A DNA stretch of 62,549 nt, the filler included. It is 4 parts of 4 records of this genome, joined end to end, with 100 filler letters (N's around TTAATTAATTAA, not from the genome) between each part and the next. Parts side by side here need not be neighbours in the genome. Positions count along the whole stretch, not along the records: positions 5,672 to 14,364 come from DRR378314_1273; 3 more parts are not named here. One strand, 5' to 3'. The translations under genes were made by a program, and so were the position numbers. How positions within the stretch are numbered: the stretch's first letter is position 1; the number at the start of each line of letters is the position of its first letter. This document shows positions 1 through 62,549 of the stretch, piece after piece. The notes under the pieces are model-generated. The model made no database searches, had not been told where the DNA came from, and saw only the letters and a list, made by a program, of their open reading frames with translations.

Positions 1-721
1 AGTGGCTGGTGTAAATAATGTCATCCGCCCCGCTATCGACGATCATCTGTTTGTAATTTTCCGAGGCGGCAGCCTCGGTCGTCGCTATGAAGGGTGAACC
101 GATATAGCCAAAGTCGGCACCCATGGCCTGCGCACTTAAGACGGAGCTTCCGGTGGCGATGGATCCCGACAGGGCCAGCGGACCATCGAACCATTCGCGG
201 ATTTCCTGAACCAGCGCGAAGGGCGACAGGGCGCCCGCGTGTCCCCCTGCACCGGCGCAGACCGCGATCAGCCCGTCGGCACCTTTGTCGATAGCCTTTT
301 TGGCGTACAGGTTGTTGATGACATCATGAAGTACGACACCGCCGCACCCATGTGCCGCTTCGTTCACATCTTCCCGCGCACCCATGGAGGTGATCCAGAC
401 CGGCACCTTCCAACGGGCACAAATCTCGACGTCGCGTTCGATCCGGTCGTTTGACCTGTGTACGATCTGGTTGACTGCGAAGGGTGCTGCCGGGTTGTCG
501 GGATTGGCCTGATTATGCGCATCAAGTTCTTCGGTGATGCGTTTGAGCCAGGCCTCAAGCAGGGGAGGCTCCCCGTCTTTTTCGCGTGCGTTCAGTGACG
601 GAAAACTGCCGATCACGCCAGCTTTGCACTGGGCGATGACCAATTCGGGTCCAGACACCAGAAACATAGGAGAGCAGATCACGGGCAGGCGCAGACGGCC
701 AAGAGGAGTGTCGGAGTACAT
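1..721 (-). CDS. Nitronate monooxygenase / FabK-like flavin oxidoreductase family, 3' end runs off the window
   Basis: Not in the ORF track because it has no stop in the window. ATG at 721 reads MYSDTPLGRLRLPVICSPMFLVSGPELVIAQCKAGVIGSFPSLNAR, the typical NMO N-terminus (LPVIxSPMF..S.PELV.AQC.AG..GSFP.LNAR). Confidence 0.88.
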   Translation of the reverse strand, partial: MYSDTPLGRLRLPVICSPMFLVSGPELVIAQCKAGVIGSFPSLNAREKDGEPPLLEAWLKRITEELDAHNQANPDNPAAPFAVNQIVHRSNDRIERDVEICARWKVPVWITSMGAREDVNEAAHGCGGVVLHDVINNLYAKKAIDKGADGLIAVCAGAGGHAGALSPFALVQEIREWFDGPLALSGSIATGSSVLSAQAMGADFGYIGSPFIATTEAAASENYKQMIVDSGADDIIYTSH

Positions 722-945
722 GGTCAAATCTCTTCGCTATTTCAACAAGGTCTGACGAAGCCAAGGCTTCGCCGAAGTGTTTGGTTGCCAGATAAGGCGA
801 GCGAAACATCCCTGCCAGAAGATCACAATCACAAAAGGAAAGACCGTGAATTTTACACAAGTCTGTTTTTCGAGCTCAAGCTATGTGCGGTAGATCAACT
901 CCCCAGTAGCGTGTCTGCAGCCGACTCATTCGGGAGGAAGATGCG

Positions 946-1716
946 GTGCCATTGCACTACAGCTACGCGGACGGTGTCGGTCGGATGACCTTCGACTTTC
1001 CCGAGAAGAAAAATGCGCTCGATCAGGCCGCACGCAAGGAGATGGAGCGCATTGTTACGCAAGTGCGGGATGACGAACGTGTCCGCGCACTGTTGATCAC
1101 CGGGACCGGAGGCGCATTCTGCGCGGGCGGCGATATCAATACCTTTGCTGGTTCTACCCCCACGGCCATGCGCGACCGCATGAAGCAACAGCACCGCGTT
1201 ACACAGATGCTCTATGATCTTGAAAAGCCGGTGATAGCAGCGGTTGCAGGGCCTGCGTTTGGTGTCGGGTTCAATATCGCGCTTCTGGCCGACGTGATCC
1301 TTGCCGCCCCGTCAGCCCGGTTCTGTCAGGCCTATGCGCGGGTGGCGATCGTGCCGGATGGCGGCGGGCTTTATCTGTTGTCGCGGGTGGTCGGGACGCA
1401 GCGCGCCAAGGCCATGTTCATGACGGCTCAGGTGATTGGTGCGCAAGAGGCGCAGAATATGGGGATCGTCCATGCGATCCATGAAGAAGCCGCGCTTGAG
1501 GCCGAAGCCTCTGCGCTTGCCACACGTCTGGCCGAAGGGCCCACCCGTGCCTTCGGGCTGGGCAAGGCGATGTTGAACCGAGGCATGGATTGCGATTTCG
1601 CCACCTATCTCGAGATCGAGGCCACAGCCGAAGCCTTTATCATGCAGACCGAAGATCACCGCGAGGCTGTCACGTCTTTCAAGGAAAAGCGCAAGCCGCG
1701 CTTTAGTGGAACATGA
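946..1716 (+). CDS. Enoyl-CoA hydratase/isomerase family, PaaG-like isomerase type
   Basis: GTG start with GGAGG RBS about 8 nt upstream. Motifs FCAGGDI, KPVIAAVAGPAFGVG, VPDGG, C-terminal DHREAVTSFKEKRKPRF. Both canonical crotonase Glu positions are substituted (N, Y); the Asp of PDGG is kept as in PaaG. Confidence 0.9.
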   Translation: MPLHYSYADGVGRMTFDFPEKKNALDQAARKEMERIVTQVRDDERVRALLITGTGGAFCAGGDINTFAGSTPTAMRDRMKQQHRVTQMLYDLEKPVIAAVAGPAFGVGFNIALLADVILAAPSARFCQAYARVAIVPDGGGLYLLSRVVGTQRAKAMFMTAQVIGAQEAQNMGIVHAIHEEAALEAEASALATRLAEGPTRAFGLGKAMLNRGMDCDFATYLEIEATAEAFIMQTEDHREAVTSFKEKRKPRFSGT

Positions 1717-2897
1717 CGGCTGGAGGCGGCCCTCTGTCAGGTCTCAGGGTGATCGACCTGGGGCAGGTCTACCTTGGGCCGTATTGTGGGCTGATGTTCG
1801 CGCTCATGGGGGCCGAGGTTATAAAGGTCGAACCGCCCGGCGGCGACAGTATCCGCGGCATTGCCGGCGGGACTGAAAACCCGGCAGCGATGATGCTGAA
1901 TTCCAGCAAGCAAAGCGTGACGCTCGATCTTCAGTCAGATGATGGGCGGTCCGCGCTGCTGGAACTGGCGGATACCGCCGACGTGCTGATCGAGAATTCC
2001 CGGCCGGGAACCATGGAAAAGCTGGGTCTGGGGTGGGACACACTGTCGGCCCGTAATCCGCGATTGGTTATGGGATCGGGCAAGGGTTATGCCGCCGATT
2101 CCGTTTTCCATGATGCACCTGCGATGGATTTTCCCATTCAGGCCCTTACCGGGCTGATGTCTGTGACCGGATTCGTTGACGGCCCGCCAGTGAAATGCGG
2201 GGCGGCGATCACCGATTTTCTGGGCGGCATCCATCTGTTCGGCGGTATCATGGCCGCACTGCATGCACGCGACAAGACCGGGTGCGGCGACTTTGTTCAA
2301 ATCGCGATGCAAGACGTGGCGCATCACGCGCTGGCGTCGAATATCTCGAGTCTTTTGCTGGCACCCGACGGGTTTGCGGACCGTGCCGGCAACAGTCAGG
2401 CCGTGCTCAAGGTTGCGCCTTATGACCTGTTTTCGGCGCGCGACGGGCAGGTGGCGATCATGTGCCTGAACGATCGCCATTGGGATCAACTGAGCCGTGC
2501 AATGGGCCGCCCCGATCTGGCGGAGGACCCGGAACTGGCCGAGGGGGCCGCGCGCTGTGCCCGGCGTGCCGAGGTCGATGGTTGGGTGCAAGAGTGGACC
2601 TCAAAGCATACCCGCGCCGAGATTTTCGCAGCGTTGAGCGACGCGCGTGTGCCGGGTGCCCCGGTGCGCACACTCGCAGAGGTCGTGTCGGACGACGACA
2701 TGCGGACCCGCGGCATGATCCATGACTTTCCGCACCCGGATTTGGGCACAGTCCCTGTACCCGGGCTGCCGATGAAATTTGCGCGTCACGAACGCGTGGC
2801 GCCCAAGCCCGCTCCAACAGCAGGTGCCGATACGGCGCGTGTTCTGAGCGCCCTGCGCCAGGCCAGGCTTTCCACATTATCAAAGGAATCTAACTGA
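1713..2897 (+). CDS. CaiB/BaiF family (class III) CoA-transferase
   Basis: GPLSGLRVIDL..GPY, GAEVIKVEPPGGD, ADVLIENSRPG, catalytic Asp in GAAITDFLGG. Overlaps the upstream stop (ATGA), indicating translational coupling. Confidence 0.93.
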   Translation: MTAGGGPLSGLRVIDLGQVYLGPYCGLMFALMGAEVIKVEPPGGDSIRGIAGGTENPAAMMLNSSKQSVTLDLQSDDGRSALLELADTADVLIENSRPGTMEKLGLGWDTLSARNPRLVMGSGKGYAADSVFHDAPAMDFPIQALTGLMSVTGFVDGPPVKCGAAITDFLGGIHLFGGIMAALHARDKTGCGDFVQIAMQDVAHHALASNISSLLLAPDGFADRAGNSQAVLKVAPYDLFSARDGQVAIMCLNDRHWDQLSRAMGRPDLAEDPELAEGAARCARRAEVDGWVQEWTSKHTRAEIFAALSDARVPGAPVRTLAEVVSDDDMRTRGMIHDFPHPDLGTVPVPGLPMKFARHERVAPKPAPTAGADTARVLSALRQARLSTLSKESN

Positions 2898-2898
2898 C

Positions 2899-4077
2899 AT
2901 GTTCAAGCTCGATCCGGAACTCGAAGATTTTCGCTCAGAGGCCCGCAAACTGGCCGAAGGGGAGTTCGCCTCAAAGGCTGCCTATTGGGACGAGAAAGAG
3001 GAATTCCCAGCCGCGAACCGCGACAAGTTGGCCGAGCTTGGCTATCTGGGCATGTTCATCCCGGAAGAATACGGCGGTTCCGGCGCGCCGGTGGTGCAGG
3101 GCACGGTCTTTCTGGAGGAAATGGCGCGGGTCTGCTTCAATACAGCGCTGGTTTCGCAGCTATACCTGAACGGTCCTTCGCGGGCGATCAGCGTTCTGGG
3201 CAGCGACGAACAGAAAAAGCGGTTCCTGCCGGATATGGCGGCGGGCAAGAAATTCATCGCCATCGCCATCAGCGAGCCTGAGGCCGGGTCGGCGGTTACC
3301 GACCTGCGTACCACAGCGACAAAGGATGGCGACGGCTGGGTGCTGAATGGCAACAAATGCTGGTCGACCGGCGCGCATGTAGCCGATTATGCGCTGGTCT
3401 TCTGCCGCTTCGGCAAGGCGAGCGGGGCAAAGGGGATCGGTGCCTTCATCATTGATCTGAAAAAAACCGGGGCGCGGATCGGCCACATATCGTCAAAGAT
3501 GGGCGGTCGGGGTCTGACCGAGGCTGAGATCATTCTTGAAAACTACAAGGCCGGTCCGGAGGACGTGTTGGTCGAGGGTGATCCGGAAAGCTCGCGTTCG
3601 TTCGCACTGCTGATGAGCAGTTTCGGACCTGAACGTGTGGGCAATGCGGCGATGTGCGTGGGGCTGGCGCAAGGTGCCTTTGAGGCGGCCAAGGAATATT
3701 CCGAGATCCGCCACCAATTTGGACGTCCCATCAACGAATTTCAGGGCCTGCAATGGAAGGTCGCCGATATGGCGACGCAGATCCATGCGGCGCGGCTGAT
3801 GGTATACCGCGCCGCCACCAACCCCGCGCCGAACGGCTTTCCAGATCCGATGGATGCGACCATGGCCAAGCTTTATGCCAACGAAATGGCGCAGCGGGTG
3901 ACGAACGAGGCGCTGCAGATTCATGGCCATAACGGCTATACGCGCGAATACCCGCTGGAACGGATGGTGCGTGACGCGCGTGGTTTCGCGCTTGGCGGTG
4001 GCACGGTTGAAATCTTGCGCAACACGATTGCCGCCATGGTCTATGGCCACAGCTTCAACCAGAGACGGGGAGGGTAG
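2899..4077 (+). CDS. Acyl-CoA dehydrogenase family protein (catalytic Glu at the IVD/LCAD position)
   Basis: IPEEYGGSG, ISEPEAGS, LNGNKCW, GPERVG, RHQFGRPI..FQGLQW, QIHG..GY..EYPLER..RDAR. Confidence 0.93.
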   Translation: MFKLDPELEDFRSEARKLAEGEFASKAAYWDEKEEFPAANRDKLAELGYLGMFIPEEYGGSGAPVVQGTVFLEEMARVCFNTALVSQLYLNGPSRAISVLGSDEQKKRFLPDMAAGKKFIAIAISEPEAGSAVTDLRTTATKDGDGWVLNGNKCWSTGAHVADYALVFCRFGKASGAKGIGAFIIDLKKTGARIGHISSKMGGRGLTEAEIILENYKAGPEDVLVEGDPESSRSFALLMSSFGPERVGNAAMCVGLAQGAFEAAKEYSEIRHQFGRPINEFQGLQWKVADMATQIHAARLMVYRAATNPAPNGFPDPMDATMAKLYANEMAQRVTNEALQIHGHNGYTREYPLERMVRDARGFALGGGTVEILRNTIAAMVYGHSFNQRRGG

Positions 4078-4082
4078 GGCGC

Positions 4083-5237
4083 ATGCACCCCTCCTTGTTG
4101 AACGAAGAACAGATTGCGCTGAAAGACGCGGCGCGCAAGCTGGCACTGGGTGAATTCCGCGACCGTGCGGCGCGCTGGGATCGCGAGGGCATCTATCCGG
4201 ATGAGAACCATCATCGCCTGAGCGAACTTGGCTATCTGGGCATGACCATCCCCGAGGATTTTGGCGGCGGCGGCGTTTCGTTGGTCGATTGCTATCTGGT
4301 GGTGGAGGAACTGGCGAAGGTGGATTTCAATACGGCGCTGATTGTCCACGATCAAAACGTGTCACCCCGGATCATCGCCACATGCGGCACCGACGAACTG
4401 AAGCGCGCTTTCCTGCCCCGCTTCGCGGCGGGCGAGATCGAATGCGCGATTTCCTGGACCGAACCAGAGGCAGGTTCGGATGCCACAGCGGTGAGGACCT
4501 CGTTGCGCGCCGAGGGCAATGACTTCGTGCTGAACGGCGGCAAAATCTTCACGACCTTCGGCGACCGGGCCGATTATCTTCTGGTTTATGCGCGATTCTG
4601 CGAGAGCAAGGGCGCGCGGGGCATCGGTACGGTTTTGGTGGAACGTGACAGCCCCGGCGTGACGGTGAACATCCTTGAACAGAAGATGGGCGCGCGCGGA
4701 TGCAACGAATGCGAAATCCACTTTGACGATGTTCGGGTGCCTGCGGGAAATATCGTGACAGAGGGTCTGGCCGAGAATTCCAGCGGCTTTGTCCGCCCGC
4801 TGGGTGTCTACAATGGGACCCGAGTGGGCATGGGAGTTCTGGCTCTTGGTGTGGCCGAAGGCGCGTTTGACCTTGCCTGCGACTACATGAAAACCCGCAA
4901 CCAGTTCGGCAAGACGTTGTCGGCCATGCAGGGCCTGCAATGGATGATGTCGGACATGAAGGTGCAGATCGAGGCCGCCCGGTCGCTGTGTTACTCCGCG
5001 CTGTCGCTGATTGACCGGGGTCAACCCGATCCGACGCTGTCTTCGATTGCCAAGGTTCAGGCAACCGAGATGGCGCAGCGCGTGACCCACGACGCCATGC
5101 AGATGTTCGGCGGCTATGGCTATTTCGGATCGCTTCCGCTGGAGCGGATGGTGCGGGATGTGCGGATGCTGACGATTACCGGCGGCACGACCCAGATACA
5201 CAAGAACGGGATCGCAAGGGCGCTGTTCGCTGACTGA
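4083..5237 (+). CDS. Acyl-CoA dehydrogenase family protein (no evident catalytic Glu)
   Basis: IPEDFGGGG, WTEPEAGSDA, LNGGKIF, RNQFGK, QMFGGYGY, RDVR..TITGGT. Starts 5 nt after the upstream stop. Confidence 0.92.
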   Translation: MHPSLLNEEQIALKDAARKLALGEFRDRAARWDREGIYPDENHHRLSELGYLGMTIPEDFGGGGVSLVDCYLVVEELAKVDFNTALIVHDQNVSPRIIATCGTDELKRAFLPRFAAGEIECAISWTEPEAGSDATAVRTSLRAEGNDFVLNGGKIFTTFGDRADYLLVYARFCESKGARGIGTVLVERDSPGVTVNILEQKMGARGCNECEIHFDDVRVPAGNIVTEGLAENSSGFVRPLGVYNGTRVGMGVLALGVAEGAFDLACDYMKTRNQFGKTLSAMQGLQWMMSDMKVQIEAARSLCYSALSLIDRGQPDPTLSSIAKVQATEMAQRVTHDAMQMFGGYGYFGSLPLERMVRDVRMLTITGGTTQIHKNGIARALFAD

Positions 5238-5264
5238 CAGATTTTCGCCTGGGGAGGGGCGGTC

Positions 5265-5571
5265 ATGGAAAATGAAATTACAGTTGAACGCAAGGATGGC
5301 CTGGCCGTCGTTTCGTTGAACCGACCGGACAAGCTGAATGCGCTGACCCTTGAAATGCGGGTCGAGATTATGGAGTGCTTTCGCCAGATGCACACTGATC
5401 CTGAGGTTCGGGCGGTGCTTCTGAGGGCCGAGGGCCGCGCCTTTTGTGCGGGCGCGGATATCTCTACCATGGGCAAAGACGATGTCTGGGGTGATCGTGC
5501 GCGTTTGCACCGGGCGCACCAGATGATCCTGTCCATCTACAACTGCGAAAAGCCCGTGGTGGCTGCAGTGC
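5265..5571 (+). CDS. Enoyl-CoA hydratase/isomerase family, truncated by contig end
   Basis: GGAGG RBS; SLNRPDKLNAL, DPEVRAVLL, AFCAGADI, EKPVVAAV, then the N-run. Confidence 0.9.
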
Positions 5572-5671
5572 NNNNNNNNNNNNNNNNNNNNNNNNNNNNN
5601 NNNNNNNNNNNNNNNTTAATTAATTAANNNNNNNNNNNNNNNNNNNNNNNNNNNNNNNNNNNNNNNNNNNN
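5572..5671. other. Artificial contig linker (N44-TTAATTAATTAA-N44, stops in six frames)
   Basis: The identical 100-nt spacer occurs three times and genes are truncated on both sides. Confidence 0.97.
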
Positions 5672-5952
5672 AAAGTCGCAACACGCACGACAAGCTGGCA
5701 CGCGCTACGGAGCTGCAATCGCTGTAATCTAACCCCAAGTCAACAGTAAAACAAATACACCACGTCGACAATCGGACCCAATCAAACTACGTTATAACAC
5801 CCCTGTGTGAAAGTCGGAAAAACATGAACATGGCAGCTACATTACCAGATTGGATACTCTTCCACAAGCAGCCCGCCCTACCAAGCAATCGCCACGCCGC
5901 AACGACCGCACCGCACTCGTCCAGCAAACTCCCTCTTTCACAAGCCGCATAC

Positions 5953-8912
5953 CTCCGCTGCACTAGGTCGCTTCAGCGGGTCAAACGCAAGCAGTTGCGA
6001 AAGAAGTGCCCGAGCTGCTGGTGACGCATTCGGGAAAAGCTGCGCGAGGGGAGTTCCGGGAACATTCTCAAACGCGATATACGCAGGAAGCGTTTCCATT
6101 CCCTGCAACAAGCACACGCGAGAAAACACCATGAGCAGAAACGGAGTTGAAAACAAAAAACGTCACGGACACTGCACATGAGTACGCATCATTCACAGCC
6201 CCTACGCATCGCAGCTTATTGCGTTCATCCAGGATGCTGCAATACGTGCATACGCAAAATAAAAATGCAAACATGAAGAAACACAGCGAAATCCACTATC
6301 GCTGGCCAACGTCGCGGCGTGGGAAACCGGGAAGCAGGGGGTAGTAAACACTCGCCCAGATCCATCTGGAGCGTCCGCCGGCACCGATACCAAGAAACTA
6401 AATGCAATACAGATAATGAAGAGCAGCGAACCATACGAAGCGTTGCCATCACATCGATAGAATGCGGTCAAGTGACGCGCATGCAACGAAATGCGCGCGC
6501 AGAGCGCCAAGTGGAAGCGGCCCAGTACATCCATAGGGTTGCAAATGGACAGATCCCCGCTTCTCTCTCGCACGGATCACAAACGAAATCGTAGAGAATA
6601 CAGCAAACGCAGGTACAGATTCATGCCGCATAATCAGGCTACAATTATGTGGAAATAATAATCCTACCATGCGGGCGTGCGGAAGCGAACCATGTACCGT
6701 ACCTCCCAATCCTCCGCGCTAGGCGTGCCAAGCGCCGCAAAGATTTTACCGAGCTGCTGCATGTCGCTCTCGCCAGCGAAATACGGCACGCGGAGCATCA
6801 TCTCCGCAAATATACATCCGACGCTCCACATGTCAACAGCTACACGAATAAAAATTATTAGGCCGTGATTGTACAGATTAAGAACCACAAAACGCACAAG
6901 CGAAGGCTTCCAGGCGCACTGCGCACAACAAAGAGAAAGCAAAAACGAAAAGAGAACATCCAAAGCATGACAAAAGCACAGAGCTTCATAACTAGCGCAC
7001 TCGCAGCCCCCCTCGGAATTCGCAAGCCAATGCCAAGCTGTGCGCAAACCTCCAGCGTAACACACCAATCTTCAATGTATCAATGCACAAGTTCTCTCGA
7101 AAAGGCAAAAGTTGCGCTACCCTGAGCACGTATTCGCATACCTGATCCGTAGGCGCGGGCGCCAAAGAGAAGCTCGGGTGCTCGGTACCACCTGCAAGAG
7201 CACAGGCCCATCAGACGCCGCGACATTAGCAGGAGAACTGGTGGGAATAAAAAACCAATCAAACGCGCCCTAGGCACGCTCACCATCTCTTGTGGCGCAC
7301 ATAGCATGCACCCCTATCTCATGGACTGACTCTTTCATGCAGAAGAACCCTCAATTACAAAAGACGCTAGCAGCAAAAACGGACCAGCGCTAGCGATAGC
7401 AAGCGCCGTCGCCCCTCCGACAGCGAAGCAGGAGCAGTGGCTGATCGCGCACCGACGCAAGCGGGCCCGCCGCGCGCACCTGGTCACAACCGAGTGGGTA
7501 TACTTTGGATTCGGACTGCCAAAAAATCGTGCCAGGCCAAAATCTGCAATCTTGAGCGTGCCATCGCGATGAATCAGAAGATTATCCGGTTTGAGATCCT
7601 GCACAAGCACGACCGCGTCGTGACGGAAATGCACACTTAGGCGACATTGTACGCGACGCTTCGAGCAGAAACATCAAAACGTGAGCGCAAGCGGACGACA
7701 CCCGACAGGAACAAATGCATTCCCCAAGGTCGTACGCAAATCAAGCAGCGGACTCGTACCCTGTGTATTACCCACTTGCTGTGTAAATGCGCGACGCCAG
7801 CCAGCAGCATGCGCATGTACGCTTTGACATCACGTTCGCGGAGTGGTATCGTGGCGTCCTTGATCACAGCGTCCAAATCAGTTTCGAGGTACTCAAATAC
7901 TAGATTCACGTTCGCTTTGTGCTTGTATACGTCGAGAAGCTGGACGAACAAGGTACCGCATGAGGAATCAGCAAAAATTAACAGAGGACACATCCATAAT
8001 TTTATGACGTAAAGCTGCGGTACTCGCACTACAGGTCTCGTGAAGCTTCGCAAGCCGCGCCGTCGCAACGCCCAGCCGCCAATTCGCAAACTAGTAGTTG
8101 TGCGCTGCCCCGCCCTTCCGAGTGTGCTACACGGCACGGGTGCCATAGCAAACCCACATACCTCGACAACATTCGGATGGCGAGTTTCTTGCAGCACACC
8201 TATCTCGCGCAAGGACGTAAAATCGATTCCGTCACTGTGCTCACGCTTGAGCATGCGTAGCTTCTTAATCGCCACAATGCGGCCCGTGTCGACTTCGCGC
8301 GCTTTGTGCACAACACCAAAAGTTCCCTCGCCAAGCACGCCAAGTTTCTCGTACCTACATAGGTAACAGTTCCGTCAAAGTAAAATAAGGTATGGCACTA
8401 CAATTTTCACTCGCTGTTATGAAGCATAGTACAAGTGGACGCGGTGCGCACGTCTGCAGTGTACGCGACCGGTATTACCCTCAAACGTCCTTCAGACGTG
8501 CAGCACCAGCCGTGCCGCGCGCTGGCGGGAAGCACGGCTGCTTCCAGGAACACCACCTACGAGCACGTGCACTGTCGCTGGCAGCCGCGCGAGCAAGAGA
8601 TTCTCAACGCTGGGGTCCATCGAAGCGCTGAGTAAGCCAGATAGTAGCAAATGTGGACCATAGAGGCGCGAGTGATGGACGACGCGCCCTTTGTGAGGAG
8701 GCGCAGAAGGACCAATCGTGGACTACGCAGCAGGCGTAGCCGCTAGCGCGCCAGCACCGCCAGCGAACCAGCTTCCACACGCACGCTCACCGTACGGCGT
8801 TTTCTTCAAGAGCAGAAAAAATTCAAAACGAAAGACAACCTGCAATCCAATGGTACGTATGATGCACAAGACATAGAACGCACCGGTAAGCATGGTCTTC
8901 CTCCAGCGCCAT
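5953..8912 (-). CDS. CDK7: Cyclin-dependent kinase 7 (CDK-activating kinase / TFIIH kinase), spliced, 3' end beyond contig edge
   Basis: Phase-consistent exons 8912-8884, 8354-8162, 7939-7760, 7598-7480, 7191-7142, 6839-6703, 6102-5953 give [23 protein letters not shown]...[11 protein letters not shown]...[10 protein letters not shown]...[36 protein letters not shown]. The C-helix and T-loop are CDK7/CDKD-type. Confidence 0.92.
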
Positions 8913-10001
8913 AGCTGCCACGCGTACGGAAGCGCGCCAACCGACCAAACTTCGAAACAAGGCTCCCCGATCATGGGTGGCACGCCCGAGCGCAAGAGCG
9001 CCGCATAGAGGCGCTGCAAGACCAACTCCCTAACCCCATCCCCAGCCACGTATTGCCCTCGCGGTGCTGGCACGAGCTCTGCTGCCATCGGAGTCCCGCC
9101 CCTCTTCCCCCGCCAATTTCGTTGTAACAATGTACAAGAAGTATTCCACGTATATGCAAATTATAAGGAATATCTCGTACATAAATCTTTTCCGCATGCA
9201 AAGGGAGAAAGCAGCCCATATCGGAGCATTGAGTTGCGGCTGTGCTGCTCCAGTTCGAGAGCACTTCTTGCGGGACGCGTTCCATCCAATTTTACCGGAG
9301 CGCCGCCCGTCACGGGTGGCAAATTCGTCAGCTATCTTCGGCAAGCGATCGTCACTTTTTATCACTTCTCCAGTAGAATGGTAAAATATCTTTATTGATT
9401 TGCGCGCGAATACTTTAAGCTTCCAGAGCGCGTTCGAATTCCGCTCGGCAGACGAAGCAGGAGGTAAAAATGCACGGCTCGTCAACCCCAGCGACCAACG
9501 GGCGCCGAGGGTGCCGAGTAAGCCCTCGGCAACGGCGTATCAAAAACGGGATTCGCGATAAGGCATCCTAGCGCACTTGTGAGAGAGAAAGGCACACCGC
9601 TGTTCTGGACTTGTTGAATTGACGATACTCTCCACACAGACGGAGTAGCCGGTACGCTGCAAATTTGCGAACCCTGTCCACATTGCGAGCTAGACCGGAA
9701 AACCTGCCTTCTGGCCAGAAACCGCAGGGCTTGCCGGGTGACCGTGCGCTCGTATGGGAAGCGTCGCCGCGTCCGCAGCGCTCCCCATATCGCCGCCACC
9801 CTACCCCTCCAACCAACGCCGGAGAGCGCCTGTCGCGCCCGCCGCGGCACGCTGCCAAGTCCCACACTCGGACTCGCCGCGCGCGGGAGCTGCTTCTTGG
9901 GTCGCGCGCACGAGCTTGTGCGGAGTACCTGCGCTGGATCTTTGGATACCGAAAATCACTGCAACGCTTTTGCCGGACCCGATCGTAACGAAGTTCAAGC
10001 A

Positions 10002-12112
10002 ATGAAAATTCGCGCAGGTGCTGTGTCTCCCGGAATGCTTGTGGCGATCCGCGGCCGACGGAACACGGTAAAAAGTGTGGAGAAGCACAAGAAACGGTAC
10101 ATTGTCAGCTGCGAGGACCTGCTCTCTGGTGAGGTCGTCGAGGCCGTCTTCAACGAAGACCAACGCGTCTCGTGGGCACTCCGCGAGCAAATGGTACGCA
10201 AAAGAGATATGTATTCTGTGTGCGCCAGTAATCACTCTTGTCAGTACATGCGTATATATTTGAAGTGATGGTGACTGGCCAACGCAGGCAGAAGGCTTTC
10301 CCAGCGTACAACGAGCAGGCGCGCCGCAACCCGCTGCCAACTCTTCGGCTCGCCGCTGTCCTTCGCGCGCACGGAGAGGACCGCGGCGCACTGTTCGTCG
10401 CCACACAGAAACGACGTACAGCTCCCTGTTACGCCCATGCTTCTTCCCCGCGCCACGTCGTACATTTCTCCTCTAAGATCATTATTTCTTCACGTTTCAT
10501 GACAAACCTGTTGCGATCTAAAAATGGGCTTTGTTTTTCTGCGAACGGAATCGTCCTCCTCATTTATTTTCTCGCGTTGCTTCGGCAATCACACGTGTTC
10601 GCTGGGCGCTTTTGTACGTTGGTGCGCACACAGCTGCTGAGTCGCCTCACCGACGAGGACGTGACGAAAGCGAGAAAACTTTTCCTTGCAATCGATCGAA
10701 GTGCAACGGGTATGTGTCGCTGCTATCGCAGCGAATAGGATACAAATAATATGGTTATTATAGAAAGGGACCGGACTACGTAGGGAGGCGTATGCGACGC
10801 GCACGAGAAGCACGGCGCGGAACCGTTTGCGCACCGGCCTCGCGCGCTGCGCCGAACCCAACGAAATCCATGTGGATTGCGAACACGTTGCGAAAAGCTA
10901 GGCAAGATGTGTACTGGCGTTGCTCTGTAGCAAGTGCTCGCTACCTTTACAATCAACGGAGCGTACCTTACGATAGTATTTAATATACCTGTTCTTACCA
11001 GGTGGAATCGGGGCGCTCGAAATATACCACATCTCCGAGCAGCTAATGGGTCGACAGATTTCGCGCGACGAGGCCAAAAGGTGCGGTCAGGCTGCTTGCG
11101 CTCCTCAACTGCTACTCGCCGGCTGTGCGTGAAACGTCAAGGTGACTCACTCGCGGTGGTTTCTTCCTTCGTGTGCGTTTGTCGCCATTCATTGCTGCAG
11201 ATGGGTAGAGCATTATGATAATGATAAGAACAACGAAGTTGGGTTCGCGGAGTTTCTCAGGTACGCACAGTATATGCGCAGGAGCTCACGTCGACCAGCG
11301 CTTGGCTCCTGCGTGCGCGCTGTGCAGCAAGTAACAAGGCGCTGCTTGCTATGTCTGTTCCTGCGCTTTCCTCCCAACGGGATGTGCCGCATGCCCTTCC
11401 CCCTCTGCAGTCTCCAGTGATCAGTTTTCCATACAGTGGCGGTTTTTTACGCTGTACGCTCTAGCACAGCAAGTAATGTCGCGTCTCTGGCACGGCCGTC
11501 AGTGCAAGGTTTGACGGATGTGTTTTTCACTGCTGCGCAAAACGTGGTCTGGACGTTCCTGTTCCGCCTCGGTGCCCAGCGTCTGGGCTCATCTCAAGTA
11601 TCGCCACACAAAGAACGACGAGATTCGTGAGTTTTTCGCACAGTTTGATTCACGAAAAACGGGGAAAATAACGTTCACAGAGCTGCAACTTGCGCTTTCG
11701 CATCTAGCGGGGACGGACGTCAGCGACAAGCAGGTATTTTTCAAAGCTCCTGAGCCTCTGTGCAGCGCAACCACGTGCGCGCTCGCTATGCAGACGGCGG
11801 GATCTGCGCGGGTGCCTTTAACCCTCCCTTTGATGAGAGCTCCCATCATAATACTGTGTGCGAATGACCTAAGTTTGCATCATTCTTGCACTGAGAGCAA
11901 GTGTCTGGCTGTTGCGCACAACGTCACCGAACGCTTCGCGTCATGACATTATCTGCCCCCTCTGTTTTCCTTCTTGTTGCAAACGCTGATAACACTTGCA
12001 CGGGTGGCGGAAAAATAAGGTGAGTGAAATCTTTGCGGCAGCGGATACAAACCAGGACGGGTGTGTTGACCTCGACGAGTTCCGCGATACGCTGATGGAA
12101 GTCGAACTGTAG
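10002..12112 (+). CDS. EF-P/eIF5A-like N-terminal domain fused to a four-EF-hand calmodulin/centrin-like domain (217 aa, 6 exons)
   Basis: Exons 10002-10193, 10634-10709, 11002-11080, 11201-11260, 11580-11733, 12020-12112, all GT-AG and phase-consistent. EF loops DRSATGGIGALE, DNDKNNEVGFAE, DSRKTGKITFTE, DTNQDGCVDLDE. The EF-hand part is secure; the N-domain assignment is pattern-based. Confidence 0.8.
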
Positions 12113-12243
12113 GCACAAAGCACAGGAAGTGGCAATGCACTCTCCCTGCGCACGATCGATGCCGTGCTCCTGCTTGTGCTTGCACGCCCCGGCAGGCAGC
12201 GCCCTCTGTGCGCCGCTGCGACAGATATTAAATACAAACCAGT

Positions 12244-14020
12244 TTACGGCACCAGGTGGGATGCCTACGGAGTACAAAGCAAGTGGAAGCGCAAGTCGCA
12301 CAAGGTACCATGTCCAGCTCCTCGGCGAGCTGGAGCTTTCGAATGGACGCCTGAACGCGGCAATGCCCAGCTCTCACGAATACCTTGCGAGCGGCCAAGG
12401 CGTCGCCACGAGCGTCTGTCTCGAAACGCGACGCTTTGCGACGAAGTTTCTTTTTTCTCACAATTTATTTTATGAAACAAAGGGAAAATCACTGAGGAAA
12501 AAAACCACGAGTGGACACCGACGAGAAGTATTTATTTCCACGCACTCATCGAAAGCTCTGCAATCTCCGACCGGCGTAGCACCTGGCGGCGGATCTACAG
12601 TCTATCGTGAGCATAGCCCGCGCGACAGAAGCGTGTCAGGCTTTGCTGACGAGAATAGAGCACGACAATGTCAACAGTCGAGTGATGCTTCCAGATATAG
12701 TACTATTTCCCGCACATGCGTAGACCTAACTTAAGTCCTTTTGGCGGTGGCGCAAACGGTGCGCGCGCTTGCACGATCAGCCATGGCACAAAGGCGGAGG
12801 AGACCCGCCTGAGGAAAAGGATACCTCGCACTCCTCGCCATCGCTCATCTCCCATGCCCCTTCATCGAGCCGCATGAGAGCTCGTGCACACAGTTTACAG
12901 ATACGCACTGGGCCATTATATATATGCATACGTACTACCGCCTGCGCAAAAATTCGCCGCACAAGCACCGCAGAGTCGCCCCGTCATACTTCGCCTTACG
13001 TTTTACAACCGGCAAAGTGAAAGCCCACTCGAACCCAGATAAAGTGGCACGCGCGCTCTGCCCAGCTTCCACACCGTAGAACGAGCAAGCATCGTCCAAA
13101 TACAGGCATTAAGGGGATTTCATCGTTATATCGTATGTACTTAGGCAGAGGAATCTTCAGTAAAGCGCGCTCAGCAGCAGGCGGCTCCCGCAACAAACCC
13201 ACAAGAGCGAGCAGCAAAAGCGGCAGTGCCGCCAGCCCGCAATATCGACATGTCCAACCGGCTTTGTAGCAAGGGTTCTTTCTGCCTATGCGCACCTCAA
13301 ATTTCGTGCATGTCGCACAGTAAATTCCACCGCAATTGCGACAGTGATGCCTTCGATGTGTAAATGAAAATGTCTGTTCGAAAGTGAAATGGATTACAAG
13401 GGGAGAGACAAGTCAGTCCTCACCATGCGCTCACAGCACGCCCCGATTGCGGCGTACCCCCCGAGGCGACTCGATTGCATGATGGGAGCCTTCGCGGGTA
13501 CCATCTACGACAGCAACGAACGCGCCAGGCATGATTCGCACTATCTGTAACACATTTTGCTACGTTGCAGAAAAAAGATCACATGATACTTGAAGAGCAG
13601 AAGAGAGCATCCTGCACGCTGCAGCAGGAGCTGTGCCCAGCGTCTTCCCCGCCCCCTGCCTCGCCCCTGCTCTCGACACGCCAAGGTGCACCGCTTCTTG
13701 GTCTGGCCGTAGGGAAAACGACAACACCGACAACCCCGCAACGTACATCACTGCACAGTTGACAGCGCGTGACGCTGTTGTCTTCCTGCCACTTTCGTGT
13801 CGCTATACATACGCCGGTAGCGTCAACACTGCATACAGCCCACCCCGGGAGAAGGCTACTCTGGCTGCTGCTTGGCCTGGGAGTGTGCCGCGCCGCGTGG
13901 GCTGGTACTGCACCGTCCTCACCGGAAACTACTACTGTTGCGACGCCGCTCCCTTGCAACGCCACAAGCAGAGTGCCCTCGCGGGCGCCAATAGCTTCCG
14001 CAGGTCGGACCAGTGGAATC
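12244..14020 (-). CDS. FYVE zinc-finger protein C-terminal part (ALFY/WDFY3-like), 5' part beyond contig edge
   Basis: Exons 13802-13747, 13373-13296, 12941-12825 splice in phase to KWQEDNSVTRCQLCSD-TFSFTHRRHHCRNCGGIYCATCTKFE-AVVRMHIYNGPVRICKLC, giving all FYVE motifs (WxxD, RRHHCR, RxC). Further phase-compatible exons end at TAA 12244 (tentative). Confidence 0.82.
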
Positions 14021-14364
14021 TACAATAATATCAATTCAAGCGCCACGCATGAATGGTAAGCTGACACACAGCAAACCAAAACAAAACGCGTACACAAGCG
14101 GATTATTCCTGCTGACCATTCTGAGCACCTCGTCCGCACATGCAAAAGCGTGAGATTGCTCTCGTGAGCTTGTCGTAGGGCGAAATGCTGCCGCATCTTG
14201 GTCGCACTCACCCATTTGCCGGGGTATGGGGCAATGCAGGGAGAGGAGGCTATACAAAGGACCTTTTTTTGATGCACATTTTTTATATCGGCCTCTTCCG
14301 AAAGGTCCGGAGTCGGTCAATATTTCCGTCTCGCAGCCTTGGCGGCAGACGTCAATGAAATGTG

Positions 14365-14464
14365 NNNNNNNNNNNNNNNNNNNNNNNNNNNNNNNNNNNN
14401 NNNNNNNNTTAATTAATTAANNNNNNNNNNNNNNNNNNNNNNNNNNNNNNNNNNNNNNNNNNNN
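14365..14464. other. Artificial contig linker
   Basis: N44-TTAATTAATTAA-N44. Confidence 0.97.
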
Positions 14465-14488
14465 CTCTCTCTCTCTCTCTCTCTCTCT
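14465..14488. repeat. (CT)n microsatellite at contig start
   Basis: Uninterrupted CT run next to the gap; a likely cause of the assembly break. Confidence 0.9.
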
Positions 14489-14754
14489 TTCGCTCGCTCT
14501 GCACATAATCACGACAAGACTCTGCATTACCCCTGCTGGATTCCTCACGCACGCGGTGACCCTTGCGGAGTAGTGTTGTGCTCTTCCGTATTTGTTCGGT
14601 ATCGATGTGGCTGTTGGTGTTTCGTTTGTGCGCGATGTGGCTCGATTGTGCTGCGTTTTGCGCGCTTTCTTCATCGCTGCTCTACAGGTAGTGTCCGACG
14701 CTGCGTGCTCTGTTCTCGTTTGTTCGTGCGCGTGATTCTCTCCCTACTCGCAAG

Positions 14755-17700
14755 TGCGCTCGCTGGATATCCCGGACGCGGTGATATGCCTGAGCTGGTT
14801 TATGCAGCATTTCATGCTCGGATTTAAGCGCGACTTTTCCATGATGGACAGCGAAAGCGGGAGCATCTCCGAGTTGTTCCAGCTCGAGCGCAATGCGCGG
14901 CCTTGTCTCTGCGATACTGAGGAAAATGAGGTACAGTATCTCCTGGGCTCGAACACGCGCATATTTGTACATGTCATCGCTTGCAGCTTTGTCCCATCTT
15001 CGTACATGCGTTCGCAAAAGGAGACGAGGTACTCGTTTTGTGGTGTTTGTTGACTGTCGAGGACTCTCGCACTGCTCAGTTGGGCGTACGAAAGACAGAG
15101 CTCTTCCGCGTTTCTCTGCCGTTTATCGCCATGTTCTACCAACGTTGATTTTTTTCCACAGGAGTACGACATAGACCGAGATTTTCTCGTGCACATTGTG
15201 CCGTTCCAGTTCTTTTCCGCCATTTTGTGCGCTCGTTCTCCTGCACGGTGCTCCGTGTCGTGTTAGAGCTGCATGTGCCGTTGTTTACTAGTCGCTGGCT
15301 GGCAGGCAAATGCACGTTTTTTTTTCCTTTTTTCCGATCTCACGCGTTCTCGTTTCTTCACGTTCGCGTGCGTGTGTATTGTTGTCTGTATGTTTCTTGC
15401 TTTGTCGTCATCCCTGTTCCGGTCTGTCGGCCGCAGGTCGCGCTCTGCACCGATACGACGGCAAACTTTGTGAATTACAGCGCTGAGCCAACGCGCTCCT
15501 CTATTGCATTTGACGGCACAGTGTCACCGCTCTTTGTGAGCTACTCGCGTCCGTATCTCCTTGTTTGCATGGCAAAGGTGCGCTTGGGATGGGGCGAACG
15601 CGGAGGAGCTACGTGGACCTGTGCGCTGTTGTTGCCCTGCAGCGCGACATCACTGTCGTTCTCGTGCGGAAAGTGCCTCGGTTTTCCGCGTCGGACTCGC
15701 CCAAGCCTCTTACCGTCGCATACATTTCGTTCTCTGATCACCGCGAACCCTGATGTACAGACAATCGACGTCTTTAATATATTCGACCAGAAGAAACTGC
15801 AGACGATCAATTTCAACAACGCGGCGGCGACGGCGAGCGACGGCAGCCGCGTACGTTTGCGTTCGTTGTGCTTCTGTGAGCGCTTCAACTCTATACATCT
15901 TCGCTTACGTATCGGCAACAAGTTGGTATTCATAGCGTGCGTTGTGCAGTGTGTAGAAAGGGTTTGTGTCCGTTTGTGGGCCCATGTAGCGCGTACTCTG
16001 AGTGGCAGCGGGGCGAAGTGGCCGTTCCCTCTCTCGGAGCACGATGATCCACCGCCTTGTCTCCCTGGTCCTCCTCTTCCTCCCGCAGGACGTGATTAAT
16101 CGATCCTCCTTGGCTCTCTGTGCGCAAGTGGCTGGTTTCGTACCGCCCTTGCGGTCGTGTATTGCTGCGCACGCGTGTACGCAGAGTGCCGCTGCTAACC
16201 CACGTCGAATTTTTGCCGCGGAATCCTGCAGGTATTTGTTGCGAATGTGGGTCGCGTGTTCTGCCTGGAGCCGATCCCGTTCCAAGAGCAAGTGCAAGAG
16301 CTTGTTCAGTCGAAACGCGTTGAAGAGGCTTTGCAGCTCTTCAATCTTTCCACTACCATCAAAGGGAAGCCGCGCGAAGAGGCGGAGCGGTCTATTTATC
16401 GGTACGGAAGGCGGCGAGCGCGAGCGTAGAGCACGACACTGTCGCACGTGCGTCGCTTCCACATCACACAGATTCGCCGCGATCCCACCGCGCAGTCCGC
16501 GATCACTACGCAGCGCGCAGAGATCGCGTAGGGAGGAAGACGATCGCGAATAGGGTGTATTGGGTCCCTTGGAGGGCGCGCGGCGGTTCCGCAATGACCC
16601 GCTTCTGGCACCGAGTTTCCCCCTCCGCTCGCTGCGAGTGCGCTCTCGTGGTCCGCTGCGAGCTCGGTGTAGGATGTAGCTACATGTACGCGTGTGGATG
16701 GACCAAAACAGTACAGCAGTGCTGTCAATGCGCTCTGTCATGTTTTCGCAGCTCTTCTTTGTTTCTCTGCGTTTATTCGAGTGATGTGCACCACGCTTTG
16801 TCGTAGGCGAAACAGCGCACTCGTTGCATCGCGGCGAAGAGTCGAGGTTTCACACTTGTCGCGACGATGCAGCGTTGTACTCCGGAGTTGATTCGACGCG
16901 AATCGCCGTCGCGTAGCGCAGCAGTTGCCGTTTCCACGCAATACGAGTGCCGATGCGCGTTACACGCGTCCTGTACATTAATTTCCGCATTGTCTACGTT
17001 TATCTGCGTGCAGGCACGCGGGATTCGTGATGTTTCACGATCTGCAGTTTAAGCAGGCGAAAGAGTACTTTCTGAAAGCGGAGCTGAGCGCGAACGAGGT
17101 ATTGCAGTACGTACCGGACGTTCTTCCGAAAGGATCGCGCATAAAAGCTGCTGAGAAAACGCTGAAAGACATTGTGGAGGAAGGAGTTTCTTCGCGGTCG
17201 TGGATCGACGATCCTACGGCGTCGAAGGAAAAGGTATGTTTGGCCGTAATGATACTCATACTTTTCTTTTCCTGTTCTTTGTTGGTGTATTCATGTGCTC
17301 CGATCCCGCTGTGCGCTGCGTTTGGGCGAGCGAGAGGGACGACAGGAGGACTCGTTGTGTTTGTCGCCGCTCAATGAAACGCGATGTGGTGCGCGTTTCT
17401 CTCTCTTTCGCGCGCGCGTCGTAACGCTTCGACTCATGGATTGGACATGGCCGCAACATTGACGCGCTCCCTTTCCGTTCCGTGGATCCGCACCGCGTGC
17501 AGTTTATGATGGAGGGTCGATTCTACATTGCTGCGTTTCTGAAGACGATGCGCCAGCGACTCGTGTCGCAGAATCGCGAGGGCGAGCTCGAGGTTGCCGA
17601 TACATCGCTCTGCCTTCTCATTGCGCAGATGCACGCGTCCAAGCTGCGCGAAAAGGAGGCGAAGAAACCGCAGGAGCTCACAAACATTGAGCTGTTTCTC

Positions 17701-19270
17701 GACCGAAAGAACTCTGTCTCTGTCCGCGACGTCGCCCCGGCGCTCGAGCGCCACGGCCTGTTCAACGCGCTGGCGCTCTTGTACAAGTCGCGCGGCGACA
17801 CGGTCAAGGCGCTCGAGATGTGGAAGCGACTCGGCGAAGGCAAGGTGCAGGAGCCGCATCGCGACGGCATTGCGCCGACAATTGAGCTTCTGCAGTCTAT
17901 GGACGACTCGGACTTGCTGTGGTCGTTTTCTCCGTGGGTGCTCGCGCGAGACGCGCAGGCGGCGCTCGCTATTTTCACCTCGACGGTGCGCGAGCGGCCG
18001 CTGAGTCCTGACAAGGTCCTCGATTTCCTCAGCGCTCGCTCGCCGCTGCTCTTCCAGCAGTATCTCGAGCACGTTGTGTACGAGCTCGACCACCCGGACG
18101 AGAAGTACCACACCCGCCTCGCTCTCTCGTACATCAGCAATATTCTCGCGGCGCTCCCGCAGGGTGTCGCGCCGAGCTCGCCCGAGGCGCGCATGGCGTT
18201 CCTGTCCGCGCCGGAGGGAAGCGAAATCCAGACGAAGCGCGCGCTTCTCGCGCGATTTCTCGAGGAGCGGAACTTTTACGATTCGTTCACGCTCCTCACG
18301 CAAATCCGCGCGACGGCTCTGTACGAGGAAGCCGTCATTCTGTACCGCAAGGCGCGCAAGCACGAGGAGGCGCTGCGCACGATTGTGCGCAAAATCGGCG
18401 ATCTCGGGCTGGCGGAGACGTACTGCCTTGCCCAGGCGGACGCCGGCGTGACAACCGAGACGCTCCTTCTCACGTTTTTGCGAACGATGCTGGACACCGA
18501 GGGCGGCACCGTTGCGCCACTGCACGACGCGGTGATCGTGCTGCTCGAGTCGCACGCGGACAAGTTTGACCCGGAGATGGTGCTCGAGACGCTGCCGCCG
18601 ACCACTTCGGTGGCGTCAACCGCTGCGTTCCTGCAAAAGGTACGAGTTGCGCGGTGCGGCACGTCGGAAGGCGCGCGCGCGATGGGATGCGCGACGATCT
18701 GCGTCCGCTGCGCGGCACTGTCGGTTCGCGGCGACGCGCGACGCGGCGTTTCTCCCGCTTGGCCGCGCCGACGGCATGCAGCTGCGCGCTTGTGCGCGGG
18801 TTTGGACGCCGTGGTCCCCGTGCGTGCTGCGCATAAGCGCTGCTAGTGTCACGGGGTAGAATAGGGCGGCGGTGTCCTCGTGCGCCGTGCGCGGCTCCGC
18901 CTGATGAGTTCGGCGCTGCTGTGCTGCGGCTTTCCCTCCTCTCGCCCCTGCGCCTCGTGCGATGCTGCAGGTGATTCGCTCGCGCGTCACGAAGCGCCGT
19001 GGAGCCGAAATCGAGAAGAACCTCGCAAAGATTGAGAGCCTCACCGTGCGCATGGACGCGCTTCGCATTCAAACTCGCAGTGCGGTTGTCACTAAGGACA
19101 CGGTGTGCGCTGTCTGCGGGAACAAGATCGACAACGTGTTTGTATGCTATCCGAACTATGTCATGGTGCATTTCAAGTGCCACAAGCAGCGACATATTTG
19201 CCCCGTAACCGGTCGCAATTTCGAGCAGGAGAACCCCACGCTCCGCGGAGCTCCATCGACGAAAGCATAG
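14755..19270 (+). CDS. Vps3/TGFBRAP1-like (Vam6/Vps39 family) CORVET/HOPS subunit, 5' truncated
   Basis: CNH-like exons (LDIPDAVICLSW..GFKRDFSMMD; YSRPYLLV; IDVFNIFDQKKLQTI), QEQVQELVQSKRVEEAL, HAGFVMFHDLQFKQAKEYF (TGFBRAP1-like), large exon 17503-18639 (YHTRLALSY, LYEEAVILY..HEEAL), last exon 18971-19270 with CAVCGNKI..YPN..VHFKC..CPVTGRNF. Confidence 0.88.
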
Positions 19271-19287
19271 CGCGCGCGCGCGCGCGC
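19270..19287. repeat. (GC)9 alternating purine-pyrimidine tract
   Basis: gcgcgcgcgcgcgcgcgc begins at the last base of the Vps3 stop codon. Confidence 0.85.
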
Positions 19288-20395
19288 ATGCGAGGAGCTT
19301 CGCGAACTTGTCGGCTGGCCTCGCCTGTGCCGATGCGCGGGGTGCGGGGAATACACGAAATGCCGCTCTGCCCCCGTCCCCGCTATCTCCGGCGGCGCTC
19401 GGGCAGGCCACCGCTCCGCTCCGAATGCCGCTAGCGCTGTGTGTCACAGGCTGTGGCACTAGGTTGCGGTGGAAGCTGGTCAGAGGCAGAGGAATAAGAG
19501 GCACTGGCTTTCTCCCGTCGCGCGCGTCGGCGGGACTGCGGCGCCTGTTGGTGCGCAGCCCGCGCCGCTCGCTCGCTGCGGCTTCCCGCCCACCTGCACC
19601 GGGGACCGTGGAGCACGAGCGCGACACACACTGCGCTGAATCCCATGTATTCAACGTGCATAAAGCATCGTCATGGCGCAGCAACTGGCGGTTCGCCCGT
19701 TCTGCGTCCCAGGTGCACTACACACACAGCGCGTGCGAGAGAGCCGCTCAACGCTTTCTTCGCTTCTTGGCCGCTGGCGCTTTTGACAGCGAAGTTGCCG
19801 GCTCTGTGCTTTTCGCATCCGTGTCATTTTTGGTTTCCTGCATAGACGCGCCCAAGACTGTGGTCCGTTAACAAATGCGCGCGCCGTCTTTGTCCAACAA
19901 GCACAACACCACGAAACGCACTCGCTCAGCATAACCCAAGTGGGATCTCCAAACAAAGCGGCTGCAATGGGCGGAGCTCAGGCGGCAGCGCAATATGCGT
20001 TGGTGCACGAATATATAAATTGTAGGTAGGTGGCAATGAAATACAAATTGATTCAGCGAACAAGCTTCGAGAAACTCCCCGTCGCCGCTCGGGAGACCGG
20101 CGAGGTGGCGACCGAAACGCTCGTGCGCGATACCGGAAGCACATGCCGGATGGGCGGTTGCACTTGCTCCACTTTTCGCACCTTTTTACCAGGGTCGCTT
20201 TCTCCAAACGCGAGGGTTTGCATCTGAGGTCACCACAAGGTAAGAGCCAAGAACATATTTTACGAACTCTATTAGCATGGAGGAAGGAAACTGCAAAATG
20301 TAAGCTTAACGCGCGAGGCTAGCGTCAGGCCCAACGAAAGTCGTGTATCGCTTGGACTGCGCCGCGAACTCGCTTCAGCAGCTCGCCTGCCCATA

Positions 20396-22465
20396 TTATC
20401 GTACCACTTTCCTGTCTTCTAGCCCAGGAGGGCACGATCTCCTTACGTGAACTCTTGGGCGTGACATGAGCGATTCAGTATTCACAGACCAAAGCTGGGA
20501 CTCGACTACTATGTGGAGTAAGGACACTCTCGGACGTCCATTGCGCATCTTCGTGTGGAAAAGGGAAGGAAGAAAGCATCATAAACGATCAGCGCAAACT
20601 CACTATGCATACCTCTCCAACGCGTTCTTTCAACATCTTGAGAAGCAATTCTTTGTCCTCGACTGTCAAATCCTTGAGACAGCGCTTCGCCAAGTCTTTT
20701 CGCAGTGAGGCATAGTGTTTTTTCTTCAGCCTGATACAGACAGAGAGGATCAAGCACCGCAGAGTTGCCATCGTATCCAACCCGTCAACACAGCGACCAT
20801 TCTTGCTTTCGAAAAAAAGAATATCGCTTCTTGTGCCGCATATAGACAAAAGACGGGAAGGATCCCCGACGAACGCACGCAAACAGGTCCTCTGGTTTCA
20901 CAAGGTCGCACGCCTTGTCCTCGTCGATGCCGTACTGCCGCGAATTCTCCTGCGGGAAGTAATTCGGGAGCCAGAGAGAGCACCACGGTCACGTGCAACG
21001 ACGTTATGATTACAAGTACGCATTGCTCTCGTGCGCGCGAGGTGACGGGCACTGGCAGGCGTGGAGCGCACAGCGCATGCATCACAGGCCCATTGACGAG
21101 AAAAACGAGAAGCAGCGCGCAGACTCTGCGTGCAACAGTATTCTGCACTTTTCTTGTCGGTCTCGTGGCATTCCGCGGGGAGGAAGCGTTTCGCACCTCC
21201 CATTTCTCCTGTAACGCCTCTTTCGTAGGATAGGCACCATCATTTACAATAATTCCATTCTTGAGCCGAACCGCTTCGCACTGCGCGAGAGGATGAGAAC
21301 GGAATGGGGCGCAACGAAGCAGTGCTGAGGACAGGAGCGTGTGGAGAATACCGGCGGCGAGATGGCTAGAGGGCCGCGAGGCAGTTTTCATGTCCGGAAT
21401 CGTCAAGTTCGCCCATTCCTCCTCCCCAAGAAAAACAAACCACAAGAGAGGCACAATTATGATTTTCGCTTCAAAATACAGTCAGTTTGATGCAAATCGT
21501 ATTCCTGAGCGAGGGACTTGCGGAGTGGAAAACTGCAGCGCGTTTACGGCCTTGGCGCGAAACGCTCGCGCAAAACAGGTCAGGTGGGAAGCACGTGGAT
21601 ACCTCCATTCGCTCCTCGTTGTTCTTGCGTATTTCCTGCGGATCAAGCCGAATACCAAAGAACTCGCGGATCGACTGCTGCCCAAGCATTCGCTGAGCTT
21701 GCAACACGATCTGCGCCATAGACTGCGTATTTCATGCGCGACGGACAGAAGAACCCCATACTGTGAGGAAAGAGTGCCAAAGTGGCAACGCTCAGACGCT
21801 GCAAGGGAGGGAGGCAGGAAAATATACCGCACAACGCAAAAGGGCTGACTGTACTTCGTGCTAGCGCATCATCCCATTCCACTGAAACAATCTGCTCTGT
21901 ATCATTACTCATGGACGTTGTTGGGTACATACTTTACCGGGAAGAACCTCATTCTCGACTATTTTCGACCACGAGCCGACTCCGTAGCGCATGATGGCCA
22001 AACGGAGGACGTTGCTCTCTTCCTCTGACCAGCCTGCAGCGAGGCGAACGACGCAGCACCGCCGCCAGCGCAAGTGTCACCGCGGAGCTGCCTTTTGTAC
22101 ACTTCCATGCCAGTATTCAGCTCAGGATCGTTATGATTTCAAACATGTGTCAACATGATCGCAAGCGCGGGGCGGGCGCGGCTGGTGTACGAAAGTCCAC
22201 TCCGTGGCGGAAAGTGCGCCGGCGAGTGCTGCCCGCGAGCGCAGCCGCGTCGTACCACATCCACCGCCTCCCTCTTGTACAGGCCGGTGGCAATCGCGCC
22301 CTTGCACTGTCCAGAGCTATAGTTTCAGATATATCAAACAAGCAGAAGAATCTCACGCTTCACCGAGAAGTTGGAAGCATCATCCTCATACGCACCTGGC
22401 GACTGCGTAAAGTTCCATAGCGAGCGACTGTCCGTTGACCGCGGTACGGCGCCGGTGTAGCTCAT
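20396..22465 (-). CDS. p1 / AMTP1 subunit of the MTA1c (AMT1) DNA N6-adenine methyltransferase complex (Myb/homeodomain-like HTH)
   Basis: Exons 22465-22396, 22033-21933, 21722-21603, 21280-21197, 20949-20879, 20730-20613 give RSLWNFTQSPGWSEEESNVLRLAIMRYGVGSWSKIVENEVLPGKSMAQIVLQAQRMLGQQSIREFFGIRLD...RLKNGIIVNDGAYPTKE...ENSRQYGI. This matches recalled ciliate p1 motifs (LWN...SPGW, G.G.W..I, LPGK..Q...Q.QR.LGQQS, KN..I.N.G). The 3' end is tentative: stop at 20396, or an extra exon ending at 20053. Confidence 0.85.
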
Positions 22466-23853
22466 CTCTCGTGCGCGCACAACCCCTTCGAGACGAGCTT
22501 ACCCGTCAGCAGCGCAAAAAAAAGACTTTGAACCAGACCGGCTTTTTCAGCACAACGAATTTCGAAATATCACGCCAAGACCGGAAGACTATTTACGTAA
22601 GGCGAGCCTGTCCAGTCGAAAGCGAGCGCGCTCCTCGTCTCGTCGGACGCTGCGGGACAAAGCACGTACCACCCTGCTGCCGCGCGCGTTCGCCGCAGGA
22701 ACTTTGGTTTCCCGCGTAATATATCGGTCAAACTATTATACGTACTGCTACTTGCTCGTATCAAGGACTCTCCAAGCGGAGGATTAGGGTAGGGTTCGTC
22801 CGTGCGAACCCTAGCATCTCACGCGCCGCAGCGTTGCGGCACTGGAACATCGGCGTATCGGCGCTGAACGCACATCCGTACCTCTGCACCTCCTTCCTCG
22901 CGATACCGGCAAGCATGGTGCGCTGCAGTAAACAAACCAGATGTTCACTACGTATGCGCATACTTGTACCCATAATTCGGCATTTGCCTTTCATTCTCTC
23001 GCCAGACGCGCGCTAGTGGTTGCAGGCGCCTACAGCTCCTGCAACCAGGATGCGCGGCCGCTGCGACAAACATCCTACCTTCGTAGAGCGCGAGCGGATG
23101 GGCGTACTCCGAGAACAGAGGCGAATAGCTGTCCCTAGATGGCATTGCAATGCTAGCAAAGTGAGAACAGAGAAGCAAATTAACCTACACAATGCAGGCA
23201 TTGTAGAACTTTACCATGCGCGGCTGCGCCCGCTCGCAGTGTGGGCCAGGAAGGCGGCGAAGAGCACGCTACCTTGGGCAGCGGCTGTTCTACGCAGACC
23301 TCTACTCTGCTGTCAAACACTGACGATTGGCAGCCAATGGCCTTGAGAGACCCTGGAGAAGGTGATCGCAGTATTGTCAGATGCTCGTCACCGTATTGTT
23401 TCCGATCCTTTGCGGTCGTGGAGACCTGCGCCTTGGCAGCACGTGCGTTCCATTTCATATCTGCTGCTATTGTTTTTAATCGTCTGCAGGGTCGACATCG
23501 ACGGAGGGACCCGTCTGCTGATTCAGCAAGGTATTTTACGCCATCTCCGACCACTTGCCACTATGTCAACTATGCAGCTCCATGATACAGAAATCACATT
23601 GCCAATTTATGCAAAGAGGAACCAATGTCGCGTCAAGATGCGCATCAGAGGGGTATTTGGATGCTACGCTTGGCAATCTTGATCGAACTTTCGGAGCGCC
23701 GCGACCCAGAAAGTCACCGAGCGCCGCATTTCTTCCGTTCATGACGATCCATTGTGTTCCTTTCTCGCCCGAGCGCGTCCTTGCGATAAGGCATGCTATA
23801 TATATGTACAAAAATGACACGAAATCTTTCTCTGAATTTCTTTTTTTGTGCAG

Positions 23854-26800
23854 GAAAGCCGATGACACAGAAAGGGTACTAGATAACATAAACGACGACA
23901 TGGAATCGACTGGTGAGGAGCTCCATGGCAGCAGGCGAGCCAATTACCGACAAGACGAGGCGCCGGAGGCGCGTAACCGGCCAGGGTACGCTGTACTTGG
24001 CGCACTTGGGTGAACATGCAGAAGAATTATGGTGGAGTCGGGATGCGTTGCCTCCTTTTCCATCTTCTTTTTCTTGGCTCTCGTTGTATTTTAAAGAATG
24101 TCGTCAAGCGATCAATATCGAGGCCCCCTGTATTCTCGTCAGGCTGGCGCGACATGTGCACGCTGCGAGCAAAACTGCTTCGGTGCGAGAGTCGATGTGC
24201 TCGTGCTCACATTGATGACCATGCAATCACAAACAATGAAGCTACATTGGTACAGTAAGCGCAGAAAGTACGAAATCGTGACAAGGTTTTGCTTCTTTGG
24301 CGGCGGGATTTCAGGGGAAGGGGCTTCTCACAATCAACAGTCGGATGACACCCTTGCAGCGCATGTGGTTGAAGGGGGTTACTCGCACCTGAATATATTT
24401 TTAGCACCTCTGGTGATATCAGCAAAAGCATCAGTCTAAGAAGCAAATAAGTCTGATGGCTTGAGGTATTTTGTGGTTGGTCATAAAGAACTACGCTGGA
24501 AGGTACAGGTGGAGTGGCGGAAGATGCAGGGGAGTTGGACGTTGGGGACAGAGAGCGCACTGGCGAGCGCAGCAGATCGCGGCGCAGCAAGCGCAGACAC
24601 CAGAGACAGCTTAAGAGCTCCGCATCCACACACGAGGCCGTAGGTAAGATATTTACTATAAAAACACATCTTGGCGAAAGACCATTGTGCTCCGATACTT
24701 TCCCTAAGCACTGCTTTCGGCTGAATGGTGCGACGCTCAACTCTCGATCGAGCGTCGAAATGCAACAGGCATCTCCTCTTCCGTCGTCCCGCTCCACCAC
24801 ACGCGCCTCGTGGCGTAAAACAAACATCTTCTGCTTCCCCTTTAGAGTAATCCATGTACTGTGAATTCTTTTTTGATGTGCTAAACACCGATGGCACACA
24901 AAAAATTGCCTTTGCGCCGACTGCAGATGTAGGAGAAGACGTAGAAGAGTGGGAAGGCTCCGCCTCTGGCAGAAACGGCGCTGGTGTACCGGATGCTGCT
25001 AGTCTTGACACATCTACAGTGCCAGCTGTTCGGCGAAGCTTCGTGTTTGTGGAAAGTACGTTTCCTACCAAGGAAAACATATTTGTTGTTGGTTTCGGTT
25101 CCCTAGCCATAATTTTGTGCAGAGGTTAGTGCCCAAAGGCTACTTGTGGGAGATGATTTTGCTGTGTCTTCACCCGTACTGGCCTTCAAACGTGCTCCGG
25201 GTCACAACTGTTTTTCCCTCCGCGCAATACAGGGTGTTTTCGTAGTAGTGGATAGTGCTTGCTAAAAAGAATTGTTTACGCATAGATTGCCACCCCTTCT
25301 TTGGTGTGCCCTTTTGTATTCCTCGTTGGCGTATTACCAAACCCCGCTTGCCCACTTCCGGGTGCGCGCTGCAGATCCGCGGACTGGCAGATTCCGGAAA
25401 GTGAAAGCTTCGTCGCTGTCGTTTCTCGAGGCCCAGATGCACCACGAGGAGCAGAATCTAACAGATTCTGTCGGAGCACCAGTATTTTTTTCCGACTCTC
25501 TCGCAGCTATTATCAGCACATTGTTTCTTGTTGTACAAGTGCGTTACAAGGAGAGAGTTTACGCCATCTCTGGGTTCAAATCGCGGCTGTCCTCCGCGTG
25601 CGGCGCGCTTATTGCGCCTCCGGCATCAACTCGTACCCACCGCGACTAGCCGACCCGCGCTGCAAAGTTGAGCAGTCTTCAAAAAATCGATTTTTGTCAG
25701 AATCGTACTTCTGCCAAATTGTTTTCGGTTTGGAAAATACGAGTTCATCAGGGTCCTTTGCAGCGATAGCGGCTGTGTGTCGGCGGTTTATGGTCGTTGC
25801 GTAGGCTCCGGACGAGGGTTGCTGGGCTCCGGCATTGCATTTGAGAAAACCCTCTCCACAGAATGCTCAATGCGCGCAAACCTATCACACCAAACAGCAA
25901 CGTGCACGATCAGAGAAAAGCAAGAAATGACTTATTCTCATGTATTCTACATATATGACCGATGTATTGACCTTTTGCGCGCACAGGGTATCGCGGCGGG
26001 GCTGAGCGCCCTCCTGCTGGTCTTGCCAGGCCTGTTTCCGACGGTGACGTCGCTTCTGCAGTTTCTGAGTCCGACAGTACTTCCCATTCAAGGATTTTAC
26101 TTGGCGACTCTTGCATTATCGTGTGTTGCAAGCGTGGATAAGTATACTGGGCATCGCGTCCACGCATCCATGCAAAAAAGGTACGCGCGGAGCTGCCGTT
26201 CGGCGCCGCGTGCGCCCGCCCCTCCCGTGCCGCGGCCGCAGGGAGCTGATCTCGTACTAATGCGGGGCCTGTATCTTGCGGTTGTACAGCAAAGAGGAAT
26301 TGAGAGTATTCTTACGCTGGCCGGATCGATTTCTATGCATCTCTGTTGTCACCGGGGCACCTCCAGGCCCACAGGTGCAGCATTTGCCCTACTTGCCGCT
26401 GTGCTGTTCTCCGCGGCGTTTGCCATCTCGTTGCTGTGTGTTCCCACGGAAGAGGTTATCCACCATGCGGAAAAACGGGTTCCAGGATGGTACGTGCGCT
26501 TGAGCTGCGCAAACATAGTACAGCGAGTTCTTCAGCAAGCAATCCTTTTCGTTGGAAATTTTAGTTGCAGGAACGCTGGTAGTCCGGCGTCTTTGCGCGG
26601 GCCGTGGGGCTGGCGGATGCGGCCCAGCAGTATCTTGGCGCGCAGGAAACGTTGGTCCGGTCGCTGGGAATGCACTTCAAGATTTGGATCAACGATGTCG
26701 TATTTCTATTGTCACACTTTTTTATCACAGGTACATAACGCAAGATCCCTCTGCTGCGTTTATCGATGAACTGAACACCTGGCGCGTACTGAATGCCATG

Positions 26801-26896
26801 AGGAGCGCACTCGGTGTACTTGCGTGGATCGCTGTCGCCGCAGACCTGCGGCCAGGCTCGTCCATATCGGGGGACTCGCCTCTCCCACGCACGTAG
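23854..26896 (+). CDS. TMEM237: TMEM237-like ciliary transition-zone membrane protein (5' end unresolved, probably further upstream)
   Basis: Low-complexity exons (24509-24643, 24927-25055) lead to FVFVE|NPRTGRF, then the TM block QGIAAGL...LLQFLSPTVLPIQGFYLATLALSCVASVDKY...LFSAAFAISL...LNTWRVLNAMRSALGVLAWI..RPG. This parallels TMEM237 (VFVE, HGFLAG, PFQ..Y..LALS.ISAFDR, W..VN...L.W...RPG). Some internal junctions are unresolved. Confidence 0.7.
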
Positions 26897-27614
26897 AGAG
26901 AAAAAGTACTCGTGCTCGTTGCTGAGGCATGGTCTCTTGCAAACGGTATCGAATCTATTCATATGCTAATAAAGATACAGTGGGGAAAGCGAATGTTACG
27001 TAGCAAGGCGGAGTGCGCAATTTCGGAGTAGTTACTCGCCGGCGCACATTGGCGAAGCCGCCGGATCATTGCTGCCGCGTGTCGATGCACCACGGTCGGT
27101 AGAAAGCCTCATCGCAGCAACACGTCAAAATATTCCTTGGGAGAATCGTATCGATAATGCTGCGACGACCGTATGCAATTGGTGGTTAGACTGCATACTG
27201 GGATGTGCTCGTAGGCTTGCAAGGCGGCGCCCGCAGGCGGCTCTTCGTGCTCACGGTGTCTAGCTCCAAGGCAGGCGCACGCGAGCAATTGCGATGCCCG
27301 AGGAGAGGGAAGGTGCGACTCGCCCTTTTCGCGTAAGACTTGGAAAGGTATCAATAAGATGCAGACGGCAGTAACGTTGAGGCACCGCGCTTACACACGT
27401 CGTAGCGATGGAATGCCTGCTAGCGGAAACCGCAGAGCACGGCGAGCCCATTGAATGCCGTTGGACGGACCTCTGCCCCACAACCCGGCGTGCGCGGCAG
27501 CTGCGCCACCGCAGAGCCCTGTCTCTGAACAGCTACAGCACGATGCGGCACTTGCGATAAATGATCGTGTATTTTTACTGTGTGACGTCAACTGGGTACC
27601 AGTGCCAACCAAGG

Positions 27615-30252
27615 CTACGATGATGAGTGTAATACTTTCGGAGTTTCCTCGTCGACCGCGGCGGGCGACCTTGTAAGCAGCGCTGCGTTCAGGAGATCCA
27701 CAGCGGCCCTGCGCACGTCTTCGGCCAGAGCTCTGTCGGGAAACCATTCTTCTCCGAGCGACTGGGATAACCACAAGTACAGCTGTGTCTTATTATACAG
27801 TCCCTCGAGATACTGCGTGTTTATCGCCCCGTTTCGGCGCGGCGTAGGTGTGCGAATACCCAGCGGGACAGCGTAATCGTCGGCGTAGCACGCAGCGTAG
27901 CTGTGCAAGCGGGTTGTGTGCACCAAGAACACAACGCAAAGAAAGAGTGAGCACCCGTAGCAACACGGAAACGAAAAAAAATCAAACAAAGGAGGTCTCT
28001 TGTGATTTAATAACAGAATAGCTCCAGAACTCGCAGCTCTACGAGAACCGTGCTCATTCAAACGAAGGCGCGTGTGCTAGCTATTCGGCCGCGCGCTCGC
28101 ACAGAAAACGCGATGCAACCACTACGTCACTGCAAGGCAGCGAATCTCGCGGTCTGCGGCGATGACGTAAGAGCTGCCTGGCGTGTGGAGGTTGCCAAAA
28201 TGTCCTTACATACATAAGAAAATACACAGGCTCGCTTCGCAAAAATAACAACAACAAGAAAAAATCAGCTAACAATCGCGAAACCCAAAGTGTGATACGG
28301 TGCGCAAGCATGCCAAGCTGGAGGAAAAGCTTTGCGTTCGCGCATCTGAGCAGGAACAGGAAGGAAACGTACTCCATCATTTGCGCCATGGCAAATCTGT
28401 CGGGTTTGAAAGGCGCTGTCGCGAAAATGAATCGCTCGCGGAGGGACAGACCCTCTACGCGCTGCAGAGTTTTGGCAATGGCGTGCACGTGATCGAAATT
28501 GCACACAAAGTACCCGCCATCGACGACGCACGCGCTCAGATACTTCGCGAGCACCGTGTGCAGTGGAATATCGTTGCCCAGATGCGACGCAAAGGCCTCA
28601 ATCTGCTCGATCGGCGGGAACAGGCCTGCGCGCCGGAGCGGCTCGGCGGGCTCTTCCATGATTGCCGCGAGGCTCTCTGCGTCTGCAGTGCGAAGAGCAG
28701 CGACGCGTCCGTGCGGATAGCGCATGCCGTAGCGACCGGCGCGTCCAGCGATCTGCCGCGCGGCCGTTGGCGTCAGTATCTCGCGCGTCGTTCCGTTGGA
28801 TTTCGAGAGCTCCGCGAACACGATTCGACCAATATTCAGGTTCAACCCCATGCCTACGGCATCGGTGGCAATGAGAACATCCGCGGCGCCGTCTTCGTCG
28901 TTGAATGCGCGCGCCTGTGCAACCCGTGTCTCGGGCGGCAGCATGCCGTATACCATGGCGCATCGGAGCGGCGTGCGGCGCTCGATTTCGCTCCGGATGC
29001 GGTACAGAGCGCGGCGGCTAAACGCGACGACGCAGTCGCCGCGCTCAAGCGCTTCCCAGCCGCCACGGTCCTCGAGCGCCAGCGGTTCGACGTACAGGGG
29101 CGCCCGGCGCTCGTAGCGACGCACCTCCAGTGTGTCGCCTGCGTCGTCGCAGAGGCGCTGGAGGATTTCCTCGACCACAGGGTCGCCGCACACGTGCACC
29201 TCGTCCGCGATGACGCCGAGGAACGCGCGGGTCCACGCTGACCCGCGCTGCTCGTCGCCGATCATTTGGATTTCGTCGATTACCGCCGCCTCAACACTGC
29301 GACTTGTGCTGCACATTTCGACAGTGCAGGCCAAGTGTGAAGCTCCGGGAATCTCGCGGCGCTCCTGGCCGGTCAGTAGGCTTGTGTAGATACCAGCGAT
29401 GTTCATGCGCTCGTACGCCTCGAGCGCGAGGAGTCGGAGGGGCGCGCAGTACACGCCGGTCGCCGCGGCCCCCAGGGCTGCCAGCGCCGCATGCGTCTTA
29501 CCGGAATTCGTCGGCCCGCTGTGGAAGACGACGCGCCTCGGTGCACGTAGGCGCGCGGAGGGGTACCACGTGTGCGGGAGGCGAAGATCTGAGATGGCGC
29601 TCAGCTCGCGCATGGCGGCGAGCATGCTGCCGTGGTGCTCCTCCGAGTAGGCGGCGAACAGGTCGCGCACGGTGGGAAGGAACTGCTGTGCAGCCGCGTC
29701 CGCCCGGGCACGCACCGCGTCTCCCTCCATACCCTCGGTACATTCGTGCGACGCTTCGGTCTGTCCGATTGTCAGTGCGGACTGCTGAAGTTCGCTTCGC
29801 AAGTGGCCCCACGGCACTGCGCGCGGTAGCGCAAGCGCTTCTTTCTCGAGCGACTCGCGGGAAAGCCGCCCAAAGCTGTGCGCTTGGAACTTGCGCAGCA
29901 GCTGGTTCAAGGTGTCATCATGCAAGGATGTGTTTGATCCTAGTACGGATTCACGCGCAAAATCGTCATCCCGCAAAAGCCGCACAGCAGCTCGCCAGAT
30001 GCGTGATTCTGCAGGCGAGAGCGGCTCGATGCGCGCACGCTTCCTCTGCTTGGCAGGCACTGCCGGCGAGGGCGTGCTCAGTTCTCCCGCAGTGCTGCTG
30101 CGGCGGACGCGCAGCCCCGACAAGCGTACAGCGCCGCGCCACGCACTCACCAGTCCCCTCTCACGTACGAGGTACCCAGGTACCTGTGGTGTGTGAATCT
30201 TTGCGCTCCATCGCACGAACGCGGTCCGAGAGCGAACAAAAAGAGACGCCAT
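27615..30252 (-). CDS. SUV3: Mitochondrial ATP-dependent RNA/DNA helicase SUV3
   Basis: Exons 30252-28373 and 27900-27615. SDLRLPHTWYP.AR, HSGPTNSGKT, PLRLLA, ACTVEM, IDEIQMIGD.QRG.AWTRA, GDCVVAFSR, ATDAVGMGLNLNI, QIAGRAGRY, LYLWLS. The Arg-rich N-terminus resembles a presequence. Confidence 0.93.
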
Positions 30253-30732
30253 GGAAATGGTGGGGCGGAACAACGCGCAGTGTGCGCGCCGTGCGGAGCA
30301 GCGCAGAGCGCCTTCTGCCGATGTCCGCCACGCTCGGTGCGTTACGCCGCGCAGTACTTACGCGTGCAGTTTGCGCGTATAATTCCGCGATGCAATCCTC
30401 ATAGACTTGGCTATCTGTGTCTGGTCGAAAGTGTATCTCAGTGGCGCCCTTAGGGAGAGTACGGTGGAGTAGACGAGCGCGCGCGCGCGCAAGCCTGAAG
30501 GCGCCGAGGTGGTCGCGCCTGCGCTGCGGCGAAACTAGGGCTACGACGCGTATTCCACTCCCATCCACGGAGCTGCCTCCTTGTTGCGGGCGCGCTTTGC
30601 GCGCCGCGCGATCCAGCTCGTGGTGCAAGTCCTCGGCACTTGCGTTCTTTTTGTGTGCCTGTGCGAGAAAGGCGCGGAGTGTTACTTGGACGCACACGTC
30701 GTACGATTTGCCCATCTTTGTCGCTCACGGCG

Positions 30733-31678
30733 ATGGGCGAGTCTAGTGTGCGGCAGCGCAGTGCTGCCTCAGCCAGCGGCGCCGCCACCGCCGGAGACGC
30801 TGCTTCTGGCGACGCGGGTACGGAAGCGTCACGCCGACGCCCGCATCGCGCCCTCGCCTGCATAAGCCTGGTCTTACCGGTGACAGGAAAATGTAATTGG
30901 GATTTTTTTTTGCATAAATGGTTCCACATGTACATTGTTTGAGGGTTCTTTCTCTTGGATCAGAGTAAAATGCGAGCAAACAGGGTTCCACTCAGCGAGG
31001 TTGCGTTGACTTCCAGTGGCGCCGCGTTTTGCTTCTCTGCGCCGTAGCTTTCCCGTGGGCTTGTCTTTATTCCTCTTCACTGACGCTTCGCTGAAGCGGT
31101 AGATTTTTGACACGCATGTTGAACCCTTTAGTCCATTCTGGTTCTTTTTTTATGCGTTGCACTGGCATCGTTGACCAGGTACCATGGTCGGAGTGAAAGG
31201 GGAAGGCGCTCGCGAAGCCGCTGCGCAGCACAGCGAGTCTGTTGGTATGTTGCAAATTGGGACAGGCGACTTGAACGGCGAGCCAGGCGGAAAACGTGCG
31301 CTCCAAGTGACAGAGCTCCTCCACTTTTTTTATCTTGACCGAAATACTTGTGCATATGGAGCATGACTTGGGGTTTGTTGCGAAGGTGTATGGGAGAGGG
31401 GTGGGCGCAGCGACATGCGACGGCACTGTTGAGGCGAAGAGCGCGAGCGTGCGGTTCTGGTTTGCCGTGCAGTGCATCCGCGTGATATGACGGAAGAAGA
31501 GCGACTCGAGCTGAAGCGGATCTATGACTTTGCAAAGAACCCGCGCGGGACGGGAATGCGGCTTTCCACCAAGTTGGACATTTTCTTTTATAGCACCATG
31601 TTGGTTTTGATGTATTTTGTGCTGCGGCATCAGTACAAGCTCGATCTGCTCCAGCTTCTCGTAGAATGGACGCGCTAG
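30733..31678 (+). CDS. Small hypothetical protein (118 aa) with a single C-terminal transmembrane segment
   Basis: Exons 30733-30817, 31179-31244, 31473-31678 join in phase: MGESSVRQRS...MTEEERLELKRIYDFAK...LDIFFYSTMLVLMYFVLRHQYKLDLLQLLVEWTR. Confidence 0.6.
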
Positions 31679-31842
31679 CGCACGGCAAGCGCATGTGAGC
31701 GCCAGCGCAGTCGAGCACAGGTTTCCCAGCACGCGGCCCCTACCCGCTCCACTGCGGGCTCCAAAACATCTCTGCGGTTCAATAAACGGCAACTATGTAC
31801 GAATGACGAAAACGCAAGAGCGGAGCAAAAATACCGCGATGC

Positions 31843-34800
31843 TCAACAATCGAATGGCCGGACTTCCACGGGACTGTCGCTTTCATCGCTGCTGGCTGCG
31901 TCGCCGCCGTTGTCGCTCTCGCTGTCGGACGACTCGTTCAGATCGGCTCGCATCTGCACAGCAAGCTTCCGCGACAGAGTGCGCGACAGTGCACGCGAAA
32001 GACCAAAGCGTTCCTGCGGTGTCGATGCGCCGGATGCTGAGTCCTCCCTGTCGTTTGCGTGGGTACAAAAACCCCAGCACTCGAACACGATGCACTGCAT
32101 GCAGAAAGCCCAAGGACGCGCAGAAAACGCTTAGGGAACCGCCACGAGACTGTCAGGCGCGATATGACGCCGGCGCGGCACGCGCATTCTCGTGTGCGCA
32201 CGAACTGCCGTTCGCTCAGTCAGACGTCCAAACGAAGTGCGCATCAGTCGCATCTGTAGTGCGCGCGCGCGCCAGAGCGTCTGACGCGCACGAACGTGGC
32301 ATCTCAGTGCCTACACGCCACACCGCGACAGAGCAAGCTGGCTACCACGGCAACGCGCACCGCCTCCTGTAGCCTTGTTCCCCTTGCCAAGCACCGGAAA
32401 CGGCCATCCTCGTTCGCCTCCATAGACGAGCACCGTACCCTGAAATCATCATCAGAAGCCAGACAACCGCTTGCAAATGTCTCGCAGATGCCACTCGAAC
32501 CATCGTCGAAGTCGTTGTCCAGTCGGATGGCGTAGTGCGAGCCTCCGCCGATGCCGATGCCGCGGTCGTCCACAATCATAAAGAACGTATTCAAGCGGCT
32601 CCAATGAAAGGCTTCACGAGACGTTCCCGCGGTATCGGAGAGTCGGAAAACAAACGTTTCCCCCGTGCCGTAAAACGATCGCGATCGCTTCCACGCCGCT
32701 GACACAAAGGCACCGAACCGTGAGCCGCCAGAATCGCGGATAACGACGATGGAAGGTCCTACGCACGCGAAATTATGGTAGGTGTCCAAGGGAGGAAACG
32801 TGGGCACAGAAACGAGCGTGGGCATAAGAAGAGCACATACTCGCAGAGAACATGAAAACAAAACAAAAAAAACAACAGCAGCAGCGAGTTCTTCACGACT
32901 GTAGCAGTTCGAGAACTATAGAGGGTCTCGCTCTGCACAGCTGAGCACGATGCGAACAAGATCGTGTTGCATCCCATGTAGGCAGTACATACTGTCGCTG
33001 CTGCTCACGCTCTAACTCATAGGCGCGCAAAACCACGCCGCACACGGACTACCATATTAAAACGAGTATCACCCGAAGCACCGTCACAATAGTCCCGAAG
33101 AGCAACGCAAAAGAGGAGGAGCGTCCACATCGGACTACACAGAAGCGCGACTCCGCACACCATCGCGCGCGATTTCCACGATCACGCGTTGGAATCCGAG
33201 GAACGAAGGTTTAAAGAGTGACAGCCTACACGAACCTTTGTTCAGCGTCCGCTGGAGAAACGTGTTCATCGAAATCCCATTCTTGTGTGTGGAGTACAGC
33301 AATTTCCAGTCGCGAATCTTCCAGCGAGCGGGCAGCTCCTTGACAATGAAGGAGATGTCTTCGCGCTCGAGAACCTTGGAGACATCCTCGCCAAGGCTGC
33401 AGAAACGACATGGGCGCGTGATCGCCACACGTAGAAGCCACAATAACCAAAACATGGAGCAACCTTAGCGCGGGAGCATCCCCAGTTCGCTGCATTATGC
33501 GATGAAGTAGCACCCTCCCCCTACGTGCAGCTTCATGCGCTCTGTCACGCAGCTTCTCATTTTCGCTGGCGAGATTCTACATTCGGAAAGCGAAATCATG
33601 GCAACTATAGACGAACAGTGCAATCGCGCGAGAAGCTCGGCACCGCCGATCTTCGAGCTGCATCGCCATCGCCGCCCACCCTATTGCCTTTTCGTCAATC
33701 CTTTTCATTTTTCATTGTCGCGCAATCCCAGCAACTCTGTGCATACGAAGGGTCAGCGCTAGCGCACGAGCACATGGTGCCAACATACTTGGGAAAGAAA
33801 GCTCCCGGTTTTCCTGGCGAATCACTTGGTCCTGGCAGAGATTGCTCCACGACCTCGTCTTCCGCCTCCCATGAAAGAACCTTTCCGGAACAGTACAAAG
33901 ATTTCCATGCACAAGAGTGTGACAAAGAATAAGAATTGCATACGGCAAGCGCAGTAGATCCATGTCGACGGCTCACCAAACCACAATCTGGTCGATACTC
34001 CACAACCCCGTCGAAACGGCATCTTATTGCATGGCGACAAAAAATTCATCCCCTCGCATAGCGACAGGATAGTGGGTAAACGAAAGGCTAGCACCAGCGC
34101 GGACATACCTTTGGAGGGCCTTCAGGTACGACATAGTTTGCATCTGGCACTCCTGATAGTCCGGGCGGCTCGCTGGCTTTGCCAATCATACTGACGAGTC
34201 GTTCGTGCACTTCTTCCAGGTCACTCTCCCGCAGCAGGAAGCAGGCTTCGCGCGGCCTACAAACACGCCCGTGCGAAGGGCAACGTACAGAGGAGGTGAG
34301 CGGTGTAGGCCTCCACCAGTCACAATTCTGCGATCTTGGTATATGCGGATTTTTTCTTTGCGACATTGGACGACTGGGCGCCAAACGTAGGCACAACTCG
34401 CGTGGCGTTGCATCGCTACAGACTACAAACGCATGGGTGGGGGTTCAATATTCCGCCCTGGCGAAACAAAACAACGAGGCTGCGATCTACGAGTACTCCT
34501 CTCCTTTCCACCGCTTTTTGGAGCTAGAAATACACAGCACGGGAGGGCCCCACATGCGCGTGGACGCTCCCTACAACAAGCGAGCGTCAGGAGACGTACA
34601 TGGCCATTTTCGACGCTCGAAACATGAGCAAAAGGTACTTCGTGTACACAGGTTCTGACATCGTTGGCGATGGAGCGGGGGGTTCTTCCTTCTTGTAGAC
34701 AATCTACGAGAGCGAAACCATTGCAAGCGCGTGCGCGTCCTGAGCGAAAGGCGCGAATCTTCAACTTCAAGGACACGCAGCTCGGGCGAAAACGACCGAA

Positions 34801-36468
34801 ACCACTACGCGCCCTCGTCCTCCTTGGCACAGCGCACGTATGATCACTGCTGCAACCTAAGCTCCCCCCACCCAAACTCGCACAGAGCGCATGATAGGGT
34901 GAAGCACTGCCAGAGACCGTATACATTCGGTTTCTTCAAATGGTTCTTCTTTATCTCGTGGATGTATATTGCTCTCGCCGGCATTTGTACGCAGCCATTC
35001 GTGATGAGGCAACAAGCGCCGCGTGGGCTCGACCATTGAGGCTCAAAAAAATAGTACAGAAATATTTTTTTTTAGCAGCCAGCGAGGCGCTACAGTATTC
35101 GATTCGCAGTGAGCGGGTGGCGTTACTGCGCTCCTTTTACATTCATGGTAGTCAATGTAATACCCCATCGGGCGTGCCTTTGTCCTCAAACGTACGTGCA
35201 CGAGCTCGGGAGCTTGGGCTGTCGATGGTTCCGAAGTGGACGGCGGGCCAGCCTCACTCTTCTCCGCCGCCGTGGGCGGGGCTGTGCTGACATTCACCCA
35301 GTCCGTTCCCGTGTCTTCCTCGCAATCGATAACCGTGACATCCACAAGCGATTGCGTTGTCGCATTAAACTATATTGTTACATCGACAGACGAAAAGAAC
35401 ACGATCTTACGTTGTAAGACAAGGGGCACACCGTGGTCCGGGAAGAAGTACGTGAACGCGCATAATGACGGGACGACTGGCCAAGCGTCCTCCTAGCACA
35501 GGTTAGCACTAGCCGCGCGCAAGCAATGTAGAGAGGCGAACAAAGCCATGTCTGTGCATCATAGAGAAAAAAACGGAGAGAATGCGCATGCCTATACATA
35601 ATTGTAATGCGTAAAATCTTTGGAAAACACCGCGGGAGTCGGCGGCTGAATCGGCGCGCTGACGAGAGCGCCGCACTCGTCTTGCGCACGCGCGGAGCGC
35701 CAGCAGCGTGCGCACACCGTTCAGCACTGCTTCTGGGCGCACCGTAAGCGTCATTCAGTGCACGGTCGCGGTGTCCGCGCAGCGCTTCTAACGCAGACAG
35801 AGAGAAAAAAGTAAAGCAGCCGCAACAGCTGCTACGCCAGCTAGACTGCGCTTACAATCTACACAGCCTTGTAGTGCGCTGGTCACGGATGATACCCGTG
35901 ATCGGTTACGCTGCAGGAGAATGTGCAGCGCGGAACATGGGCGCAGCACCGCCGCGTCTGCGCGGTGCGAAGCACGGACCTGGTAGGGAACAAGGCCGTC
36001 GCGCCGGACGAGCTCGTCCGAGAGATTTGGTTCGAATACGACAAAGTACGGAGTCACCGTTAGCTCTCCAGAAACATGTCGAGCTCCTGTAATACAAAAT
36101 ACAGCAGGAAGCTTCTTGACCCACCGCTTTTTCGGCGACATGACATCGGCAACGCCAAAGCTCCGCGCGCGCTCGAGCACAGTCACAGCAGCAACCTTGG
36201 CCGCCGCCCGTGCGCCGCTGCGCTCGCTGTCCGGCTGCTGTCGCGGTGGAGATGGAGGCGGCGTGTCCGGGACGACCAGTCGCTGTCCCACAAAGAGATT
36301 CGCATCAAAGAGCTGATTAATACGTCGCAATTGCTCGGCCTTTGTCCGAAATCGGAGCGCAAGCCCAGGCAGTGTGTCGCCAGCCTGGACTTGGTACGCG
36401 TGGTGGCCAGGAGGGATCTCGACAGAGCGCGCCGACACTCGTCGCGGCGGGCGAGGAAGACCCTCCAT
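31843..36468 (-). CDS. OXR1: OXR1/NCOA7-like LysM + GRAM/PH-like + TLDc protein (start codon tentative)
   Basis: LysM YQVQAGDTLPGLALRF...LRRINQL..LFVGQRLVVP; GRAM-like HVSGELTVTPYFVVFEPN; TLDc LPARW..DWKLLYSTHKNGISMNT, FGAF...FYGTGETFVF, IGIGGG..YAIRLDNDF..GSSG.CETF, FECWGF. Confidence 0.88.
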
Positions 36469-36925
36469 AGGCCAGCGATGAGCAAACGCTTGCGCCTCGT
36501 GCGCGCGCACCAACGGTATCGAATACTCGACACACTACGCACGCTCTCAAAATTCTACAGATGTTTTTTCTTGTTGGAAAGCGTCCCTGGTATCGGCTCA
36601 CTCTCCAAAGCGGATGCGCGTTGCCCACGGGCGCAGCACTCGCGAGTGAACCTTGCGCAAGCGTGCAGCATCCGCACTGGTGCCGTGAGGCAAGGCGGCC
36701 GGTCAGGAGGAGTAGGGCGGGGTTACGGTGGTGGTCCGCGCACGGGCGAGAGTGCGGAAGCCACGCGGTGACCCGTGTATTTCTCCTGCACGGATCGCGG
36801 CCGAACGCCACCCTGCGGAAGTGCTAACGCACGGGGCTAGGTCATACGCATAACGCAATGCATGTAATCGATCACATTGCATTTCTTTTACTACATATCC
36901 AAAAGGGGCGATCTGGCGCGCGTTG

Positions 36926-37025
36926 NNNNNNNNNNNNNNNNNNNNNNNNNNNNNNNNNNNNNNNNNNNNTTAATTAATTAANNNNNNNNNNNNNNNNNNN
37001 NNNNNNNNNNNNNNNNNNNNNNNNN
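36926..37025. other. Artificial contig linker
   Basis: N44-TTAATTAATTAA-N44. Confidence 0.97.
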
Positions 37026-37055
37026 AACAACAAAAACAAAAACAAAAACAAAAAC
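37026..37055. repeat. (CAAAAA)n short tandem repeat at contig start
   Basis: caaaaacaaaaacaaaaacaaaaac next to the gap, inside a urocanase intron. Confidence 0.8.
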
Positions 37056-37285
37056 CCGTCGCTTGAAAAATTGATCATTTCAAAAAAAATCTTTTGTGCA
37101 GTGGAATTAAACGCCAACAAACAGAAGCATATGCGAGACCAGCGTTGACAAAACCATGCAAACGCAGCGTGTACATGTCACATCAAGCAACGAAGACCAG
37201 TCATCCACTACCGAACCAAGAAATGAGAGGATCGGAGAGATAGCCAACACGGAGAGAGAATGACACGCTGTATCCACATTCATAC

Positions 37286-38280
37286 CTGTGGGTCCAAGTT
37301 GTTCATAATCATGAGCATAATGGTTGCTGCCTGTCTTGACCGAGCTGGGTACGAGTCGAGTGGAAATGCACGCATCGGAAACTCACGCGGGCGGAAGCGG
37401 TGCATGTAGATATGACCGTAGGTATCGAGCTCGCGGGCAAACTCCGGCGCAAGTTCCTGCAAAACAAGAGCGATAGACCCCACGTATGTGATATAAGTGT
37501 TCATTGCTTGACTACAGTGTCCTCGTATTATCTCCTGCTAACGGCATGTGCGCAAGTGGGGAGAAGTATAGAGGCACGACTGGAGAATGCGAGGCGCTCC
37601 TCCCAAATGCAGCAAGCACAAGCCAACGCGATCGGCCTGCCCGCCTACGAAAGCTCGACTCATCTCGCACCACAAGCACAAACACGCCATCATGCAACCT
37701 TGGGCAACACGCACCTCATGTACAGAAGATGGAAAATACCGGAGGGCATTGGCTAGAGCCAATTCCCGATCCGCTGCAGATAAGTTTGGCCTCCTCGGCG
37801 GCGCGTGCGGAACGCTTGTGTCAAGCTCCGTGTATGACGACGGCGGGAGAGCGTCAACAGGGATCCCCTACAACAGGTCCACGCATCGGACCAAGCGCTG
37901 CCAGTGTAAGCGTGTAGATGCTGAGCATTTCCTTCGTCGCGTCTCTATCGTCGAAGGTGGAATCAGAAATGGTGAACGCGAGACGAACTCGCGCCGCACC
38001 CGCTTTTCCTGCGCTCGAGCGCGTGCGTGGCGGCACAGCGAGGAACGCCGGCGACCGCACGCGCTCCGCAGCGCAGCAGCACACGACGTGCAGCGCTCCC
38101 AACGTCCAGCAAGAACTCCATCGCACCGCCCAGAAAAAATAGATGTGATCTGGGTGCGCCACTGACCTGGGAAAGAATAGTACGCAAGCGAGATTCGATA
38201 CCAACGTCGAGGGAAAGAGACGCATCCGCCTGCCCCGCAGCAGCTTCTGCCGCGGGAACTTCCTCGTACGTACGAGACAT
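37286..38280 (-). CDS. UROC1: Urocanate hydratase, eukaryotic long type, first three exons only
   Basis: Exons 38280-38167, 37867-37715, 37456-37286: QGIP...VPHAPPRRPNLS..DRELALANALRYFP..HEELAPEFARELDTYGHIYMHRFRP...MRAFP...YPARSRQAATIMLMIMNNLDP. Confidence 0.93.
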
Positions 38281-40488
38281 GGCCGGTAGCAGTGAGGAAC
38301 GAGGCTGCGGAAACGTCGGCGTCAGACAAGCGCAGGATATTGCCTGCGCGCGCAAAGAACACCGCACTTTTGTGTTAGAACGCCAGAAAAGCACAAGACA
38401 CATTCATAATTAAGTTCGCCTGTCTCACTTGAGGCAAGCTTGTGCAGCCCTCCCGCAAGAGCAGAGCTCTCACTCGCGGTACCGAAGAGGAGTTGCGCAC
38501 GCTTGCCGATCAAAAGACGAAGTGCACACAGGCGCCCGCAGAGCGCAGTAACAGGCGCCTGCAGAAAAAAACGGTTAACTTAGAATGAACACCCATCCTC
38601 GCAATGCGTATCTCGACAGGTTTACTTCCTTTGTGGTAATACATTTGTGAGCAATGGCAAGCGGCGAAAGAATCCGGCATATACGATCATATGAAAGCCC
38701 GGCCGCAGACGCGACTGCACTGCGTGCTGGCTGCAGCAGATCGTTTCTGGGAAGCGCACCCAAGCGCGTGAAACGCCATGCAATAGGAGAACAGCAGAAA
38801 AGGGAAGGGAAACGCCACTGAAACGCCCCAGGTGAGTACACGATGTTTACAAGGCAGTAGGAGTGCTACAGAGAGCGAATTTGTATCCAAAGCGGTAGAG
38901 CAACAACGGACCTTGCACAGCAACGAAAGACGTGAGAAATAGGAATTCCTGACGGTCCTCGCGCTGATCGGATCGCGAAAAGCAGTCACTGCGGGAGACG
39001 GAGCGGCGTTTCCTAATTTTCCTCGAAAACGTCCTTGCACCGTATCGGGGCGCTTTGGATCAAAAGCATACACAAGGCAAGCGCGCCCGTTCTGGAGAAC
39101 ACGACACACACATGGCACGTGTTTTACTTCTATCTTCTTGTCAATTTCAATAGTTTACATACACTGCATTTTGATGATTACTTTATCCTGTCAAATGGCT
39201 CAGTCACACTGAAAACCGGAGCAAACAGCAACGCACCGGCACGAAGCGGGCCAGCGTCTGCGCTAACAAAGAAGCGTACGTTTGTTTGCCGCCAGGGTTA
39301 CGGAAAAGGAGCATCTTATAAATATTGACAGCGTCCGTACGTCATTCCTCATTCTTCTGCAGTCCTGCATGTGAAGATACTAGCAGATCATGATCATGAT
39401 CGCAACACACGGGGCAAACGTTTTGCGCTGCCAGGGACCCAGACGTGCTGACGAAAGCGCAAGACCGCTGTCCGCGCCCTGTCAGCGCGGCCGCAGGGCC
39501 AACTGTGGCCCTCGCCGGCAGGCACCACCTCGGAGGCGTCCGCGTCAGCGCGCCGACACTTGCGCTCGAGCACATTAGAGTTCTGCGTTGCCCCTCTTCT
39601 TCGAGAGCGCCCCGCCAGCGAGACCCGCAATCCCTTTTCGCCGTCCCAATGGTCGCACGAACTGGAGCAGACGTGCACTCGTCACGCCCCAAGCGCCTTG
39701 CATTGCGCAAGATCCTTGGCGTGCAGTCTGACAACGCGTACGTTGTGTGCGCATTCGCTGATTCATGGTTTTATTTACGTACTTGAAATATGCAATTAGC
39801 GAGGCGAGAGAACAACCGGCCGCTGATGGGGCACACGGCAAGAGCGGCAATGGCCACAGTTGGAAGGCTGCTGCAGGAGGAAAGCAGCGACCTGTGCTGG
39901 CCCACGTCTGCCACCTCGCACCTAAAGTACCACAAGGGCATTCCACCAGCACACCAAGCGTTGCACGTCTCGATCTACAAAGTAGCGGAACGCGCTCTCC
40001 CGTTTATAGTCTGAATAGTATGTATGCCAAGGCGGTGTGGGCTACCTCGTCCTTCGAAGTACATCGTAGCGCTTTCAGATATTCCTGCCAGCGTGCGCCT
40101 ACCAGGGCCAGAGCGGGGCCGCCTACGGCAACTCTCACACGCTCCACGTGCTCCCCACCTCACATCAGGGCGTACTTCGCAGCAATGCTTTCGTGAATCC
40201 GAGGCATTTATCCCCATAATTATAATCGCAGTACCTTGTCATTACTTAATTTCTCACAAAGCATTCGCGTCTGAGCGCAGCCCGGCGGCCTATTATGGGA
40301 CATTGCTTCGGCACACCGCCTCTCCAAAACAACGCGGAGCCGACTGCGAAAGAATAGAAAAGGGCACCAACAACACCCAGCAGCGTGATTTGCAGCTCGG
40401 CAGCGATCGAACTGCCGACTTAGGACACAACTAAAAATTACAAGAGAGGAGAACGTGAAACTTCTCAAAGCTTACTTGGATTCTGATC

Positions 40489-41215
40489 GTGTCGGACTTG
40501 CCACGGTCAACTGCTGCGAACAGAGCGTGGCTTGTCCTCTCCGCTATTGTAGCAGTACTCGTACTGACGTTTTTCCGTGAGGAGTCAAGCGGTGTGCTTA
40601 CGGGCGCGGATCTCACGGGCATTAAGGCCAAAGGCCTCAAACTTCGGGATCAGGAGATGTACGGAGCGGTACGTATCTCTGAAGAGCATGTTGCTACTTT
40701 CAACTCCTTCGAATATCCACTGTTCTCGCGATGTATGCTTCTGGTATAGGCAATCGGTGATTGGGGCTTCATGAGCTGCCTGTTCATGCACGATCCTCCT
40801 TTCGGTACTCCTGGAAACGCAGGCAGCGGCTCAGTTCGCACGCATCGTCGCTTTCGACCCAACCAACAACGAAGTACGCGAGCTGTTGGCCCACTCCCTG
40901 TTCAAGGCTGGGAGCTTCGAAGATGCTTTTCGCGAGTACAAAGCTCTCACGGAATCGCGCACAGAGGACGCGCAGCTCTTCAAGGCGCTCGGGAAAGTAG
41001 CTTTTGCTGCGCGCCGGTTTGAAGACGCAGTGGAATCGTTCCAGACGGCGGCGGAGCTAGCTCCAGACAACCGCTCTATGTTTGACGATATGATCCGAGT
41101 GACTAAAAAGGAGAAGAAAGAATATGAAAAGCGCAAGCGTGATCGTCAGCAAGCAGCTGAGAGCGCGCAGAGCGAGGAGGAGGTTGACGCCGATATGGAA
41201 GAGATTATCCAGTAG
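40489..41215 (+). CDS. TPR-repeat protein with an N-terminal hydrophobic anchor (5' end unresolved)
   Basis: Hydrophobic AWLVLSAIVAVLVLTFF, donor after 40668, exon 40823-41215 with TPR patterns (AAAQFARIVAFDPTN, LAHSLFKAGSFEDA, LGKVAFAARRFEDAVESFQTAAELAPDN), then a charged tail. Confidence 0.65.
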
Positions 41216-41966
41216 GGTGCTCCCGTACGAGAAGCGCCCTATTTTTCTCACAAGGACGAATCCCCACACGCGCAAACGAATCACTTCAATGGGAGCGCGG
41301 TATGATTTCATTTCTAATATGTGGTGAGAAGCCCTACTGAAGTTGCTCCAGATGTGAGTTTTCCTTTCTTTTTCAAAAGGCGACGACGCTCTGCGCAAAC
41401 TACCAGACTCGCCTTTCCCAACTGTGCAACGAGGGACATCGCCTTGCGCTAGGCTTCGTGCGTCCGCAAAAATGGCACGGGAAAGAGATTATTGTCTCTG
41501 ATGCAATTGTGCGAGTATCTGCGCATGAGAGAGTCTATGTTTCCAGCCAGATGTACCCAATACAATCCACGATGAGAACAGCAGCGAAAAAACCGCCGTT
41601 CATGTGCCCCTCACGCGCGCACCACGGCTGCGCAACGTACGTTCGCACTGAATACCAACACTGGACCTCCCAAGGGTAGCACAATTCTTGCACACATATG
41701 CATTCATTTGTCACATAATTTTGCCACTACTCCAGCACTGCGCGAAAAGGATGAGCGAGAAAACGTCCACGCAATCCAAAACACGCCAGACGGATCAGCT
41801 TGAAGCCCACGGAAGACTCGAATTTTCCACATCGCGCAACTCTCGGAAGCAAATGAGAAATTACGCCGCGCGCTTCATTTCCAAGCTGCAAAAACGAATC
41901 GACAAGTACAAACGAAGAAGAGCGCAACGATAGCGAAAAGAGCCAAGTGAGTAGCGAATCAACCAT

Positions 41967-44225
41967 TCATACGCGCGAACTTCTCTCCCTGGGACCCGCA
42001 CCCCATGGATGTCCTCAACAAGGTCGTTGCAGAGGGTGCCCGTGTGCCGGACAGCGGGGGGGGGCGGAACCAGCGACATACCCCTTCGTTTCCGTCAAGT
42101 TGAGCATAAGCGAATCCGCGCTCAGGTAAAGCTTGTTCGCACCACGGGCGACGGTGCGGGCGATGCGGCGCGCGGCCTCCATGCGGCTGCAGGGTGCACA
42201 CCGTGCAACACGACGGGGCGATCACGGAGTCAATTCACGAGGACGGTGAGCCCGCGGCACAGCTAGAAACAAGCGCTCCCAGGAGCGAATAGAGCAGCCA
42301 TGCAAACTGAACACGCGGCATTCTTGGAGCGGTAGCAGGTTTCCGCATCCAAGAATACGTGCGATTATTATTTCCATATGAGAAAACAAAAGGAAAACGC
42401 GCACAAAAATAGCATATCCTTCACCTTTTGCATGGGACGCAGGTGACGTGCGATATACATGATGATCGACATGTGCAGCGCTATGGAACCAAAAAAATAT
42501 ATGTTAATCAGCACCCTACGACGCACCGAAGCTCCAAGAATCCTGGGTTCTCCTTGACAGCTTGACCGACGAGCTCAGCGGCTTTCGCTTCACCTTGCGC
42601 GCGGATAACCGTCGATTTCTTATCCTGAATGGCTTTATCGACAATGTAGCGGGCACGCTCTGCGTCTTGCTGCGCCACCTGCTTTGCTTCGACAGCCGCC
42701 GTGTACTCGGGCGAGAAGGAAAGCTCCGTGATTGAAACATCATCGAGCAGAATATTGAAATCACGAGCGCGGTCCACAAGATTTCTCCGTACCATACGCG
42801 ACACCTACAACAGACCGATCACAGAGAGCACAGGCCGCTTCAGGGTTAGCGCGTACCGACGCCTGCAAGAATATACGACGGAATATTCTCTTCATCGCAA
42901 ATAGCAATCGCACTGCAACATTGGGATGCGCAAGTAAGCTCTTGGATGCGCGTGCACACCTCTTGCTGTACACGCGCGCTTCGCGCGCCTCCCTGCCAGT
43001 GCGGCACAGTGCGAACGCGCAGCATACCTGCTCACGCTGCGTAATCAGCTGCGACGCGTTGAACTGCGCGACGACCGCTTTGACAACCTCGTTCACAATG
43101 GAAGGCAACACCCGCTCATCGTAGTCGGTTCCAAGTGTACGATACATCTGCGCAAGCTGGTTCGGGTCCGGCTTCGAGAGTACACGAATCGTGATGTTCA
43201 CCATTTGCAGATCTAGAGAAGGGCAGCGGCACCAGAAACCAATTTGGGGAGTGACGGTATTTGAATCAGCGATGTACAGGGCGCGGCCACTTTCATGCTT
43301 CCAGCTACAACGCGGCGATTGCATCTCTCACTACAAACGAGACAGGACAGCGTCATGCGTACGTTGCAAGATGAGACCCAAGAGAATATGTAGCACCGCG
43401 TGCGCCCGAGGCCGTGGGACCCCCTCGGGACGAGACGCACTTGGCGCTCCGACGAGTCAAAAAGAAAAGGCTGCGAGTATATCACGATGCCACGTACCGC
43501 GGCTTCCCGTCAACGAGCGCAGCTGGCGGGGGCGAGTCCTGATGTCATAGATGATAGGGCGTTCTAGCCAAGGGAACTTGAAATGCGTTCCTTCCGCGAA
43601 AACGCGATCTCCCAAACCGGTCAAGCGGTTGAAGATAACCGCTCGGTGACCACCATCGACTGTACAGCGATGAACGTTTGGCAAAACAGGAAACCACAAA
43701 GCACCATGTGCACACCCCTGTGAGTACAATAGGTTACGTGTTCTCACACTCACACGTGCGTGTCCTGTCGCACTCCCCCCTTCCAACGCCCCAGGCGAAG
43801 TGAGGAAAACTACTTGCCAATGTTTGCAACAAAAACTGAAAAAGAAACATGCGAAGTTACGGGCAGCCGCTATCACGGAACACCGGCCACTGCGTACGCG
43901 TTACAGGGCCTTTTGGCGAGATCGCGCCACGCACTGCAACCAAGCAACGCTTGTTGCAGCCACACGTGATAAGTACGCGGGAGGGAGGAACAAGGAACGA
44001 TACGTGGCAAACCCGTGGCAAACAACGTAGATACAGTCGATTCTTGATCTATCAAAGAGGCAAGTGTACACAGAAAGTGCCCGATAACGGGCCCGGATGC
44101 CTGTTGAACGCACCATTGTACAGCCCGTGGCGAGCGAACAAGACCACGCCACCAACAGCGGCACCGCCAAGAAGAAGCGAGCGCGCTGCGGAGCCCGAAA
44201 GGGAGAGCTTTGGAATCTGCGCCAT
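41967..44225 (-). CDS. PHB2: Prohibitin-2
   Basis: ATG 44225, [16 protein letters not shown], then [30 protein letters not shown]...[71 protein letters not shown]...[12 protein letters not shown]. The last micro-exon is tentative. Confidence 0.93.
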
Positions 44226-46143
44226 GGACGCAATACGCTGCCTGCCGCACAACAATTGGCGGAGAAGAGTGCGCACACCACAAAGAAAAAAGTAAGCAGC
44301 GAGACCAAGATTGAAGAAACGGCAAGATAAGGGGTCACCAGTTACCTCTGCGCAGGACACTTCGCGCACAGCGCCCAGGAGCTGGCATGTCCAAGCTCTG
44401 TGCCTGCGTGTGCGCTGGCCAGCCGTTCGGGAGGGTATGCCGTGCATTCCCTCCTGCAGGCGCAACCACCGATGCCCAGCAGAGAAGAAAAGACACCCGC
44501 ATCAACATATCGATGCCTTTTAACACAGCTATCAGCATAAAAAGTACGGGGCTCCGCCGAGGAAAAGGAAGGTGCCACGTCAGAACAGCACCAGCAACGC
44601 CGGTGCTGGCTGCCCCACTTCATCTACAAAGCGTACGAGCAGCTTACCAGAAGCAGCGCAGAACACAACCGTTACCACAGCAGCACCCGCACAACTTTTC
44701 GCGGACCTAAAGCAGCGATGATTCTGTGAAGCTCCTGCTAAGGATACTGCACAAGAGGACTGCATCGCGGCAAGCTGCGGACAGTGTGCGGCAAAGTGAA
44801 CAACAAGGGACAGCGTTCCCGAGGCACTTGCAAGCGACGCATCAGCAACGCAGCCCTGCAAGGTCTCTGTACGCGACGACGGCGCCGGCTTATGCCCTCG
44901 CTGACAGCAACACGTACGCCAGACACATAACGAGTCTGCACAAATACGAGTGCAAACTTTGCTTTACTGCTATGGTGGAAACAAAACTGCGTGGCAAGAG
45001 CGTGCGTGCTCTCAGAGAACAGAGTCGCGAGCAAGTCGTGCTCGCACTGCACAGCGCGACGCTTGCGCTGCACAAGAAGGCGGGGCAGCGCGTGGACACG
45101 CACACGACAACCAGCAGCCGAGGCTCGCACGAAGCGAGCACAAAGCCCAAGGAGCATCTCGCACCGCACGTTGCATTTTCTGCATACGCACATGGCTGTG
45201 GATGATATTACAAATGTAAGTCGCCATGTACACCGGCTACCCAAAGAGCTCGCGGCGACAAGCGGGACGACCTGGCGCGCGCGTGGCTTTGCTTGCATCA
45301 CGGCGGCAGCAAGCGCGCAGCAAGGGGCCCGGAGCTGCACTTCGCCACGCTCGTGCGCAGAACGTGCATTTGTGCGGCAAGCAAGCAGCAGCTACCTCCC
45401 CGATACCCCCTCTTTTGCCACGAATACCAAAGTATGCGGTGGGAATCATTCCACTTCCACCACAGTGACTGTAACAAATACGCCATATACGAGCTGCGAC
45501 ACGGTACTAGATCTACTGCTTCCCGTAGGCGCTACGCAGAGACGCAGCGCGGCGCTCGCAGCGCAAACGGAGCGGGCGCGCGTGTGAGCTTGGAGCACGC
45601 ACGGAGGCACGCGAAACCGAGGAGACACCAATGCAGAAGCGCTCGCCTGCAAATGCCTGCGCTTGCGAAGACTTGCACTTTTCACTCGTCGCAAAGCACC
45701 ACGGGTTGGTCTACTTCGTCCAACGGCTACTACACGCAACCCTTCGGGCGCACTCTGCTGCCACGCCGGCCACAAGACGACCCTGCGAGAAACGCTGCAT
45801 CACACACCTGTCTGCTTGGGAAGCGTCGAGAGAGCCAGAGAAACTCGATATCGAACGCCGCCCACCGCTGGGACACGACACACTCGCTGCCCGGAAGCTT
45901 GGCAGGAGCGACGAGGGAGGATTCACTTACTCCTTGCCAGGAATGGCAAGTTTAACAAAGCGATATACACTGCATGCCTTTACATTGTATGGACTGGATA
46001 CATAGGAACGTCAATTCATACATTGTCTATAATCAAGAATGATATAATACACCGGCTCTCAGCTAGGGTTGCTCATGCTGGCCGGTGTGAGCGAGTGTGT
46101 GATGCGCCTCGCTTTGAAGCACCGCAAGCAGTTTCTTCTCAGG

Positions 46144-48030
46144 ATGGCGGAAGCGTCCGGTCTGGAGGACTTTTACGTTCGGTACTAGTATGTTTGCAAA
46201 GCGAATGCGGCGCGACTGCTTTTCTCTCGCGCAGCGATCACGATTCCACAGGCTGTCGAATAGGAATGAGCGTCCTACAATATAGTTAATATTCTTCCCT
46301 ATTGCACACCAGTGCCCCAAGAATCGATTGCTCGGTGCGGAGGAGCCTGTCTCTCGGTCCCGCCCTTGAAGAGTTTTGCTATCCTGCTCGTAGTAGAAAC
46401 AGACGAATTGCCCTGCGACAGCAAATAGAGCAGAGCGAGGCTGTTGATATTCTTGTAATACCGCTAACATGTTGTATGTAATCTGAGAGGTATATGGTTC
46501 GCAACTGCGCAGCAGCGGCTCTGTGGGCCTCGTTTTTTTCCAGTGAGAAGTCGTAGAACGGTAGCGAAAGACGCACAGCGCAGCTTGGCCAAGAAGACTT
46601 GTGCGCGCCACTTTCTCCGGGTTGCAAACGCTCCCTTTCTCTTTTGTCTCCGTGACGATACATTCCCAAGTGCCCGGTTCCGCTTTTCTGTCAGATAAAA
46701 TGCGAATGATATTCATCTTTTCTCGTGCGTGATCTATCTGTATATATATTCTTGATAGGGTGCCTTCCAAAACCGTCGCGTATACGCGTAGTACTAAGGC
46801 ACATTCTGCCTCCTCCTGCACGTTTCGTGTGCTTGCGGCAACTCACTGCAGCTCGGGCCACAAGGGAAAGTTCGGCCATGAGTTCCTCGAGTTTGAGTTC
46901 CGCCCCGATGGAAAGCTCCGCTATGTGAATAACTCGAACTACAAGAATGATCGGATGATCCGTAAGGAAGGTATGAGCTTCGTGAATGCGCTATTTCCCT
47001 GCGGCGCAAGCAACTTGGCAGCGTACCGGCTATCGCGCGCTTCCTGAAAGGACGCGCGAGCTGTGGCACCGAGCGCAGGGGCCCGCACGCAGGCAACTCT
47101 TTCTTTGTCGGCCAAAGCAAAATCTTGCTGCGCGCGCTCTTGCAGCCATCCTGTTATCACGCTAGACAAATGCGAAGGAGTACAAATTGTTCCAATCAGT
47201 AGCGTTGCAATCGTGACTTTGCCCATGTGAGAAGCTCCTAGGATCGAGAGCGCGGTAACGAGAGAACGGGCCCGAGCGCCAGCTCCCTGCGCGACTGGAG
47301 CTTTGCGCATCTTTTTTGGATGTAGCCAAGGCGCGCAGCGGGCTGTTCGGTCGCGCTTTCCACAAAGGTCGCCAACTCTGGCCTTTTCTCACGTTGCCTC
47401 CACGACAACCGTTTCCTTGTAGCCTTTGTGAGTCAGACGGTTCTTGCAGAGGTGAAACGGATCATTGAGAACAGTGAAGTGCTCAAGGAAGATGATAACC
47501 TTTGGCCGCAGCCCGATCGCGTGGGACGTCAGGAACTCGAGGTCGTCGCGGGTGACAAGCACATCTCCTTTGTGGTGCGTTGTATTTCCTTGGCTTGTAG
47601 GCGCTTTGCCAGAAAAAATGACCTCGGGAACTCTGCTTTGCCTGTATTTCTATATCATATCAGCAATACGTGTGGAAATCAGGTGGCTATTGTATCCACT
47701 TTGTGTTTTCGCGCGCGGGACCGGATGCCGTTTGCGGTGGGCTTGTTTTCGTCGACGGATTCTTTGCCGACGCGCCGGAGCGCGGCACATAGCGCGACAA
47801 TGCGGCTCGCATTCCCTTCCAGACTCCTTGCGCTGCTCCTCACATGTCGCTGCTGCACTTTCCGTGAAAAATATTACTGCCGTGTGCAGACCGCAAAGAT
47901 CGGATCGGTTCTTGACGTGCAAAACAGCAAGGACCCCGAGGGCCTGCGTGTGTTCTACTACCTCATCCAAGACCTTCGTTGCCTCGTGTTCTCGCTCATC
48001 GGCCTGCACTTCAAAATCAAGCCGATCTAA
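46144..48030 (+). CDS. MAGOH: Mago nashi (exon junction complex)
   Basis: Exons 46144-46187, 46852-46970, 47423-47574, 47890-48030: [39 protein letters not shown]...[13 protein letters not shown]...[32 protein letters not shown]. Confidence 0.97.
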
Positions 48031-48351
48031 TTGGATGCGAAGAAGAGAGAAGCGTTGTACACATGCAAGCGATGGAGAGTGCCTGCAAAGACCGCTGCTT
48101 CTGTTTCTGTTATGAATGACTGCTTGTTTGCTTGCTTGTTTTCGGGAGCGCCGTGCGAACCACTTGCCTCCCGTCTCGCACTGGCCGACGACCCGCGCCA
48201 GCTCGCAGCGTTCCCGAGCGTAGAAACCCAAATTCCACTGTTTTCCCAAGACGAGGTAAATTTGGAGATGTATGAGCTTGCGAGAGTTTCTCCCATAGCA
48301 CGCTCGCTTGGCGCAACAATCCCCGCTCGGAAGTGCACCAAAGCCGGAAAT

Positions 48352-50238
48352 ATGGCGGACGACTCTGGTGATATCGGCCCGAAAACAGTCCCGGATGAGG
48401 TTTGTCTTACTGCGACGGCGACGACGACGGCGTGCACCGCTGCGTCTCTATAAGAGCGCCACCCTCCCCGCCGGAGATCAGGTCGCGCGCGGCAAATGCT
48501 GCTGGCCTGGGGGCCCGTCCACTTCGCTTGTCCGCTTTGGCGGGCTCGCCTCGCAAGCGCGCATTTTGCCCTTCTTGAGCAGAACACGGGGCACCGTTGT
48601 ATTTGCAAGTGAATGCGCACTACACTTTGTTTATCGATCGTCACTGTACAGGGTGTATTATCTCATCCGAGTGCGTAGGCGTGGCTCACTTGGCTGTGAT
48701 AAGAGGTTGCACGTACTTTGTGCAACGATGGGCACGTGGTGGTCGCGCTCGCCCTGCTTGTTGTGGGCGCGCCCGTCACTACGGAGCTGCCGGACCCCGC
48801 CCGCCAACATACACTGGTTACATCCGCCTTTCTGGCCAGGATATCACGTCAACTTTTGGAAAATATCTAAGAAACCATCTGATCCCACGAGAAACGAGTC
48901 GTGCGCTGCTGGCATGAATATTGAATCAGTGGTGCTGGGAGTGAGGCGGAGCGGTACCGCGTTGGCTTGCGGTATCGGGCGGGCGCTGTCGCCAAGATTC
49001 GCGTCGCTCAGCACGTCGCCTCCCCGTTCAACCACGGGCTTCGCCGTGCTTCTATTGCCTCCGTAGCATTTCGGCGCTTTTCTGACGCGGCATGTTGCGT
49101 TGTTGGGTGAACCCGTAGGAACTTCTCGCTCAAATCAAGGAACGCGAGAGCAAAGTTTCGTCGCTCATCAGGTACGTGCGGTTGCTCTTCCCGCTGGTCC
49201 GTGACGCCGTGCGGCTGCGCGGCGAGCGTGCGACTGTCCCGCCCGCGCGCGGTAGCGCTCTCGCTCGCAGTCTCTTCCTGCGTGCGCATCCTACTGCGCC
49301 TTGCAATGGCCCGTGTCAACGGACGCTTGGCGTATACTCTATGCTCATGATCATCTTGTATCTTGGTTTTCAATGCACAGCTCGAACACGAAAGAGGCCC
49401 TGATTGCGTCTCTGCAGAACCCACCGGTGGCTACGAAGAACCAAGAGATCAAGGTGTGTTCCGGAAGAAGCCCTTGTTGGTCTGGCAAGGTGATGCATTC
49501 TTCAGCGCGCCGGTTTGTGCAAATCTGGAAATCGATGCAGGGCCCTCGAAAGCGTTGATTATGCTGCCTTAACACAGCTGCACTACATCGATGATGCAAT
49601 CGATGAATTGCAGGATGCGAACGCGAAAATAGTGTTCAAGGTTCTGGCGGCTATCAAGGAGATGGAGATCAAGGGCGCCGTTGCCGCGCTATCCCCTGAC
49701 GACAGCGACGTGCTCATGAAATACGTGTACAAGGGCCTCGAAACGCAGCCGAAGATGAGCCCAAGCTTGCTCAAGGTAGGGAAACAGCTCGTGTTGACAA
49801 AACTGTGATGCGCACTGCGTGATAATGGTTGCTTCTCTTCCTCTTCCGCTCTTTCGCTCCGAACAGGTTTGGGTCGGAAAACGTGAAGTGAGCTTGCTAA
49901 TGGCCGGCAACGGCGCTTGTCCTCGCACTGCCGCAAGAACGCTTGTTCCACGTTTCTGGGCGAGGTCAGGCGAGCACGTGTTGTATAGGCAAGCGCTTGT
50001 TGTGGTAGAGGTATTCAAGTCATCTGTCATTAATGTGCGTGGATCAGTATTGGGAGTCGAAGAATGTGCCCGTTCCTCCGGCGTGTGCGCACAGCAAGAA
50101 AGATACGCTTGCCAAGACATTGACGCCGCTCTCACACGACGACCACTCGTGCGTATGGTGCAGTGGCATGCAGCGATCACTGCGAAAGACGGCCTCGGCA
50201 CAATCACACGCGCTCTCGTGGAGAGACAGACCGTGTAA
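48352..50238 (+). CDS. ARPC5: Actin-related protein 2/3 complex subunit 5 (p16-Arc)
   Basis: Exons 48352-48399, 49119-49171, 49381-49453, 49614-49775, 50164-50238: EAL..SLQNPPVATKNQEIKD...VFKVL.AIK..EI..AV..LS....DVLMKYVYKG...LLKWH......GLG.I.RAL..RQTV. Confidence 0.92.
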
Positions 50239-50760
50239 GCGAGTTGTATCGATTCCAATACGCGCGCACTGCGAGGAGTCTCCCGCCGCGCCCCTTACAG
50301 CGCGGCTGCAAGCCCGCGTTCCGTGATCCCGCGACGGCGTCAAGCAGTTCTTTGTGTATTTTCCCACCGTTTTTTTTTCTCTTCACTTGCTGCTACACCC
50401 CGCGCGCTTTCTTTCCCATGTGTCCAAAGACATCCCGGTGCATATGTGCCGATATGAGTGGTATGGAAGCTGGGAGAACGCTTCTTCTGCGTGTGCAGCT
50501 AGTGCATTATCTTTTCTCTGTTTTAGAGTCGCCACCCGGCGTTTGCGCTGTGGGTTGGATGGAAACTCTGTGTATGCTGGGCGCGCATTGGACGTTGGAG
50601 ATGATACATGGCCTGTTGCCCCGCGCGCGCTGCCGTGGACAACGTTTCCACCGCTGGCTGCTTCTGCAGCACTCGATGAGTTTCCCATCGCGCACGTACT
50701 TCGAACGAGGAAGCCCCGCCTGCGTAGATAGGCTCCGCACGAGATTGGGAAGAACTGCGT

Positions 50761-53700
50761 CTATTCGCTTTTCACCGCTGAGGTCCCGCAGCTCGCAATC
50801 TGGTGCAGTGTACCGCCAAGGGAGGAGAACAGGCGAGGAATGTCCGTCATTCCGCGCTGGGTAGTCGCCGAAATGTACCTGCAGCAGAAACGCGAAACCC
50901 ATCTCGCGACGGTAAGTTTACGCTGCGCAACTCGGCACTGTAAGTGCTGAAAGGTGCAAGGAACACGCCAAAGGTACTGCGATGCGCGGTGCGTACATCT
51001 CCACATCGTGGCGGCGAGTGATGCTTGCGACGAGCTTCGGAGCGTGGAGCTGAGCGTTGGTGCGCTCCAGCGCGCATGCGACGACCACAGATTCGGAATG
51101 AGCAGCGATCCACTGGAGAAAATCATCGTATTCGCAAGGCAACTCCTGGCTTGCAGACCATTCGCCTGGGCACTGCAAAGCATCGCAACCGGGGGCCACA
51201 AGTACTGCAACCGGTGAGTTGCTCACCCTTTCTCCCACACTCCACCTTTTGTCAGGAGCGAGCAAGCGGCAGAGCACGCTTGTTGGCAGGGGGCGCGAAA
51301 GCGTTGAATCGCAATCAAATCAAACTTTGAGCGGCAAACCGAATCCCTTATCGTGACGATGCTGCAACTCAACAGGAAGAAAATACCTAGAACAAGCGAA
51401 TGGATATATGTGTATGTGGGGTAGGCCCCGTGCACGAGCTCCCACTTCCACTGTTCGCTTCACGAGCGAGCTGATTCATGCTCGTTTTCCTAGTGCTTGG
51501 TGCTTCCCCCTTGTCGTCGCAACCCAGTCCGTGTGCATATCAACAGTTAATCAATACGTACCACAAGCATTCCACCCACTACGAATCCAAATTTGCGACA
51601 GTCGTCAAGCACCGTCGCAGCAACATCCGCAGCATCACGCGCGGGAGTTGCTACTGCCAGCAAGGCCAGCTCAGTCAAGTCACTCTCCCGATGGGCAATG
51701 CGACGCGCAACGCCTTCCTCCACGGTCTGCTTCACAGCCTCACGCGTTACACCTACGTCACGGATTCCAGCTGCATAGCTGTTCGCAGTCTCAAAGGTGT
51801 AGTGTTTCTGCTCTTCTCCTAAGAAACTCAGTAGCGGTGTCTCCTCTGTATTGGAGGGCAGTGGGACGTGCTGAGGATATACGAGCGTCGACAGTCGTGC
51901 CAGCGCATGTGGCGCGCGAAGAATGATCTGCATAGACACTCCCTTCAGTGCCATGGAGCAGACAAGGACAATGCAGAGATCAAACGTTATCATATAAGTT
52001 GAAGTATCAAATAGCTGTGCAAGCGCTTGCGGGGATATTTGTAATTCTTTCGGGAGGCGTTCCCAGCATGCATCCTACACCGGTCGCTGCCGATCTGTGA
52101 GCGCCCTGCTGTCGCTCCGGACGCAGGCACCGAGAACAGCCACGGCAGTTTCCGAACCGTGTAAGCTCCCTTTCGTGCACACGCTTAGTATAGCGGCCAT
52201 TGTAAACCAATATTTGTGGTAGTCACATTTCGGGGTTCCCACACCATAGGCTCAGGGAATTCTCGTCGAGTTGCGAGTTCGCGTTGTTTTGCGGTCGGCC
52301 CAGCGCGAAGAGACCCTTCGCAACGCGCGCGTCCCAACTCGGTGCGCACCCGAAATGCGCATCATCGGAACTCATTCACGTAGGCAGCGCAGGACCATGC
52401 GTCACTGTTACAACGTACGCTTTCTGGTAATACAGTATTGCTCTGAAAACCACCAACGAGATCGAAGCCGGCCTTTCCGAAGAACCGTAGCACTCGAGAC
52501 AAGGCAGCGCGAGCGGCAAGCGAGAATCGAATGCGCACGACTGCTTCCGAAACCGGGGGCAGAAGAAGCTCCCAGTGCAAGAGCGATACAGTTGCGTCGC
52601 ATGGAGCATACAACCTGCCCATTGGGTTTCCTGACAGTGTTTTACATGCCGTAAGATCCTCTGCTCGAAAGAAGAAGGAAGCTATTGTCGCAGCTTCGAC
52701 CGCGGACGCTGAGACAACAATGAGCCCGTCCGCGCAGTCACACTCAATAGCAGAAGGAGCATTTTGCAGCCTGGCCCGCCACGCCTTTCGCGATGCGCAC
52801 CCTACTCCAATTACACACACTGTCATCTCTGCATCTTCACCATTTCGAATGCAAGAAGTGAACTGTGGTATTGTACCAGGACTCATCCGCTCCCTCAGAC
52901 CTGCAGGAACACCGCCTGGTTGCAAGCGCAAGGCGACGATCTCCTGGCCGTCGAGCTCCCGCATCATATCCACCAATTCGCTACAAAACGATCCCGTTCC
53001 GGAAGCGAGGATCGCGACAAGCTGCAGCTGCATTTCACATACATATGTGCCAATGGAAGACGCTGTATGCGGGGTATGCCCTAGTTCAGCCGGTCCACGA
53101 GCACCGCCGTCCTCGTGCTCAGGTGCACGCAGCGTCGTGGCCTCGTCAGCCTGCGCCTCAGCGCGCGCCCTCACCGGTACGCGTGCGACCTGGCTCCACA
53201 GTGCGCGCTCAACACGTCGATGCTCCAAAGAATCTTCCAGCACAACAATGGTTTGATGAAGAGACGTAGTGTCGTCCTGTGCCGGTGTGGGTTTCATCCC
53301 GCTCGGAACAGTGCCAGTCGCGATAGCTGAAGATGCGTACGGGATATCGGCTTCGCGCTCAAAGAAGAGAGCAAGCGCCTGCTGACAGCCAACGCGCGCG
53401 CACTTCGCGATTTCTTCCCCCACGCTCACGATCCCGCCCATCTGCATACCAAGTGCCGGAGCTATACGCAGAATTGCAGAAAGGCCGCGGGGTATAGTAC
53501 CGCGCCATCGTAACAGTGCGATGGCGCGGCGGCGCGGCGGGACGCTGATAAGCTGGACAAGTCGCTGACTGCGAAGAGTACCCACAATGCGCCCATCCCA
53601 GTCGCTCCCAACACGACCTCCGAAGAACGACGCTAGCGCCTGCTGTCTCTGATCGTCTGCGATCGGTGTGTTGAAAAGGTTGGAAAGGATATTTGGTTTT

Positions 53701-56700
53701 TGGTACATCATACGCTTGGCAGATTCCACGGCATTTTTTGCCTTTTCAACAACCGCATGTCCGTAGACCGCAACTGCTGCTTCGTTGGGACGAACGCGAA
53801 TTCCCACGATTTCGAGAAGCTCCTCGCGTACTGTGCGACAGAGAGTCTGTAACCCAGAAGAATTGGCGCACGTCAATACAGAAAATGCGCAAGCTCTCAT
53901 ATGCACTGATGACCAGTGAGGGAAAAAGCTAGGTTCCCATTCTGACATGCTTGAGGCGTCACTGCATTCCTCCTCGCTGCCACTCTTGGGTGACGCCTCC
54001 TCGATTGCGAGCACTGTGCAGCTGGGTACAGCCTCCCTTATCATGCGCGCCAGGTCCATCGTTTCTCCCGTTTCCCTTGCACCTTGGCACTTGCCATACG
54101 CAAAGGCTGCCATCACTAAGAACCGCTCCGAGGAAGCGAGTTGGCATCCGCTACGAGCAACCAGCTCAGCCACTGCCGGAGTCGCACGGGAGATCGCTGT
54201 TGCGGATCGGAATCGCAGGGAGCACTCTGGCGTGCACGTCCAAAGCGCATCGCAGATCGCAATTGGACTCAAACCGCCAAGCAGTGCGAGATGTACGGGC
54301 GCCGATTCGGCTTCCCGAGATTCCGAACAAAGGTCATCGGACCACACAGGCCTCCGCGGCAAGGTGGAGACCTTGTAATGAATGAGAGGATCTCCATACC
54401 CGCTGCGCTCCTTTTTCATGGAGCCTAGTTGCTCAGAAAGACTTTGGTATACGTGCCGAGTCCTACAATGAGCGCGGTGGCCAACAAACATTTGCGCATA
54501 CGCAGGGGAGTATGCAGATGGGTGAGAGATGGAAACCTCTTCGCTTTGAATCGTACAGTTTCAGCGCGCTACGTAAAAACCAACATGGTTTCGCTGCTAC
54601 ATCGGGGAGGGGCGCGGGAAGACTCACAACGCAGCCGTTCCCTGCGCCTGGCGCACAGCACGCACGTTGACGCTGTTGGTGTGGAAACGCTCAGTTTCCG
54701 CTCCCTTGATGCGCCATAAAGAGCGAACACAGTGGAGCAGATGTACGCGAATCAAAAGATTGTTGACACATATACCTTCACTGAGATGCGATAGGGCACA
54801 TACCTGTCCCTCATGCTAACCTCATTCGATTGCTTATGGAGGTGCTTTTCGCGCAGCTCATGTCGTGCTTCGGCCAAGCCGCTCCGGATCGCGCCTTTGC
54901 GATTCCTTTCAACTTCCTTTTCGGGTGTCAGGTATGCAATCTGTCTCGTCTGAGAGATCTCGTCTTCCAAATGCTGCACATGCATTGCACGCGACGTATG
55001 TGACTTTTCCAGTCTACGTCCTTCTTGCTGCTGTCGCCGAAGATCTGCCGCTGCACGCTCCGCCTTTTGTTGCTCGGCGAGCTTCTTCGCCTCACGCTCC
55101 TGTCGCACTCGAGCGCGTGCGCGTTGCTGCTCTTCCCACCGGCGCGCAGTGGCTTGCTCCTGAGACCTAGTTTCGTAGAGAATCGCCTTTGTTTTTGAAA
55201 ACAACGCACGTTTTTCTTCTAAATCTAGACCTTTCTCTATTAATTCATTTTCCTGGATTGCCACCGCAGCGATATCCGCTGGAATGTGGGAGGGGGAGAG
55301 TTCGCCGCGATCTGCGCGGAGCGACGAAGCCGCCGGACGGCGCATCACTTGCTCGTCGAGTGTTCGCAGCGGCTGCATACGCTCGATCTCTTGCTGGAGG
55401 GAAGCTGTATCCTTTCTTGTGATCTGCAAAAAGAAAAAGAAAATAGCCACGCGGGAACTCTAAGTTTGGGCTACAACGTCACGGTAGAGGAGAGAATCCA
55501 CAGAATGCAGCAGCAAGGCAGGCTTACTGAAGGTTGGCTTCCGCTGCCCGCGCTCGGCCGCAGGCTGCGCGCACTCCAAATGACCAACAGCAGCTTGCGC
55601 GTTCAGAGGCAAGGGTAAACCGGCATTAAGGTGTTCTCCCGTGGAGTACAGGATTAATAGATTCGCTACATAGGGGCGTTCATCGGTAGGTCAGCTCCAC
55701 AAAGAAAAATGCCTTGTGCACGGAACTCGGAGACGTACATGGTTCACGCTCCCGTCATCGTTCACGACAATTACAGCGGAATCGGGAACTCGCAGCGAGG
55801 CGGACAGCGTTGATGAAACAGCGCGCGGCTGCTCCTTGAGGATCCCCCTTTCCCGCTCAGCAAGTCGGCGGGCGCGCTGAAGATCTTCTTCATTTGTTCC
55901 AAGGAGAAACTTTCCGTCGTCACGTTCAAAATCGAGCAAAAGAAAATCCGTTCCGCCCACCCCGGCGCGGAAATCGGTGCTAGCGTCTTCGCAACCTTCA
56001 CTACTGTCTACGCTGCTGATGGATGTGGCAGCGTCTTCATTCTCTGCGACGACACTACGCACGAACGCACGCACCACAGGCATAACTCTCAACAAATGAC
56101 CGGTCACACAAGTAAACCAGTAGTAGTCGATTCAATAATTCCTGTGAGAAATAAAGGAAGACCAAGCAATGTATCGGGACGCTCGTACCTTGGTGTTCGC
56201 ACGGTCAAGCCTATGGTGGACCCCTTGAATAAGCAAGCACGGCAACACACGCACGCACGAATTTATGAGCAATCACAGAGAGATTTTGTCAAGGCATGAG
56301 TATACTGCAGTTTTGATAGCGAATACGCATCGAAATAGCAAACAGCGAAATGCCCAACGTGTTCGACGTACGGGGAGTCCTCTGAGAAACACGCGCAGCC
56401 ATTCCTCCCCTCGCAGGCTGCATCGTGTGTTTGACCCGTTGTTCGAATGCGATATGAATATGGTCTTCACGATAACCCTTTCTACGGGGGTTTCGCCTCG
56501 CATTAGACGCAAAATTTTGGACCAGATGTTTCTCATACTGCGTATACCAACACTTTCGGATTTTCGTGACGCACCTTTGCGTGCGGAGTGAAGAATGGCT
56601 GCTCATCTTCTGGGTCGTATTCACCTTCGTCAGATTCGCCACTAAGAAACGACCACTCGTCTGCAGTGTATGCCTCTTCCGTCGACGAAACACTCGAATC

Positions 56701-57066
56701 ACTAGCATCTTCTCCCGCTCTCTGCGTCAGGATGACGTGGTAGGAAAGAATTTTCACATGCTAATTGCGTGCATTGGCTTTTTGGACACACAGAAAAGTA
56801 GAGGCGCTCAGCGCAGCGAACACAATGGCCCCATCCGTCCGCTTATGTCTGGCGCAAAAGAGCGGGAACCGAAGAGACATCAGAGGGCCGCTGGCTGGCC
56901 CTGGCGCTCCCCTTTCCCCTCAGCTCTCTATGCTCTCGGAGTACCAATAGAAATAGAAGCGCGCGTATTCTTTCTCGCTCGAACTTCGACCGCGGCTTGC
57001 ATGCTGTGCATGGCTCGGCAGACGTACCTCCTTGTTTGGAGATTGATCATGTTCCACAGGAGCCAT
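50761..57066 (-). CDS. Large protein: acidic/disordered N-terminus, coiled coil, multiple degenerate NDK-like modules (possibly DNAAF8/DAAP1-related)
   Basis: First exon MAPVEHDQSPNKE (57066-57028), acidic exons, coiled-coil ORF 54752-55450, 709-aa ORF 52362-54491, exons near 51550-51880 and 50990-51210, last exon ends TAG 50761. NDK-like segments VLRFFGKAGFDLVG, LDDCRKFGFVVGGM, VVVACALERTNA, IVVSASAVEAATIASFFF. Several junctions are unresolved. Confidence 0.6.
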
Positions 57067-57711
57067 CGTCGCTTCCGGCCACTCTTGACTGCAGGCTCGA
57101 AACGCGGGTGTCCGCAAACGGTGCGGCGGCGTGAAACGGCGACACGGGCAGTGCGAAGCAGGAGAGACACTACTCACGGGGACAGCGGCGGTTGCGACAA
57201 GGCGCGTACGTTTATGCTCGAGTGATATGCGAGGAGACGGAGCAGAGGAGGGAAAAAAAAAGAGAGAGCGCTGCCTCTTTTGCGTTCCCAAGGATACAGA
57301 CGGGCAGGTCTGGCAGCGGGACCGGGGCGCGCTGCGCGTCCAGAATGGCGAACAGTATCCTTGGGTTTCGCAGAACCAAGGTTTACCAACTAGGGTTATG
57401 AATGCTCGCCTGAGTGCCCAAAGAGCCGCGGGAACGCGGCTGCGCCGCTCTGGAACAAGTAGCGCGTCGCCCGAGGTAGTCAACACGTCCCTGCCACAGA
57501 CGCTTCGGCGGTTGCTGAGAGTATATCGCACGGCAGAATAGAGATTGTCCACTGCACACGCGCACATAGCTTACTCAGTTGTCATAGTATTAAATAGCTT
57601 TTGCTTACTCTTTGCGTGTAAAGGTTGGCTTTCAAACGGCTGTAGTGTGACGTACGACTCCGTATCCGGTCAGCGGTCGCTGACGACTGGAGAAATTCGG
57701 ACGCTGCCACC

Positions 57712-60651
57712 ATGTCTGCTTGGACGTTCTTCATCGACCCGGCGAACGTTGCGTTGATTTCTACTGCAGTCGCCATCATTGTGTACAGCGTACGTTCCGT
57801 GATAAGCCGTGGTGCGCTCGTTATGCACGGTACTGCCGGAGCAAAGTAGCTGATCTTTGAGTGCGCATCTGCATCCCACCCAGAATGTGCGCACCGCGCA
57901 CACTCGCACAGCTACGCGACATCGGCGCGCGTCAGACGGCGGCTGCCAAGAGCACGAGGCGTCTGTCGTTCGCCTTCTCCTCTGTGCTCTAGTCGCAGCC
58001 AAACGATTTCCCACTTTCCCCGTACGCCCCAGCGGTTGCGACATACAACAAACGACTGACTTGTATTGCGCTGGGATTGTTCTGGGATGGAAATTTGCTC
58101 GTGCTCTGGACTGCTGCGATGTGCGCCGCTTGGCGTACGCAACTGGTTCCCATCCAGTCCTTCCGCTCCTTGTCGCGCGATGTCGCAGTGCTGCGCGCCG
58201 GAGCCGAAGAAGCCACCACGTTCTCTTCAAAGACGGTGATTGCGTTCGTCCTCTTGGCGTCCTGTGGACTGGTTCTTATGTTCTACTTTATCTCGTCCTT
58301 GTCGGTGTTCTTGAGTATCATGGTGTCGTTCCTTGGCGTCACGTCCATGTCCGTCGTGCTGGAGCCGACATTTCGGCGGCTCTTCGGTGCGGAGCGCGTG
58401 AGCGTCCCTCTGGTACGCTGCCCCTCGTTCTTCCCGCGTTGCGCTACGCACCAAGGGGCTTGTGCGTACCATATCACTTGTATTTTTGAAACAATCTATG
58501 AGGTAGCGTGAATTTCTGCACGCGAATGTCAGGGCATTGCGTTTGGCCCGGCAAGCGTTTGTGGTGTGCGAGTAGCGCGCAGAGTTGCGAAGCGAGCGAA
58601 TCAGTTTCTGCTCGTGGTTTCCTCCGCAGCGCCTTCGTTCCACAAAGGTGCGGAAGCATTTCGTGCTCGTTGTCCTTTCTTCGATTTCTCATCCAGTTTT
58701 GTATCGGATGTAATTGCTTGTAGCTGGGAGAATCGATGCTTTCCGATCTCGCCTCATTTTTCGTAGCAGCAGCGATCATTGCGCTCTGGTATATGGGTAC
58801 GTTGGTTACCTCCTGATGAGGTATTCCCCTGCTGCAGTTTCGGAAACTGCAAACGGCGACCGCAATTCTCTCTCTTGTTTTTTTCTTCGCGCATCCCTCT
58901 GCATGCTAGCGCATCATATGCCATTTCGTGATTGCGTGCATACCTCTAATGTTGCATTTGATGTACACTGTTTTTGCTAAACGTGCTTTGCCAGACCGTA
59001 ACTGGCTTCTGAACAATGTAATCGCAACCAGCATATGTGTATTCATCCTGATTTTCTATCGTCTGCCAAGCGTTCGCGTCGGCGCGCTTCTTCTCGGTCT
59101 CCTGTTCGTCTATGATATTTTCTGGGTATTCTTCTCTTCCAGATTTTTCGGGGATAATGTCATGGTAAAGGTGTGTATTTTCACGGAAGTGAAATTCTGC
59201 TCTGTGCGATGAGGTTTATTCCAAGCAGTGTGCTTTCGATTTCTGTGGCGCGTGTTCGCATTGTAGCTCTGTTGTTCTTTATTCTTAGAGCAATTTAACG
59301 GCAGCGCACGTACACTGCGCTGCCGTAGAGAACCCCAGGGCTTCCGTTGGCTCGTTCGAATGTGCACCGTATGGGGGCGGGGGCGGTCCTTGCAGTCGCG
59401 GCGCTGCTTTCTCAGCGCGGTGGCATTCTCGGTGCGCGGCGCCTGCTTTCCTCACCTTGAGATAAAATCTTGCGCGGCTATTGCTTGGAACAGGTGGCTA
59501 TCAACCTGGACATTCCGGCGAAACTTGTGTATCCTCGATTGCTGCAAGGTACGGTTGAAAGGCAACGGTGACGACGCGCGAAAGGAGGACAGTCGATTGG
59601 GTGCTCGGCCTGTTGTGTATCCGATTGCTTTGGTCTTGATATTCGCATGGAGATGAAGCAGCGCTGCACTGGTCTAATCACGCTCCCTGCGATTGTTGCG
59701 CGCAGACGATTCGTACACGCTGTTGGGGCTCGGCGATGTCGCGCTCCCGGGACTTCTTATCGCACATGTTCTGCAAAGCGACGTGGATTGGGCACGAGGC
59801 TGGCAGAGGGGATACTTTCGCATTGTATTGTGCGGATATGTGGTCGGCATTCTTGTTTGCGATGTAATTCTCGTGTCGACACGGACCGCCCAGGTACGCA
59901 AACCCTCCTTGGTGAGCGCGTTGCCGAGATGCATGCGCAATGGGGCATTGCTCGTTTCGCAAACGGTGTCTCAGGGGCTCCGCAGCTGCCGCGAATCCAT
60001 AGCAGCACCGGACCTTTGGGGGAGGTGGCGTTCATGTGGAGCTTACCATGCCCCTTTATTCCCTCAGTGCGCAACCTAGTATGATAAAAGCGGTCTATGA
60101 ACGACCACGCGCCATTTCTCTTCGCGCCAAGCGGTTGCCGAGCTGTGCGAATTCCAGGTGCTGCGGCTTCCCACCTTGTGCACGTGGTGAAACCCTGGTT
60201 ACTCGCCATACTCCGCCTGCAAATGTGTTGACGAGTACGAGAACTACCCTTGCTTTTTCTGTGCATATATCCAGCCTGCTCTGTTATATCTTACCCCGGG
60301 AACCCTTCTTCCATTGTGGTGGTTCTCACGACGGCGAGGAGAGTTCGGGAAACTATGGGTTGGCCAGAAACCGCCTCGAAGGTACGCTCATAGAAAGCTA
60401 GGCATGGTGCGACCCCACTGCTATGACTTTCCCACACGACAGTCCGCCAGCTTCCAACGTGCCTTGCCGTTTACGTGCTGTGCATGGAAAGTAGTAGGCT
60501 GGTTGAAGCCGCTGATGACAGCTACGATGCGGAAGCGCAGCAGAGCCGCGGTGATGATGCGCCTCATGAGCTGCACAGTGCAGCAGCGGAAGGGCTCGAG
60601 AGCAGCGGAGATGAGAACAGTCGGCTGATGGGGAGGAACCAAACAACATAG
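57712..60651 (+). CDS. Signal peptide peptidase-like intramembrane aspartyl protease (A22B), SPPL3-like without PA domain
   Basis: gccaccATG at 57712; IDPANVALISTAVAIIVYS|SFRSL, NWLLNN, RLPSVRVGALLL.GLLFVYDIFWVFFS..FG.NVMVK, LLGLGDVALPGL, AQ|PALLY. The YD, GxGD and PAL motifs are all present; last exon ends TAG 60651. Confidence 0.9.
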
Positions 60652-61232
60652 GGAGGAAACCCGGCTTCAATTTGACATTGACTCTTAGTAAACATATTTG
60701 TTATATGATTATCGTGTGGACACCAAATGGTTTTGCTGTTCGATATGGGGGTGCAATACACCGATGTTACAGACGCAAGGCCCACGTTGCGCCTGCCGCA
60801 AGCGCCAAAGAACCGGCACGCTTCGTTGCTAGCCGCGGTGTTGCGCGTCTGTCCCGGGTTGTGGCTAGGGTATGTGGGCGTGCGCTGTCCTGGGCGGATT
60901 TCGCCACTCCAGGATCAAATCGAAACACGATTTGTCACCAAACTGTCTTTCGGTCTCCTGGCGCGAGGGCGCAGCCCGACAGCCCAGCCAGCGCGACAGC
61001 GTCCGTGCAACTTGCTCTCTTTTCTCCTTCCCGTCTCACGCGCTTCTCTTGTTGCCAGAGCGAGGGCGCTGGCAAGGCACTCGTGCCTACCGTACTTGCC
61101 GCGCGCACTGTCACCCTCGGCAAACTGCATTGTCTCTTTAGTACCGTATTTTATTACAAGGGGCAGCGCAGAGGTTGCGCGACAGCGTGGACTCCCCGTT
61201 GTGCAAGGTCGTGAGTCTGTGCTGGTTGTGTC

Positions 61233-61429
61233 ATGGCTGACGAAGAGTCGCTGTCGCCGCGCGTCACGTCGCCTCGGACGCCGAGCTCGGCGCCGCCGCT
61301 GAGCTCGAGCCCCCGGCGTCGCGACGACTTTCCGTCGGGAACCGACCCGCTTTCGCAAGATCCTTTCGATGATGATGTGCCGGAGGATGAAGATGACGGA
61401 GAAGATCTCCTCGGAGAAGACCTCGAACG
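61233..61429 (+). CDS. MCM2: MCM2 N-terminal exon (gene continues past the window end)
   Basis: MADEES..SP-rich..LSSSP..EDEDDGEDLLGEDLER followed by a GTGCGT donor. This matches the start of the MCM2 histone-binding region (EEEDGEELIGD.MERDY). Confidence 0.72.
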
Positions 61430-62549
61430 GTGCGTTGCGCGGAGACGCTTTGTTTGCCCGCGTCGGCACGGCACTTGCACGCTTCGCGCTGTGCGGTTGC
61501 TAGCGTGCCCCCCGTGCCGTTGACACGAGGTGGTGCGCCAGGAGAGCCGAGTGTGCACACGGCCGTGCAGCTCCTCTGCAGCCCTCTGCTCGCCCTAAAC
61601 CCCGAACGGAACGAACTTCATCGTCATCGGCTTCCCTATGAGTGAAGTAATGTCTATGATCGGCTGAAAATAGGAAGCAAAAAGTCCCGCGCTGTGCGCT
61701 GCCTGGGCAGCAAGGCCGCAGTTCGGAGAGTGCGCTGCGGGTTGCTCGCGTGCGGCCCCCGTGCGCGAGTGCGGCGCCGCGGTCCGGCCGCGCGTGCCGC
61801 CTGACGAGTGCTGCTTCCCACAGAGCGCAGTTTGCAGGCTCAGCCGCACATTCGTGAGGATGTAGGCACAATGAGCTCTAGAGAGTATAGTCATCGTACC
61901 CTTTGTATGTCGAGCGCGTTTGTGCGTGCTGCTGCGCCGGGCCCCTTGTTTCGGCTCCGCAGTGTTCGCCGCTGCAGGGCGCGCGGTGCGCTCGCGCGCG
62001 TGCGGGGGATTTGCTTCGAGCAGTGCGAGAGGCCTTCAGGTGCTTTTCTTGCTCTTGCGACGGCAAGCGACCCTCGGGGCACCGTCCTTGGGAATTTCCA
62101 AGAGTGCGGAGCCGCTCTTGCCTCGCTGTAAGGAGTAACACGATTGACTTTTCCATGAATAGAGTATTTCTGTGCGCGAGGTGGTGCCACTGGCACATTC
62201 GGTACAGCAACGCTGCTCTAGCAGGGCAAGGGTTTTGCGTTTGCGGTGCACGTGCGCGTTCGGTCGCTTCTGCGCGTAGCGCACGGCGACTCCGCCCAGC
62301 CACTGCTTTTGGCCGAGGAACATCCTCCCGCCCCGTCCTGGCGTGCAAAACCCTGCTTGTTTCTTTGCCTAGTCAACGTATCCCGCGAGCACAAGTACGC
62401 GAAGCTAGTCTGTACGGCGAATGACCCTGCGCTGCCGAGGGCTGCTACCACCGTTTTCTCCACCCGAACGCTGAACGTAGCGTTTGTGGGAGAATCCGTC
62501 TTCGAAGGGACTGCGGCGCCCCCACTCCTTTGCGCGGCTCTTTTTTCTT

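What the first reader, a model, noticed from the sequence alone, without database searches (positions are those of the whole stretch)
10002..12112. EF-P/eIF5A-like domain without its modified loop, fused to a calmodulin/centrin-like Ca2+ sensor
Seen: exon 1 encodes MKIRAGAVSPGMLVAIRGRRNTVKSVEKHKKRYIVSCEDLLSGEVVEAVFNEDQRVSWA and splices in phase 0 to four EF-hands. Established: EF-P/aIF5A domain I reads roughly I.A.DL..G..I.I.G....V...E..KPGKG.A...V....L.TG...E..F.....V. Exon 1 follows this spacing on both sides, but the KPGKG / KTGKHG.AK loop carrying the beta-lysyl or hypusine residue is about 5-6 residues shorter (EKHKKR), and the OB domains are replaced by EF-hands. I know of no described protein with this architecture; fungal HEX-1 is a precedent for repurposing the eIF5A fold. 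Inference: a Ca2+-gated RNA/ribosome-binding or self-assembling module, potentially linking calcium signalling to translation.
Basis: partly seen in the sequence, partly recalled or inferred. Interest (0 to 1): 0.8.

Follow-up and report, generated by a model that had tools for sequence, protein, structure and literature searches.

The report
Calcium sensor with orphan N-terminal domain
A spliced, expressed gene of an unidentified eukaryote encodes a centrin/calmodulin-like calcium-binding protein with an extra 64-residue basic N-terminal piece that faintly resembles the first domain of translation factor EF-P, but this cannot be shown to be a true relationship.

Summary
A six-exon gene (10002-12112, + strand, 217 aa, all introns GT..AG) is real. 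One 852-nt contig of a public run joins all six exons exactly as predicted, including the 10193/10634 junction. Exon 1 is the first ATG of that contig, is in frame, and scores as coding (top 0.26% of 13,444 windows). Exons 2-6 give four EF-hand loops spaced 37 residues apart, and their closest solved relatives are centrins.

The EF-P reading is only partly supported. No library search places exon 1 in EF-P/IF5A: Pfam, the PDB and 1.84 billion representative proteins all gave nothing. A targeted profile comparison gives 79.5-80.5% HH probability over 59-60 columns, with a 5-residue gap at the KPGKG loop. That score beats 0 of 400 shuffles, 0 of 340 natural windows and four other small-barrel families. 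However, the phage protein KilR matches residues 3-34 equally well (81%). The only confident fold (pLDDT 84) used EF-P sequences as its alignment and is therefore circular. No orthologues were found.

Best reading: a centrin-type Ca2+ sensor with a lineage-specific, basic, probably all-beta N-domain. EF-P descent is possible (about 0.25). A link to translation is unsupported.

The parts
9943..10001 (+). 5' untranslated leader (minimum extent); holds no ATG
   Evidence: The spliced contig starts at 9943. The sequence was read. The frame is open upstream to 9618 without an in-frame ATG.
10002..10193 (+). Exon 1 coding part: 64-aa basic N-terminal domain (pI 9.7), faintly EF-P-domain-I-like, with its N half KilR-like
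   Evidence: coding signal; profile comparisons; charge.
10194..10633 (+). Intron 1 (440 nt, GT..AG, phase 0)
   Evidence: the joint skips 440.
10634..10709 (+). Exon 2: entering helix and first half of EF-hand loop 1
10710..11001 (+). Intron 2 (292 nt, GT..AG)
11002..11080 (+). Exon 3: second half of EF-hand loop 1 and its exiting helix
11081..11200 (+). Intron 3 (120 nt, GT..AG)
11201..11260 (+). Exon 4: EF-hand loop 2 (fits the strict EF-loop pattern)
11261..11579 (+). Intron 4 (319 nt, GT..AG)
11580..11733 (+). Exon 5: EF-hand 3; best solved relatives are centrin-2 and centrin-1
   Evidence: EF-hand_6 28.2 bits, EF-hand_1 26.8 bits, both over cut-off; centrin-2, E 2.2e-8.
11734..12019 (+). 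Intron 5 (286 nt, GT..AG); a low-depth unspliced contig lies on 11738-11921
   Evidence: record 2, depth 3.1, against 41.7 for the spliced contig.
12020..12112 (+). Exon 6 coding part: EF-hand 4 and stop codon
   Evidence: EF-hand_1 30.6 bits, over cut-off.
12113..12251 (+). 3' untranslated region (minimum extent)
   Evidence: The spliced contig ends at 12251.

Best explanation
The locus is an expressed six-exon gene of a poorly sampled eukaryote. It encodes a 217-aa, two-part protein. Residues from about 66 to 217 form an acidic (pI 4.9) four-EF-hand module of the calmodulin/centrin type and act as the Ca2+ sensor. Loops 2 and 4 are canonical, loop 1 is near-canonical, and loop 3 has Arg at the third loop position. 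Residues 1-64 correspond to one exon and form a basic (pI 9.7) lineage-restricted extension. It is translated from the first AUG and most likely folds into a small all-beta, SH3-like unit. I infer that this unit docks the sensor to a partner (protein or nucleic acid) or mediates self-association, as the shorter basic N-terminal extensions of centrins do. It is not a working EF-P/IF5A module, because the hairpin loop carrying the modified lysine is shortened by 5 residues and the OB domains are absent.

Shown: the gene structure, the splicing, the EF-hand identity, the coding signature of exon 1, and a borderline but above-chance profile similarity to EF-P domain I and to KilR. Inferred: translation from M1, the beta fold, and the docking or assembly role.
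For: Splicing: one 852-nt contig joins all six exons with five GT..AG skips.

Start codon: the 59-nt leader has no ATG, and there is no in-frame ATG upstream to 9618.

Coding signal of exon 1: in-frame codon score is +0.285 per codon against +0.238 for the EF part, with both off-frames negative. GC by codon position is 0.64/0.39/0.67, against a flat 0.66/0.59/0.62 upstream. Exon 1 ranks in the top 0.26% of 13,444 windows and the top 1.0% of 3,307 stop-free windows.

EF-hands: Pfam hits are over cut-off for exons 5 and 6. Centrin-2 is the best PDB match of exon 5, E 2.2e-8. Four loops are spaced 37 residues apart.

N-domain against EF-P: hhalign against 6 and against 91 EF-P N-domains gives 80.5% and 79.5% over 59-60 columns. 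Controls: 0 of 400 shuffles reach the score, with maximum 16.5 against 29.2. 0 of 3961 natural windows reach 13.1 bits, and 0 of 340 reach the hhalign score. The exon 1 ORF is the best of 1071 six-frame pieces of the window. Control barrels score 0.2-3.1%. The two alignable near-invariant glycines, G11 and G43, are kept. Both halves map collinearly onto EF-P.

N-domain against KilR: its N half matches KilR at 81-86%. KilR's published AlphaFold3 model is described as largely beta sheet (PMC12482147, passages read).
Against: No orthologue or paralogue was found, so conservation of exon 1 cannot be tested.

AF2 on exon 1 alone gives pLDDT 42.8 and low-confidence helices. The confident beta model (pLDDT 84.1) and its Foldseek hits to eIF5A and EF-P rest on an EF-P alignment that I supplied, so they are circular.

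A crude Chou-Fasman pass, with parameters recalled, gives mixed helix and strand.

The first 26 residues carry +6 charge and no acidic residue. That also fits an organelle-targeting peptide or a disordered centrin-like tail.

Run X1 is only guessed to be RNA. No protein-level evidence exists.
Confidence: 0.6

Rival explanations
1. The N-domain is a true evolutionary derivative of EF-P/IF5A domain I. The exon would have been copied from the organism's own eIF5A or organellar EF-P gene, lost the modified-lysine loop, and been recruited to a Ca2+ sensor. It might retain RNA or ribosome affinity.
For: hhalign aligns 59-60 of 64 residues end to end at 79.5-80.5%, with a single 5-residue gap exactly at KPGKG. 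The score lies above all shuffles and natural windows tested. It is specific against four other barrel families. Both halves hit collinear EF-P positions on their own: N half 17.3 and C half 21.5, against shuffle maxima 16.5 and 16.4. The domain equals one phase-0 exon. EF-P/IF5A is universal, so a donor gene is always at hand (established knowledge). HEX-1 shows that the eIF5A fold can be repurposed (recalled), and HEX-1 appears among the Foldseek hits.
Against: Pfam EFP_N gave no hit at E<=10. My own HMM gives only 13.1 bits. phmmer against 1.84e9 proteins and against the PDB returned no EF-P or IF5A. Spread over about 20,000 families, the HH E-value of 1.5e-5 corresponds to about 0.3 chance hits (my arithmetic). 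KilR matches the N half better than EF-P does, 28.3 against 17.3. So at least part of the signal is a generic beta-hairpin motif. The language-model search gave no EF-P cluster. The functional loop and the OB domains are missing. No RNA-binding evidence of any kind exists.
Confidence: 0.25
2. Residues 1 to about 30 are not a folded domain. They are either an organelle-targeting presequence or a disordered basic tail like the N-terminal extension of centrins, and the EF-P and KilR resemblances are chance.
For: Net charge is +6 with no acidic residue in the first 26 residues, and the first acidic residue is at position 27. AF2 alone gives pLDDT 42.8. The EF part is nearest to centrins, which usually carry basic N-terminal extensions (abstract of PMC8622359 seen in the listing, plus recalled knowledge). 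Two unrelated families both score about 80%, which suggests the scores are poorly calibrated for this short sequence.
Against: The similarity to EF-P continues through residues 37-60, which are acidic and not tail-like. Alternating hydrophobic stretches separated by Gly or charged turns run through the whole 60 residues. Helical hydrophobic moments over residues 1-23 are low, 0.07-0.22, which is unlike an amphipathic presequence.
Confidence: 0.15
3. Exon 1 is leader sequence. Translation would start at Met64, the last codon of exon 1, and give a plain 154-aa four-EF-hand protein.
For: Met64 lies 21 residues before the first EF loop, close to where calmodulin starts relative to its first loop (plus recalled calmodulin numbering). 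GC-rich DNA here gives long open frames, and the same frame is open from 9618.
Against: The ATG at 10002 is the first in the transcript contig, has a purine at -3, and has no upstream ATG in the 59-nt leader. Met64 has C at -3. Exon 1 has an in-frame codon score and three-base GC periodicity like the EF exons, while the in-frame stretch upstream does not.
Confidence: 0.07

Closest known systems
Centrin / calmodulin family (four EF-hand Ca2+ sensors)
   Same: Four EF-hand loops are spaced 37 residues apart in about 150 acidic residues. Pfam EF-hand hits are over cut-off. Exon 5's best solved matches are centrin-2 and centrin-1 at the position of their third EF-hand. Like centrins, it has a basic N-terminal extension.
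   Different: The extension is 64 residues and probably folded, where centrins have roughly 20-25 disordered residues (recalled). No protein in the 5.8-billion collection shares enough words with exon 5 to score, so it is not an orthologue of any sampled centrin or calmodulin. Loop 3 has Arg at its third position.
EF-P / a/eIF5A domain I (Pfam EFP_N, PF08207; SH3-like barrel)
   Same: Length, both termini and hydrophobic/glycine spacing align over 59-60 columns at about 80% HH probability. G11 and G43 fall on near-invariant glycines.
   Different: It is below the family threshold in every library search. The KPGKG hairpin tip that carries the beta-lysyl, rhamnosyl or hypusine residue is 5 residues shorter. 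The OB domains are replaced by EF-hands. It lies in a nuclear, intron-containing gene.
KilR / Kil of Rac-like phages (NCBIfam NF008465; FtsZ and MreB inhibitor, about 70 aa)
   Same: It is the only NCBIfam hit of exon 1, at E 0.043, and the top named cluster in the language-model search at 0.86. hhalign gives 81.4% over residues 3-34, and the HMM gives 17.7 bits with 0 of 2000 shuffles and 0 of 3961 natural windows reaching it. It is similar in size, with a short second hairpin and a published predicted beta-sheet core (PMC12482147, passages).
   Different: Only the N half matches; the C half scores 0.2%. The score of 13.8 bits is far below the 92-bit cut-off. The family is seen in enterobacterial phages (the 55 records) and in 1 of 401 Pseudomonadota genomes searched. 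Common descent with a eukaryotic exon is therefore unlikely.
HEX-1 (Woronin body protein, an eIF5A-derived self-assembling protein of fungi)
   Same: It is a precedent for an IF5A-fold protein that lost its translation role (recalled). It appears among the Foldseek hits of the alignment-guided model, 1khi at rank 41 (circular).
   Different: HEX-1 keeps both IF5A domains and has no EF-hands.

Membership tests
EF-P / IF5A domain I (Pfam EFP_N PF08207) | Scores over the curated family threshold (23 bits) | tested here: not met
   Pfam scan of exon 1 gave 0 families at E<=10. My own 91-sequence EF-P N HMM without filters gave 13.1 bits. NCBIfam gave no EF-P model.
EF-P / IF5A domain I (Pfam EFP_N PF08207) | Hairpin loop (KPGKG or equivalent) carrying the modified Lys/Arg | tested here: not met
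   There is a 5-residue gap at this loop in both hhalign alignments. Columns G34, K35, G36 and A38 of alignment A1 are gaps in exon 1.
EF-P / IF5A domain I (Pfam EFP_N PF08207) | SH3-like beta-barrel fold | tested here: inconclusive
   AF2 alone gives pLDDT 42.8. AF2 with EF-P rows gives pLDDT 84.1, six strands, and TM 0.86 to eIF5A 3er0_B, but this is circular. Chou-Fasman is mixed.
EF-P / IF5A domain I (Pfam EFP_N PF08207) | Followed by one or two OB-fold domains | tested here: not met
   The rest of the protein is four EF-hands.
EF-P / IF5A domain I (Pfam EFP_N PF08207) | Profile-level similarity over the whole domain, above controls | tested here: met
   79.5-80.5% HH probability over 59-60 columns. 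0 of 400 shuffles reach it, and 0 of 340 natural windows by hhalign. Controls score 0.2-3.1%. This is borderline and not unique, given KilR.
EF-hand, calmodulin/centrin type | EF-hand profile hits over the curated cut-off | tested here: met
   Exon 5: EF-hand_6 28.2 (cut-off 25) and EF-hand_1 26.8 (cut-off 25.4). Exon 6: EF-hand_1 30.6 and EF-hand_6 26.6. Loops 1 and 2 could not be scanned, because they are split by introns or shorter than 20 aa.
EF-hand, calmodulin/centrin type | Four 12-residue loops in two pairs, about 36-37 residues apart | tested here: met
   Loops lie at residues 85, 122, 159 and 196. Two fit the strict pattern and two a relaxed one; the pattern was recalled.
EF-hand, calmodulin/centrin type | Ca2+ binding and Ca2+-dependent target binding | not testable with these tools
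   This needs ITC, a gel-shift assay or pull-downs.
KilR (NCBIfam NF008465) | Scores over the curated cut-off (92 bits) along the whole 73-position model | tested here: not met
   13.8 bits, residues 6-37 only. hhalign local alignment covers 32 columns. The C half scores 0.2%, and 35 of 100 shuffles reach it.

The most novel reading that the evidence does not exclude
Exon 1 is a true EF-P/IF5A domain I that has shed its modified-lysine loop and its OB domains and has been grafted by exon shuffling onto a centrin-like Ca2+ sensor. As far as I recall, this would be the second case after fungal HEX-1 of the translation-factor fold being repurposed. It would be the first fusion to a Ca2+ sensor, and it could tether Ca2+ signalling to an RNA or ribosomal partner.
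Probability: 0.25. Interest if true: 0.65.

Novelty: new variant of a known kind. Interest (0 to 1): 0.38.

Why it matters
EF-hand sensors gain their specificity from what is attached to them. A folded, basic, orphan domain fused directly to a centrin-like module would be a new way of placing a Ca2+ sensor in the cell.

If the domain proves to descend from EF-P/IF5A, it would show that the most conserved part of a universal translation factor can survive as a free-standing module without its catalytic loop. It would also give a handle on how such barrels bind partners.

As it stands, the case is one gene in one unsampled lineage with twilight-zone similarity. It is worth a structure prediction once orthologues exist, but it does not establish a link between calcium and translation.

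Tried and rejected
- Word-based homologue searches found nothing. Exon 1 against longer proteins gave 141 candidates, none at E<=1. Exon 5 against longer proteins gave 5 candidates, none at E<=0.001.
- phmmer of exon 1 against 1.84e9 representatives gave 2 hits, both about 2,100-aa tandem-repeat proteins matched in several stretches. I rejected them as repeat artefacts.
- PDB phmmer gave 3 hits at E>=1, none EF-P or IF5A.
- Metagenome and viral contig scans with exon 1 gave 595 and 20 pattern matches, none confirmed.
- The protein atlas gave a best score of 0.89 for unnamed clusters and 0.86 for KilR among named ones.
- AF2 of exon 1 without an alignment is uninformative, pLDDT 42.8.
- No whole genome is held for the window, so paralogues and the organism's own eIF5A and EF-P could not be sought. 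tblastn of exon 1 against the window found only itself.
- The look-up of sequencing runs listed no RNA holder on record. The one holder, X1, is 'RNA?' by guess.
Only bacterial EF-P profiles were compared.
- The full spliced protein could not be folded or searched as one piece, because tools take contiguous window references only. No EF-hand model or domain-domain contact was tested.
- Literature searches found no EF-P-N plus EF-hand fusion. One search returned 96 papers, of which I saw 15 listings. One search returned 63 papers, of which I saw 15 listings. Supplements are closed and were not seen.
- Apicomplexan origin was my first guess from the sequence style. I dropped it because the SUV3 helicase core of the window is at most 53% identical to anything in the collection, and its nearest named hits are plants and algae.
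Full report
**1. What is in the sequence**

Exon 1 (10002-10193) translates to the quoted 64 residues (my first try was off by one base). Joining the following exons gives 654 nt, 217 codons plus a stop, and no internal stop:
- 10002-10193
- 10634-10709
- 11002-11080
- 11201-11260
- 11580-11733
- 12020-12112

All five introns are GT..AG, and intron 1 lies in phase 0.

The window itself is a concatenation of contigs. Stretches of 44 N flanking a TTAATTAATTAA spacer sit at 5572-5671, 14365-14464 and 36926-37025. The gene lies on the 8.7-kb piece 5672-14364.

**2. Is exon 1 joined to the EF-hand exons?**

Yes. One public run holds the locus (its kind is only guessed to be RNA). Laid on 9000-13200, an 852-nt contig (depth 41.7) covers 9943-12251 in six pieces. 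It skips exactly the five predicted introns, each with GT..AG ends after the stated cut shift. It differs from the window at 1 letter of 852. A form with five introns removed is most simply a cDNA of a spliced mRNA. A second, 184-nt contig at depth 3.1 lies inside intron 5, which suggests a little unspliced RNA or DNA in the run.

**3. Is exon 1 translated?**

This is inferred, on fairly good grounds.
- The 59-nt leader held by the contig has no ATG.
- The ATG at 10002 has G at -3.
- The frame has no ATG upstream back to 9618.

Codon evidence came from a table trained on three long conserved ORFs of the other eukaryotic contigs.
- Exon 1 scores +0.285 per codon in frame, and -0.24 and -0.17 out of frame.
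- The EF exons score +0.238.
- The in-frame stretch upstream scores about 0.
- GC by codon position is 0.64/0.39/0.67 in exon 1, 0.60/0.34/0.59 in the EF exons, and a flat 0.66/0.59/0.62 upstream.

Against a background taken from all eukaryotic contigs, exon 1 ranks in the top 0.26% of 13,444 windows of 192 nt. It ranks in the top 1.0% of the 3,307 stop-free windows, a set that includes real exons of other genes. Met64, the last codon of exon 1, remains a possible alternative start. It has C at -3.

**4. The EF-hand part**

- Exons 5 and 6 pass Pfam's EF-hand cut-offs.
- Exon 5's best solved relatives are centrin-2 and centrin-1, E 2.2e-8 to 7.5e-8, at the position of their third EF-hand. Calmodulins follow at about 1e-3.
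- Exon 6 matches EF-hands of SCaMC-1 and troponin C.
- In the joined model, four 12-residue loops start at residues 85, 122, 159 and 196, which is a 37-residue spacing. Two fit the strict EF-loop pattern (recalled). Loop 3 has Arg at its third position.
- This part is acidic (pI 4.9, net -10). Exon 1 is basic (pI 9.7), with +6 and no acidic residue in its first 26 residues.

'Calmodulin/centrin-like' is therefore correct.

**5. Is exon 1 an EF-P/IF5A domain? Library searches say no**

- Pfam gave 0 families at E<=10.
- NCBIfam gave no EF-P model.
- phmmer against the PDB, which is rich in EF-P and eIF5A, gave 3 hits at E>=1, none of them EF-P or IF5A.
- phmmer against 1.84 billion representatives gave only two giant tandem-repeat proteins matched in several stretches, which I discard.
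- Word-based searches and metagenome and viral scans gave nothing.
- The language-model atlas gave no EF-P cluster.

**6. Targeted comparison says 'perhaps'**

I fetched EF-P N-domains from bacterial genomes, first 6 and then 91 from three phyla. Two loci from unpublished genomes were left out.

hhalign of exon 1 against these profiles gives:
- 80.5% probability against the 6-sequence profile and 79.5% against the 91-sequence profile.
- E 1.3-1.5e-5 for a one-profile search.
- Query residues 1-59/60 aligned to template 2-65/66.
- One 5-residue gap, exactly at the KPGKG loop.

The controls were:
- 0 of 400 shuffles reach the score (maximum 16.5 against 29.2), and the reversed sequence scores 8.2.
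- With HMMER filters off, exon 1 scores 12.6 bits against the 6-sequence HMM and 13.1 bits against the 91-sequence HMM. The best of 2000 shuffles scores 8.5 and 6.2 respectively.
- 0 of 3961 natural 64-aa windows from bacterial ORFs reach 13.1 bits (top 9.2).
- 0 of 340 of those windows (the 40 best by HMM plus 300 random) reach the hhalign score. The best was 25.1 over only 20 columns.
- The exon 1 ORF is first of the window's 1071 six-frame pieces (8.9 bits, next 2.7).
- Four other small-barrel families built the same way score far lower: KOW 3.1%, L2_C 0.2%, L19 0.6%, CSD 0.4%.
- The two alignable near-invariant glycines are kept as G11 and G43. The third near-invariant column lies in the deleted loop.

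**7. Why this is not enough**

(a) The hypothesis was chosen after looking at the sequence. An E of 1.5e-5 spread over about 20,000 families amounts to about 0.3 expected chance hits (my arithmetic).

(b) An unbiased NCBIfam scan returns a different family. KilR, the roughly 70-aa FtsZ inhibitor of Rac-like phages, comes up at E 0.043 and 13.8 bits. It is also the atlas's top named cluster.

I built a 9-sequence KilR profile. Against it:
- Exon 1 scores 81.4% by hhalign, but over residues 3-34 only.
- It scores 17.7 bits by HMM.
- 0 of 2000 shuffles (top 7.2) and 0 of 3961 natural windows (top 9.5) reach that score.

Forced global alignments tie, at 25.4 for KilR against 25.9 for EF-P.

Split in halves (100 shuffles each):

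| Half | EF-P profile | KilR profile |
|---|---|---|
| N half (1-31) | 17.3, barely above the shuffle maximum of 16.5 | 28.3 |
| C half (32-64) | 21.5, shuffle maximum 16.4 | 8.4; 35 of 100 shuffles reach it |

Both halves sit at collinear EF-P positions. Only EF-P accounts for the whole length, but the strongest local signal is a V-x-P-G-M-hydrophobic-V first hairpin shared with an unrelated, narrowly distributed phage family.

The EF-P and KilR profiles align to each other in the same register but at only 5%. KilR's published AlphaFold3 model is described as mainly beta sheet (PMC12482147, passages read).

The common denominator is therefore 'a small all-beta domain'.

(c) Fold prediction gives no independent support.
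- AF2 on exon 1 alone gives pLDDT 42.8.
- With the 91 EF-P rows as its alignment, AF2 gives pLDDT 84.1 and six strands.
- Foldseek then returns eIF5A (3er0_B, TM 0.86), EF-P, and HEX-1 at rank 41.
- This only shows that the sequence can be threaded on the template I supplied.

**8. No relatives**

The organism is poorly sampled. The SUV3 helicase core encoded at 28360-29532 (-) is at most 53% identical to anything in the 5.8-billion-protein collection. The hits with named organisms are nearly all land plants and green algae, at 48-51%. The absence of orthologues of this gene is therefore uninformative, and conservation of exon 1 cannot be tested.

**9. Mechanism I commit to**

The protein is a centrin/calmodulin-type Ca2+ sensor. 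Its N-terminal extension is a translated, basic, probably all-beta unit of about 60 residues.

By analogy with centrin extensions, and from its charge complementarity with the acidic EF module, I infer that it docks the sensor to a partner or drives self-association. That is inference only.

It cannot work like EF-P, because the loop that reaches the peptidyl-transferase centre and the OB domains are gone.

| Claim | Confidence |
|---|---|
| Gene and splicing | 0.95 |
| Translation from M1 | 0.8 |
| Small beta domain | 0.6 |
| Descent from EF-P/IF5A | 0.25 |
| Any role in translation | about 0.05 |

**10. Novelty**

I found no described or database protein with this architecture (listings only for the papers, and supplements not seen). 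It is best filed as a new variant of a known kind: an EF-hand sensor with an orphan N-domain.

Noticed in passing
window 1-5571, and spacers at 5572-5671, 14365-14464, 36926-37025: The window is several contigs joined by N44-TTAATTAATTAA-N44 spacers. The first piece is bacterial: enoyl-CoA hydratase, CoA-transferase and two acyl-CoA dehydrogenases. Its acyl-CoA dehydrogenase is 100% identical in protein to a Sulfitobacter MAG contig and 93-97% identical to many Rhodobacteraceae. It is a contaminant or associated bacterium beside the eukaryotic contigs.
   Followed up: partly
window 9742-10005 (+): An out-of-frame open frame has an ATG at 9754 and ends in TGA overlapping the main start codon (ATGA at 10002-10005). 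It would act as an upstream ORF only if transcripts start upstream of 9754. The spliced contig starts at 9943.
   Followed up: no
window 11738-11921: A 184-nt contig of run X1 at depth 3.1 lies inside intron 5, beside the spliced contig at depth 41.7. It may be retained intron or pre-mRNA, or a trace of DNA in the run.
   Followed up: no
window 7640-8374 (-) and 12999-13412 (-): The neighbours on the same contig lie on the opposite strand. One is a protein-kinase exon (Pkinase, E 1.1e-24, with a CDK-like N-terminal lobe) and the other a FYVE zinc finger (E 4.1e-8). Nothing links them functionally to the EF-hand gene.
   Followed up: partly
window 28081-30357 (-), 17425-18843 (+), 52365-54560 (-): Three other ORFs stood out. 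A long single-exon SUV3-type mitochondrial RNA helicase is at most 53% identical to any database protein. A Vps39/Vam6-like ORF was also found. A 732-aa open frame has no Pfam family at E<=0.001. Together they point to a deeply unsampled eukaryote.
   Followed up: partly
exon 1 residues 3-14 (window about 10008-10043), compared with KilR of Rac-like phages (L285-L293): Exon 1 carries the run GAVSPGMLV. The same run occurs with one change (Q for S) in several Kil proteins of enterobacterial phages. It sits at the start of the first predicted beta-hairpin in both, and in the same register as the G-containing first hairpin of EF-P.
   Followed up: yes
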